Source of the DNA: a virus | Reading direction: 5' to 3' (one strand) | Virus record (IMG/VR): IMGVR_UViG_3300027550_000001 | Length of the DNA: 35,117 nt | In this document: piece after piece, positions 1 to 35,117 of the stretch | How the letters are laid out: every line of letters begins with the position of its first letter | Position numbering within the stretch: position 1 is the stretch's first letter | The notes under the pieces: generated by a model | The model's database searches: none | What the model saw: only the letters and a program-made list of their open reading frames with translations | Told to the model about the DNA's origin: nothing | Made by a program: the position numbers and the translations under genes

Positions 1-127
1 CCCCGGATGGGGATTCGCCATCCTTTCCCCTTTTTGTCCCTCTCAGGAAAAAGCCGGACGGTAGCTGAGCCTTGGTCAACGCAGCCCCGGTCAGATCCGT
101 GTTTTCAAGGTTGGCCTTGGTCAGGTC
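1..127. repeat. Terminal direct repeat, copy 1 (identical to 34991..35117)
   Basis: Base-by-base comparison shows 1..127 equals 34991..35117. About 70 nt of the repeat is non-repetitive sequence (ccccggatggggattcgccatcctttcccctttttgtccctctcaggaaaaagccggacggtagctgagcc), so the match is not just pentapeptide-repeat self-similarity. Confidence 0.95.
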
Positions 128-748
128 GGCCTCGGTGAGGTAAGCATCGGCCAAGACCGCCCAGGTCAAGTTCGCCCAGGTCAGGGTTGCCCGGGTCAGG
201 TCCGCCTCGGTCAAGTTTGCCTCGATCAAAGTTGCCTCGGTCAGGTTGGCCTTGATCAGATCCGTGTTTTCAAGGTTGGCCTTGGTCAGGTCGGCCCCGG
301 TCAGGAAGGCCCCGGTCAGGAAGGCCCCGGTCAAGTTTGCCCCGGTCAAGTTCGACCAGGCTAGATCCACCTTGGGCAGGTCGGCCCCGGTCAGGTCGGC
401 CTCGGCCAAGATCGCCTGGGTCAAGGTCGCCCCGCTCAGGTAAGCCTCGGTCAAGATCGCCCCGGTCAGGTTGGCCTTGCTCAGATCCGTGTTTTCAAGG
501 TTGGCCTTGGTGAGATTCGCTCCGGTCAGGTCGGCCCCGTTCAGGTTCGCCCCGTTCAGGTAAGCCTGGGTCAAGGTTGCCCCGGTCAAGTTTGTCCCGC
601 TCAGGTCAGCGTCGGTCAGGTCAGCGTCGGTCAGGTCAGCGTCGGTCAGGTCAGCGTCGGTCAGGTCAGCATCGGTCAGGTCTACCTTGGTCAGATCCTT
701 TCCTTTCAGGTTGGCATCTCTGAGGTTGGTCTTGTCGAGTTCTGTCAT
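1..748 (-). CDS. Pentapeptide-repeat protein A (PRP-A); 5' part of a gene that crosses the window join
   Basis: Absent from the ORF track because it runs off the edge. Manual minus-strand translation from ATG (748..746) gives MTELDKTNLRDANLKGKDLTKVDLTDADLTDADLTDADLTDADLTDADLSG... and ends ...TEADLTKANLENTDLTGAALTKAQLPSGFFLRGTKRGKDGESPSG at nt 2. I translated 748..661 and 136..1 in full and spot-checked the middle for in-frame stops, finding none. The frame continues through 34990 to TAG at 34973..34971, giving about 255 aa on a circular map. Confidence 0.85.
   Translation of the reverse strand, partial: MTELDKTNLRDANLKGKDLTKVDLTDADLTDADLTDADLTDADLTDADLSGTNLTGATLTQAYLNGANLNGADLTGANLTKANLENTDLSKANLTGAILTEAYLSGATLTQAILAEADLTGADLPKVDLAWSNLTGANLTGAFLTGAFLTGADLTKANLENTDLIKANLTEATLIEANLTEADLTRATLTWANLTWAVLADAYLTEADLTKANLENTDLTGAALTKAQLPSGFFLRGTKRGKDGESPSG
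601..675. repeat. Perfect 15-bp tandem repeat (tcaggtcagcgtcgg x4, plus one 1-mismatch unit) inside PRP-A
   Basis: Units start at 601, 616, 631 and 646 and are identical. The unit at 661 has a G>A change. The array encodes (DLTDA)x5 on the minus strand. Confidence 0.95.
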
Positions 749-811
749 TTCTTTTCTCTCTTTGGTTGTTGGCGGCTTCCCTGCCGGTCTCTGCTCCCTG
801 ACTATGGGTAC

Positions 812-839
812 ATGATACCATGTGTTTTCGATCTGTCAA
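812..839 (-). promoter_or_regulatory. Sigma70-type promoter for PRP-A
   Basis: The reverse complement reads TTGACA-gatcgaaaacacatgg-TATCAT: 16-nt spacer and a TGn extended -10. It lies about 65 nt upstream of the ATG at 748. Confidence 0.6.
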
Positions 840-996
840 CGCTTTTTTGCAGCTTTTAGCTACCGAATGCGAATAGCGCACGGAGGAGGTATTCCCATCG
901 GCCAGGCCAGGGCACGGAGCAAAATTTGTTGACAAAACAAAACAACAAAGTAATCTATATCCACGCTTTCGAAATAACCCAAATAAAGAAAAGAAA

Positions 997-1080
997 ATGA
1001 AAAATCCCGTATTCGAAGTTGTGAGCGTGGCCACATCCATAATGTGGCGACTGGAGACTCGCGCTAGATGGAATTCGCCC
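997..1080 (+). pseudogene. Inverted N-terminal remnant of the small-protein family (paralog of 1505..1774)
   Basis: MKNPVFEVVSVATSIMWRLETRARW matches MKNPIREVVNLVSSIMWYLETHSRW of the minus-strand gene at 1774. After about 28 codons the similarity is lost and the ORF tail is Arg-rich junk (RHRGTRSQSRF...). Confidence 0.45.
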
Positions 1081-1207
1081 CCTCATCTCCGACATAGAGG
1101 AACCCGATCTCAATCAAGGTTTGTAGATTTTCAGCGCCGAAGTCATTTCCCTTTTCGGTGTATACCTGGCGGAAGTCGCCTTCGGCGCTGAGTGCTTTTT
1201 CAGCCAT
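1064..1207 (-). CDS. Small hypothetical protein (47 aa)
   Basis: Manual translation: MAEKALSAEGDFRQVYTEKGNDFGAENLQTLIEIGFLYVGDEGANSI*. GAGGG lies 8 nt upstream of the ATG. It is below the ORF-track size cut-off. Its 3' end collides with the remnant at 997..1080. Confidence 0.35.
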   Translation of the reverse strand: MAEKALSAEGDFRQVYTEKGNDFGAENLQTLIEIGFLYVGDEGANSI

Positions 1208-1265
1208 TGGCTTTACCCTCTTTTGAGATTGGATTTCTAGGGCCTTCCGTGGCCGCCAATCGATC

Positions 1266-1508
1266 CTAGGAATCGATCATGTGCTTAACCATCCAGTCGA
1301 TCACGTCTTCCTTTCCACAAAAGAACTTTCCTTCGGCATCCTGTTGTAACAATCCGGAGTTGTGGAGTACTTCCTCTTCGATCTCACCTAAGCCCCTATC
1401 CCAATCAGATGTCCAATCCATGTCAGTAGTCCATATGTAGGAAATAAGATCGCGTAGGTACCTGTTGAGAAGAAAAGCATTAGGATGTGTATCGGGTTTT
1501 TCTTTCAT
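1266..1508 (-). CDS. Small protein, W..W..sGLL family (80 aa)
   Basis: ORF track. ISYIWTTDMDWTSDWDRGLGEIEEEVLHNSGLLQQDAEGKFFCGKEDVIDWM aligns with the upstream paralog. A 4-nt start/stop overlap with 1505..1774 suggests translational coupling. Confidence 0.7.
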   Translation of the reverse strand: MKEKPDTHPNAFLLNRYLRDLISYIWTTDMDWTSDWDRGLGEIEEEVLHNSGLLQQDAEGKFFCGKEDVIDWMVKHMIDS

Positions 1509-1774
1509 TTTTCTTGCCTCGCATTGTGGTGTGCGTCATAGTGCTCTTCGTCTAGGAGGGCTAAATTCAGAGCCCGGCTAGAAATCCATGCCACAAAATC
1601 CCGTTTTGTAACATGTAAGCCGCTTCCACTGTTACGCTGTAGAAGACCTGCTTTGTGGAGTGTCATCAATGCCTTCTCATCATCGTCTGGGGACGCATCC
1701 CATCTAGAGTGGGTCTCCAGGTACCACATTATGGATGAAACTAGGTTCACAACCTCTCGTATGGGATTTTTCAT
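1505..1774 (-). CDS. Small protein, W..W..aGLL family (89 aa from ATG 1774; the ORF track extends to a TTG at 1795)
   Basis: SIMWYLETHSRWDASPDDDEKALMTLHKAGLLQRNSGSGLHVTKRDFVAWI. The ATG at 1774 (MKNPIREVV) matches the start of the inverted remnant at 997. Confidence 0.7.
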   Translation of the reverse strand: MKNPIREVVNLVSSIMWYLETHSRWDASPDDDEKALMTLHKAGLLQRNSGSGLHVTKRDFVAWISSRALNLALLDEEHYDAHHNARQEK

Positions 1775-1804
1775 TTTCGTGTTCTCTCTTTTCAAGGAGT
1801 TCCT

Positions 1805-1827
1805 CTAAACTGATGGGTACAGTTTAG
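1805..1827. promoter_or_regulatory. Operator-like perfect palindrome CTAAACTG-n7-CAGTTTAG
   Basis: The 8-bp arms are at 1805..1812 and 1820..1827. The right arm overlaps the -10 of the leftward promoter (1821..1826). Confidence 0.5.
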
Positions 1828-1850
1828 CAGGCAGGATGTGTATTTGTCAA
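1821..1850 (-). promoter_or_regulatory. Leftward sigma70-type promoter for the 1774/1508 operon
   Basis: The reverse complement reads TTGACA-aatacacatcctgcctgc-TAAACT with an 18-nt spacer. Confidence 0.55.
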
Positions 1851-1913
1851 GGGAAAGTCCGAAAGAAGAGCAGATAAAGCCCGTAAAGTTTGTTGACAAA
1901 TTGAGGATAAAAA

Positions 1914-2183
1914 ATGAATGTACCCAAGCTGAATTGGTCGGGCGCAGGCGATGTATTAAGAGATTTACGCCTACAATATGGACATTCTGCGGCGGATGCT
2001 AGCCGACACCTTGGAATTTTGCCTGTTTACGTATCTCGCCTCGAAAGCGGGAAGCGGCAAGTTTGCTTAAACGTACTCCACATATATTCTAAAAAATACA
2101 ATATTCCTATGTCAGTGCTCTTGGATAGGATTATAGACCGTCTGGGGTTGGACCCCTTACTGTCACGTCAGAGCCAGCGATAG
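1914..2183 (+). CDS. XRE/Cro-CI family helix-turn-helix regulator (89 aa)
   Basis: LRDLRLQYGHSAADASRHLGILPVYVSRLESGKRQVCLNVLHIYSKKYNIPMSVLL is a typical HTH_3 pattern. The gene is divergent from the 1774 operon. Confidence 0.8.
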   Translation: MNVPKLNWSGAGDVLRDLRLQYGHSAADASRHLGILPVYVSRLESGKRQVCLNVLHIYSKKYNIPMSVLLDRIIDRLGLDPLLSRQSQR

Positions 2184-2211
2184 TCCGAATCGCCCTCGGG
2201 CGAGCGCAGGG

Positions 2212-2234
2212 AGCAGACCGGATCTGCTTTTGTT
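2212..2234 (+). terminator. Intrinsic terminator after the XRE gene
   Basis: AGCAGA-ccgga-TCTGCT hairpin followed by TTTTGTT. Confidence 0.55.
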
Positions 2235-2279
2235 AAGAAAAAATCCGAAAAAAAATCAGAGAAAATCCGCAAAAAGTCC

Positions 2280-2308
2280 TTGACAGGAAGAGAGCCCACA
2301 GGTAGACT
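2280..2308 (+). promoter_or_regulatory. Sigma70-type promoter with upstream phased A-tracts
   Basis: TTGACA (2280..2285), 17-nt spacer, TAGACT (2303..2308). Upstream, 2236..2279 carries four A-tracts (aaaaaatccg, aaaaaaaatcag, agaaaatccg, caaaaagtcc) at roughly 11-nt spacing. Confidence 0.6.
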
Positions 2309-2353
2309 ATACCCATCGACTGAGAAAACAACTGGCCCCGGAGGCCCTCACAA

Positions 2354-2638
2354 ATGAAACTGACAAAAAAAGCCGTCCTGATCGAAACCCGCCAAATGCG
2401 TAAAGAGTTAGAAAGCCGTTCCGATCTCCCTTTGATACGGTTAGCGAAGGATAAATCCCGACTGCTCGAATGGGCAAAGTATATAGGAGCGAAAGTCAAA
2501 TTGGAGGACAAGATCCGGCTCAAGATGGCTTTCAACCCGAAGTCTGAGGTCGCCCAAAACACCATCAGCCACGATCTAAAGCATCTTCGGTACGAAATCG
2601 ATCAGTATATCCAGAAATTAGAAGCTGCTCTCATCTAG
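2354..2638 (+). CDS. Hypothetical protein (94 aa)
   Basis: ORF track. GGAGG lies 9 nt upstream of the ATG. No motif recognised. Confidence 0.6.
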   Translation: MKLTKKAVLIETRQMRKELESRSDLPLIRLAKDKSRLLEWAKYIGAKVKLEDKIRLKMAFNPKSEVAQNTISHDLKHLRYEIDQYIQKLEAALI

Positions 2639-2802
2639 AGCTCTCCTAGGCCACGGAAGGCCTGCAGGCGATTTCTTGTCTAGAAACCGCTTAGCGGAAA
2701 TCTAGTAAAATCCCATCCTTCCCCTCCTTAAATTAGGGGAGGATCTCACGTTTTATTCTCTTAAATGTGGAAGAATTTCGCCTGCGCGTCTGGTTTGTGC
2801 CT

Positions 2803-3339
2803 TTAACGCTGATCGGCCAACGAAAGCCAGTTTTTTTTGGTGCATTCTCTCACGCTTCTTTCGCTTTTAGAGAATGACCCCTTCCCCTTCTGAACAGCCC
2901 ACAAAGCTAGCAATGCCGCCTCAGCAATTCCATTATTAGCCATAATAGACCATTTGAAAATATCGTCAGCCCCGAAAGATTGAGACGCAAAATTCAAACT
3001 CTCACGTTTATTGCTTCCAATCCTAAAAAAGGATTTCCATGTTCGGGGATGAACCCAAAGAGTAGGAACCTGCATTAATTGTGAAATAGCTGCCAGGATA
3101 CCCATATTTAATCCCGAAGAAAACGTGGCCACTGAACTTTGTCCGGGCATAGGAATACCCTTTTCAATAACAAACAAATCTGGGTTCTGAGTCAGACAAA
3201 AAGTAGAAACTTCATTAGCATTAATTATCTTTTTTCCTGCCAATATAGAAGTTGGAATTCGCTTTGCTCTCCATAATTTCATACCATCCAATACAGCAAT
3301 TCCTCCTGTTATGCCCGGATCAATGCCAATTGTTATCAT
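2803..3339 (-). CDS. RuvC-like Holliday-junction resolvase
   Basis: The N-terminus MITIGIDPGITGGIAVLDG is the RuvC-fold motif. A second acidic motif follows in LFVIEKG, and the C-terminus has NNGIAEAALLALWA. Confidence 0.75.
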   Translation of the reverse strand: MITIGIDPGITGGIAVLDGMKLWRAKRIPTSILAGKKIINANEVSTFCLTQNPDLFVIEKGIPMPGQSSVATFSSGLNMGILAAISQLMQVPTLWVHPRTWKSFFRIGSNKRESLNFASQSFGADDIFKWSIMANNGIAEAALLALWAVQKGKGSFSKSERSVRECTKKNWLSLADQR

Positions 3340-3560
3340 TTCTGCGCCTCATTTTCTCCGGTTAATTCCTTAATCCCCACATCAAAAGTCATGCTCAACA
3401 ATCGAAGTGAGATATGAGTGGGGATATGACTGTTATTCTCGAATGACACAAGAACAGATGGAAGAATGCCAGATACTTCTGACAAATCATCTATAGTCAT
3501 ATTACGCTCATCTCTAAGGGAGCGCAATCGTTGCGGGAATTGCGGATACTTATTTTCCAT
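3336..3560 (-). CDS. XRE-family HTH regulator (74 aa)
   Basis: LRSLRDERNMTIDDLSEVSGILPSVLVSFENNSHIPTHISLRLLSMTFDVGIKELTG. A 4-nt overlap with the resolvase gene. Confidence 0.8.
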   Translation of the reverse strand: MENKYPQFPQRLRSLRDERNMTIDDLSEVSGILPSVLVSFENNSHIPTHISLRLLSMTFDVGIKELTGENEAQK

Positions 3561-3591
3561 TTTCGCTCCGGGAAGTCTTCATACATTCTCA

Positions 3592-3855
3592 TTAAGAAAT
3601 GTGCTTACCTGTATCAGATAGAATATTATCAGGTAAAGGATTTCTGTATATGTCATCAATTGATACTTTAAGGATGCGTGCCAAATTTTGAAGAGTATAA
3701 AGTGAAGGGAGTCTTTCACCCGACTCAAACCGTTGAATAACCCACAAATGTAACCCCGCTTTTCTTGCCAGTTCAAATTGGGTTAATCCTCTTTCCTTCC
3801 GAAGGGTTTTTAACTTAAATGGAAAATCATCATCTTTTGGTAAGTAATACATCAT
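3592..3855 (-). CDS. XRE-family HTH regulator (87 aa)
   Basis: LKTLRKERGLTQFELARKAGLHLWVIQRFESGERLPSLYTLQNLARILKVSIDDIY. Confidence 0.8.
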   Translation of the reverse strand: MMYYLPKDDDFPFKLKTLRKERGLTQFELARKAGLHLWVIQRFESGERLPSLYTLQNLARILKVSIDDIYRNPLPDNILSDTGKHIS

Positions 3856-3974
3856 TCATATCACCACTTTGATTTAACGGTGTCGATGGCCTGCAGCCCT
3901 TCGAGCGGGCCCCTTCGGGGTTGAAAGTACGTGCCTCTCGGATTTCCGACCCTTGGGGAAGGGATTACCCATTA

Positions 3975-4032
3975 CCCCGAAACCCCTAACTCCCATCCCC
4001 TAAGGGGGATGGGGAGTATAGGGGTTTCGGGG
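3975..4032. repeat. 58-bp near-perfect palindrome overlapping the -10 of the promoter
   Basis: Left arm ccccgaaacccctaactcccatcccc (3975..4000), loop taag, right arm ggggatggggagtataggggtttcgggg (4005..4032). The arms are complementary apart from two 1-nt bulges. Each strand also carries four G-runs of 3 or more. Confidence 0.9.
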
Positions 4033-4043
4033 ATTAATGTCAA
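4015..4043 (-). promoter_or_regulatory. Near-consensus sigma70 promoter for the 3855 XRE / 3560 XRE / resolvase operon
   Basis: The reverse complement reads TTGACA-ttaatccccgaaacccc-TATACT with a 17-nt spacer. It lies about 150 nt upstream of the ATG at 3855. Confidence 0.7.
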
Positions 4044-4072
4044 TCCCTGAGAAAATCAACAACTTACAATTT

Positions 4073-4102
4073 GGGACCACTAGGGCTCAAAAAAGTGGTC
4101 CC
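4073..4102 (-). terminator. 3' hairpin after the primase-helicase gene (no U-tract)
   Basis: GGGACCACT-n12-AGTGGTCCC, a 9-bp stem 15 nt past the stop at 4118. The absence of a T-run keeps confidence low. Confidence 0.3.
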
Positions 4103-4117
4103 AATAAAAACAATGGG

Positions 4118-6133
4118 TTACAGCTGCTTTACAATTGCTGCCCAGGTTCGCTCCTCCGATAAATATCGAATTTCTAAAGTTACTTTGCCAACTTGGATAG
4201 GGCTCTGGAAACTTTGGAAAAAATGCGCAAGTGCTCCTCTTACCCGAATGCTGCCATTCGATTTAAAGGAAGTTTCGGGAACATACGGTAAATGTTTGAT
4301 TATATTATAAATTTGAGTTGCGTTTTTGTGAGTGCCAATTCCTAATGCGTTGATTAGAGTTGAAGCAATCGAAAACCTTCGGAAATCTTTGTTGTTTTCT
4401 TGATTTAGAGCAGCAAAAGCCTTTTTTTCTGTGCTCAATTTGCAAAACCCGATTCGCTCCGAATTTCCTATAATCTGGCTGCAGATTTCGTAGATAATCG
4501 GTTTTGGAGGGATACCCTCTCGCATTTTCACTGCATTTAAGGTAATAAACCTTGAAAGATTTAATTCTTGATAATTTTTAATCCATTCATCATATTCATT
4601 TTCATTTTCAGGTTCAGGGAACCAAGGCGCGATAGTGAACGCCACATCCAGTTGTGCGAATATGTCACTTGAGCCGCGAAATGCGGTTTCCATTCCACTA
4701 TACCAATTTGGTTTTTTCGATGTTTCGCGTTTAGGGGTATGGTGGGCAAAGACGATAGAACAATTGGTTTGACCTGTAATATAATTAAAAGCATCTCTCA
4801 GCATTGATACGCTTTCGGCGTTATTCTCGCTAACTCCGGCAGATAGCGATACATATGGATCAAGAATTAATAATTTGCAATTGTTCTCATTAATATAATC
4901 GGCTATTTCCGTAAGTCGGTCATATTCCAATATAACTTTTTGATGTTTAGAAGATGCGATTTTCACTCCGCCCGACTCTTTGCCGATTAAAGATATATTA
5001 TTAATAGTTGATATATTATAATGGAGAGCAAACGCATTTATTCGTCTTTTCAGATCATCTACTCTTTCTTCATTTGCTATCCAAAGCACCGGATGTCCAA
5101 TTTCAGCATTAGGAAATCCCATATTTTCAAAACTCCGTGTAGCGGCACAGATTGCTAAAGCGGTAAGCCAACGGGTTTTACCGACTCCGGACGCGCCCGC
5201 AAGGCCAATCGTGCCTCCTTGCGGAATGATAGCGGGTACTAACCATTCAATAGGATCGGTAGCTAAATCCTCAAATGAATTAATTTTAACTGGTGAAAGT
5301 TTGGTTTGATTGTTGAGATTTTCTTTTGATTCATTACTGGGTTCGGTTTTACATTTGCGAACTGCCGATAAGGCAAGAGTTGGTATTTTAGAAAATCGAT
5401 TTAACCAATCCGTATGACGCGAATGGGAAGGGTTGGCGGCCACCGATTCTCTCATTAAGCCGCGCAAATATTCTATAATATCATTAAATGGTATTTGAAA
5501 GTTAGCAAGGGATAAAGCGATAGCGCGGAGCGACGGATAAAGAGAGGTCGCGGATTTTATTTTTTGTTCGAATTCGTCTAGGTTGAAGCGCGATGGCATG
5601 GCATCGGCTTCTGAATTGTTGGTTTTAGAGCCTTGTAGAATTAGAATTAATTCTTGTGATATTTCGGGAGGTTCTTTATCTATTAAAGCAGCATATCCTT
5701 TTGAACCTGCCCAGCAAATATAACCGCCATTTGTTTTAATATCGATTCCTTTACTTCCCGGAGGGGCAGCTGGAAAAGTAATGCCTTTAGGATGTTTGAA
5801 AATATAATGGGTTCCCCCATTGGCTGTAGTATGTATTCGCGCATCCTTTAGCAAATGGTAATGGTTGCGCACCCAATCTGCGGTGGTGCCTTTGTAAGTA
5901 TCGACATCGACACAAAGCAAACCGCTAGCCTCGCCGGTGGGGACAGCAACGTCGGTAGCGCGGGGATGGTCAAAAAGCCTACGAATTTGGTCGGGATTGA
6001 CTGTTGCGATTTTGTAACCTCCCTCGCTTGGCCCTACACCTAACTCTTTGTTTGACCAGACAGGTATTTTTTTGCAGGTAGGAAAAACAGGAAATCCACT
6101 GGCCGCAACAGAAAGCGCGAGATCTAGTAGCAT
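4118..6133 (-). CDS. Bifunctional primase-polymerase (prim-pol) fused to an AAA_25/RepA-like ATPase (replicative primase-helicase)
   Basis: N-terminal prim-pol motifs: GFPVFP, LLCVDVDTYKG (DxD), TANGGTHYIFKHP, IKTNGGYICWAGS. C-terminal P-loop: GTIGLAGASGVGKTRWLTALAICAA (Walker A) and CKLLILDPYVS (Walker B). The ORF track starts at TTG 6166. The ATG at 6133 (MLLDLALSVAASGFPVFP), with AGGA 8 nt upstream, is more plausible. Confidence 0.85.
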   Translation of the reverse strand: MLLDLALSVAASGFPVFPTCKKIPVWSNKELGVGPSEGGYKIATVNPDQIRRLFDHPRATDVAVPTGEASGLLCVDVDTYKGTTADWVRNHYHLLKDARIHTTANGGTHYIFKHPKGITFPAAPPGSKGIDIKTNGGYICWAGSKGYAALIDKEPPEISQELILILQGSKTNNSEADAMPSRFNLDEFEQKIKSATSLYPSLRAIALSLANFQIPFNDIIEYLRGLMRESVAANPSHSRHTDWLNRFSKIPTLALSAVRKCKTEPSNESKENLNNQTKLSPVKINSFEDLATDPIEWLVPAIIPQGGTIGLAGASGVGKTRWLTALAICAATRSFENMGFPNAEIGHPVLWIANEERVDDLKRRINAFALHYNISTINNISLIGKESGGVKIASSKHQKVILEYDRLTEIADYINENNCKLLILDPYVSLSAGVSENNAESVSMLRDAFNYITGQTNCSIVFAHHTPKRETSKKPNWYSGMETAFRGSSDIFAQLDVAFTIAPWFPEPENENEYDEWIKNYQELNLSRFITLNAVKMREGIPPKPIIYEICSQIIGNSERIGFCKLSTEKKAFAALNQENNKDFRRFSIASTLINALGIGTHKNATQIYNIIKHLPYVPETSFKSNGSIRVRGALAHFFQSFQSPIQVGKVTLEIRYLSEERTWAAIVKQL

Positions 6134-6155
6134 CGAAAAAATCCTAAGTTTTTTG

Positions 6156-6184
6156 TTGACAGACAAGATTCGAGTACCTACTAT
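6156..6184 (+). promoter_or_regulatory. Sigma70-type promoter for the rightward operon
   Basis: TTGACA (6156..6161), 17-nt spacer, TACTAT (6179..6184). It overlaps the extreme 5' end of the divergent primase ORF. Confidence 0.6.
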
Positions 6185-6228
6185 ACATACATCCTGCGGA
6201 TGCGCAATGCAGAAATCGGAGCAAACCC

Positions 6229-7314
6229 GTGAACCCCATCGGATTTTGTCTGTCTAATATTTTAAAGGATATGATAATCGAAAATTCCGCTAGCTTAGCC
6301 CGGAAATGGACATATGACCGGGATAGATTTCTAAATTCCAGCGAAGCTGGGGTATGTTTACGGCGGCTATGGTTTGAAAAGATAGGGAATACAAACAAGG
6401 AAGCTCAGCATAGAATAGAGAAAATTTCTGGCGCGGCGAAGCGTGGAGTAATAATAGAATCTTATGTAAAGAAGTATCTTGATGAGATAAATGGCGGGAA
6501 ACGCGGTAATATATTATTCGATGATGAAAGAGGAAATTTGAGAATAAACGCCGCTAATCTCTTGTCGGGAAATCCTGATTTTGTTTATGATGGAGATATT
6601 AAAGATAGGGAATCCAAAGTTTATATAGGAGAGATTAAGTCCCTATCGCAGGATAGATTCAAAACGGTTGCCGCGCAAGGGCCATTCATAGCTCATTTAA
6701 AGCAATTAACAGCAAACATGACGCTTGCCAAAACAACCTATCCTGGATATAAGCTTTCTAAATTGAGGGGATTGTTGTTATATGTAGATTGCAGTGATTT
6801 AGATAAAATCTTAGAGTTTAAAACTGATGAATTGACGTATAAAGATGCGTTTTCCAAATTGTATGAATTGGAAGAGAGGGCAAAACGGCTGTTTAGTGCA
6901 AAAACTCAAGACGAGATCCCGGCAGAGGGGATATTGAACGATGATTGCGATTGTTCGTTCTGTCCATTTACACAAGAGTGCCATTTCCCTAATAGAAAAG
7001 GGTTAGAAAAGCAAAAAGTTGAAATGCCACAAGGGCTTCTCGATGAACTTGTCGGGGCATCCCTTAATATGAAAAGGGCTAAATCAGATTTGGCGACCGC
7101 GCGCGAAAAGATTATTGAATGTTTTGGGCGTGGGAATTATGGAATTTCTGAATCTGAAAATGGTGATTATGTGGCATTTTATTCAAAATGCGAGCGATCC
7201 GGGGGAGTTGATGTAATCAAAATGATGGAGAATGGAGTTTCTTGTGCTGATTATATGAAACCTCCCATCACATATGATAGGGTGACACTCAAAAAGAGAG
7301 AAGAAAATGAGTAA
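6229..7314 (+). CDS. PD-(D/E)XK Cas4/RecB-like exonuclease with a 4-Cys cluster
   Basis: N-terminal Cys in GVCLRRLWFEK, nuclease motifs NPDFVYDG and YIGEIKS, then C-terminal CSFCPFTQEC (CxxCxxxxxC). This is the classic Cas4-family arrangement. GTG start with GGAG 7 nt upstream. Confidence 0.75.
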   Translation: MNPIGFCLSNILKDMIIENSASLARKWTYDRDRFLNSSEAGVCLRRLWFEKIGNTNKEAQHRIEKISGAAKRGVIIESYVKKYLDEINGGKRGNILFDDERGNLRINAANLLSGNPDFVYDGDIKDRESKVYIGEIKSLSQDRFKTVAAQGPFIAHLKQLTANMTLAKTTYPGYKLSKLRGLLLYVDCSDLDKILEFKTDELTYKDAFSKLYELEERAKRLFSAKTQDEIPAEGILNDDCDCSFCPFTQECHFPNRKGLEKQKVEMPQGLLDELVGASLNMKRAKSDLATAREKIIECFGRGNYGISESENGDYVAFYSKCERSGGVDVIKMMENGVSCADYMKPPITYDRVTLKKREENE

Positions 7315-7903
7315 CTCGAATGAATTAATACCCCATCCCTCCTCCGCATGGGCAGATGCTGCGGCACCATTGGACAAAACAAATGTGTTAGCTGCATTAA
7401 AAAAATATGAGAGGACTAGATTGAAATCGAGGCCTATTTTCCTTTCTTTTTCCGGTAGGTCAGGATTGTATACCGCAAGCGATGGATACCCTGTGCCCGA
7501 AGGTGAATGTATCATATCTCCTAAATCCTTTTTTGAAGGATACATTCTATGGGAGAATGGAAGAGTAAAATCTCAAGTGCGCCGATTTTTGATGGAAAAT
7601 ACGCCCTTACCATCAAGGGATGAATTCCCGGAAGGTGAGGAGGGAGAATGGCGCGATCAAATGGGCTTTTTAGCGATGCCAAGGGATAAAAGATACCTGC
7701 GCTATGTATTTAGTACGTCCAGCAGATCTGGATTGCGTGCGGTTCAAGGGGTTATTCGGAGCGTGGTAAATTATTATGAAACCGAACAAAATGGAAACCA
7801 TCCTGTTATTCTATTTTCATCTGAGCCTTTTATGGCTAAGCATGGTATGAAACACATGAAGCCTGTATTTAACATTGTTGATTGGGAGAAAGAAGATGCC
7901 TAA
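7307..7903 (+). CDS. Hypothetical protein (198 aa), translationally coupled to the nuclease
   Basis: ORF track. It overlaps the nuclease stop (ATGAGTAA). No motif recognised, so a role as recombination partner rests on position only. Confidence 0.6.
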   Translation: MSNSNELIPHPSSAWADAAAPLDKTNVLAALKKYERTRLKSRPIFLSFSGRSGLYTASDGYPVPEGECIISPKSFFEGYILWENGRVKSQVRRFLMENTPLPSRDEFPEGEEGEWRDQMGFLAMPRDKRYLRYVFSTSSRSGLRAVQGVIRSVVNYYETEQNGNHPVILFSSEPFMAKHGMKHMKPVFNIVDWEKEDA

Positions 7904-8225
7904 AACACTTGCTTTCAAAGAAACCAGAAAATCATTGCGTGTTCCTAAATCTTTTGCCGATATTTTCAAGCGGCTATGCCGTGCTGTGAGGATGAAAAAA
8001 GATGGTGACCCCATTACTCTAGATTTAGAACAGATTTTGCAAGCTTTTGATAATATAGCCAAATCCGGGCCCCAAGAGATGGCGGATGTGACTGTAATAA
8101 TCCCTGAGGATTCTCTCAAAACTTTGATGTTTTTAAGTACTATTTCGCGTAATATAGCGAAATATGAATATTTCAAGTATGATGATTCAATAGTGCTCTC
8201 GATGTTGGGCAGGTTAGAAAAATGA
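7896..8225 (+). CDS. Hypothetical protein (109 aa from ATG 7896)
   Basis: The ORF track starts at TTG 7875. The in-frame ATG at 7896 has GGGAGAA upstream and overlaps the previous stop (ATGCCTAA). Confidence 0.55.
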   Translation: MPKTLAFKETRKSLRVPKSFADIFKRLCRAVRMKKDGDPITLDLEQILQAFDNIAKSGPQEMADVTVIIPEDSLKTLMFLSTISRNIAKYEYFKYDDSIVLSMLGRLEK

Positions 8226-8253
8226 GCCCGCGCGGGAAATGGAAATATAGCAA

Positions 8254-8724
8254 ATGACTACTTTGATTGGTTCGTTAATTGGGATTTTGTCTTCTATGCT
8301 TCCCTCGTTATTTGATCTTTTCAAGATGAGGCATGATGGAAGACAGGAAATACTATTAATGGAATTGCAATTGAAGTATCGTCAGCAAACAGCAGACTTA
8401 ACATTGGATTTAAAGGGGTTAGAATTGGATCAAGCAGCATTAATTGCTGACGTTCAGGAGCACCGGGATGCCTTGCGTCATGATGCTGAATTGTTAGGGA
8501 AGGCATCTAAATTTGTTGCATCTTATGCGGCCATGGTTAGACCGAACATTACATATTTATTGGTAATTGAGATAATGATGTTGACAATATTTGCCGGATT
8601 GGGATATGTCAGCTTAGAATGGTATCAAGTAATTTGGAATGAAGGTACCCAAGGCATATTTTCGACCATCATTATGTTTTATTTCGGCAATCGGTCATTT
8701 AACCGTAATCGCCGTTGGACCTAA
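8254..8724 (+). CDS. Putative holin, 3-TM (resembles the GTA-type holin of 3TMs)
   Basis: N-terminal hydrophobic helix LIGSLIGILSSMLPSLF, a charged coiled middle, then two C-terminal TM segments (ITYLLVIEIMMLTIFAGLGYV and GIFSTIIMFYFG). It lies two genes upstream of the lysozyme. Confidence 0.45.
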   Translation: MTTLIGSLIGILSSMLPSLFDLFKMRHDGRQEILLMELQLKYRQQTADLTLDLKGLELDQAALIADVQEHRDALRHDAELLGKASKFVASYAAMVRPNITYLLVIEIMMLTIFAGLGYVSLEWYQVIWNEGTQGIFSTIIMFYFGNRSFNRNRRWT

Positions 8725-8741
8725 CCCAAGAGGAAAGATAA

Positions 8742-9293
8742 ATGAGCAATGAAACTAACAACTCGGGAACTAGTGAGACTTATGTCAAAGCACAAGAACC
8801 TTTGAATGAAAGTTGGTTTGGTTTTGATCTGCTTGATGGTGTGACATGCACCGAGGCGGAAAGAACAATGACTATTCATGAGGGCAAAAGATTGTTCCGT
8901 TTCCGGTTAGACAATGCGGAATTAAAAGGAAATGCAATCCCTTTCAATGTGAAGGAAGGTCAAGAATGGGAGTATTCAAAAATATACATTCCATCTGGAG
9001 TAGATGCTTTACTTCTTATATCGCCCACTGTTTACATTTGGGCAAAAGAGGATAAGGCGTCCCTACTAAATGATTTCATAGATAGAGTTTTTTCTTCTGA
9101 CAAAGGGGTCAATGTAAATAGCATAAAAATATCAAATGCTAAATTGGCTCATTATTCGGTAGCACAAGAAGAAAAAGAGCGCCTTTTGTCGGCATGGATT
9201 GAGCGAGCTACGGTGCTATTTCCGATCAATGAGAAATATTTTGAGGGGATTCTTACTGATGAAATGCTATATCCAAAAGATGTTAGCTGGTAA
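8742..9293 (+). CDS. Hypothetical protein (183 aa) between the holin-like and lysozyme genes
   Basis: ORF track. No TM segment, lipobox or known motif seen. Confidence 0.55.
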   Translation: MSNETNNSGTSETYVKAQEPLNESWFGFDLLDGVTCTEAERTMTIHEGKRLFRFRLDNAELKGNAIPFNVKEGQEWEYSKIYIPSGVDALLLISPTVYIWAKEDKASLLNDFIDRVFSSDKGVNVNSIKISNAKLAHYSVAQEEKERLLSAWIERATVLFPINEKYFEGILTDEMLYPKDVSW

Positions 9294-9316
9294 TTCGCTG
9301 CATAAAGTAGTCACCG

Positions 9317-10354
9317 ATGACTAAATTGTTTGTACCCACGTTAGAAATAACGTGGGTTGCATTATCGGTGGGCTTATTTATTTGGGTGGTCGGTGGTTTT
9401 TTCTATGGGTTGGAAGGGGAGAGAAAAAAAATGGGGAAAAACCCCGAACCGCCCAAGACGGAGACATCGGCGTTTTTGGCGCGCCAGCGTTTGCTAATGG
9501 GACATTCTGCTGAGAATGGAAAAGAGGAGAGAAAAGAGGAGGGAAAAGAGGAGGGGAACGAAGGAATCCCTCCGGTAAAAGTTGCATCATTAAAAAAGGA
9601 AAGAAATAAACAGCCCCTACCTGACCCTCGCGATGAACACCAGGGACGTCCCAAAAACGGTGATAGTCACTTTCAGCCTCTAAAGTCGTCAGCTAGGCAT
9701 CAGGTTAAAGAAGCTTCTAACGAGCCAATCTCTCGCTCTTTAGCGCCCATCGGACCCGAAGATCAGAGGGAACCCAGTGGCCGTCCGGATTCTGGGATAG
9801 GGGATGTCTCCTTTGCCAAACCTAATGATGAACCTTCGTCAGAGGGACCCTTAGGAGAAGATGCCAGTCTGGAGGTCTCAAGTCAAGTAAAAAATAAACT
9901 CCCCTTACGGTGCAGCCAATGGACAATTGATCTTATCAAACATTTTGAGGGATTTTCGGCACGACCTTATAAGTGCTCTGCCAATGTGTATACCATCGGA
10001 TATGGCACAACTTACGGAGCGAGTGGCAGACTTATCAATCATGACCATCCGCCGATCAATCGGAGTAGAGCCGAAGAATTATTGATACGAGATATGTATC
10101 ATATAGAACGCGGATTACTGCGGATTGTAAAGGTAAAGTTGAAGCACCACGAATGGGGGGCTTTATGTTCTTTAGCCTATAATATAGGATTGCCACAATT
10201 GGCAGCATCTACGCTTTTGCGGAAATTGAATCGGGGAGAAAAAGAAGAGGCCGCCAATGAATTCCCTCGATGGGTATATGCTGGCCGTACTTTTTTAAAA
10301 GGATTAAAGCGGCGACGCCTGATAGAAAGAAACATGTTTCTGGGGGATGTATGA
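9317..10354 (+). CDS. Endolysin: N-terminal TM anchor, ~190-aa low-complexity linker, GH24 (P22/T4-type) lysozyme domain
   Basis: TM segment ITWVALSVGLFIWVVGGFFYGL. The linker is rich in E/K/P/G (EERKEEGKEEGNEG). The catalytic domain HFEGFSARPYKCSANVYTIGYGTT...EWGALCSLAYNIG...LKRRRLIERNMFLG aligns with P22 gp19 EGERLKAYSDSRGIPTIGVGHT...QYDALCSLIFNIG...RRRRERALFL. Confidence 0.85.
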   Translation: MTKLFVPTLEITWVALSVGLFIWVVGGFFYGLEGERKKMGKNPEPPKTETSAFLARQRLLMGHSAENGKEERKEEGKEEGNEGIPPVKVASLKKERNKQPLPDPRDEHQGRPKNGDSHFQPLKSSARHQVKEASNEPISRSLAPIGPEDQREPSGRPDSGIGDVSFAKPNDEPSSEGPLGEDASLEVSSQVKNKLPLRCSQWTIDLIKHFEGFSARPYKCSANVYTIGYGTTYGASGRLINHDHPPINRSRAEELLIRDMYHIERGLLRIVKVKLKHHEWGALCSLAYNIGLPQLAASTLLRKLNRGEKEEAANEFPRWVYAGRTFLKGLKRRRLIERNMFLGDV

Positions 10355-10695
10355 TGAATACCGGAACTTATATTAGGCTCAGAAGAAAAGAGCGTGGATT
10401 GTCTTTACGCTCATTAGCGGATCAAGCGGAAATGTCGGCGGCTTATCTTTCGGCTATTGAAAGAAATAAAATGCTGCCACCTTCCGTGCGTTTATTAACT
10501 AAAATAGCTAGAGTTTTGGGAATTAACCCAGATTCATTAATAATTATGGCTGGGAAATTGCCGCCTGATGTGGAAGTGCTGATAAAAAGATTCCCATTTG
10601 AAATATGCGATATAATTAGATATGTAGGTGGTTTGACATCGGATGAAAGGGCCCATTTAATAAATGATATTATTGAAAACAAAAATGCGGTTTGA
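10351..10695 (+). CDS. XRE-family HTH regulator (114 aa from ATG 10351)
   Basis: IRLRRKERGLSLRSLADQAEMSAAYLSAIERNKMLPPSVRLLTKIARVLGINPDSLIIMAG. The ATG at 10351 overlaps the lysozyme stop (ATGA). The ORF-track start at 10270 lies inside the lysozyme gene. Confidence 0.8.
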   Translation: MMNTGTYIRLRRKERGLSLRSLADQAEMSAAYLSAIERNKMLPPSVRLLTKIARVLGINPDSLIIMAGKLPPDVEVLIKRFPFEICDIIRYVGGLTSDERAHLINDIIENKNAV

Positions 10696-11093
10696 GGGCC
10701 GAAAAAGTACTTGACATTCGCGCCGAGGTTCGATATAACCGGATTTTGCCGGTCGGGAAGGTAATTGTGGAAGAAAAAAAGAAAGGGAAAGGAGGAAGGC
10801 CTAAAGGTAGCTGTAGTAACCAAACCGCAGTATTGCGAACTGCGATAATAAAAGCCGCTGAATATGTAGGAAATGAGGATTTCCCCGAAATCCAAAACGA
10901 AATAGGGGACGGATTGACTGCATATTTAATCTCGGCAGCTAGAGATAACCCAGCTGGTTTCTTGCGATTATTGGGCCAGGTTTTGCCACATATAAAGACT
11001 GACAATAGTGGCATGGTGTATAATTTACATCTGGATTTTTCTTCACCTGCAATAGGTGCCATTCAACATGAGGAAACGAATAATGACCGTTGA
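10692..11093 (+). CDS. Hypothetical basic protein; weak candidate for a DNA-binding or small-terminase-like protein
   Basis: KKKGKGGRPKGS followed by a helical region ending in AGFLRLLGQVLP resembles the N-terminal DNA-binding segments of some small terminases. This is from memory and unverified. TTG start overlaps the previous stop. Confidence 0.4.
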   Translation: MRAEKVLDIRAEVRYNRILPVGKVIVEEKKKGKGGRPKGSCSNQTAVLRTAIIKAAEYVGNEDFPEIQNEIGDGLTAYLISAARDNPAGFLRLLGQVLPHIKTDNSGMVYNLHLDFSSPAIGAIQHEETNNDR

Positions 11094-11586
11094 AGCTTTG
11101 AACGATGTATCTTTTTATGTCGAAGAATTGCGCGTTAAATATGACGAGCAAACTGGTTGTCTTTATCCGTTACATATGGCGGAAATGAGCAATGTTAGGA
11201 TTGCTAATCTAACGCAGGGAGATGAATTTAATGATCTAAGCGCTGCGGGATTGGAGTTTTCCTTTGGGTTTGAAACTGAGGTCATTAAAAAGTTAAAAAC
11301 GGGTTCGGTTACCTTGAAAGCCCTTGCGGGTCATTCGACCGAATGGAAAGATGCGCTAGTCTTCTATCGATATACCCTTGGTAGTCCGGTGTTGATGTAT
11401 GCAACCATTCCCCCAACGGAGATTTCGACGAAATTAACGATGCCGGATATACCGGATATGTCTTTTAAAGGTCACCTTAGACGGGGATTGGTTTATAATG
11501 ACAACTTGATTAAAGGCTTTAGCTTTAATAGCTTGCGCGATCAGCAGCCGACCCAATCTTCAGTCCCTCCGGCGGGAAGCCGTTAA
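11083..11586 (+). CDS. Hypothetical protein (167 aa from ATG 11083)
   Basis: ORF track (11056..11586). The ATG at 11083 has GAGGAAA upstream and avoids most of the overlap with the previous gene. Confidence 0.55.
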   Translation: MTVEALNDVSFYVEELRVKYDEQTGCLYPLHMAEMSNVRIANLTQGDEFNDLSAAGLEFSFGFETEVIKKLKTGSVTLKALAGHSTEWKDALVFYRYTLGSPVLMYATIPPTEISTKLTMPDIPDMSFKGHLRRGLVYNDNLIKGFSFNSLRDQQPTQSSVPPAGSR

Positions 11587-11595
11587 GTATAAATT

Positions 11596-11630
11596 ATACG
11601 CGCCAGTAATTACTGGCGCGTATTTTATTA
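11596..11630 (+). terminator. Strong intrinsic terminator
   Basis: Perfect 28-nt palindrome atacgcgccagtaattactggcgcgtat (11596..11623) followed by tttatta. Confidence 0.8.
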
Positions 11631-11642
11631 GAGGTATTTGTA

Positions 11643-12020
11643 ATGCTAGATGCGCAAAAAAAAGAGACAGATTGGGACCCTAGGCTTCGCGCTTTTTTAA
11701 TTGGAAAAATGTTGCGGTTGACGGATGGTGTGATCTGTTCAGATCCGGATCGCGACTTTTGGGATGCTTGCTTTGAAGGCATCGAAAAATGCAAAAATGA
11801 TATTGAAGGTATTAATAAATTAGTACAGGCTGCGGGAGGGTTCAAGTTATTTCGGGAAGAATTGGACTACTATATGAAAAATAGTAAAATAAAAAGTGAT
11901 TTTGTGAACCTATTTGAAAATAAAGTAAAAGTGATAGTAGAGGACACGGTGGTAAATTGGTTTTTGTGGAAAATTCAAGCTGAATTACCTTCTTTCGCGG
12001 AGTACTCCAAAGATGAATAA
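11643..12020 (+). CDS. Hypothetical protein (125 aa)
   Basis: ORF track. First gene after the terminator. Confidence 0.55.
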   Translation: MLDAQKKETDWDPRLRAFLIGKMLRLTDGVICSDPDRDFWDACFEGIEKCKNDIEGINKLVQAAGGFKLFREELDYYMKNSKIKSDFVNLFENKVKVIVEDTVVNWFLWKIQAELPSFAEYSKDE

Positions 12021-12537
12021 AGATTTGCCACTCCAACTTCTTTGTAATCATCCAGAATTGCACAAGGAAGATGTAATTACTTTGCCTTCAATAGCACTTG
12101 AAGGTGGGAAATCGTTTCCTCCTTATAGGTGGATGAGTGGAGATCATGCGGATGATGGATGTATAGATTTGGGTCCCTTCAAAATACCGGATGGCATTTA
12201 CGAATGCCGCATGGCATCTTCTTTGCCTAAAAATTTGATGTTCCAAAGTATAAATCTATCCCCTTGCCGGTTGGTGGATTTAAAATTGGAGCAAAAAACA
12301 CAAAGTGGGGTAACTGTTTTGCATTTGAAAGAATTGATAAATAATTCTTTGCAACCTGCTATGTGCATAATGGCTTTTGGGTTGTCACATGAGAATTTAA
12401 TAGGGAGGTGTAAGAATGGCGATTATTTGTTACAGGGAATAATGGATTTTACGCTTTCTATTCATCTATCCATTGGTATTATTTCCGGAAAGGCGGAAGA
12501 TGTTACCTTTGGATGTTCAGTTTTTGATTGGGTATAA
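12013..12537 (+). CDS. Hypothetical protein (174 aa)
   Basis: ORF track. 8-nt overlap with the upstream gene. Confidence 0.55.
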   Translation: MNKDLPLQLLCNHPELHKEDVITLPSIALEGGKSFPPYRWMSGDHADDGCIDLGPFKIPDGIYECRMASSLPKNLMFQSINLSPCRLVDLKLEQKTQSGVTVLHLKELINNSLQPAMCIMAFGLSHENLIGRCKNGDYLLQGIMDFTLSIHLSIGIISGKAEDVTFGCSVFDWV

Positions 12538-12541
12538 AACA

Positions 12542-13177
12542 ATGGAAAAACAAATCAGGATAATAATCCCCGAACCGAGCGCACTTGAAGACCTCTCTTA
12601 CCCTCATTACGGGGCTATTGGTGAGGTGGGTTCATTTGACTTAGATTCCTTGCCAATTAGTAATGCAACAATTACAGATTTGCATTTTGTGGATAATGGC
12701 CCAAAATTGCAATTAAATGGAATATTCAAGCCAACCACGACATTGGAAAAGAAATATAAAGTTAATTCCCATTGGTTATTGGGGCGCGATGTAAATGTCG
12801 AAATTGCAAATAATATGCAAATCTCCCAATGTTCAATTGAGGACATTTCATTTCAAATCGATTCTGCCCATACGTGGTCGCAGCCATTCAATCTTAATAG
12901 ACTTTTGTTTAAAGAGTTTTCCTCTAGCGATTTTAAGCATTTATGGTTAAGTAATGTTTCATTCAAGGAATTCATGTTGAGATTTAAAGATTATTTGAAT
13001 ACTTGGTTATTTCAAGGCATTATTGCTTCAGCAGAGGTACATATAGATTGGACACCACCTCCCGATACTAAATTGCCATGGGAAGGCAGATTGGGAGTTT
13101 TCGGGAAAATACGTAATGTTAGATGCTATACTAAAGGTAGTAGTTGGATAGTTGGCCGTCCCATTCCAAAATCATAA
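12542..13177 (+). CDS. Hypothetical protein (211 aa from ATG 12542)
   Basis: The ORF-track frame begins at 12473. The ATG at 12542 (MEKQIRIII) begins 5 nt after the previous stop. Confidence 0.55.
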   Translation: MEKQIRIIIPEPSALEDLSYPHYGAIGEVGSFDLDSLPISNATITDLHFVDNGPKLQLNGIFKPTTTLEKKYKVNSHWLLGRDVNVEIANNMQISQCSIEDISFQIDSAHTWSQPFNLNRLLFKEFSSSDFKHLWLSNVSFKEFMLRFKDYLNTWLFQGIIASAEVHIDWTPPPDTKLPWEGRLGVFGKIRNVRCYTKGSSWIVGRPIPKS

Positions 13178-13189
13178 AGAGGTTTTATC

Positions 13190-13798
13190 ATGACAAATGC
13201 TCGCGTTTTGGATCGTCAATTTGCAGATTTTTATGCCACGCCTGACCGAAGGGATGTTATAGAAATTTGCGAATATATCCCATTGCAAAATGCCCACGCA
13301 AACATAATTGCAGAATGTAAGCGAGAGATAATCTTTCGGTTGTTTAGAATTCCTTTTCCGAATGCTACCTATGCTGGTTTATTGCATCATCAAGGTAAAA
13401 AATGCGATGATGAGGTGTTGGCTTTTGAAACTAAGGATTTGGTAATTGGTGATTTATTCTTCCGACTCAGCACGGCGAGAAAGAATAAGACTTGTTGGGG
13501 AGGAAATGAAACAGTAGCGATTTTCGAGCCTAGATTGGTCGATGTCTCGCTTTATAATCCGCAGTTTGATTTTAACCCAGTTGAGCTTGATGGTATTCCG
13601 GAAATCGATGACCCCAAAGATGGTGAATTGCCAGTCTTGCATCGAGCCATGATTGGATCGGCGCGCATTAAAGGATATTTGCCGGATGAGACATATATTA
13701 ATCAATTGATTTATCCAACATTAATAGGGCAGGAGTACGAATTTCCCCCGAATGATATGAAGCGTGGAATTTGGGGAAAACCGGCTCTCCTAGAATAG
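13190..13798 (+). CDS. Hypothetical protein (202 aa) immediately upstream of the large terminase
   Basis: ORF track. It occupies the position usually held by a small terminase, but no motif was recognised. Confidence 0.55.
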   Translation: MTNARVLDRQFADFYATPDRRDVIEICEYIPLQNAHANIIAECKREIIFRLFRIPFPNATYAGLLHHQGKKCDDEVLAFETKDLVIGDLFFRLSTARKNKTCWGGNETVAIFEPRLVDVSLYNPQFDFNPVELDGIPEIDDPKDGELPVLHRAMIGSARIKGYLPDETYINQLIYPTLIGQEYEFPPNDMKRGIWGKPALLE

Positions 13799-13805
13799 GA
13801 CGAGG

Positions 13806-15164
13806 TTGGATGCGGCAAGAGGTAACAGCCGAAATGGAATAAGCATCATCAAAGGGGACTTTAACGTCCCCTTCTCTCTTATGAATCCAGAGCGAATTAC
13901 CGTTAATTTTAAAGTCCCTCCCGTGTTCGCTCCGTTATGGGGAGACGCATGGTATAAAGGCGTTTATGGCGGTAGGGGATCAGGAAAAAGTTGGGCTAGT
14001 GCCTTATTATGTATAACATCCAGTTTGGATGGTGGAAATCGTGGAGCTTGTATCCGAGAGGTTCAAAAGCTATTGACTCATAGCTCTAAAAGATTGATTG
14101 AGGATTTGATTTCCCGATTACAATTGACGGATGCTTTCAAGCCGCGATATTCCGATATACAAACCCCAGGCGGCGGAGAGATAACATTCCATGGAATGAG
14201 TGAATATAATAGCGAAAATATCAAATCATTAGAAGATGTAGATTGGGTATGGATTGAAGAAGGCCAATTATTCAGTGACTCAAGTTGGGAATTGTTATAT
14301 CCAACTATCAGAAAGAATAAATCGCAGATTATAGTATCGTGGAATCCGCGCTCTCCTCATGATCCAATTGATCGATTCTTCCGTGGTCCGAATAAACGTA
14401 CGGATAATGTAATCGTAGTAGAAGCACAATATAAGGATAATCCCTATTTTACGGAAAAATTAGAATCGGATCGTAAGTTTGATTATGAAAATAAACCGGA
14501 TCGATACGCCCACATTTGGCTTGGGGATTATGAGCCACAAGTATCTGGTGCATTATGGCGGAGGGAGATATTCCAAGAATGGAGAAAGCGCGAACTGGTG
14601 GCTGAGAGGGGCAGAACGGTTGTTGCAATCGATCCTGCGGTAAGCAATACTGAGACCTCAGATGAGCATGGGATCGTGGTATGTGCCCTCGGAGTTGACC
14701 AAAGAGGGTATCTATTGGAAGATGCCAGTTTGAAAGGATTTCCTAAAAATTGGGCAGAAAGAGCTATTGCAATGTATGATAAATGGGATGCAGACGCTAT
14801 AATCATAGAGCGAAATCAAGGTGGTGATATGTGCCGTCATACTTTGGAAACCATTAGGCGTCCCCTTCCCATTCGGGAAGTGATAGCATCGCGCGGAAAA
14901 CACGTAAGGGCAGAACCGATTAGTGCTCTTTATAGCTTGGGAAAAATTTCGCATGTGGGGACTTTCCCAGAAATCGAAAGTCAATTGACACAATTTACCG
15001 CGTCAGGTTATCAAGGATATACATCTCCTGACCGCGCGGAGGCCCTGATTTGGGCATTTTCTGATTTGTTCCCCAAGTTGACATCCAGATCTAGGGAAAG
15101 AGAAGAACGGAAACCGTTCAATCCATTCTGGAAACCGCGAGGGGATAGAGGTTGGATGAAATAA
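13806..15164 (+). CDS. terL: Terminase large subunit (PBSX/Terminase_3-like)
   Basis: Walker A YGGRGSGKSWA and Walker B-like VDWVWIEEGQ. The C-terminal nuclease region has VVAIDPA, DEHGIVV and IIERNQGGD. The start is uncertain: TTG at 13806 or the ATG of MNPERI. Confidence 0.9.
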   Translation: MDAARGNSRNGISIIKGDFNVPFSLMNPERITVNFKVPPVFAPLWGDAWYKGVYGGRGSGKSWASALLCITSSLDGGNRGACIREVQKLLTHSSKRLIEDLISRLQLTDAFKPRYSDIQTPGGGEITFHGMSEYNSENIKSLEDVDWVWIEEGQLFSDSSWELLYPTIRKNKSQIIVSWNPRSPHDPIDRFFRGPNKRTDNVIVVEAQYKDNPYFTEKLESDRKFDYENKPDRYAHIWLGDYEPQVSGALWRREIFQEWRKRELVAERGRTVVAIDPAVSNTETSDEHGIVVCALGVDQRGYLLEDASLKGFPKNWAERAIAMYDKWDADAIIIERNQGGDMCRHTLETIRRPLPIREVIASRGKHVRAEPISALYSLGKISHVGTFPEIESQLTQFTASGYQGYTSPDRAEALIWAFSDLFPKLTSRSREREERKPFNPFWKPRGDRGWMK

Positions 15165-15191
15165 ATTCTAACATTATTGGGAGAATGACTA

Positions 15192-15338
15192 ATGCCAATG
15201 ACTGCTAAAGGTAGGAAAATCCTAAAGAATATGGAAAAGGAATATGGAAAGAAGCGCGGTAAATCCGTATTTTGGGCTTCTAAGAATAAAGGCAAAATAA
15301 CTGGCGTTGAGGGTCGCCGACGTAGCAGAAAAAAATGA
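15192..15338 (+). CDS. Small basic protein (48 aa) between terminase and portal
   Basis: Manual translation: MPMTAKGRKILKNMEKEYGKKRGKSVFWASKNKGKITGVEGRRRSRKK*. Its stop overlaps the portal ATG (ATGA). Confidence 0.5.
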   Translation: MPMTAKGRKILKNMEKEYGKKRGKSVFWASKNKGKITGVEGRRRSRKK

Positions 15339-17539
15339 GTGCCGATGAAATCTTGAGAAAAGCAAGGAAGCGATTCGATGAGAATTTGAACGCGACGAAA
15401 ACCGCACGAGAAGAATACGCGCACAATGCGGATTTTGCAATGTGGGAAAAACAATGGGTAGATAGAATAAAAGACGCGAGAGAAGACAAAGGAAGACCGG
15501 CTATTGTTTGCAATAATGTATTGCCGGTGCTCAACCATATGGTCAATAAGAATTTGGCTAACCGACCGGGGATATCTATAACCCCAGCGGATGAATATGG
15601 AGATGAAGATTTAGCTCAGACTTTAATGGCAATAATTAGAGGAATAGAACGCAATTCAAACGCTGGCGAAACTTGTTATCGGTCTGCATTTATAAACTTT
15701 ATTTTGGGTGGGTTTGGGTTTGTAACATTGAATATTCAGTATAAAGGAGAAAATACTTTTGAGAAAGAAATTAGATTTGAAGAGGTGCGAGATCCGCGTT
15801 CTATTATTTGGGATGTTGCGTCATTTTATAGAGGGGAGCCGTTTGATTTTGCATTTAAAGTAATCTTTTATACTAAAGATGAATTTAAACGAAAATACCC
15901 TAATCGCGACGTGGCATCATTTGCTGATAATTCCGAATGGATAGGGTATCCCCCTTTTGCGGATGATGCCATTACGATAGTTGAGTATTGGGAACGGCAA
16001 CAGAAAAAAGCTTATCTATATTCGGTATCAATGCCCAATCCAGTTACGATGCAAAATGAAGTCCGAGCTCTCGAAGAAGACGATTTATTAAAAGAGGCAA
16101 CGACATATTTAGAAGCAATTGGCGAAATCCCAGATGAATATGGAAAGGATGATCTTATTAATGGGTATTTCGACTTGGTTGGGGCTATAGAGTTAAATAG
16201 AAGGAAAATCCAGAAACATAAAGTAACGCGCCGGTTATTATCTCATAATGAGATTTTAGAAGAGGAAGTAATCGCAGGTGAAATGATTCCAGTAATCATG
16301 GGACATACGTTTTTCGGAGTAAGCGACCAGAATTTGAAATTTCAAAATCTGGTAACTTCTCTTATTGGGCCACAATCTATTAAAAATTACTCAATATCCA
16401 ACAAAGCGGAACAGATAGGAAAGGGAAATCATCGATTCTTTATAGGGCCGCGAGGTATGGTCCCACAAGATAGGCAAAATGAATGGTCTTATAATAATAT
16501 AGGAGATTCTTTTTATCTAGAATATGACCCAGACGCCGGGCCACCTCCTCAATTTATAACGGCAACTCCTGTTACTCCAGACCCTATTATGGGAGAAGCT
16601 TGGCAGGATATACAGAGATTGTCTGGTGTTTTTGAGTCGCAATTGGGAAGCCCATCGAATGAAATAAGCGGCGTTGCTATTAATAAACGTGAAGAGCAAG
16701 GATTGTCTACAAATAATCATTTCCGCGTTGCCCTTGCAAATCTGATTGTTAATTTAACCAACTGCGCAGTGGGATTGATTGTAGACGTTTATTCGGATAA
16801 TGAAAATGTAGATGCGGTAAATGAGGCCGAAAATGAGGAATTAATAAAAAAGCCGTTTTCCGGTCTTTCGGAACAAGCTAAGACCGCCAAATGGAGAACT
16901 TCTGTAGTAAGTGGTCCTCCCTATGCAACGCAAAAGGAAGAAGCTAATGATAAATTATTAGCTATAGTTGAGAAACAACCGGAAGCCCTGTCATTATTGG
17001 GTGATATATTAGTTGGAAATATGCGGTTCGATGGTGTGGAGGTAGTTAAAAATCGCCTTCGTTCCATGCTCCCTGATGCAATTAAAGAAGCTGAGAGCGT
17101 GCAGGAAGAAAACCCCGACCCTTCGGCTTTGAAAATGGAAATAGCATCTTTAAAACAACAAAACGAAGAACAAAAACAAATAATCGAAGCTGGACAGGCT
17201 AAATTGCAAGAATTAGAGCAGGCCACGGCTTTAGTAAAAGAACGGGATCAGCAACAATTTGAGATAAAACGTAAAGAGCTTGAATTAAAAGAAGCCGAGG
17301 TACAGGCAAGATTGACAGCAGAAGAAGCTTTAAAAGAAGAGGAATTGAGATTTAATGCGAGAAAAATAGAGCTTGAATTGAACTTCAAATCGCAACAGAA
17401 TGAATTGGATAGACAGCATGCTTTGGAGAAAATAATCTTGGAAAATAAACCAGTATCGGAGAGCAAATCCGAGAAAGTCGAAGTCGAAGAATTGCCAAGT
17501 TTGAATCTGAACTTCAATGAAGGAGAAGAAAATGTCTAA
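15335..17539 (+). CDS. Portal protein (P22-like, with a long C-terminal coiled-coil barrel)
   Basis: 734 aa, directly after terL. The N-terminal pattern (RFDENLNATKTAREEYAHNADFAMWEKQW) resembles P22 gp1 ([23 protein letters not shown]..QW). The last ~130 aa are heptad-rich (EQKQIIEAGQAKLQELEQATALVKERDQQQFEIKRKELELKEAEVQARL). Confidence 0.8.
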   Translation: MSADEILRKARKRFDENLNATKTAREEYAHNADFAMWEKQWVDRIKDAREDKGRPAIVCNNVLPVLNHMVNKNLANRPGISITPADEYGDEDLAQTLMAIIRGIERNSNAGETCYRSAFINFILGGFGFVTLNIQYKGENTFEKEIRFEEVRDPRSIIWDVASFYRGEPFDFAFKVIFYTKDEFKRKYPNRDVASFADNSEWIGYPPFADDAITIVEYWERQQKKAYLYSVSMPNPVTMQNEVRALEEDDLLKEATTYLEAIGEIPDEYGKDDLINGYFDLVGAIELNRRKIQKHKVTRRLLSHNEILEEEVIAGEMIPVIMGHTFFGVSDQNLKFQNLVTSLIGPQSIKNYSISNKAEQIGKGNHRFFIGPRGMVPQDRQNEWSYNNIGDSFYLEYDPDAGPPPQFITATPVTPDPIMGEAWQDIQRLSGVFESQLGSPSNEISGVAINKREEQGLSTNNHFRVALANLIVNLTNCAVGLIVDVYSDNENVDAVNEAENEELIKKPFSGLSEQAKTAKWRTSVVSGPPYATQKEEANDKLLAIVEKQPEALSLLGDILVGNMRFDGVEVVKNRLRSMLPDAIKEAESVQEENPDPSALKMEIASLKQQNEEQKQIIEAGQAKLQELEQATALVKERDQQQFEIKRKELELKEAEVQARLTAEEALKEEELRFNARKIELELNFKSQQNELDRQHALEKIILENKPVSESKSEKVEVEELPSLNLNFNEGEENV

Positions 17540-18419
17540 AAAAACTTTATCTGAAACTTTGGAGGAAGGAATCTTGCCTGTAAATGAACCACAGGATGAG
17601 GAATTCGAAGAAGAATTAGAAGAAGAGGAAAAGGAAGAAGAGGAAGAAGAAGAGGAAGAAGAGGAAGAGGAAGACGAAGAGGAAGAGGAAGATGATGGAG
17701 AAACCGTATCCATTGGTCAAACTAGCGTTAATTTTGGCCCGCGCGAATTGACGAAAGGGGCGCGTGCTAAATTAAAAGATTTTGTCCACCAGGTATCCAA
17801 TGAACAAGCAACCATAACGGCAAGCAATAATAAACGGCGAGAGGAATTAGCAGCAAGGGAACAAGCCTTGGAGTCTTTGCAAGGGGTATCAGAAGAAGTG
17901 CTCTCGGCATATAGCCGTGGGGCGGCGATGCGTGATTCCTTAAATGCTATTCAGGAAAAATTGACTCCCAAATTGTGGGAAGATTCCCCAGATGAAGCGC
18001 GGCGACTTTCGGATGAACATGGACGCTTGCATTTTTATTTGACCCAATTAATCTCTGAATTGCAAACCAAAGAGCAAAGCCGAGCCACTGCAATTTCCGA
18101 GGAACGCGAAAGGAGGAAAAAGACGGGAGAAGCGGAAATGAACCGCTTATATCCAAAATTTAGTGAAAAGATAGCCCCAAAGATGGTAGATTATGCAGTA
18201 AGCAAGGGAGTTAGGCGTGAAGACGCTAATTTGTGGGGTCTCGACCCCATTATCGCGGATATGGTTTATAAATCCATGCTATGGGAGGATTTGCAACAGG
18301 CACGGAAACCAACCCCGAAACGGAAAAAGAGTATAACCAAAACCCCCGCTCGTCAGAAAAGGAAAAAGAGCTTTTCTGATATGTCCGATGAAGAATTCCG
18401 TAGGTTTATAGGTAAATAA
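17532..18419 (+). CDS. Scaffolding protein with a poly-Glu tract
   Basis: It lies between portal and coat, is helical and charged, and carries EEFEEELEEEEKEEEEEEEEEEEEDEEEEDDGE. The ATG at 17532 overlaps the portal 3' end. Confidence 0.7.
   Translation: MSKKTLSETLEEGILPVNEPQDEEFEEELEEEEKEEEEEEEEEEEEEDEEEEEDDGETVSIGQTSVNFGPRELTKGARAKLKDFVHQVSNEQATITASNNKRREELAAREQALESLQGVSEEVLSAYSRGAAMRDSLNAIQEKLTPKLWEDSPDEARRLSDEHGRLHFYLTQLISELQTKEQSRATAISEERERRKKTGEAEMNRLYPKFSEKIAPKMVDYAVSKGVRREDANLWGLDPIIADMVYKSMLWEDLQQARKPTPKRKKSITKTPARQKRKKSFSDMSDEEFRRFIGK
17597..17698. repeat. GAA/GAG low-complexity tract (poly-Glu coding)
   Basis: A visible run of gaa/gag triplets. It generates a spurious poly-Ser ORF on the opposite strand. 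Confidence 0.9.
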
Positions 18420-18421
18420 TC

Positions 18422-19729
18422 ATGACTACTCGTATTGATAATGAAATTTTGACAGCCGAATATTTGATTCGGGCATTAGAACTTGATATGGCCGATGAAT
18501 TCGCATCATGGCCCATATTAAATAAAACTCCGGATCTTGTGGGAAAAGATGTTGGAGATTTTAAATCAGGAATTAATGCCTACATTGCGCGCGCTTCCAA
18601 TTTCCCTCTTCGGCGCGGTTCCGATATGGAATCTCAGACCTACCAAGAAGGAAAAATGACTGTAACTGCCGATAAACGAATCGGGGTAGATGTTTCGGTT
18701 AGCTCATTAAATTTATCAGCTGAGAGTAGCCCTTCGCAATTCCAAGCGACAGTAACGGAACCGGCGCAACGCCGGTTGAAAAATGGTATAGATACCGATG
18801 TTTTGGCGGCAATTGGTGCTGATGCTCCTAATATGCTTGCGGAAAGAGTTACAAATGAAAACGTATTAGAAGTAATCTTGAGAGTAAGCGAGAGAATGAC
18901 GGCATTAGGCCTTCCTAGAAAAGGTCGCCATTTGATCGTGCCACCTAAAATTCATAGTGCGGCAATATTGAAGGTTCTTAATTTAAATGATCCCGCGACA
19001 GTGGGAGCTATTGTAAAGGATGGGGTTATAGAGAGATTATTAGGTTTTGATGTTGTCCAATCTCCTAATTTACCTAGAATTGGTATTAATCCTCCCCTTT
19101 CAACCTTTACAATAAAACTAGACGCTATCCCGACATGGGATAGTGTAAAAGATTCCTGGAAAGCGCGAGTAAAATTAAATGTTACAAACTCCACCGCAGG
19201 CGGTACCCTGAAAAAGGGAACTCGATTTGATATTGATGGATTGCTTGCATTAAATGCAGAATCCCATGTGGAGCAAGATTTTAAACAGCCATTCATTTTA
19301 TTGGATGATATTTCTTATACAACAACCTCTCAGGAGTTCTCTGTTTACATAACTCCGCCACCTATTCCGCAAGATTTAACAAAAGATAAAGCACATTGTA
19401 ATGTAAGTCATTATAGTGCGTCCGCAACGAATACAAAAAAATGTAATTTATTGGGTTCAAAAGTATTGAAGACTGGAGAGGCCGCGCTGACCACTATAGA
19501 AAATGTTGGGTGTATGGTTGCATATCATGATAGTGGTATAATTGTACCTCAGCTTTCTTTAGTATTGCCGCCATCCGCACAAGGTAGCGTATCAAAAGGG
19601 GTTGTAAATATGCGGGCCATTAGTGGTTATCATCCGTCGTCGGATTCATACGATCAAAGACTTGATGTTCAATTTGGCGTATCCGTTTATAAACAGCATG
19701 CTATATGGTTAGCTGTTTATACATTATGA
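18422..19729 (+). CDS. Major capsid protein (P22 gp5-like coat)
   Basis: 435 aa, directly after the scaffold gene. Size and local patterns (VVQSPNLPRI, TLKKGTRFDIDGLLAL) parallel P22 coat (LRSPKLPVL, MKRGDKISFAGVKFL). Confidence 0.75.
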   Translation: MTTRIDNEILTAEYLIRALELDMADEFASWPILNKTPDLVGKDVGDFKSGINAYIARASNFPLRRGSDMESQTYQEGKMTVTADKRIGVDVSVSSLNLSAESSPSQFQATVTEPAQRRLKNGIDTDVLAAIGADAPNMLAERVTNENVLEVILRVSERMTALGLPRKGRHLIVPPKIHSAAILKVLNLNDPATVGAIVKDGVIERLLGFDVVQSPNLPRIGINPPLSTFTIKLDAIPTWDSVKDSWKARVKLNVTNSTAGGTLKKGTRFDIDGLLALNAESHVEQDFKQPFILLDDISYTTTSQEFSVYITPPPIPQDLTKDKAHCNVSHYSASATNTKKCNLLGSKVLKTGEAALTTIENVGCMVAYHDSGIIVPQLSLVLPPSAQGSVSKGVVNMRAISGYHPSSDSYDQRLDVQFGVSVYKQHAIWLAVYTL

Positions 19730-19749
19730 CCTAATTTAGGAGATTAGTG

Positions 19750-19959
19750 ATGCCAGAACCGAATCCTCGCGCATTAGGAGTTGGTGATTCTCGCGGAATC
19801 ACTATTGGCCTGAAAGATTCCCAAATAGGGTTTTTTGGGAAATGCGAAGAACAACAGAGCTTTACAAGCGCTGGCTCTACTCTTGACAATGTTGGTACAG
19901 ATGTGGAGCGAATTGTCACAATTTTGCGCGCTTATGGTTTGATAGCCCCATCCTCGTGA
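19750..19959 (+). CDS. Small capsid-associated protein (GFFG ... YGLI family), short paralog
   Basis: AGGAG lies 7 nt upstream of the ATG. The N-terminal PRALGVGDSRGITIGLKDSQIGFFGKCEEQQ and C-terminal ERIVTILRAYGLIA are both shared with the next gene. Confidence 0.7.
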   Translation: MPEPNPRALGVGDSRGITIGLKDSQIGFFGKCEEQQSFTSAGSTLDNVGTDVERIVTILRAYGLIAPSS

Positions 19960-19969
19960 GGATATAGTA

Positions 19970-20731
19970 ATGTCCAATGATGCAACTCCAAGATCATTAG
20001 GAGCCGGTGATGATAGGGGTATATCAGTTGGTTTGAAGGATTCCCAAGTGGGGTTTTTTGGGGAATGCGCAAAACAACAAGAGCTCACATTCTCACAAGT
20101 TGCGGCTAACCCGCAGGGCGTCGGAGGCTCGAATCCTACGCTTACCACAACTACTTTTACTAAAACCTCAGCTGGAATAACCCCAGCTACGGCTAACACT
20201 GCAGTATTATCTGGTTGGTCAACTGGATATACTGCGCCAACAGCCCCGACAAGTGCCACATTGGCAGCTACGCAAAATGCAGCACCTATAGCCACATATA
20301 CTCATGCCGATATTTCAGGAACTACTTATAATACCGCTGCTATAACCTATATAAATACATTATCTAGTAATGTGAGTGCGCTTATAACAGGTTATGGTAA
20401 ATTAAGAGCCGACTTATCGGATGTCAGGACAAAATACGCTAATTTATTGGGAGCCGTTAGTGGCCTTGTTACAGCATTAAATAAGGATCACGCAGATTTG
20501 GCCTTATTGAAAACAAGTCATGATACAAAGATAAAGATAGATATTCATAGCTTATGGACGGAGGCGAAATTGGTGGCGGCTGATATAGGCACAATACAAA
20601 CTAAATTGGGGCAAATAAAAACCGATCTTACGGCTTTGAAAAACGCAATAGGTACAACATCGGCAGATACTCTTAATGCTAATTTCACTAAGATAAAAAC
20701 TTTATTAAAGAGATATGGGTTTGTAAAGTAG
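19970..20731 (+). CDS. Capsid-surface / head-fibre-like protein, long paralog
   Basis: N-terminus PRSLGAGDDRGISVGLKDSQVGFFGECAKQQ and C-terminus FTKIKTLLKRYGFVK. The ~180-aa insert is Thr/Ala-rich and then heptad-like (LKTSHDTKIKIDIHSLWTEAKLVAADIGTIQTKLGQIKTDLTALKNAI). Confidence 0.6.
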   Translation: MSNDATPRSLGAGDDRGISVGLKDSQVGFFGECAKQQELTFSQVAANPQGVGGSNPTLTTTTFTKTSAGITPATANTAVLSGWSTGYTAPTAPTSATLAATQNAAPIATYTHADISGTTYNTAAITYINTLSSNVSALITGYGKLRADLSDVRTKYANLLGAVSGLVTALNKDHADLALLKTSHDTKIKIDIHSLWTEAKLVAADIGTIQTKLGQIKTDLTALKNAIGTTSADTLNANFTKIKTLLKRYGFVK

Positions 20732-20744
20732 ACAGGTAATCAAA

Positions 20745-22622
20745 ATGCCAAGTGCTAAAATAGAGCGCAATTTAAAACTAATTGCTGCTAATGTTCAACA
20801 AACCATCCCCAGGTTAATCCCTGAAATTGGGTTTTTTTCTGCATTGCAAGAAATTGATGATGATTGGAAACCTATTTTAAAAACGCCGCCAAGGAGTGAG
20901 CAATATTTTTTATCTAACATCTCGAAAGCTAAAATTTCAAGATATGCAGTAAAAGATATTACTTCTATTCAAGAAGAGGGGATTATAATCCAAAAGGTAT
21001 TTGCGCAATGTGGTTTTTATTTAAAGTCTTCTGAGCTTTCAGCTACTAATGTAAAATCCCGTGTGCTTTATTCTCAAATATCCGACCTCTGCAAGGATAT
21101 AAGAAAACAATTGCATGATATTATATATAGTGCGGAAAACGAAGTGGGATTGAGAAAAAGCGCAGCTATTACTGGCGGCGCGAAAGGTAAATATCTAGCC
21201 GCGTATAAAGAAATTGATGATAATAACGCAGAAGATTATCGAGCAATATTTTTGCCTGCTGAGATGAAATGGAATTTAATAAATCAAAATTCACAAATTA
21301 CCAAAGACCAACGGTTTATATGTACTAAGCCGCGAGATATAAAAAGGGGGAAATGGGAGGCTGGAAAAGGCACGAATCGAGATGTCGCGTTAAAACGAAT
21401 CACACGTTATGCAGCTAGAGCAAGGTATTGCGCCGGACTATCATATGTAGATAATTCGGCGAGAACAAGACCTGCCATTTCCGCCGATGGATCGGAGGTT
21501 TTGAAACAAGCTGTTAAAGAAGCTTTCAATGATGTATTGTTTTATTTAAAAGGATCATCTGAGGACGCCCCATCTAATCAGCAGCGCAATAGCACTAAAT
21601 TGGCGTGTATAGCTACTGACACAATAATCCAAGATATAAAATCAGGCAAATTTGCTTATGAAATAACATTTAATAAAAAGATTACGGCTTTTGGAACTAC
21701 GTCCCCTTTCACAGAAGCCAATTTATCAGATATCAAAACGCAAGCTGCCTATGCACAAAATGCAGCAGAAGAAAGAAACAAAACTTCGGCAACCGCCGAT
21801 AATAGTTTATACGCTATTGTATATACAGTAGCTATGCGCCTTGATGGTTCGATAACAACCGATTCAGCCTTAACATCAGCTGTAGCAGTATTATTGCAAA
21901 CTAATAATGGTGTTGATGCAACTACAGCCAATACATTAGCCGCTAGAGCCGTGGCAGATATCTCTGCAACTGATTATCCAAAGGTTTCCTCGTGGCCCAC
22001 ATTGACACATCAACCATTTGTTAGATTGGAGCAAGTAAAGATCCCAAATTTGGATAGTGCGGAGGACCGTGGGGCTTTTTTCTTAAAGGCGAAAATAGAG
22101 GGATTGGGAATTGCTAAAGGACAAATAAATCAAGGTGATTACTTTGAATTTGAAGATTATTATTATGCGGACTCAGGAGGAAGGATTGTCTCACCACCTA
22201 AGGCGGCATTATTTAAAGTAGTATCTATAAATCGGATTACCAATGGATTATTGGGGTCGTCTTATGATATAACTTTTGCCCCATTCGCAAATCCATGTGG
22301 GAATGATAAAACGGTTGACAGAATATTAAGACCATATATGCGAATTAATTCATCTGATGCCGCGCGCAGTAGGGAAAGCAATCGTTCATTCGGTGCGATT
22401 TGTTCCCCTTATGGGCTGTTATTAATTAATTTAACCAGGAAATCAGATTATATTGAGAACGAATCCACAGAATTAACTGTGGACGCGAGTGGAGTAAATT
22501 TTTTAATTGGACAAAAATACGACACACAAACAGATGTTATTGACTTTACCATATCAACCACTCTTGGAGTAGCATTTTTGGACCCAGGAGGGATTGTGGT
22601 TTTTTCACATTCAACAGCATGA
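20745..22622 (+). CDS. Virion structural protein, function unknown (625 aa)
   Basis: ORF track. It sits in the late operon between the capsid and tail genes. Confidence 0.6.
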   Translation: MPSAKIERNLKLIAANVQQTIPRLIPEIGFFSALQEIDDDWKPILKTPPRSEQYFLSNISKAKISRYAVKDITSIQEEGIIIQKVFAQCGFYLKSSELSATNVKSRVLYSQISDLCKDIRKQLHDIIYSAENEVGLRKSAAITGGAKGKYLAAYKEIDDNNAEDYRAIFLPAEMKWNLINQNSQITKDQRFICTKPRDIKRGKWEAGKGTNRDVALKRITRYAARARYCAGLSYVDNSARTRPAISADGSEVLKQAVKEAFNDVLFYLKGSSEDAPSNQQRNSTKLACIATDTIIQDIKSGKFAYEITFNKKITAFGTTSPFTEANLSDIKTQAAYAQNAAEERNKTSATADNSLYAIVYTVAMRLDGSITTDSALTSAVAVLLQTNNGVDATTANTLAARAVADISATDYPKVSSWPTLTHQPFVRLEQVKIPNLDSAEDRGAFFLKAKIEGLGIAKGQINQGDYFEFEDYYYADSGGRIVSPPKAALFKVVSINRITNGLLGSSYDITFAPFANPCGNDKTVDRILRPYMRINSSDAARSRESNRSFGAICSPYGLLLINLTRKSDYIENESTELTVDASGVNFLIGQKYDTQTDVIDFTISTTLGVAFLDPGGIVVFSHSTA

Positions 22623-23308
22623 AATTATTAGAAATAGCAAAGGCGGTTGCAGATGAAACCACAGCCCCATGTCCAGAAAGCTTTAATCATTTGCAATTAA
22701 CGCCGGAAGCCACTGGATTATTACGTGCTATAAATAAAGCTGGCTCTTTTGTAACGCGGACATTAGATTTAAATTCTAATTTAAAAGATCATACTGTTAC
22801 TCCTGAAAGTAATTATCCAACAATTCTTAGGGAGAATTTGCCTAAAAATTTTCTTAGATTTAAAGAGGAAACATTCAGGGATGCCGCTGATGGCTTCTAT
22901 ACCGGACCTTTGAATTATTCGGATTTCTTAAAAATAAAACAAAATGAAGGGACTAAAATTTTTAGTCTTTTAGCTAATGGAGTATATGTATATCCTAAAC
23001 CTTCACATGATTTGTCATTCGCTTATTTCCATGATGGCTGGGCCAAGGGTACCCGGCGAATAGGTTCTAAAGATCAAATAATCGAAATTAGCGAAATGAA
23101 GAAAGACGAGGATGAGACAATTGTTGATTCGGCACTTGTCATCTCTTTTGCTAAATATTTTTCATTGGTTTCAATGGGAGTAGAGGCTGTCAATGCAAGC
23201 AATGAAATTAAATATTTAAAGAAACATCTTCTATTGACAGAAGAAAAGGAAAGGAGCCCGTTCTATAAATATCCCATGCGCCCGCAACGATATATTTATG
23301 GGTTATAG
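22619..23308 (+). CDS. Putative adaptor / tail tubular protein A-like (229 aa)
   Basis: Called from position and size only, by analogy with T7 gp11 preceding gp12. 4-nt overlap with the upstream gene. Confidence 0.3.
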   Translation: MKLLEIAKAVADETTAPCPESFNHLQLTPEATGLLRAINKAGSFVTRTLDLNSNLKDHTVTPESNYPTILRENLPKNFLRFKEETFRDAADGFYTGPLNYSDFLKIKQNEGTKIFSLLANGVYVYPKPSHDLSFAYFHDGWAKGTRRIGSKDQIIEISEMKKDEDETIVDSALVISFAKYFSLVSMGVEAVNASNEIKYLKKHLLLTEEKERSPFYKYPMRPQRYIYGL

Positions 23309-23310
23309 TC

Positions 23311-24933
23311 ATGGGCACAATGACTTCAGTAATTATTCCGCCGCCTGTTGGGGGGATGCTGGCTCAATCAAATTTAATAATTACTGAAGATCAATACGCG
23401 CTAGAGTTGATAAATTGGGTTCCCGATATTGCCTCTATTGTATCCCGACGGGGATATGAATATTTTGAGGTAATCAATGAAGCGACAAGTGGCCCATTTA
23501 AATCATTAATCCCTTATAGCAATGGTTCAGAGAAAATTTTATTTGCTGCAAACGCCGATGGATTATTTAAAGTCCCAATATCCGCAGGGGCTACTATTTC
23601 CAAATTAACAAGCGGAGGCGTTGCTGAGAAATGGTCCGGGGCTATTATGTCGTCCGGTGACAAGGTTTATATGCGATTAACAGATGGATCTAACAAAAAT
23701 CTTATATATGATGGAACGACCATCTCAGATGCACAACACACTCCGTCGGGGGGAGTAACTTGGATTTATACTCATCAAGGAAGATTTTTTTTCGGCGTCC
23801 CGAATAGGTTGGATTTTTATTATTTAGATGCTAACGTAATTGATCCCGATTCTTCAAGCACGGAAGATGAGCCTTTCCATAAATTCATGTTAGGACAATT
23901 CATGAATAAAGGAGGGCGTTTAATAGGGATGGCGTCTTGGTCAATGGATACAGGATCAGGGATGCACGATTTCGCGGTATTTGTCTCAGACAGAGGTCAA
24001 TCCTGTGTTTATCAGGGATCTGATCCGAGCTCTTCAGCTACCTGGTCCCTAATTGGATTATTCGATCATGGGGAGCCAGTAAGTGATCGTTGTTTTCTTA
24101 GGGTTGGTGCTGAGTTGTTTATTTGGACCATGGATGGATTAATTAGCATGAAAACTATGATTTCTAAAACCACGGAAATATTAGGTCTTTCAGGAATCAC
24201 ATCGAAAGTTGCTATACCATTAACAGAAGATGTTAAAAAAGGAAAAAATAGTTTTGGATTTGAGGCTTGTTTATATTCTAATGGTCAGTTAATTATGTGC
24301 AATGTTCCTCTTGGTGAAAAATCTACCCAATATGTTTTTAACACATTGACAGGCGCAGCGTCTATCTTTAAAGGAATAAATATTCATTGCCTTGCGGAAG
24401 TTGATAATAAATTATTCGCGGGCGCATGCGAAAGAACTGATCGGAAATCTACTACGTCCCCTCCTCCCTCCGGCAGCCCTACTCATGCTTACGGAATATA
24501 TCAATTAGATACTGGCAGAACCGATAATGGAAACCCAATTGAATTAGATGTTAAGCACGCATTCACTTTTTTAGGTGATTCTACTCGGACTAAAAAAATC
24601 ACCCATGCTGAGATTCATTTAGAAGCTAGTCAATATCCAGACCTCCAATTTGAGGTATTAACTGATTTGGATCTCAAAGGAGGAAAATTAATTGGATCAG
24701 CCCCAACCGCAAAAAGTCTCTCATTATGGAGTGCGGGGTGCAGATGGGATTCTTGCACATGGGCAGGTTCGCATAAAGTTTATAATTTATATCGAGGGAT
24801 ACGTAAAATTTGCCGAACTGCCTCTATTCGGATAAAAACAGCAGCAAAAGACCTTCCTATGTCATTACATGGGACAACTGTATATTTTTCGTATACAGAT
24901 AAAACAACCCCGCGTGAGCGTGAAAATTTATGA
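23311..24933 (+). CDS. Putative tail tubular/nozzle protein B-like (540 aa)
   Basis: Called from position. The N-terminus (IIPPPVGGMLAQSNLIITEDQYALELINWVPDIASIVSRRGY) resembles the N-termini of podovirus nozzle proteins, as far as I recall. The composition is beta-rich. Confidence 0.35.
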   Translation: MGTMTSVIIPPPVGGMLAQSNLIITEDQYALELINWVPDIASIVSRRGYEYFEVINEATSGPFKSLIPYSNGSEKILFAANADGLFKVPISAGATISKLTSGGVAEKWSGAIMSSGDKVYMRLTDGSNKNLIYDGTTISDAQHTPSGGVTWIYTHQGRFFFGVPNRLDFYYLDANVIDPDSSSTEDEPFHKFMLGQFMNKGGRLIGMASWSMDTGSGMHDFAVFVSDRGQSCVYQGSDPSSSATWSLIGLFDHGEPVSDRCFLRVGAELFIWTMDGLISMKTMISKTTEILGLSGITSKVAIPLTEDVKKGKNSFGFEACLYSNGQLIMCNVPLGEKSTQYVFNTLTGAASIFKGINIHCLAEVDNKLFAGACERTDRKSTTSPPPSGSPTHAYGIYQLDTGRTDNGNPIELDVKHAFTFLGDSTRTKKITHAEIHLEASQYPDLQFEVLTDLDLKGGKLIGSAPTAKSLSLWSAGCRWDSCTWAGSHKVYNLYRGIRKICRTASIRIKTAAKDLPMSLHGTTVYFSYTDKTTPRERENL

Positions 24934-25439
24934 ATAAAATACTTTATGACCAGGATGAAAATATAGCAAATTGGATAATGAATCAATTATCCTATATTAC
25001 AGACTTCGGGTCGAATTATAAAGCATATGGAATTACCAGAAGCGGCAAATTGGTTGCTGGGATTGCTTTTCATGATTACAATCCTACATATCAAGTGATG
25101 CAATTTACGGTAGCGGCTACATCGCCATATTGGGCGCATCCTCATATTATAGATTATTTCATGAAGTATGTTTTTGAAAAAGCCAATGTGCATAGATTGC
25201 ATACGTATACTTATATCGGAAATGAAAAGGCGATTAAGATATTGTTACATGCTGGCTTTAAACAGGAGGCTATTATGGATTCCTTTTATGGCCGATCTCA
25301 TCATGGCGTGAGCTTTAGACTATTACGCACTGAATATGCGCAACGTTATTATGGGAATAAAAACAAATTCCGAGAACGTGACCAAATCTTACCTCCTCCT
25401 ATAAAAATACCAGAATTAATAGCCCGCCAAAATGGGTAG
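24930..25439 (+). CDS. GNAT-fold (RimJ/Acetyltransf_3-like) acetyltransferase homolog
   Basis: VAGIAFHDY...MQFTVAATSPYWAHPHIIDYFMKYVFEKANVHRLHTYTYIGNEKAIKILLHAGFKQEAIMDSFYG...GVSFRLLRTEY follows the GNAT beta4-alpha3-beta5-alpha4 pattern. The Q/RxxGxG/A AcCoA loop is replaced by YWAHPH. Confidence 0.6.
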   Translation: MNKILYDQDENIANWIMNQLSYITDFGSNYKAYGITRSGKLVAGIAFHDYNPTYQVMQFTVAATSPYWAHPHIIDYFMKYVFEKANVHRLHTYTYIGNEKAIKILLHAGFKQEAIMDSFYGRSHHGVSFRLLRTEYAQRYYGNKNKFRERDQILPPPIKIPELIARQNG

Positions 25440-25477
25440 AATGATTTCTCTGCATCAAACCCCGTTCGGAAAAGAAA

Positions 25478-26362
25478 ATGGGTAGTAAACCGAAGGCCCC
25501 GAAAATTGAAGCCCCAGATCCAGTGTTGGCTGCAAAATTGCAGCAATCGCTTGGCATGTTCGGACAACGGAATCCATATCAAACTCTTCGATATGAAAAG
25601 ACAGGAGAAACCCCAGAGGGAATATCACAATATGATATTGTACAGGAGTTCACGCCGGAGCAACAAGAGCTCTTTAATCGCGGCATGGGATTGAAAAAGG
25701 ATTTTTTGTCGGCACTCGAAGGTGCAATTGAACAAGCACCAACTACTCTAGATTATTCTAAATTGCAGTCTATATCGGGAATAGACCCTGAATCTATGAG
25801 GGAAAATTATAGTAAATATGTAGAATATTTCCGACCTGAAATGGAAGACCAAGCGGAAAGACAACGCGCTAAATTATTCTCCCAAGGATTCGGCATGGGA
25901 TCAGAAGTGCAAAGTCAACATCAGCAGAATGTAGGCAAACAATGGAATAATTTATTGTTTAATGCCGAAGAAAAAGCCTGGAATAGGGCAGCACAACAAA
26001 GGAACGAAGAAAGACTTTTACGTAATCAGCAAATATCAGAATTTTTACAACAACAACAACAACCTTTTAATGTGGTTAGACAATTAGGAGGATTAATTCC
26101 ACAGCAAGACGCCACATTCCAAATGGCTGACACAAACGGATTAATCCCCGATTTTATGCGAGCACAAGAAAATCAATTAGCACAAAGGAATGCAACGGCG
26201 CAGCAAAAATATGCTCGCCAAATGCAAGATTACCAACAACAACAAGCACTTTTGGGAACAGGCGCATCTATACTTGGCACAATAGGTGGGACGCTCATAG
26301 GTGGACCGCTAGGGGGGCAGGTAGGTGGCGCATTGGGAAGTGCATTTGGGAGTATATTCTAA
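25478..26362 (+). CDS. Putative internal virion/ejection protein (Gln-rich, C-terminal Gly-zipper)
   Basis: Gln-rich helical body with the C-terminus LLGTGASILGTIGGTLIGGPLGGQVGGALGSAFGSIF. Its position is equivalent to T7 gp14. Confidence 0.4.
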   Translation: MGSKPKAPKIEAPDPVLAAKLQQSLGMFGQRNPYQTLRYEKTGETPEGISQYDIVQEFTPEQQELFNRGMGLKKDFLSALEGAIEQAPTTLDYSKLQSISGIDPESMRENYSKYVEYFRPEMEDQAERQRAKLFSQGFGMGSEVQSQHQQNVGKQWNNLLFNAEEKAWNRAAQQRNEERLLRNQQISEFLQQQQQPFNVVRQLGGLIPQQDATFQMADTNGLIPDFMRAQENQLAQRNATAQQKYARQMQDYQQQQALLGTGASILGTIGGTLIGGPLGGQVGGALGSAFGSIF

Positions 26363-26364
26363 TA

Positions 26365-27459
26365 ATGTTTTCGGACCCATTTCGGAATCCTAATTTTGGA
26401 CAATTCGCTTTGCCGGAATGGGCAAAACGTCAAGGTATCGGAATTAGAGGGCAAGCAAAAGGTCAAATGCCCTTATCTCCGCAGGGGCGCATTGCACAAC
26501 AATTAGGATCGGTAGAAGATACAGGATGGGCAAGTGCTTTGATGAAAGGAGCTGGTGGATTTTTAGGAGCGCGTGATAAACAAGCTTATCAAAAAGCACA
26601 GAATGCTCTGACAGAAGGGTTATTGTCAGGTGGATTAGTCGGGGCAATTGAAAATTTGCAAGGAATGGATTCCTATTATGCAAACCAAGCTTTAAATCCA
26701 TTAGCTTATGCCAAAGTAGGGCAGCAACAGGCTTTAGAAGAAGAAAAAAGAAAGGAAGCCAGAGAGATAGAAGCTGAAAACAGACAATTTTCCAAAACCA
26801 AGTGGTTAAATCAATATCAACAAAATGCAGCTATTCGAAGGGATTATTTGCGGCATGAATTAGATATGCGAAAAGAACAAGCAAAACTGGCAGCTAAATT
26901 AACCGCAGGCGAGAAGCCGAATGAAAAATTAATATTCGATCAAGAAAGAGTATTACGTGATGAGTTTTCAAAGAATTCAAAAAATTACTATGAAAGTCTA
27001 AATGCTTTAAAGAAAATGAAAGCAACTGGAGAACAGGGAACCGCGCCTTCCGATGTTTCGCTTGTTACGCTTTTATTCAAAGCGGTCGATCCGGCATCAA
27101 CTGTTACTGAAAGCGAGCAAGCTATGCTTCGCAATTCCGGCTCATTTGGTAATAAAGTCGGAGGATATATTAGAAATGTTTTTCATGGCAAGACATTAAC
27201 TCAACAGCAAAGGGATGAGATAGTAAAAACGGCAGAGGTTTTAGTAAAACCATTGCGCGAAGAACACGACATGGTTAGGGATTGGTATGGTGAAGTAGCA
27301 GCCCAATATGGCTTGAATCCCGAACATATTTTGAGACGAAAATTTTATCAATCTGAGCCATCCAAGCCATCTCTTCCGAACTATAATGAAAAAGAAGAAG
27401 AGCAACAACCAGGATATTTATTAGATAGTCTATTGGCTAGAAAAATGAGCGCGATGTAA
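26365..27459 (+). CDS. Putative internal virion protein (364 aa)
   Basis: Called from position (equivalent to T7 gp15) and a coiled-coil-rich middle. Confidence 0.35.
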   Translation: MFSDPFRNPNFGQFALPEWAKRQGIGIRGQAKGQMPLSPQGRIAQQLGSVEDTGWASALMKGAGGFLGARDKQAYQKAQNALTEGLLSGGLVGAIENLQGMDSYYANQALNPLAYAKVGQQQALEEEKRKEAREIEAENRQFSKTKWLNQYQQNAAIRRDYLRHELDMRKEQAKLAAKLTAGEKPNEKLIFDQERVLRDEFSKNSKNYYESLNALKKMKATGEQGTAPSDVSLVTLLFKAVDPASTVTESEQAMLRNSGSFGNKVGGYIRNVFHGKTLTQQQRDEIVKTAEVLVKPLREEHDMVRDWYGEVAAQYGLNPEHILRRKFYQSEPSKPSLPNYNEKEEEQQPGYLLDSLLARKMSAM

Positions 27460-29252
27460 TGCCACAAGCTAATTTCGATCCACAGGCATTATTATATCCC
27501 GGCAACGCCGGAATGCCACATTTCCAACCGGGCGGCGTTAGTTTTAGTCCCTTACGGGACGTCCCTACGTCTCCTTACTGGCTTGGATCCCCGGGAAGAG
27601 GGACAGCTAACCCCTTGGGCCGAACCGCGCCAGCCCCATATCAGCACGCCATGGCAGATGTCCCAATAATGGATGTTTTACGCATGGCAGTACAGAATGT
27701 ACCATCGAGCATCCATGGCGTTTTGAGTAATTTTAACTATCCATTCTATCATCCAATAGAATTCTCAGAAAATTTAGGCAAATTAGCCGTCGGAGCAGTA
27801 CAAAAAGCTATTCCAGGAAGACAAAGTTACGAGGCATACCCTGAGCTTGTCATGGAAACATTAAAACAGCGATATGGCGGTAAAGGCCAATTAAAGGAAA
27901 CATTGGCAACCGATCCGGTGGGATTGCTTACGGAGGTGGCTGGCGTTTTGGGGCCCGGTTTAGCAAGCCTTCCCGGACGTCTTGGAGCTAAAGCCGGGGC
28001 TGCCGTGAACGCAACCGATATAACGCGAGCCCCGCAAGCGGCACTAAAAGGTGCCGTTTCTAGCATTAGTAATTTAAAAAATAAAATTGATCCTAACGCC
28101 AGAAAATTAATGGAAGAAGGAATAACCCCCACCATGGGGCAAACTTTCGGAGGAACCCCGGGAAGATGGGAAGAAAAGGCATCTTCAATCCCCGTATTGG
28201 GTGATGTAATTAATAATGCGAGAGGAAGGGCTGCCGAATCCTTCAATATGGCGGCATTTCAACGCGCGCTTGCTCCGATTGGCGAATCAACGGAAGGATT
28301 AAAGCCAGGAGCAACAGGATTACGGGAAGTTAGGAATAAAATTAGTGATAAATATGAGGCATTATTGCCGCAATTGAAGATTTCCGGCGATGATGATTTT
28401 TTCGGCGGCATCAAAGGTGTGCTTAATAAATACGGCAATGTATTGGAAAAGAAAAAAGGAAAACAATTAAATGCTATTGTTGATTCCAAAGTCGTAGATC
28501 ATTTTATAAAAGATGGCGACCTTACGGAAATTGACGGAAAAAAATTAAAGCATTTAGTTACTGAATTAAGAGTTACAAAGAGAAAATTTGAAGGAAGGTC
28601 CGGCTCGGATTCATTAATGGCTGATGCTTTCGATGAAATCGATAATTTAATTCAGCAACAATTGGTTAAAGACAATCCCAAATCGGCAGCGGAATTGAAA
28701 AATATAGATGCAAGCTGGGCGCATTATAAAGTGTTGGAAAAAGCCGGATCGAAAGCGGGAGCGACCGGAGAACAAGGATTTTCCCCAGCGCAGCTAGCAA
28801 ACGCAGTTAAAGATATTGATACAAGTATTGCAAAAGGGCGTACAGCGACTGGAGAGGCCCTCTATGCTGATTTGGCACAAGCTGCTAAGGAAACATTAGG
28901 CCCAAATGTGCCCGACAGTGGGACGGCTGGAAGAGGTTTACTAGCAAGTGCTCTTTTGGGAGGTACAGCAGTTGCTAGTCCAGCTACAGGAGCTACAATT
29001 TTAGCGGGTAGCTTGCCTTACACGCGACCTGGACAAAATGTCTTATCCAGATTAGCTACAGAAGGATTCTCGCCGGTCGAAGGAATGAATCGTGCTTTGC
29101 AGGTAGCCCCCAATATCGGACCTGCAGCTTTCCTTGCGGGACGCACATCTGAAGATTGGCTCAACCCAGAAGAACATACCGAACGAATGCAAAATCCCCG
29201 CATGAATTTGCAAGAATCTTTATTACAAAGATTATTGGAAAATAGGAGATAG
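27459..29252 (+). CDS. Putative internal virion/ejection protein (597 aa)
   Basis: Called from position (equivalent to T7 gp16). It has Gly/Ala-rich hydrophobic stretches (GLLASALLGGTAVASPATGATILAG). Confidence 0.35.
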   Translation: MPQANFDPQALLYPGNAGMPHFQPGGVSFSPLRDVPTSPYWLGSPGRGTANPLGRTAPAPYQHAMADVPIMDVLRMAVQNVPSSIHGVLSNFNYPFYHPIEFSENLGKLAVGAVQKAIPGRQSYEAYPELVMETLKQRYGGKGQLKETLATDPVGLLTEVAGVLGPGLASLPGRLGAKAGAAVNATDITRAPQAALKGAVSSISNLKNKIDPNARKLMEEGITPTMGQTFGGTPGRWEEKASSIPVLGDVINNARGRAAESFNMAAFQRALAPIGESTEGLKPGATGLREVRNKISDKYEALLPQLKISGDDDFFGGIKGVLNKYGNVLEKKKGKQLNAIVDSKVVDHFIKDGDLTEIDGKKLKHLVTELRVTKRKFEGRSGSDSLMADAFDEIDNLIQQQLVKDNPKSAAELKNIDASWAHYKVLEKAGSKAGATGEQGFSPAQLANAVKDIDTSIAKGRTATGEALYADLAQAAKETLGPNVPDSGTAGRGLLASALLGGTAVASPATGATILAGSLPYTRPGQNVLSRLATEGFSPVEGMNRALQVAPNIGPAAFLAGRTSEDWLNPEEHTERMQNPRMNLQESLLQRLLENRR

Positions 29253-29255
29253 AAA

Positions 29256-30785
29256 ATGCCACGCGATGCAACTGGAGTTTTTACTAGGTCAGTATCCTCT
29301 TATCAATCTGGGGCGATTATTTCTTCGGAAGAAGTGAATCAGGAAATGGATGATATAGCCACTGCGCTTACACAATCATTAAATACTTCGGGGACTGCCA
29401 GAATAAACGCCGATATAAGTATGCAAGATGCCTCAGCGAATAATCATAGGCATACAAATGTTGCTGCAGGTAATAATCGCAATCATTATGCCGACGTGGG
29501 GAGCGTGCAAGATAACCGTTATCACTTATTAAGTGGCGTTTTAGTTTCAGGAACAACTCTAACAGCAGTTACAAACCCCATTATTCCTGCATATGTAAAT
29601 GGACAAATATTTATTTTTAATTCCCCCGCCAATACCAGTAGGGTTACGCATATTAATTTAAACACAAAAGGCCTCAAACCAATCATCGGCAAAATCGCGC
29701 CATCAAGCGCGCACGCAGCATTCTATTATGACCCAAACTTCTATATTATGCCATTAACTTCGGGTGTTGTTTTCCCATCCGGCGTTGTTGATAATGATTT
29801 ATTGGCCTATGTAAACGGAACATTAGCAGCGAAAAAAATAGGTACCGATATTCAAGCATTCAGCACTATATTAGCCAGCATCACAACTAATGCAACCGCG
29901 AGTAATGCTAAGAAATTACTAAAATATAGTGCGGCAGCCCCGTATAATTTAGAAGTGATAGGTGGGGCAGCTGAAGGTAAAGTATTGATGTATTCATCAA
30001 ATGATGTTGTATGGGGCTCTCCCTTAGGATCTTTTGACGTTCAAACAATTAAAAGCATAGCGGGAGGGGTTACTTGGAATAGACCTTCTAATTTTAAAGC
30101 CATCAAAGTCACTTTGGTAGGCGGAGGCGGAGGCGCAGGCGGCACACCAGTTGCAGATACGAGGGGTAATGGACGGTTCGGATTTAGTGGAGGCGGTGGG
30201 GAAAGTGTTATAGCATATATCCCATCGAGTCTTATATCTGGCAATTTAACCGTAATTATAGGAAGAGGCGGAAATGGAGGTGGGCTCCCACCGTCCCAAA
30301 GCAGCGAGGGGGCGGATGGCACCGCAGGAGGGGCTACACAATTAAAACATTCTAATACAATATTATTGTCGGCAGCTGGCGGCGCAGGAGGAGGTCAAGA
30401 ACGAAGGATCAGCCCGAGAACGGAGCCAGCGTGGTACGGGTTCCAATTGGGGGGGGCTGGTGGGGAAACAACTACCACCGCTGGTAAAGGCACACTTTCA
30501 AATAAAGAAATAATAAGAATACCAGGAGAAGCCGGTCAACCTACGTTACGCCTTGATAGCGACGATCAATTGATTTTTACAGCGCGTGGTGGAGATACCA
30601 TATTTAAAGGTGGTGCAAAACCGCGCGAGGGGACACGAACCGTGAGTTCCCAACGGCAGGACATAAATGGGAATCATGGAATATCAAATACAGGAGGGGG
30701 AGGCGGCGGTTCATTTTCGAATACAACGACGGGCGCGCGCGGAGGGAATGGAGCCTCCGGTATTGCAATCATAGAAACTTACTAG
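29256..30785 (+). CDS. Tail fibre protein with a C-terminal glycine-rich domain
   Basis: The N-terminus MPRDATGVFTRSVSSYQSGAIISSEEVNQEMDDIATALTQSLNTSG is the common tail-fibre N-terminal pattern. The C-terminus has VTLVGGGGGAGG, GGGGESV, GRGGNGGG and TGGGGGGS blocks. It is the last gene of the late operon. Confidence 0.7.
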   Translation: MPRDATGVFTRSVSSYQSGAIISSEEVNQEMDDIATALTQSLNTSGTARINADISMQDASANNHRHTNVAAGNNRNHYADVGSVQDNRYHLLSGVLVSGTTLTAVTNPIIPAYVNGQIFIFNSPANTSRVTHINLNTKGLKPIIGKIAPSSAHAAFYYDPNFYIMPLTSGVVFPSGVVDNDLLAYVNGTLAAKKIGTDIQAFSTILASITTNATASNAKKLLKYSAAAPYNLEVIGGAAEGKVLMYSSNDVVWGSPLGSFDVQTIKSIAGGVTWNRPSNFKAIKVTLVGGGGGAGGTPVADTRGNGRFGFSGGGGESVIAYIPSSLISGNLTVIIGRGGNGGGLPPSQSSEGADGTAGGATQLKHSNTILLSAAGGAGGGQERRISPRTEPAWYGFQLGGAGGETTTTAGKGTLSNKEIIRIPGEAGQPTLRLDSDDQLIFTARGGDTIFKGGAKPREGTRTVSSQRQDINGNHGISNTGGGGGGSFSNTTTGARGGNGASGIAIIETY

Positions 30786-30788
30786 AAT

Positions 30789-30864
30789 TGGTGGGCCATC
30801 GGGGATTCGAACCCCGGACCAAGGGATTATGAGTCCCACGCTCTAACCGCTAAGCTAACGGCCC
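30789..30864 (-). tRNA. tRNA with CAU anticodon (elongator Met, or Ile2 if lysidine-modified); CCA encoded
   Basis: Reverse complement: GGGCCGT TA GCTT AGCGGTTA GAGC G TGGGA CTCATAA TCCCT TGGTC CGGGG TTCGAAT CCCCG ATGGCCC A CCA. It folds as a full 76-nt cloverleaf with a 7-bp acceptor stem (one G-U pair), a 4-bp D stem, a 5-bp T stem and a TTCGAAT loop. The G1-C72 pair argues against an initiator. Confidence 0.9.
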
Positions 30865-30910
30865 GTTGGCGACAGATAATGCCCTAAAAGAAGAATCCCT
30901 CTGGAGGATA

Positions 30911-31041
30911 GAAAGAGTGGCATCTCGGATTTCAGGTCCTTGGATAGACAGCGGTTAGCCCGGAGTCCCCGAAACCTCTAACTTTCCATCCCCTAAAGGG
31001 ATGCTGGGAATATAGTGGGTTCATGAATAAATGTCAATCCC
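30911..31041. repeat. Promoter-leader module, copy B (paralog of 3923..4047)
   Basis: See copy A. In this copy the palindrome is degraded, but the -35/-10 and the ...gaaatccgaga.gc.ac..ctttc leader block are kept. Confidence 0.8.
31009..31037 (-). promoter_or_regulatory. Sigma70-type promoter upstream of the tRNA
   Basis: The reverse complement reads TTGACA-tttattcatgaacccac-TATATT with a 17-nt spacer. It lies about 135 nt upstream of the tRNA 5' end. Confidence 0.65.
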
Positions 31042-31051
31042 CGCCGACGGA

Positions 31052-31423
31052 TCAGATGTGCTGATCTTTCGAAATGCCGAAAGCCCATGCCTTTAGCATC
31101 CCGTCGAGGCATTCATTAGTTGCATCATAGATAGACGGAAGATCGCTTTTTTCTAATAAATCTTCTGCGTTTATTTCATTTATTGCCAGATTAACCAATG
31201 CTTGACACATGGGATCATTGTATAAAACCTTCTGAAAAATACTCTCCATAACTGCAAAAGCAATCTCTGCGTAATGATCTTCCCTTTGCGGCTCCAAAGC
31301 ATTTTCATAAGCAAATTGTTTGAGCCGATCTAAGGTCATTTTGAAGATTTTCTCTACACGCTCATGACCGATAGTAATGGTGTTTTCGGACAGAACATCA
31401 AGGACTCTGGAATTACCGGACAT
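31052..31423 (-). CDS. Hypothetical protein (123 aa from ATG 31423; ORF track extends to 31453)
   Basis: ORF track. GAGG lies 8 nt upstream of the ATG at 31423 (MSGNSRV...). No motif recognised. Confidence 0.55.
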   Translation of the reverse strand: MSGNSRVLDVLSENTITIGHERVEKIFKMTLDRLKQFAYENALEPQREDHYAEIAFAVMESIFQKVLYNDPMCQALVNLAINEINAEDLLEKSDLPSIYDATNECLDGMLKAWAFGISKDQHI

Positions 31424-31476
31424 TTCGATTACCTCTTGGTGTGGATAGCGCATCCTTGTGCTATATCGTGGAGTTA

Positions 31477-31806
31477 CTATTCCTTATCGGACTTTTCAAA
31501 GGGTTGCCATTTCCGAAGGTGGATGGCTTGGGCGAATAGAAACCCTCCTAGTCTCATTTCCGCTTCTGACTTACTCAAGGCAAGTATTCTACTTGCGTCA
31601 TCATCCCTACAGATGTGTTTTACAGCGTTACGCGCAAGAGCACTCATTATCCCTGGATGGCCATCTAATCGACTGAGACCATCTAGAATCACATCTGAAA
31701 GACCTTCTATGAACGCATCATGAATGATGTTTCCATCAATAAGAACAGATACGAATTCATGGATTTCTCGCCGTAAGACGGTTTCTCTTTGTTTCGTGAG
31801 GTGCAT
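31477..31806 (-). CDS. Hypothetical protein (109 aa)
   Basis: ORF track. AGGAGGG lies just upstream of the ATG. Confidence 0.6.
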   Translation of the reverse strand: MHLTKQRETVLRREIHEFVSVLIDGNIIHDAFIEGLSDVILDGLSRLDGHPGIMSALARNAVKHICRDDDASRILALSKSEAEMRLGGFLFAQAIHLRKWQPFEKSDKE

Positions 31807-31841
31807 TTTCCCTCCTAGGGTTTTTCACGCGCATGGGTTCT

Positions 31842-31871
31842 TTGACAGAAATTTCCCGAAAATGATATGAT
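31842..31871 (+). promoter_or_regulatory. Sigma70-type promoter with extended -10
   Basis: TTGACA (31842..31847), 18-nt spacer ending in TGa, then TATGAT (31866..31871). Confidence 0.55.
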
Positions 31872-31902
31872 GCAAACGCATCAAACAACAGGAGTATATC
31901 TC

Positions 31903-32256
31903 ATGAATTTTTCCGAAACCCTACCCGAATTATCGCCTGAGGTCCGCCAATCTATTCTAGCGGCCACCGAATCCATTTTGAAAGAATGGATTGTGGATTT
32001 CGCTACGGTGGATTTCGACGGCGACTTATCTCATGCGGTTGACAAACATACTAGCCATCTTCGCAAATGCGTAGATTCTTTCGAGAGCCAATCGGCGTTC
32101 TTAAAGGCAATGGAAGAATGGATTACGTCCCCGGATTATCCGAAAGATCTGGTAGACTTCAAAACGGCACTAGCTGCTTACGCAAAAAGGGAAATCTCGG
32201 CAGCGCTAGTAAAGAGTTTCGAGGATTTGTTGATGAAGCATCTGTGTAGTAAATAA
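31903..32256 (+). CDS. Hypothetical protein (117 aa from ATG 31903)
   Basis: The ORF-track ATG at 31867 lies inside the predicted -10. The ATG at 31903 has AGGAG 8 nt upstream. Confidence 0.6.
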   Translation: MNFSETLPELSPEVRQSILAATESILKEWIVDFATVDFDGDLSHAVDKHTSHLRKCVDSFESQSAFLKAMEEWITSPDYPKDLVDFKTALAAYAKREISAALVKSFEDLLMKHLCSK

Positions 32257-32274
32257 CCGCCAGCTGGCGGTTAT
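32253..32274 (+). terminator. Perfect 22-nt palindrome at the end of the gene (terminator-like hairpin)
   Basis: ATAACCGCCAG|CTGGCGGTTAT overlaps the TAA stop. The tail is cctttc, only weakly T-rich. Confidence 0.45.
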
Positions 32275-32282
32275 CCTTTCAG

Positions 32283-32320
32283 TTGAGCAGGTTCACCTTT
32301 CAGAAAGTGAATCTGCTCAA
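32283..32320. terminator. Second hairpin between convergent genes
   Basis: TTGAGCAGgTTCAC-ctttcagaaa-GTGAAtCTGCTCAA. There is no U-tract in either direction. Confidence 0.35.
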
Positions 32321-32348
32321 AAGTTCCCTAATTTCCGTAACCGTCTTT

Positions 32349-32936
32349 CTAATGCCGCGTGGTGCTCTTCCTCGCCAAACCAAGGTTTTCTAGAAACCAG
32401 CGTATTAGGGTTTTGGAATCACACTTCCAATATTCATCTGGTTTCACCTCTATAAGCCCAGCGTTGGCTAAGCAATCCAGCGTAGATATGTAGTCCAATT
32501 GGTCGGCTTCGGCCCATGACATGATCCATTTATCATGTCTTACTATATGGTATAGAATATGCCGAAGGACAGGGCAATCCAGCTTAGACATGTCGTCCAA
32601 TTGGTCGGCTTCAGCCCATGACATGATCCATTTATCATGTCTTACTATATGGTATAGAATATGCCGCAAGAATGGCTCTAAATCATAAGTTTGCTCCCCA
32701 CAGTTATCGCGCGCGCCATACGTATTCATGTCGACAAATGCGTTCGATTTCATGTATTCATCGATTAATGGACGTAAGATCATACCCGCTTGCAGGATGC
32801 TTTGAGTGGCGCGCAAGTATTTATCCTTGGTTTTTACATCGAGATATGCCCAACCTGCGAAATCTTTATTAGATAGTGCATAGATTACCATCTCGTCGAG
32901 CGTGTCGTTGGGGGTCATGTTCTGATCTCTCTTCAT
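32349..32936 (-). CDS. W..W..aGLI family protein with an internal 34-aa duplication (about 195 aa; start uncertain: TTG 32951, ATG 32936 or ATG 32918)
   Basis: LRHILYHIVRHDKWIMSWAEADQLD occurs twice. The C-terminus DYISTLDCLANAGLIEVKPDEYWKCDSKTLIRWFLENL aligns with the 1266..1774 paralogs. Confidence 0.7.
   Translation of the reverse strand: MKRDQNMTPNDTLDEMVIYALSNKDFAGWAYLDVKTKDKYLRATQSILQAGMILRPLIDEYMKSNAFVDMNTYGARDNCGEQTYDLEPFLRHILYHIVRHDKWIMSWAEADQLDDMSKLDCPVLRHILYHIVRHDKWIMSWAEADQLDYISTLDCLANAGLIEVKPDEYWKCDSKTLIRWFLENLGLARKSTTRH
32472..32666. repeat. In-frame tandem duplication: two 93-bp copies with a 102-bp period
   Basis: 32472..32564 and 32574..32666 differ at 4 positions (G/T, T/C, A/C, G/A). 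The period is 102 bp, equal to 34 codons. Confidence 0.95.
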
Positions 32937-32987
32937 TAGTTGTCTTCTCAATTGATGGACACATCATATCTGCAAGCTTGCAGGATG

Positions 32988-33440
32988 TCAAGGACATTTT
33001 GCAGATTTTAGCACTACCGAATGCGGATAGCATCCCAGCCATGCGAGGGGAGCCACTCCCTCTTCGGCTGCTAAGGTCTCTGCTATAAATTTGTAAAGGG
33101 CTTTGTTATGTAGGAAATAGGATCTTTCGAGTATGGTATTATATTCTACCATTACTTCCTCCAACGGTAGCTCTTTTAAAGACCATCTAAAATACCTGCA
33201 TTTGTCTATCAATCTATACATCGTAGAGATGATAACGCCGTCCAAAACTTCCTCAACCTCTTCTGAGTATCCGATGGGGTCATCGGGCGCGCGGCGCGCT
33301 GCCGTGAGTTCAACATAGGTATCACTATAGAGTTTTTTTAAAAAGTTAGCTCCTTTGCTTGCGAACTCTTGGTTGGTAAGAGCTGCACTCATGGCTGAGT
33401 GCAGAGTTTCGGAAATTAGGATGTCTTGGCTTTCGTTCAT
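32988..33440 (-). CDS. Hypothetical protein (150 aa)
   Basis: ORF track. 4-nt overlap with the upstream XRE gene. Confidence 0.6.
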   Translation of the reverse strand: MNESQDILISETLHSAMSAALTNQEFASKGANFLKKLYSDTYVELTAARRAPDDPIGYSEEVEEVLDGVIISTMYRLIDKCRYFRWSLKELPLEEVMVEYNTILERSYFLHNKALYKFIAETLAAEEGVAPLAWLGCYPHSVVLKSAKCP

Positions 33441-33661
33441 TGATTCCCGCCGGCGTCCGCCAGATAATCGATTGATACACTAAGCGCAAATGATAGTTTG
33501 CGTAGCGTATGGTATGAAGGAAACCGCTTGTCGTTTTCGTACAGACTAATGGCAGACCGGCTCAGCTTCGCCCTGCGCGCAAGTTCAGCTGAGTTTATAT
33601 TTAGCCGTGATCGCGCATCCTTGATGCGCTGTCCTAAGCCGGTCCTGATTTGTGCCTGCAT
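33437..33661 (-). CDS. XRE-family HTH regulator (74 aa), in an Aca-like position
   Basis: LGQRIKDARSRLNINSAELARRAKLSRSAISLYENDKRFPSYHTLRKLSFALSVSIDYL. It starts immediately after the stop of the upstream small ORF (TAAATG). Confidence 0.8.
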   Translation of the reverse strand: MQAQIRTGLGQRIKDARSRLNINSAELARRAKLSRSAISLYENDKRFPSYHTLRKLSFALSVSIDYLADAGGNQ

Positions 33662-33946
33662 TTAGGGTTCCGTCAATCTGTAGGGTTCAGTCAATCTGTA
33701 GAACAGATCCTCACCGGATATGATCTCACCCAGTATCTCCTTAATAGACTTAAGATCGCGTGGTTTCTTTTTACCTAGCTTTACTAGCTTCTCCGCCAAT
33801 TCTTGCAGGTGGATTTGATCTTCCTTAGTTATGGGATAATGGGTAAGGTGCTTACTAGTTAGATATAAATAAATCTCCTCTGCTATTTCCTCCGAAAACT
33901 CACGGTTGATCTTTCTTGCAACTTTAAGTTCGGAAGCTTTTAACAC
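33662..33946 (-). CDS. Small acidic helical protein (94 aa) with a C-terminal YRLTEP YRLTEP repeat
   Basis: GTG start with AAGGA 8 nt upstream. The 3' end contains an 18-bp tandem repeat (agggttc.gtcaatctgt x2, about 33665..33700). Confidence 0.55.
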   Translation of the reverse strand: MLKASELKVARKINREFSEEIAEEIYLYLTSKHLTHYPITKEDQIHLQELAEKLVKLGKKKPRDLKSIKEILGEIISGEDLFYRLTEPYRLTEP

Positions 33947-33986
33947 GGCTTTGATCCTTTGATTGTTTGTTATGGTTTGGTTCTTC

Positions 33987-34934
33987 TCAAATCGTGAGGG
34001 CGCAAGGTAGCCGAGCCTTGGATTGATCAGCGTGGGTCAGGTCAGCCCCGGTCAGGTCAGCCTCGGTCAGGTCAGCCCCGGTCAGATCAGCCCAGGTCAG
34101 GTCAGCCTCGGTCAGGTCGGCCCCGCTCAGGTCGGCCCCGGCCAGGTAAGCCTTGGTCAGGTCGGCCTTGGTCAGGTCGGCCCAGGCCAGGTAAGCCTTG
34201 GTCAGGTTGGCCTTGGTCAGGTTAGCCCCGGTCAGATCAGCCCAGTTCAGGTCAGCCCCGGTCAGGTCGGCCCCGGTCAAGTCTGCGTTGGTCAAGGTTG
34301 CCTGGGTCAAGTTCGACCAGGCTAGATCCACCCCGAGGCAATTTGCCTCGGTCAAGATTGCCTTGGTGAAGTTCGCTCCGGTCAGGTTGGCCTTGGTGAG
34401 GTTCGCTCCGGTCAGGTTTGCCTCGGCCAAGATCGCCTGGGGCAAAGTCGCCTCGCTCGGGTAAACCTCGATCAAGATCGCCTCGGTCAGGTTTTCCTGG
34501 GCCAGGTTCGCCTCGGTCAGGTAAGCCTCGGTCAAGATCGCCCCGGTCAGGTTTGCCTGGGCCAGGTTCGCCCCGGTCAGGTTTGCCCCGGTCAGGTTTG
34601 CCTGGGCCAGGTTCGCCCCGGTCAGGTTTGCCTGGGCCAGGTTCGCCTCGGTCAGGTCGGCCTTGGTGAGGTTCGCTCCGGTCAGGTCCTTTCCTTTCAG
34701 GTTGCCCCCAGTCAGGAAGGCCCCGGTCAAGTTTGCCCCGGTCAAGGTTGCCTCGGTCAGGTCGGCCCCGGTCAAGTCTGCGTTGGTCAAATCCGCGTTG
34801 GTCAGGTCAGCCCAGGTCATGTGTGCCCAGGGCAGGTCGGCTCCGGTCAGGTCGGCCCAGGTCGGATTCGCCTCGGTCAGATCCTTTCCTTTTAGGCAGG
34901 CGTCTCTGGGCTTGGTCTTGTCGAGTTTTGTCAT
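33987..34934 (-). CDS. Pentapeptide-repeat protein B (PRP-B, 315 aa)
   Basis: ORF track. MTKLDKTKPRDACLKGKDLTEANPTWADLTGADL... continues as nearly uninterrupted A(D/N)LT(G/E/K/Q) pentads. The N-terminus and about 40 nt of 5' UTR are paralogous to PRP-A. Confidence 0.9.
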   Translation of the reverse strand: MTKLDKTKPRDACLKGKDLTEANPTWADLTGADLPWAHMTWADLTNADLTNADLTGADLTEATLTGANLTGAFLTGGNLKGKDLTGANLTKADLTEANLAQANLTGANLAQANLTGANLTGANLAQANLTGAILTEAYLTEANLAQENLTEAILIEVYPSEATLPQAILAEANLTGANLTKANLTGANFTKAILTEANCLGVDLAWSNLTQATLTNADLTGADLTGADLNWADLTGANLTKANLTKAYLAWADLTKADLTKAYLAGADLSGADLTEADLTWADLTGADLTEADLTGADLTHADQSKARLPCALTI

Positions 34935-34970
34935 TTCTTTTCACTCTTTGGTTTCGATTCCGGCTTCCTC

Positions 34971-35117
34971 CTATATCGCCACCCCGGTCCCCCCGGATGG
35001 GGATTCGCCATCCTTTCCCCTTTTTGTCCCTCTCAGGAAAAAGCCGGACGGTAGCTGAGCCTTGGTCAACGCAGCCCCGGTCAGATCCGTGTTTTCAAGG
35101 TTGGCCTTGGTCAGGTC
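34971..35117 (-). CDS. 3' end of PRP-A (34991..35117 duplicates 1..127)
   Basis: Manual minus-strand translation ends ...KDGESPSGGTGVAI* with TAG at 34973..34971, in frame with the ATG at 748 once position 1 is equated with 34991. Confidence 0.8.
   Translation of the reverse strand, partial: DLTKANLENTDLTGAALTKAQLPSGFFLRGTKRGKDGESPSGGTGVAI
34991..35117. repeat. Terminal direct repeat, copy 2 (identical to 1..127)
   Basis: See copy 1. Confidence 0.95.

What the first reader, a model, noticed from the sequence alone, without database searches (positions are those of the whole stretch)
31052..33946. Accessory arm resembles an anti-defence island, with a small ORF plus HTH pair arranged like an Acr-Aca operon
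Downstream of the two PRP genes the same strand encodes four genes with almost no intergenic space. These are a 94-aa acidic helical protein (33946..33662), an immediately following 74-aa XRE HTH (33661..33437), a 150-aa ORFan and the duplicated W..W..aGLI protein. A convergent 117-aa gene and two further ORFans (31806..31052) complete the arm. None has a recognisable housekeeping phage function. A small unknown protein directly followed by a small HTH autoregulator under a strong promoter is the hallmark arrangement of anti-CRISPR and other anti-defence operons. A toxin-antitoxin reading (unknown toxin plus XRE antitoxin) is the main alternative.
Basis: inference. Interest (0 to 1): 0.65.

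Follow-up and report, generated by a model that had tools for sequence, protein, structure and literature searches.

The report
Mosaic phage accessory operon, not proven anti-defence
The small gene plus DNA-binding regulator pair sits inside a longer operon of orphan genes in a new phage, and the two genes were joined by recent recombination, so nothing here shows that they are an anti-CRISPR or toxin-antitoxin unit.

Summary
Three details are wrong. The 94-aa protein is neutral (pI 6.8), not acidic. The pair has no strong promoter of its own. The pairing is not conserved.

The window is a circular 34,990-bp phage genome with a P22-like portal. The arm is the distal part of a leftward operon: a conserved strong sigma-70-type promoter (839..812), then PRP1, PRP2, ORF94, HTH and ORF150. 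A separately promoted 195-aa gene follows, then terminator hairpins, a convergent 117-aa gene, two more ORFans and tRNA-Met.

Apart from the HTH, the ORFs match no family in Pfam, PHROGs, NCBIfam or PADLOC. None is found in 50,697 phage records or 72,556 plasmids. An exhaustive search of 1.84 billion protein representatives, run for ORF94 only, gave one true relative.

That relative lies on a 16.6-kb metagenomic mobile element carrying the same cassettes in a different order. There ORF94 follows a ParB-type HTH, and the XRE homolog is 2 kb away. Both ends of the window's ORF94 are recombination joints, and its dN/dS is about 1, against about 0.3 for its neighbours.

The genome carries five XRE HTH genes, so a small ORF next to an HTH is expected by chance. 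The operon-level Acr-Aca and toxin-antitoxin criteria I could test were mostly not met. An anti-defence function is neither supported nor excluded.

The parts
812..839 (-). Conserved strong sigma-70-type promoter (TTGACA-16-TGgTATCAT) upstream of PRP1, the likely promoter of the PRP1-PRP2-ORF94-HTH-ORF150 transcript. The palindrome ACATG-N4-CATGT (810-823) overlaps the -10.
   Evidence: 11/12 match with an extended -10, and a unique 39-mer; five further copies on the related contig, each in front of a gene cassette; the palindrome is unique in the window.
1..748 (-). PRP1, a pentapeptide-repeat protein. This is its 5' part; the gene wraps across the circular junction and ends at 34971.
   Evidence: translations; exact 127-bp terminal overlap, so the genome is circular.
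34971..35117 (-). 3' end of PRP1. Positions 34991-35117 duplicate 1-127.
33987..34934 (-). PRP2, a 315-aa pentapeptide-repeat protein.
   Evidence: Pfam Pentapeptide 7e-105.
33662..33946 (-). ORF94: an orphan, neutral protein with a GTG start, predicted helical at low confidence. Its Shine-Dalgarno (SD) site, start codon and first 5 codons are homologous to the start of a ParB-HTH gene on the related element.
   Evidence: one true homolog, P0001, at 84% identity; the 5' recombination joint; dN/dS 0.96.
33663..33698 (.). 18-bp tandem duplication that encodes YRLTEP-YRLTEP at the 3' end of ORF94. It marks the 3' recombination joint with the HTH cassette.
   Evidence: repeat D5; the duplication is absent in P0001/L003.
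33437..33661 (-). 74-aa XRE/Cro-CI-type HTH regulator, basic (pI 10.6) and translationally coupled on both sides.
   Evidence: HTH_19 9e-14. PDB best hits are the ImmR-like Xre of ICEBs1, P22 C2 and 434 cI. RstR and DicA, both below cut-off; dN/dS 0.29; the closest paralog is the phage's own HTH at 3592-3855.
32988..33440 (-). ORF150: an orphan whose only relative is a 120-aa protein on the related element (56% identity).
   Evidence: dN/dS 0.27.
32963..32991 (-). Separate strong promoter of the 195-aa gene (TTGACA-17-TATGAT). It has the palindrome CTGCAAGCTTGCAG in the spacer and TGATG-N4-CATCA (32953-32966) at the -10/TSS.
32349..32936 (-). ORF195 (200 aa from the TTG at 32951). It holds two or three W..W..aGLI domains, which may be winged-helix-like. 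Paralogs are the 96-aa (1505-1795) and 80-aa (1266-1508) genes.
   Evidence: AF2 pLDDT 69; the top PDB hits are nearly all winged-helix domains and the named viral hits are mostly DNA-binding proteins, but E>=0.1 throughout.
32472..32671 (.). 102-bp (34-codon) tandem duplication inside ORF195, at 94% identity.
   Evidence: repeat D3.
32253..32320 (.). Two hairpins between the convergent genes (32283-32320 and 32253-32274), likely terminators of the leftward and rightward transcripts.
   Evidence: terminator-like site. (inverted repeat I6).
31842..31883 (+). Strong promoter of the 117-aa gene (TTGACA-18-TGaTATGAT). The palindrome TGATGC-N4-GCATCA (31868-31883) overlaps the -10/TSS.
31903..32256 (+). 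ORF117, a convergent orphan (pI 5.0).
31477..31806 (-). ORF109, an orphan. It contains a third TGATG-N4-CATCA site (31725-31738).
31052..31453 (-). ORF133 (123 aa from the ATG at 31423), an orphan.
30789..31037 (-). Promoter-like site (31037..31009), a 139-nt structured leader, and tRNA-Met (30864..30789).

Best explanation
The region is the distal half of a mosaic accessory operon, probably expressed early, in a previously undescribed phage with a circular 34,990-bp genome and a P22-like portal. The host is possibly a cyanobacterium.

Shown:
- One conserved, near-consensus sigma-70 promoter upstream of PRP1 is the only strong promoter in front of PRP1-PRP2-ORF94-HTH-ORF150.
- These genes are tightly packed or translationally coupled, and no terminator lies between them.
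- ORF195 has its own strong promoter.
- Hairpins separate it from the convergent ORF117.
- The same cassettes (ORF94, XRE HTH, ORF150, the W..W..GLL protein, an 89-aa HTH, a PRP 5' end, and the promoter itself) occur in a different order on one other mobile element.
- The window's ORF94 is flanked by two recombination joints.

Inferred:
- The 74-aa protein is a Cro/CI-type dimeric repressor, one of five in the genome, that tunes phage promoters. It may shut off the strong promoter of its own transcript.
- ORF94, ORF150 and the other ORFans are exchangeable cargo acting on the host or on competing elements. Their specific activity is not yet assignable.
- The ORF94-HTH adjacency is an accident of cassette shuffling rather than a co-evolved two-gene unit.
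For: Genome context:
- The genome is circular.
- It encodes phage structural and replication genes.

Operon structure:
- Promoters and terminators map as described.
- Gene spacing was read from the sequence.
- Six promoter copies each precede a cassette.

The related element (L003):
- The gene order is shuffled: ORF150 homolog, ParB-HTH, ORF94 homolog, and about 2 kb further on the XRE homolog.
- The 5' joint shows that the SD site and GTG start of the window's ORF94 correspond to the start of the L003 ParB-HTH gene, and about 320 bp are missing in the window.
- An 18-bp duplication marks the 3' joint.
- The HTH and ORF150 homology blocks abut exactly at 33440/33441.

Selection and identity:
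- The HTH is under purifying selection (dN/dS 0.29), whereas ORF94 is at 0.96. This is significant at P about 0.02 if omega is 0.28.
- The HTH is a member of the XRE family and is most similar to phage and ICE repressors.
- The genome has five XRE HTH genes.
- The ORFans have no homologs in family libraries, phages or plasmids. ORF94 alone was also searched against 1.84 billion representatives.
Against: - There are no transcript data, so the transcription unit rests on consensus scans.
- No operator has been assigned to the 74-aa HTH. The palindrome over the -10 of the shared promoter is perfect in only 3 of 6 copies.
- Early timing is inferred only from position and promoter type.
- Only one related element exists, so n=2 for every comparative statement.
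- In both elements ORF94 is translationally coupled to a small HTH gene of one type or the other. An ORF150 homolog also lies within one gene of it, and this could reflect a real functional trio.
- The word-indexed homology searches missed known relatives. The exhaustive search was run only for ORF94.
Confidence: 0.55

Rival explanations
1. This is a genuine Acr-Aca-type anti-defence operon. ORF94, and perhaps ORF150 or the PRPs, would inhibit a host defence system, and the XRE HTH would be the Aca-like autorepressor of the operon's strong promoter.
For: - A small orphan gene lies directly upstream of a small HTH on the same strand.
- The transcript starts at a very strong promoter with a palindrome over the -10, which is the situation in which Aca repressors are needed (PMC6765145, PMC9410906).
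- The HTH homolog sits behind different cargo on the second element.
- ORF94 evolves at dN/dS of about 1, as arms-race proteins can.
- On both elements ORF94 is coupled to a small HTH, and an ORF150 homolog lies within one gene of it.
- PRPs are known DNA mimics (established knowledge for the Qnr and MfpA proteins).
Against: - There is no similarity to any anti-defence family in Pfam or PHROGs.
- None of the 46 PDB chains found at E<=10 is named Aca.
- There is no promoter or inverted repeat directly upstream of ORF94.
- The run includes genes of more than 200 aa, so the AcaFinder short-gene-operon rule fails (PMC9765179).
- The adjacency is not conserved and was made by a deletion and a junction.
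- With five XRE genes in one genome, the pattern is expected by chance.
- The high dN/dS may equally reflect relaxed constraint or the very low divergence (dS 0.075).
Confidence: 0.15
2. ORF94 is a decaying or function-less fusion remnant. It would be an open frame left by the deletion that removed a ParB-type HTH gene, still translated from the borrowed start site but no longer under selection.
For: - Its SD site, GTG start and first 5 codons come from another gene.
- Its 3' end carries a fresh 18-bp duplication.
- It shows 4 synonymous against 14 non-synonymous changes, dN/dS 0.96.
- It has only one relative among 1.84 billion representatives.
- The structure model has low confidence.
Against: - The 86-codon core is intact and free of indels in both elements.
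- It is translationally coupled to neighbours in both.
- The 18 substitutions are too few to separate neutrality from diversifying selection.
Confidence: 0.15
3. This is a type II toxin-antitoxin module. The XRE HTH would be the antitoxin, and either ORF94 (upstream) or ORF150 (downstream, with a 4-nt overlap) would be the toxin.
For: - XRE antitoxins such as HipB, MqsA and PezA give weak, sub-threshold matches.
- The ATGA overlap between the HTH and ORF150 is typical of TA pairs.
Against: - Neither ORF hits a toxin family.
- There is no autonomous promoter or operator.
- On the related element, neither ORF is adjacent to the XRE homolog.
- The ORF150 family is absent from genomes of 185,579 species and from 72,556 plasmids. 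ORF94 has only one relative. TA families are normally widespread.
- ORF150 is acidic (pI 5.0).
Confidence: 0.04
4. The arm is mainly a regulatory module. The XRE HTH and the W..W..aGLI proteins (winged-helix-like) would be DNA-binding factors controlling phage development, and the TGATG-N4-CATCA palindromes would be their operators.
For: - The palindrome is enriched, with 3 sites against 0.05 expected, plus one N6 variant. Two of these sites lie on the -10/TSS of the arm's two convergent strong promoters.
- Nearly all top PDB Foldseek hits of the W..W..aGLI domain model are winged-helix DNA-binding domains.
- Three paralogs are present in the genome.
Against: - The Foldseek hits are not significant (E>=0.1) and the model is marginal (pLDDT 69).
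- The palindrome is absent from the related element, which carries the HTH homolog.
- ORF94, ORF150, ORF117, ORF109 and ORF123 show no DNA-binding signature.
Confidence: 0.1

Closest known systems
acr-aca operons (for example acrIF-aca1 of Pseudomonas Mu-like phages and acr-aca2 of Pectobacterium phage ZF40; PMC6765145, PMC9410906, PMC9765179)
   Same: - Small orphan gene(s) lie directly upstream of a small HTH gene on the same strand.
- The transcript starts at a very strong promoter.
- The HTH gene travels with different cargo on different mobile elements.
   Different: - No Acr or Aca homology was detected.
- No promoter or inverted-repeat operator lies immediately upstream of the small gene.
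- The HTH sits in the middle of a five-gene transcript led by two large PRP genes.
- The adjacency is not conserved.
- The host and its defence systems are unknown.
Mosaic early or accessory ('moron'-like) gene cassettes of tailed phages, exchanged at gene boundaries
   Same: - Cassettes are shared with another element at very different divergence (73-93% nucleotide identity) and in a different order.
- Joints fall exactly at gene boundaries.
- A repeated promoter precedes the cassettes.
- The genes are orphans, placed between the tail-fibre and replication modules next to a tRNA.
   Different: - The same roughly 40-nt promoter plus 5' UTR is reused six times across two elements.
- The lifestyle is unknown, because no integrase was found among the ORFs scanned (the late-region ORFs were not all scanned).
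Cro/CI-type XRE repressors of phages and ICEs (434 cI, P22 C2, ICEBs1 ImmR, CTXphi RstR) and R-M controller C proteins
   Same: - A single five-helix HTH_3/HTH_19 domain of about 70 aa.
- The best sequence matches are to these proteins.
- It is under purifying selection.
   Different: - There is no C-terminal dimerisation or peptidase domain.
- All NCBIfam scores are below the family cut-offs.
- The operator is unknown.
- It is not placed at a divergent switch region.
XRE-antitoxin type II TA systems (HipBA, MqsRA, PezAT)
   Same: A small XRE HTH overlaps a neighbouring gene by 4 nt.
   Different: - No toxin family is present.
- The pair is not autonomous.
- The pair is not conserved.
- Neither family was found in bacterial plasmids, and the ORF150 family was not found in bacterial genomes.

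Membership tests
acr-aca operon | A small HTH gene (<150 aa) is co-directional with, and within 250 bp of, small genes (<200 aa) that form a self-contained short-gene operon (AcaFinder rule, PMC9765179). | tested here: inconclusive
   ORF94, HTH, ORF150 and ORF195 meet the size, strand and spacing limits. However, the co-directional run continues after only a 40-nt gap into PRP2 (315 aa) and PRP1 (about 255 aa), and no strong promoter separates them.
acr-aca operon | At least one gene is homologous to a known or predicted Acr or other anti-defence protein. | tested here: not met
   No significant hit in Pfam, PHROGs or NCBIfam. No match in 50,697 phage records. The dbAcr, dbAPIS and PaCRISPR resources were not available.
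acr-aca operon | The HTH protein belongs to a described Aca family. | tested here: inconclusive
   The best PDB hits are ImmR-like Xre, P22 C2, 434 cI and SinR. No chain named Aca appears among the 46 hits at E<=10. AcaHMMdb was not available.
acr-aca operon | A dedicated strong promoter with inverted-repeat operator(s) lies directly upstream of the acr gene and is bound by Aca. | tested here: not met
   The 40-bp gap upstream of ORF94 holds only a 9/12 promoter-like match and no palindrome. The strong promoter with a palindrome is 2.1 kb upstream, before PRP1. Binding was not testable.
acr-aca operon | The aca homolog recurs next to varied small cargo genes on other mobile elements. | tested here: inconclusive
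   The one homolog (88% aa identity) follows an 80-aa W..W..GLL gene on L003, not the ORF94 homolog. With n=2 this fits an Aca-like marker or plain mosaicism equally well.
acr-aca operon | Inhibition of a CRISPR-Cas or other defence system. | not testable with these tools
   This needs an experiment, and the host is unknown.
type II toxin-antitoxin (XRE antitoxin) | An autonomous, autoregulated two-gene operon. | tested here: not met
   The pair is embedded in a longer transcript and has no promoter or operator of its own.
type II toxin-antitoxin (XRE antitoxin) | The partner belongs to a toxin family, and the pair is conserved and widespread. | tested here: not met
   No toxin domain was found. 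The partners are not adjacent to the XRE homolog on L003. The ORF150 family is absent from genomes of 185,579 species and from plasmids. ORF94 has only one relative.
XRE / Cro-CI HTH (Pfam HTH_3, HTH_19) | The domain scores above the Pfam gathering threshold over its full length. | tested here: met
   HTH_19 scores 51.6 bits (cut-off 30.2) and HTH_3 scores 41.2 bits (cut-off 23), covering residues 10-68.
Winged-helix DNA-binding domain (for the W..W..aGLI repeats of ORF195 and its paralogs) | An H1-b1-H2-H3-b2-b3 fold with significant structural or profile similarity. | tested here: inconclusive
   The AF2 model has pLDDT 69 and topology H-b-H-b-b-H. Nearly all top PDB hits are winged-helix domains, but E>=0.19 and TM is 0.45-0.52. 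Pfam DUF3572 scores 23.9 bits, below its cut-off of 25.
Pentapeptide-repeat proteins (upstream genes of the same transcript) | Tandem A(D/N)LXX pentapeptide repeats above the Pfam threshold. | tested here: met
   PRP2 matches Pfam Pentapeptide at 7e-105 in 11 stretches. The PRP1 translation shows the same repeats.

The most novel reading that the evidence does not exclude
ORF94, a small HTH and ORF150 may form a portable three-gene conflict module of cyanobacterial mobile elements. In this module the regulator is interchangeable (XRE here, ParB-type on the other element) and the ORF94 effector evolves fast. That would make it a new Acr-Aca-like anti-defence family, co-transcribed with DNA-mimicking pentapeptide-repeat proteins from a reusable strong promoter.
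Probability: 0.12. Interest if true: 0.6.

Novelty: new member of a known kind. Interest (0 to 1): 0.3.

Why it matters
If the cargo genes do act against host defences, they would be entry points into the little-studied counter-defence repertoire of phages of (probably) cyanobacteria. The reused promoter cassette would then be a handle for finding more such genes.

As it stands, the value is mostly cautionary. A small ORF next to an HTH is not evidence for an Acr-Aca or TA unit in a genome that carries five XRE genes, especially where comparison with a relative shows the adjacency to be a recombination accident.

The locus is also a clean, datable example of cassette shuffling between a phage and another mobile element. 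The joints fall exactly at gene boundaries.

Tried and rejected
- **Ig-repeat hit.** The exhaustive phmmer search gave a second hit, P0004 (E 2.3e-9). It is a metazoan protein built of Ig repeats. The score is a sum over near-identical repeats of about 27 bits each, and the match spans beta-strand Ig segments, whereas ORF94 is predicted all-helical. I rejected it as spurious.
- **DUF3572.** The match to ORF195 (E 4.8e-5) is below the gathering score and is inflated by the internal duplication, so I did not use it.
- **Word-indexed searches.** The searches for the HTH and ORF150 returned only the queries themselves and missed the known L003 homologs. These negatives carry little weight.
- **ORF94 model.** The AF2 model has pLDDT 52, so I ran no fold search on it.
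- **Promoter scans.** The pattern found no copy in IMG/VR and only the L003 contig in JGI metagenomes.
- **Genome scans.** The ORF150 family gave nothing in genome contigs. The HTH family gave only hits of 50% identity or less, in Lactobacillus and a Polyangiaceae MAG. The host is therefore not identified this way.
- **Operator test.** I tested TGATG-N4-CATCA as a candidate operator of the 74-aa HTH. It is absent from L003/L013, which carry the HTH homolog, so the link is rejected.
- **Sample accessions.** A literature search found no paper naming the samples.
- **PRPs in the literature.** A search for phage PRPs as anti-defence factors found nothing useful.

Full report
**What the window is.**
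- The first and last 127 bases are identical, so the window is a circular assembly of 34,990 bp.
- It matches ENA contig ERZ27247848:k141_467734 over the 16.3 kb fetched. One block is 100% identical, and the other is 99.6% with no mismatch and a single gap at the assembly overlap. A Logan contig from SRR5273629 is 100% identical over its 1.65 kb.
- It is a tailed phage. It encodes a Prim-Pol/AAA_25 replicase, a RuvC-like resolvase, a PD-(D/E)XK nuclease, an endolysin, a large terminase, a 734-aa P22-type portal, a major head protein and a Gly-rich tail fibre.
- It is far from every deposited phage. No megablast match was found, and the portal is at most 27% identical to any record.
- No integrase was found among the ORFs scanned. 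The late-region ORFs were not all scanned.

**Check of the observation.**
- Packing is tight. The gap from PRP2 to ORF94 is 40 nt. ORF94 and the HTH meet at TAAATG with no gap. The HTH and ORF150 overlap in ATGA. ORF150 and ORF195 are 36-51 nt apart.
- The 74-aa protein is an XRE HTH above Pfam thresholds (HTH_19 9e-14).
- ORF195 carries a 102-bp in-frame tandem duplication at 94% identity. It has two paralogs of its W..W..aGLI domain elsewhere on the same strand, at 1505-1795 and 1266-1508.
- Three details are wrong. ORF94 is neutral, not acidic: pI 6.84 with 17 acidic and 17 basic residues. Its helical nature rests on a low-confidence model (pLDDT 52). And no strong promoter lies at the pair.

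**Transcription layout.**
- Consensus scans find four 11/12 sigma-70-type promoters in or leading into the arm.
- The first, at 839..812 (-), is TTGACA-16-TGgTATCAT upstream of PRP1.
- The second, at 32991..32963 (-), lies inside the end of ORF150 and drives ORF195.
- The third, at 31842..31871 (+), drives ORF117.
- The fourth, at 31037..31009 (-), lies ahead of a structured leader and tRNA-Met.
- The 40-bp gap before ORF94 has only a 9/12 match and no palindrome.
- PRP1 starts at 748 and wraps across the circular junction to 34971. PRP2 follows 36 nt later.
- No terminator-like site separates PRP1, PRP2, ORF94, the HTH and ORF150.
- Two hairpins (32283-32320 and 32253-32274) lie between ORF195 and the convergent ORF117.
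- The pair therefore sits in the middle of a five-gene transcript led by two large pentapeptide-repeat genes. This is inferred from sequence, since there are no RNA data.

**Homology.**
- ORF94, ORF150, ORF195, ORF117, ORF109 and ORF123 have no significant match in Pfam, PHROGs, PADLOC or NCBIfam.
- ORF94 and ORF150 also have no match in PDB sequences.
- A concatenated tblastn of eight arm proteins found nothing in 50,697 phage records or 72,556 plasmids.
- Their 90%-identity clusters contain only copies of this phage.
- An exhaustive phmmer search with ORF94 against 1.84 billion representatives gave one true relative, P0001 (84% identity). It also gave a spurious metazoan Ig-repeat protein.
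- The HTH is most like the ICEBs1 ImmR-type Xre, P22 C2, 434 cI and SinR in the PDB. In NCBIfam it is most like RstR and DicA, both below cut-off. None of the 46 PDB hits at E<=10 is named Aca.
- Its closest paralog is the phage's own HTH at 3592-3855 (39% identity).
- The genome has five XRE HTH genes: 1914-2183 (+), 3336-3560 (-), 3592-3855 (-), 10270-10695 (+) and 33437-33661 (-).

**The one related element.** P0001 lies on JGI contig Ga0209049_1000110 (16.6 kb; loci L003 and L013). Shorter copies occur in two other samples.
- This element carries an AAA_25 helicase, a CI-like HTH, an SNF2 helicase, an M78 peptidase, a short PRP, a SocA/Panacea protein and a ParA.
- The best plasmid match of the ParA is to Nostoc flagelliforme (53% identity over the full length). 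Together with the PRPs, this is a weak hint of a cyanobacterial host.
- It shares seven blocks with the window at very different divergence:
  - ORF94 at 93% nucleotide identity.
  - The XRE HTH at 92%.
  - The 89-aa HTH at 91%.
  - ORF150 at 73%.
  - The 80-aa W..W..GLL gene at 74%.
  - A 47/79-aa gene at 88%.
  - The promoter with its 5' UTR at 84-94%.
- The order differs. On L003 it runs: promoter, 61 aa, 68 aa, ORF150 homolog, ParB-type HTH (84 aa), ORF94 homolog, 184 aa. After a second promoter copy it continues: 79 aa, 80 aa, XRE homolog, then a third promoter copy.
- The ORF94/XRE adjacency is therefore not conserved.

**The joints.**
- The window bases 33972-33928 hold the SD site, the GTG and the first five codons of ORF94. 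They are 87% identical to the SD site and start of the L003 ParB-HTH gene.
- Similarity then jumps to codon 27 of the L003 ORF94 homolog. Relative to L003, about 320 bp are therefore missing, and the jump is in frame.
- At the 3' end an 18-bp tandem duplication (YRLTEP-YRLTEP), absent from L003, precedes the stop codon and the HTH start.
- The HTH and ORF150 homology blocks abut exactly at 33440/33441.
- These are the signatures of cassette shuffling at gene boundaries.

**Selection.**
- I made Nei-Gojobori counts between the two elements.

| Gene | dN/dS |
|---|---|
| XRE HTH | 0.29 |
| 89-aa HTH | 0.28 |
| ORF150 | 0.27 |
| 80-aa gene | 0.35 |
| ORF94 | 0.96 (4 synonymous, 14 non-synonymous) |

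- If ORF94 had omega 0.28, the chance of seeing four or fewer synonymous changes is 0.017. A Fisher test against the two similarly diverged HTH genes gives P=0.054.
- This fits diversifying selection or relaxed constraint equally well. The low divergence (dS 0.075) also inflates dN/dS.

**The repeated promoter.**
- A roughly 40-nt core, GTTGACAGATCGAAAAYACATGGTATCATGTACCCATAG, occurs once in the window and five times on the related contig. Each copy stands in front of a cassette.
- It was not found in IMG/VR.
- Three cassettes each contain one small HTH: the window's operon from the promoter at 839..812, and the L003 cassettes behind the promoter copies at about 3290 and 6140.
- That fits negative feedback on a strong promoter. 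But the HTHs belong to different families, and the palindrome ACATG-N4-CATGT over the -10 is perfect in only three of six copies. No regulator can be assigned.

**A second motif.**
- TGATG-N4-CATCA occurs three times in the window against 0.05 expected. A variant, TGATGC-N4-GCATCA, occurs once.
- Two of these four sites lie on the -10/TSS of the two convergent strong promoters, those of ORF195 and ORF117.
- The motif is absent from L003/L013, which carry the HTH homolog but not ORF195 or ORF117.
- It is therefore more likely the operator of a window-specific factor. ORF195 is a candidate. Its C-terminal domain model (pLDDT 69) gives top PDB hits that are nearly all winged-helix DNA-binding domains, but none is significant.

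**Comparison with known systems.**
- Measured against the operational acr-aca rules of AcaFinder (PMC9765179) and the promoter/inverted-repeat logic of Aca1, Aca2 and Aca10 (PMC6765145, PMC9410906), the locus meets only the trivial features: small genes, same strand, and an HTH.
- It fails or is inconclusive on Acr homology, Aca family membership, a dedicated promoter with operator, and self-containment.
- The TA reading fails on toxin homology, autonomy, conservation and distribution.
- The best description is a mosaic accessory operon with a Cro/CI-type regulator and orphan cargo.
- An anti-defence function of the cargo remains possible. I put it at about 0.15. The recurrence of ORF94, a small HTH and ORF150 together on both elements is the one observation that keeps it alive.

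**Verdict.** The locus is a new member of a known kind, and its interest is modest (0.3).

Noticed in passing
window 29986-29999, 31725-31738, 32953-32966, 31868-31883: The palindrome TGATG-N4-CATCA occurs 3 times (0.05 expected), and one TGATGC-N4-GCATCA variant is also present. All lie within 3 kb. Two sit on the -10/TSS of the convergent strong promoters of ORF195 and ORF117. This looks like the operator set of an unidentified regulator.
   Followed up: partly
window 802-840 (-); L003 363-400 (-), 3274, 6119, 7182, 14378: A roughly 40-nt near-consensus promoter, with a conserved 5' UTR in the closest copies, is reused six times across two mobile elements, each time in front of a gene cassette. 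It was not found in IMG/VR, and in JGI metagenomes it occurs only on that one contig.
   Followed up: yes
window 993-1082 and 1689-1778: A 90-nt inverted repeat (78% complementary). The left arm is an inverted partial copy of the 5' end of the 96-aa W..W..GLL gene, which suggests a past inversion or rearrangement around the 96/80/47-aa cassette.
   Followed up: partly
window 30865-31037 (-): A strong promoter-like site (TTGACA-17-TATATT) is followed by a 139-nt leader that folds into a long hairpin (MFE -49 kcal/mol, z about -2.0), directly upstream of tRNA-Met. There is no Rfam match.
   Followed up: partly
window 1-748 plus 34971-35117, and 33987-34934: Two tandem paralogous pentapeptide-repeat genes (GC 63% in a genome of about 42% GC) lead the transcript. 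Their 5' UTR and first codons are shared with a 77-aa mini-PRP on the related element.
   Followed up: partly
L013 8383-10128: On the related element the same promoter drives a 77-aa PRP, then a SocA/Panacea-domain protein, then ParA. The best plasmid hit of the ParA is to Nostoc flagelliforme (53%). This may be a Panacea-type TA next to a partition gene, and it hints at a cyanobacterial host.
   Followed up: partly
L003 about 250-360 (- strand, downstream of the promoter copy at 400): Head-to-tail repeats of about 34 nt (AAATGGATTGGGAGCTACCCGGTCCATGGCCT) follow a promoter copy near the AAA_25 helicase gene. They could be iterons.
   Followed up: no
window 1914-2183, 3336-3560, 3592-3855, 10270-10695, 33437-33661: The 35-kb genome carries five XRE-type HTH genes, an unusually dense set of small regulators. 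No integrase was found among the ORFs scanned.
   Followed up: partly
window 32988-33440 against 32349-32936: The N-terminal 48 residues of ORF150 weakly resemble the N-terminus of ORF195 (29% identity, E 0.02 in a 25-protein database). The two may share an N-terminal module.
   Followed up: no

Follow-up and report, generated by a model that had tools for sequence, protein, structure and literature searches.

Tandem, strongly acidic pentapeptide-repeat genes in a circular phage genome, with a plausible anti-defence or host-takeover role

What does a phage gain from two adjacent genes whose products consist of pentapeptide repeats and short tails only? We examined this question for PRP-A and PRP-B, two pentapeptide-repeat proteins (PRPs) encoded in a 35,117-nt stretch of viral DNA (IMG/VR record IMGVR_UViG_3300027550_000001, hereafter the window), which an initial annotation had interpreted as candidate DNA-mimic decoys against host defences or as modulators of host topoisomerases. 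The first 127 nt of the window (1..127) recur unchanged at 34991..35117 as an assembly overlap, and the genome is therefore circular, with a length of 34,990 bp. Its circularity validates the reading of PRP-A across the junction (748..1 plus 34990..34971) as a protein of 255 aa. The genome is that of a real phage, encoding a terminase, a P22-type portal, a major head protein and a Prim-Pol primase-helicase. It has no near DNA match among GenBank phages, and its major head protein has no relatives in IMG/VR. In a search for the host, none of 185,579 species genomes contained its tRNA as an exact match, and a scan of the same genomes with a TerL profile returned a single distant match (35% identity) in a Saccharibacteria MAG. 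PRP-A and PRP-B together occupy 1,716 nt, or 4.9% of the genome, close to the share of about 5% first estimated. The features of the locus are collected in Table 1.

Table 1. Positions of the two pentapeptide-repeat genes and of neighbouring features in the window.
Feature	Position	Strand	Basis or remark
PRP-A, codons 1-249	1..748	-	ATG at 748; runs on across the circular junction; translation, register, Pfam PF00805 (E 1.4e-82)
DADL[T/S] x5 array, PRP-A residues 26-50, most acidic segment	599..673	-	Charge map
Leader and ribosome-binding region of PRP-A, with a second copy upstream of PRP-B	749..785	-	Alignment
Candidate sigma-70-type promoter of PRP-A	812..839	-	TTGACA, 16 nt, TATCAT, TG before the -10 hexamer; 11/12 consensus matches
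Two small ORFs, 96 and 80 aa (1795..1505, 1508..1266)	1266..1795	-	Upstream of the PRP-A promoter
HTH gene	1914..2183	+	Divergent from the two small ORFs at 1266..1795
150-aa ORFan	32988..33440	-	Overlaps the HTH gene stop by 4 nt
74-aa XRE-type HTH regulator	33437..33661	-	Pfam HTH_19 (E 9e-14), HTH_3 (E 1.7e-10); phrog_8
94-aa ORF directly 3' of PRP-B	33662..33946	-	Ends in an 18-nt x2.2 tandem repeat
PRP-B, 315 aa, 63 pentapeptides in a single unbroken register	33987..34934	-	ORF, Pfam PF00805, AF2 beta-solenoid, Foldseek
PRP-A/PRP-B spacer, 36 nt, the duplicated leader (GGAAGCCG..AACCAAAGAG.GAAAAGAA ATG)	34935..34970	-	Sequence, alignment
PRP-A, 3' end	34971..35117	-	Final 6 codons and stop in 34990..34971; 34991..35117 duplicate 1..127

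Both proteins match the Pfam Pentapeptide family, PF00805, whose gathering cut-off is 20.2 bits [PRP-A 271 bits, E 1.4e-82; PRP-B 342 bits, E 7.1e-105]. All 51 units of PRP-A and all 63 of PRP-B fall in one register, with the central L present in 46/51 and 55/63, respectively. This 5-residue register continues unbroken and without loops across the whole repeat region of both proteins, the sole irregularity being a proline-rich, low-confidence turn at residues 161-165 in the AF2 model of PRP-B. At the DNA level, TRF counts 39 and 55 copies of a 15-nt unit in PRP-A and PRP-B. The opposite strand is also open, but the PRP matches (271-342 bits) come from the minus-strand frames only, and we rejected the possibility of a non-coding repeat array. 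Pfam finds PRP families alone in the two proteins, with no signal peptide, enzyme domain or any further domain in either. PRP-A and PRP-B are 50% identical from end to end, the gaps between them are multiples of 5 residues, and their genes hardly differ over about 35 nt of leader and the opening ~65 nt of the reading frame. They are tandem paralogs with a leader and an N-terminus in common, as the initial annotation had recognised.

Structure prediction, suggested earlier as a check, agrees with this assignment. The AF2 single-sequence models [mean pLDDT 76.5 for PRP-B and 71.9 for PRP-A] have a beta-bridge every 5 residues, and every top Foldseek match in the PDB is a PRP, the best being HetL (E 1e-14). 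Each protein is predicted to form a right-handed quadrilateral beta-solenoid rod of about 11-15 coils. Foldseek gives low TM-scores (0.13-0.47), which probably reflect register shifts and the low-confidence break in the model, and we set them aside as uninformative on overall shape and on likeness to MfpA or Qnr. A C-terminal helix is absent from both monomer models, and the tail of PRP-A (residues 201-255) has pLDDT below 50. The two proteins are strongly acidic, with net charges of -20 (PRP-A) and -22 (PRP-B), pI values of 4.10 and 4.17, and a charge density of -7 to -8 per 100 residues that only 6 of the 120 closest homologs reach; both are also more acidic than the seven other phage PRPs with which we compared them. 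The charge is distributed in patches, with acidic coils at both ends and neutral, Asn-rich coils between them, and PRP-B has acidic coils in the middle as well.

Fold and acidic surface are properties that PRP-A and PRP-B have in common with Qnr, MfpA, AlbG and McbG, and with them comes the idea of DNA mimicry. The two phage proteins could accordingly modulate topoisomerases, acting as mimics of T- or G-segment DNA on gyrase or topoisomerase IV, and so tune host supercoiling for phage replication or shield gyrase from a toxin; phages do encode small gyrase inhibitors of other folds, namely Igy and Gip (PMC10886550). We consider this role very unlikely, as the scores against the curated models fall far below their cut-offs [Qnr NF033086, 78.7 and 93.6 bits against 240; Qnr subfamily models, 45-84 bits against 425-500; MfpA NF000349, 69.2 and 77.3 bits against 360]. 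In Qnr, loops A and B interrupt the solenoid and are described as required for quinolone protection. Such loops are absent from PRP-A and PRP-B, because the register is unbroken, and the C-terminal alpha-helix through which MfpA, Qnr and AlbG form tail-to-tail dimers is not predicted either. In sequence and fold searches alike the closest solved relatives are designed consensus solenoids, HetL and Np275/276, with Qnr, MfpA and AlbG ranking lower. Thus, of the interpretation first offered, the part that describes genuine, non-structural and strongly acidic PRPs stands, but the two proteins lie outside the Qnr and MfpA families and lack Qnr-type loops.

The base composition of the two genes differs sharply from that of the genome in which they reside. 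Their GC3 is 0.81 against 0.36 in the rest of the genome, and their GC content is 0.61-0.63, where the phage's own codon usage would give 0.44-0.46. The best explanation is that the PRP genes, with a codon usage foreign to the phage, were acquired horizontally and duplicated in tandem. The nearest relative phage (40% identity in the portal, 53% in the primase and 70% in TerL) has no PRP anywhere on its 30.3-kb contig, and its equivalent tail-to-primase interval holds a gene for a ParA/CbiA-family ATPase and an 862-aa ORF that, read by eye, appears N6-methyltransferase-like. More distant marine relatives with a similar primase have no PRP nearby. We found no close ortholog of either protein in any collection searched (6,055 matches, all repeat-driven, the best at 52% identity), and the back-translated N-terminal cap motif had no match in IMG/VR. 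A second assembly differs from the window by one 30-nt in-frame gap, with 0 mismatches over 20,948 nt, and the DADL[T/S] array of PRP-A has three units there and five in the window. In-frame indels in PRP genes are reported from other phages as well, namely L/ST64T (PMC8022706), Caulobacter RW/GB2A (PMC11053796) and Vibrio 24/CP-T1 (PMC5690320).

A gene with such a history may also be a captured passenger, that is, a GC-rich cellular PRP gene that was duplicated by unequal recombination and now drifts by slippage, with little or no function for the phage. The codon usage, extremely unlike that of the rest of the genome, would fit this account, as would the absence of the genes from the nearest relative, the polymorphic repeat number and the failure to find orthologs in other phages. 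We nevertheless regard it as quite unlikely. Neither frame is interrupted in its 255 or 315 codons, the pentapeptide consensus with its central L is well kept, every indel, whether between paralogs or between assemblies, is a multiple of 15 nt, the leader and ribosome-binding site were kept through the duplication, and a strong promoter, identified by its match to the consensus, is present. This combination points to purifying selection in a tightly packed genome.

The position of the genes sets them apart from the structural module, which is contiguous at 13.8-30.8 kb and read from the other strand; the pair belongs to the non-structural accessory genes of an early or regulatory region. That the proteins might instead be virion-associated, either structural or injected, such as a fibre or an ejection protein, is suggested by weak matches to the tail-fibre-annotated phrog_28766 (E 1e-6 and 3e-11) and by beta-helical tailspikes far down the Foldseek lists. 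We find this extremely improbable in view of the opposite strand, the lack of any other domain and the stronger PHROG matches, all of which are to families of unknown function. Homologs that were consistently structural had been named as grounds for abandoning the original proposal, but of the seven other phages that we examined, six have their PRP in a non-structural region, and the exception, Ralstonia PQ43W, has its PRP in a small opposite-strand island between head genes.

The initial annotation had placed the two genes, with a near-consensus promoter of PRP-A's own, at the head of an operon of small proteins and an HTH regulator. The candidate promoter, recognised by consensus match only, lies 64 nt upstream of the PRP-A ATG, and the 36-nt spacer between the genes holds no terminator. 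PRP-A and PRP-B are probably transcribed from this strong sigma-70-type promoter at the head of a leftward accessory operon, which would continue through the 94-aa ORF, the XRE-type HTH regulator and the 150-aa ORFan. The promoter and the genes downstream thus bear out the proposed placement, but two small same-strand ORFs upstream of its promoter mean that PRP-A does not, strictly speaking, open the leftward transcription unit. The 94-aa ORF has no significant family match; the 150-aa ORF has no match in Pfam, PHROG or PADLOC and only one real relative among 1.84 billion representatives. In its gene order (promoter at 839..812, PRP-A, PRP-B, 94-aa ORF, HTH gene) the locus resembles an acr-aca operon, in which a strong promoter with an operator precedes anti-defence genes and, at the end, the gene of an HTH autorepressor. 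However, we found no operator-like inverted repeat at the PRP-A promoter, and for this reason a regulatory circuit of the acr-aca type is not supported; the sequence upstream of the -35 hexamer contains just two 11-nt direct repeats, a count not above chance.

The two genes have an autonomous near-consensus promoter and the foreign codon usage typical of morons, and they may form a moron or lysogenic-conversion cassette, expressed from its own promoter in a carrier or prophage (possibly plasmid-like) state and serving superinfection exclusion or a change in host physiology that benefits the lysogen. The genome encodes four XRE-type HTH genes, and the ParA/CbiA-family ATPase gene of the nearest relative suggests plasmid-like maintenance. 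Elsewhere, a PRP gene fills the slot in P22-like phages where P22 has sieB (PMC8022706), and defence proteins such as Hailong contain PRP domains (PMC13586616). On the other side, we found no integrase or partition gene in the genome, PADLOC returned no match for the PRPs or their neighbours, and the genes sit inside a leftward unit with early-type genes and not in a terminator-bounded island. On balance, we judge a moron to be unlikely.

The reading that we favour, if tentatively, is that PRP-A and PRP-B are stoichiometric binders or decoys of a host protein, with an early role in counter-defence or host takeover. An anti-defence or host-takeover role is plausible for these genes, and a structural or enzymatic one is unlikely. 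The acidic solenoid rods would bind or decoy a host protein early in infection, with nucleic-acid mimicry as one possible binding mode, and gene duplication together with slippage of 15-nt units may alter the length and charge of the rods quickly, as expected for genes engaged in an arms race. Early expression, residence in the cytoplasm, action by binding or decoying, and a host protein as target are inferred. Mimicry of DNA by PRPs is not a general anti-defence activity, as neither McbG nor QnrB inhibits BREX (PMC7261183). A bolder version of the decoy reading would see in these loop-less, domain-less acidic solenoids a new class of phage nucleic-acid-mimic decoys, the paralogs targeting different host DNA-binding defence or repair systems and slippage by 15 nt (three against five DADLT units) retuning rod length and charge in the arms race; we hold this version to be unlikely.

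Phage PRPs as such are not new. About 480 of 50,697 GenBank phage records (~1%) carry one, and PRP-A and PRP-B join a known, largely uncharacterised kind. These genes usually reside in early operons adjoining repressors: orf232 of ST64T is flanked by ral and gene 17 within the early-left operon, gp57 of mycobacteriophage Mindy is encoded by the third gene of an operon that diverges from the immunity repressor, the two tandem PRP genes of MaMV-DC follow an XRE gene, and the PRP gene of Listeria phage CKA15 belongs to an operon on the long terminal repeat (PMC12282133). The earlier statement that no phage system of this kind had been characterised is out of date, not only because of this abundance. 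In Vibrio phage 24, deletion of the PRP gene 24_60 sensitises the phage to the RexAB-like defence system Sucellos, and escape mutations map to the same gene; on this genetic evidence gp60 is reported to counter Sucellos (preprint 10.1101/2024.07.02.601686).

Even so, almost no phage PRP has a known function, while about 1% of sequenced phages, infecting very different hosts, encode stand-alone PRPs. Should acidic PRPs like these prove to decoy host proteins of defence or DNA handling, they would constitute a broad and easily recognised class of anti-defence genes, and such a role would also explain why PRP genes are hotspots of repeat number between otherwise identical phages. The locus described here adds no new principle alone; it is a clean and extreme example, namely a pure solenoid, very acidic, duplicated and foreign in codon usage.

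How the pair relates to named systems can be seen at several levels. T7 Ocr and ArdA are likewise acidic and elongated and are encoded early by mobile elements, but their folds and sequences are unrelated to those of PRP-A and PRP-B, and their charge density is higher than the -7 to -8 per 100 residues of the two PRPs. The best matches in sequence and fold are the cyanobacterial PRPs HetL/All3740 (3DU1), Np275/Np276 (2J8K) and Alr5209 (6OMX) and the synthetic solenoid 'beta1' (4YC5/4YFO), whose near-ideal A(D/N)L(S/T)X repeats are seldom or never interrupted and which lack an enzymatic domain; PRP-A and PRP-B, by comparison, are longer (51 and 63 units), more acidic and encoded by a phage. HetL acts by binding the regulator HetR. 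Against the HetL model NF047416 our proteins reach 149.4 and 243.3 bits, summed over two to three overlapping repeat matches and below the cut-off of 260. Against the Alr5209 model NF052603 they reach 142.8 and 199 bits (cut-off 125) only by summing four to five separate matches of a 113-position model over proteins two to three times as long; this excess is a repeat artefact and not orthology.

Among phage proteins, gp60 and orf232 of ST64T/L are also PRPs encoded in early non-structural operons, and near-identical phages differ in these genes by in-frame indels that change the number of repeats (PMC8022706, PMC5690320). The two are 50% identical to each other, C-terminal domain included; both begin with a helix, continue in near-neutral ADLRG repeats and end in a conserved globular domain with an RAGC motif. 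PRP-A and PRP-B, in contrast, are acidic solenoids of the ADLTG type, made up of repeats and short tails with no extra domain. Although gp60 is the one phage PRP with experimental support, its precedent transfers to them only weakly, because gp60 and orf232, with their near-neutral repeats and globular domain, belong to another subfamily of PRPs. In architecture, Microcystis phage MaMV-DC comes closest: its ORF32L and ORF31L are adjacent paralogous PRPs with N- and C-terminal ends in common, and this phage gives the best single-piece tblastn match for PRP-B (E 7e-49). Unlike PRP-A and PRP-B, the MaMV-DC proteins carry a non-repeat N-terminal domain of roughly 45-100 residues, are much less acidic (pI 4.8-5.4), and are encoded with native codon usage (GC3 0.42-0.45 against a locus GC of 0.42).

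The window begins and ends with the same 127 bases, which makes it a circular genome (34,990 bp) with an assembly overlap, and the gene model of the initial annotation, in which PRP-A wraps around the junction, is therefore valid. Both pentapeptide-repeat proteins (PRPs) match Pfam PF00805 Pentapeptide (E = 1.4e-82 for PRP-A, 7.1e-105 for PRP-B), with no second Pfam domain in either, and Tandem Repeats Finder counts 39 copies of a 15-nt unit in the PRP-A gene and 55 in that of PRP-B. Each protein keeps one five-residue register, starting at residue 1 and lasting up to the C-terminal tail, and neither a loop nor an insertion breaks the repeats; Leu occupies the central position in 46 of 51 units (PRP-A) and 55 of 63 (PRP-B), with Ala predominating at i-2, Asp or Asn at i-1, and Thr predominating at i+1. 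The two proteins are 50% identical end to end, and the gaps in their alignment are always a multiple of five residues long. A leader of ~35 nt and the ~65 nt that open the coding sequence hardly differ between the genes, so they are tandem paralogs whose ribosome-binding region was duplicated along with them. The Pfam matches, the alignment and a promoter-like site 64 nt upstream of the PRP-A start bear out the proposed tandem PRP pair with a common N-terminus and leader and a promoter for PRP-A.

Positions of the features discussed, in the window unless another source is given
Feature	Position	Strand	Remarks
PRP-A	748..1, then 34990..34971	minus	255 aa
PRP-B	34934..33987	minus	315 aa
Promoter-like site of PRP-A	839..812	minus	TTGACA-16 nt-TATCAT with TG extension; 11/12 matches
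Two small ORFs	1795..1266	minus	
18-nt tandem repeat in 94-aa ORF	33663..33701		2.2 copies
XRE-type HTH gene	33437..33661	minus	74 aa
150-aa ORFan	32988..33440	minus	4-nt overlap with stop of HTH gene
200-aa ORF	32349..32951	minus	
102-nt tandem repeat in 200-aa ORF	32472..32666		1.9 copies, 95% identical
tRNA	30789..30864	minus	anticodon CAT
Promoter-like site of tRNA	31037..31009	minus	11/12 matches
862-aa ORF, nearest relative phage	L011 94..2682		N6-adenine methyltransferase-like, possible specificity region (type IIG or BREX-PglX-like), read by eye
ParA/CbiA-family ATPase gene, nearest relative phage	L012 710..1870		386 aa
Salmonella phage ST64T orf232	L009 (AY052766) 11086..11784	minus	between ral and gene 17 in early-left operon, beside c2 (PMC8022706)
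Vibrio phage 24 gp60, position	L016 (KJ572844) 12900..13322	plus	
Vibrio phage 24 gp60			between methylase genes, regulator and primase gene
Mycobacteriophage Mindy gp57 (cluster E)	L020 (KR080204) 3938..4783		PRP + DUF5758; third gene of operon diverging from immunity repressor
Metagenomic PRP + DUF5758	L021 4023..4805		small-gene locus upstream of phage-integrase gene
Caulobacter phage RW gp016			among small early genes
Microcystis phage MaMV-DC ORF32L + ORF31L			adjacent paralogous PRPs downstream of XRE gene
Ralstonia phage PQ43W PRP			small opposite-strand island between head genes

PRP-A and PRP-B belong to the broad PRP superfamily. Their single-sequence AlphaFold2 models (mean pLDDT 76.5 for PRP-B and 71.9 for PRP-A, the latter above 90 over residues 11-100) have one beta-bridge per five residues, as a four-sided solenoid predicts; the PRP-B model contains a low-confidence, proline-containing break at residues 161-165, the PRP-A model ends in a disordered tail (201-255), and neither has a C-terminal helix. 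PRP solenoids rise by ~4.8 Å per coil, and the 11-15 coils would thus form rods of roughly 55-75 Å. The top Foldseek matches in the PDB are PRPs only, with HetL (3DU1) first (E = 1e-14), followed by designed "beta1" solenoids and Np275/276 and then by QnrB1, MfpA, AlbG and EfsQnr, an order repeated by the PDB sequence search; the TM-scores are low and hence uninformative on overall dimensions. The Qnr model scores PRP-A at 79 and PRP-B at 94 bits against a cut-off of 240, the MfpA model at 69 and 77 bits against 360, and all Qnr subfamily models place both far under their cut-offs. Because these cut-offs are missed, Qnr-type loops are missing and no C-terminal helix is predicted, the two proteins are not members of the topoisomerase-protecting families. 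The gyrase link raised in the initial annotation finds no direct support in the sequence, and a Qnr/MfpA-like action on gyrase, weakened by these scores, is improbable. The HetL model scores 149 and 243 bits (cut-off 260), and the Alr5209 cut-off is nominally exceeded, but only when the four or five separate hits of this short model to the much longer PRPs are added up.

The leftward region bearing the PRP genes runs from a divergent regulatory point at ~1.8-1.9 kb across the junction to the tRNA gene. The pair had been placed at the head of an operon; PRP-A does head a promoter-defined sub-operon, but not the whole leftward unit, because two small ORFs on the same strand precede its promoter-like site. 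The minus strand shows no terminator-like site between PRP-A and PRP-B or between these and the genes that follow, which are, in order, a 94-aa ORF, the XRE HTH gene, the 150-aa ORF and the 200-aa ORF, the last with its own promoter-like site. The non-HTH ORFs have no significant match in Pfam, PHROGs or PADLOC, and the 150-aa protein has one real relative only among 1.84 billion representative proteins; together with the HTH gene it is laid out like a small regulator-effector or toxin-antitoxin-like pair. The tandem repeat of the 94-aa ORF yields a duplicated C-terminal peptide, RLTEPYRLTEP, and each repeat copy in the 200-aa ORF bears a promoter-like TTATCA-17-TAGAAT on the strand opposite to that ORF. 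The tRNA, which terminates the leftward unit and has its own promoter-like site, is called tRNA-Met by ARAGORN; since its best E. coli matches are annotated tRNA-Ile (~78% identity, full length), it is probably a lysidine-type tRNA-Ile2 reading AUA, in keeping with the phage's AT-rich codon usage. None of 185,579 species genomes contains an exact match to it.

PRP-A and PRP-B are strongly acidic (net charge -20, pI 4.10 and -22, pI 4.17, respectively), carrying -7.8 and -7.0 charges per 100 residues against a median of -2.6 in the 120 most similar proteins, only 6 of which are equally acidic. The negative charge is patchy: acidic coils lie near both ends and, in PRP-B, also midway along the protein, and neutral Asn-rich coils come between them. 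The PRP genes have a GC3 of 0.81, versus 0.36 in the 38 other ORFs of the window (Leu CTG 61% versus 5%, Thr ACC 87% versus 24%, Asn AAC 93% versus 23%), and gene GC is 61-63%, where the phage's own codon usage would give 44-46%. In seven other phages the GC of the PRP gene roughly follows that of its own genome. The foreign usage here indicates that the genes were acquired recently, from a donor rich in GC. A passenger captured of late and of little function would show such a signature, and we consider that reading quite unlikely. The bias could possibly be a founder effect, if the repeat unit that was amplified was itself GC-rich; the 15-nt units are only ~70% identical to one another, which argues against a very recent amplification. 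GC3 is also higher across the whole regulatory/accessory region (31800..2700, over the junction; 0.44-0.58) than in the structural/replication genes (6200..30800; 0.27-0.44), and a mosaic origin reaching beyond the two PRP genes is suggested. An independent assembly (ENA ERZ27247848, k141_467734) aligns with 20,948 nt of the window without a mismatch. The one difference is a 30-nt gap, which takes two DADLT units out of the most acidic part of PRP-A and leaves 245 aa. This gap could be an assembly artefact; it matches published in-frame repeat-number indels in PRP genes, between phages L and ST64T (15 bp; PMC8022706), Caulobacter RW and GB2A (375 bp; PMC11053796) and Vibrio 24 and CP-T1 (75 bp; PMC5690320), which in all three cases are among the few differences separating near-identical phages.

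The element itself is a tailed phage. On the plus strand, at ~6.2-30.8 kb, lie genes for a large terminase, a portal of the P22 type (PF16510), a major head protein, tail proteins and an endolysin, together with a scaffold-sized gene. The genome also encodes a Prim-Pol/AAA_25 primase-helicase, a RuvC-like resolvase and a Cas4/RecE-like exonuclease. There is no near DNA relative among GenBank phages. The nearest relative, Ga0209452_1000111 (30.3 kb; identity 70% for TerL, 53% for primase and 40% for portal), has the structural and replication modules in common with the window phage and no PRP anywhere on its contig, so the PRP genes are accessory. Its interval equivalent to the PRP operon, from tail to primase, holds an 862-aa ORF and a ParA/CbiA-family ATPase gene, a hint that the phage may be maintained like a plasmid and that anti-restriction cargo has been exchanged here. 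Four XRE-type HTH genes, and no integrase or partition gene, were seen in the window genome; a moron or exclusion function expressed from a prophage is an unlikely role for the pair.

The search for phage homologs and their neighbourhoods advised initially reveals that PRPs are common: tblastn finds matches in 471-481 of 50,697 GenBank phage records, spanning hosts such as Mycobacterium, Rheinheimera, Staphylococcus, Listeria, Salmonella, Ralstonia, Caulobacter and Microcystis, and several PHROG families and many BFVD entries are PRPs. Six of the seven contexts examined are early or non-structural, including that of orf232 in the P22-like phage ST64T, which fills the slot held by sieB in P22, and that of the Listeria CKA15 PRP, whose operon lies on the long terminal repeat (PMC12282133). 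The exception is the PQ43W gene between head genes. A virion protein is a highly improbable identity for PRP-A and PRP-B. A 2024 preprint reports that Vibrio phage 24 mutants escaping the RexAB-like Sucellos system are altered in PRP gene 24_60, and that deletion of this gene renders the phage sensitive (10.1101/2024.07.02.601686). Staphylococcus phages with improved host range carried mutations in their PRP gene as well (PMC8065394). By contrast, McbG and QnrB did not inhibit BREX (PMC7261183).

The position and promoter of the pair, the lack of an enzymatic or structural domain, the extreme acidity, the duplication, repeat-number variation, foreign origin and absence from the closest relative, and precedents in other phages, positional and in one case experimental, argue for accessory, probably early genes whose products, probably cytoplasmic, would bind a host protein and so serve counter-defence or host takeover. 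We favour this reading tentatively, at somewhat less than an even chance; DNA mimicry, a specific version of it, is a rather unlikely mechanism.

Vibrio 24 gp60 and ST64T orf232 share 50% identity (E = 6e-55), which extends into a C-terminal domain that is free of repeats and bears an RAGC motif, and a similar C-terminal motif, IRAGCRTFTLEQF, was noted by eye in Caulobacter RW gp016. This suggests a widespread RAGC-type PRP family possibly directed against abortive-infection systems. With their near-neutral ADLRG repeats and conserved C-terminal domain, gp60 and orf232 are a different subfamily from the acidic, repeat-only window PRPs. The PRP with a C-terminal DUF5758 (PF19062), as in cluster E mycobacteriophages, is another recurrent phage architecture. 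Nor is the tandem pair unique, because MaMV-DC has one as well. The window PRPs thus add to the known, largely uncharacterised phage PRPs, and the anti-defence or topoisomerase idea of the initial annotation is reasonable but in principle not new. What is unusual here is a pure solenoid with no extra domain, a striking codon-usage contrast, and an acidity exceeding that of all seven other phage PRPs compared, features that recommend the pair for experiments but do not by themselves amount to a discovery.
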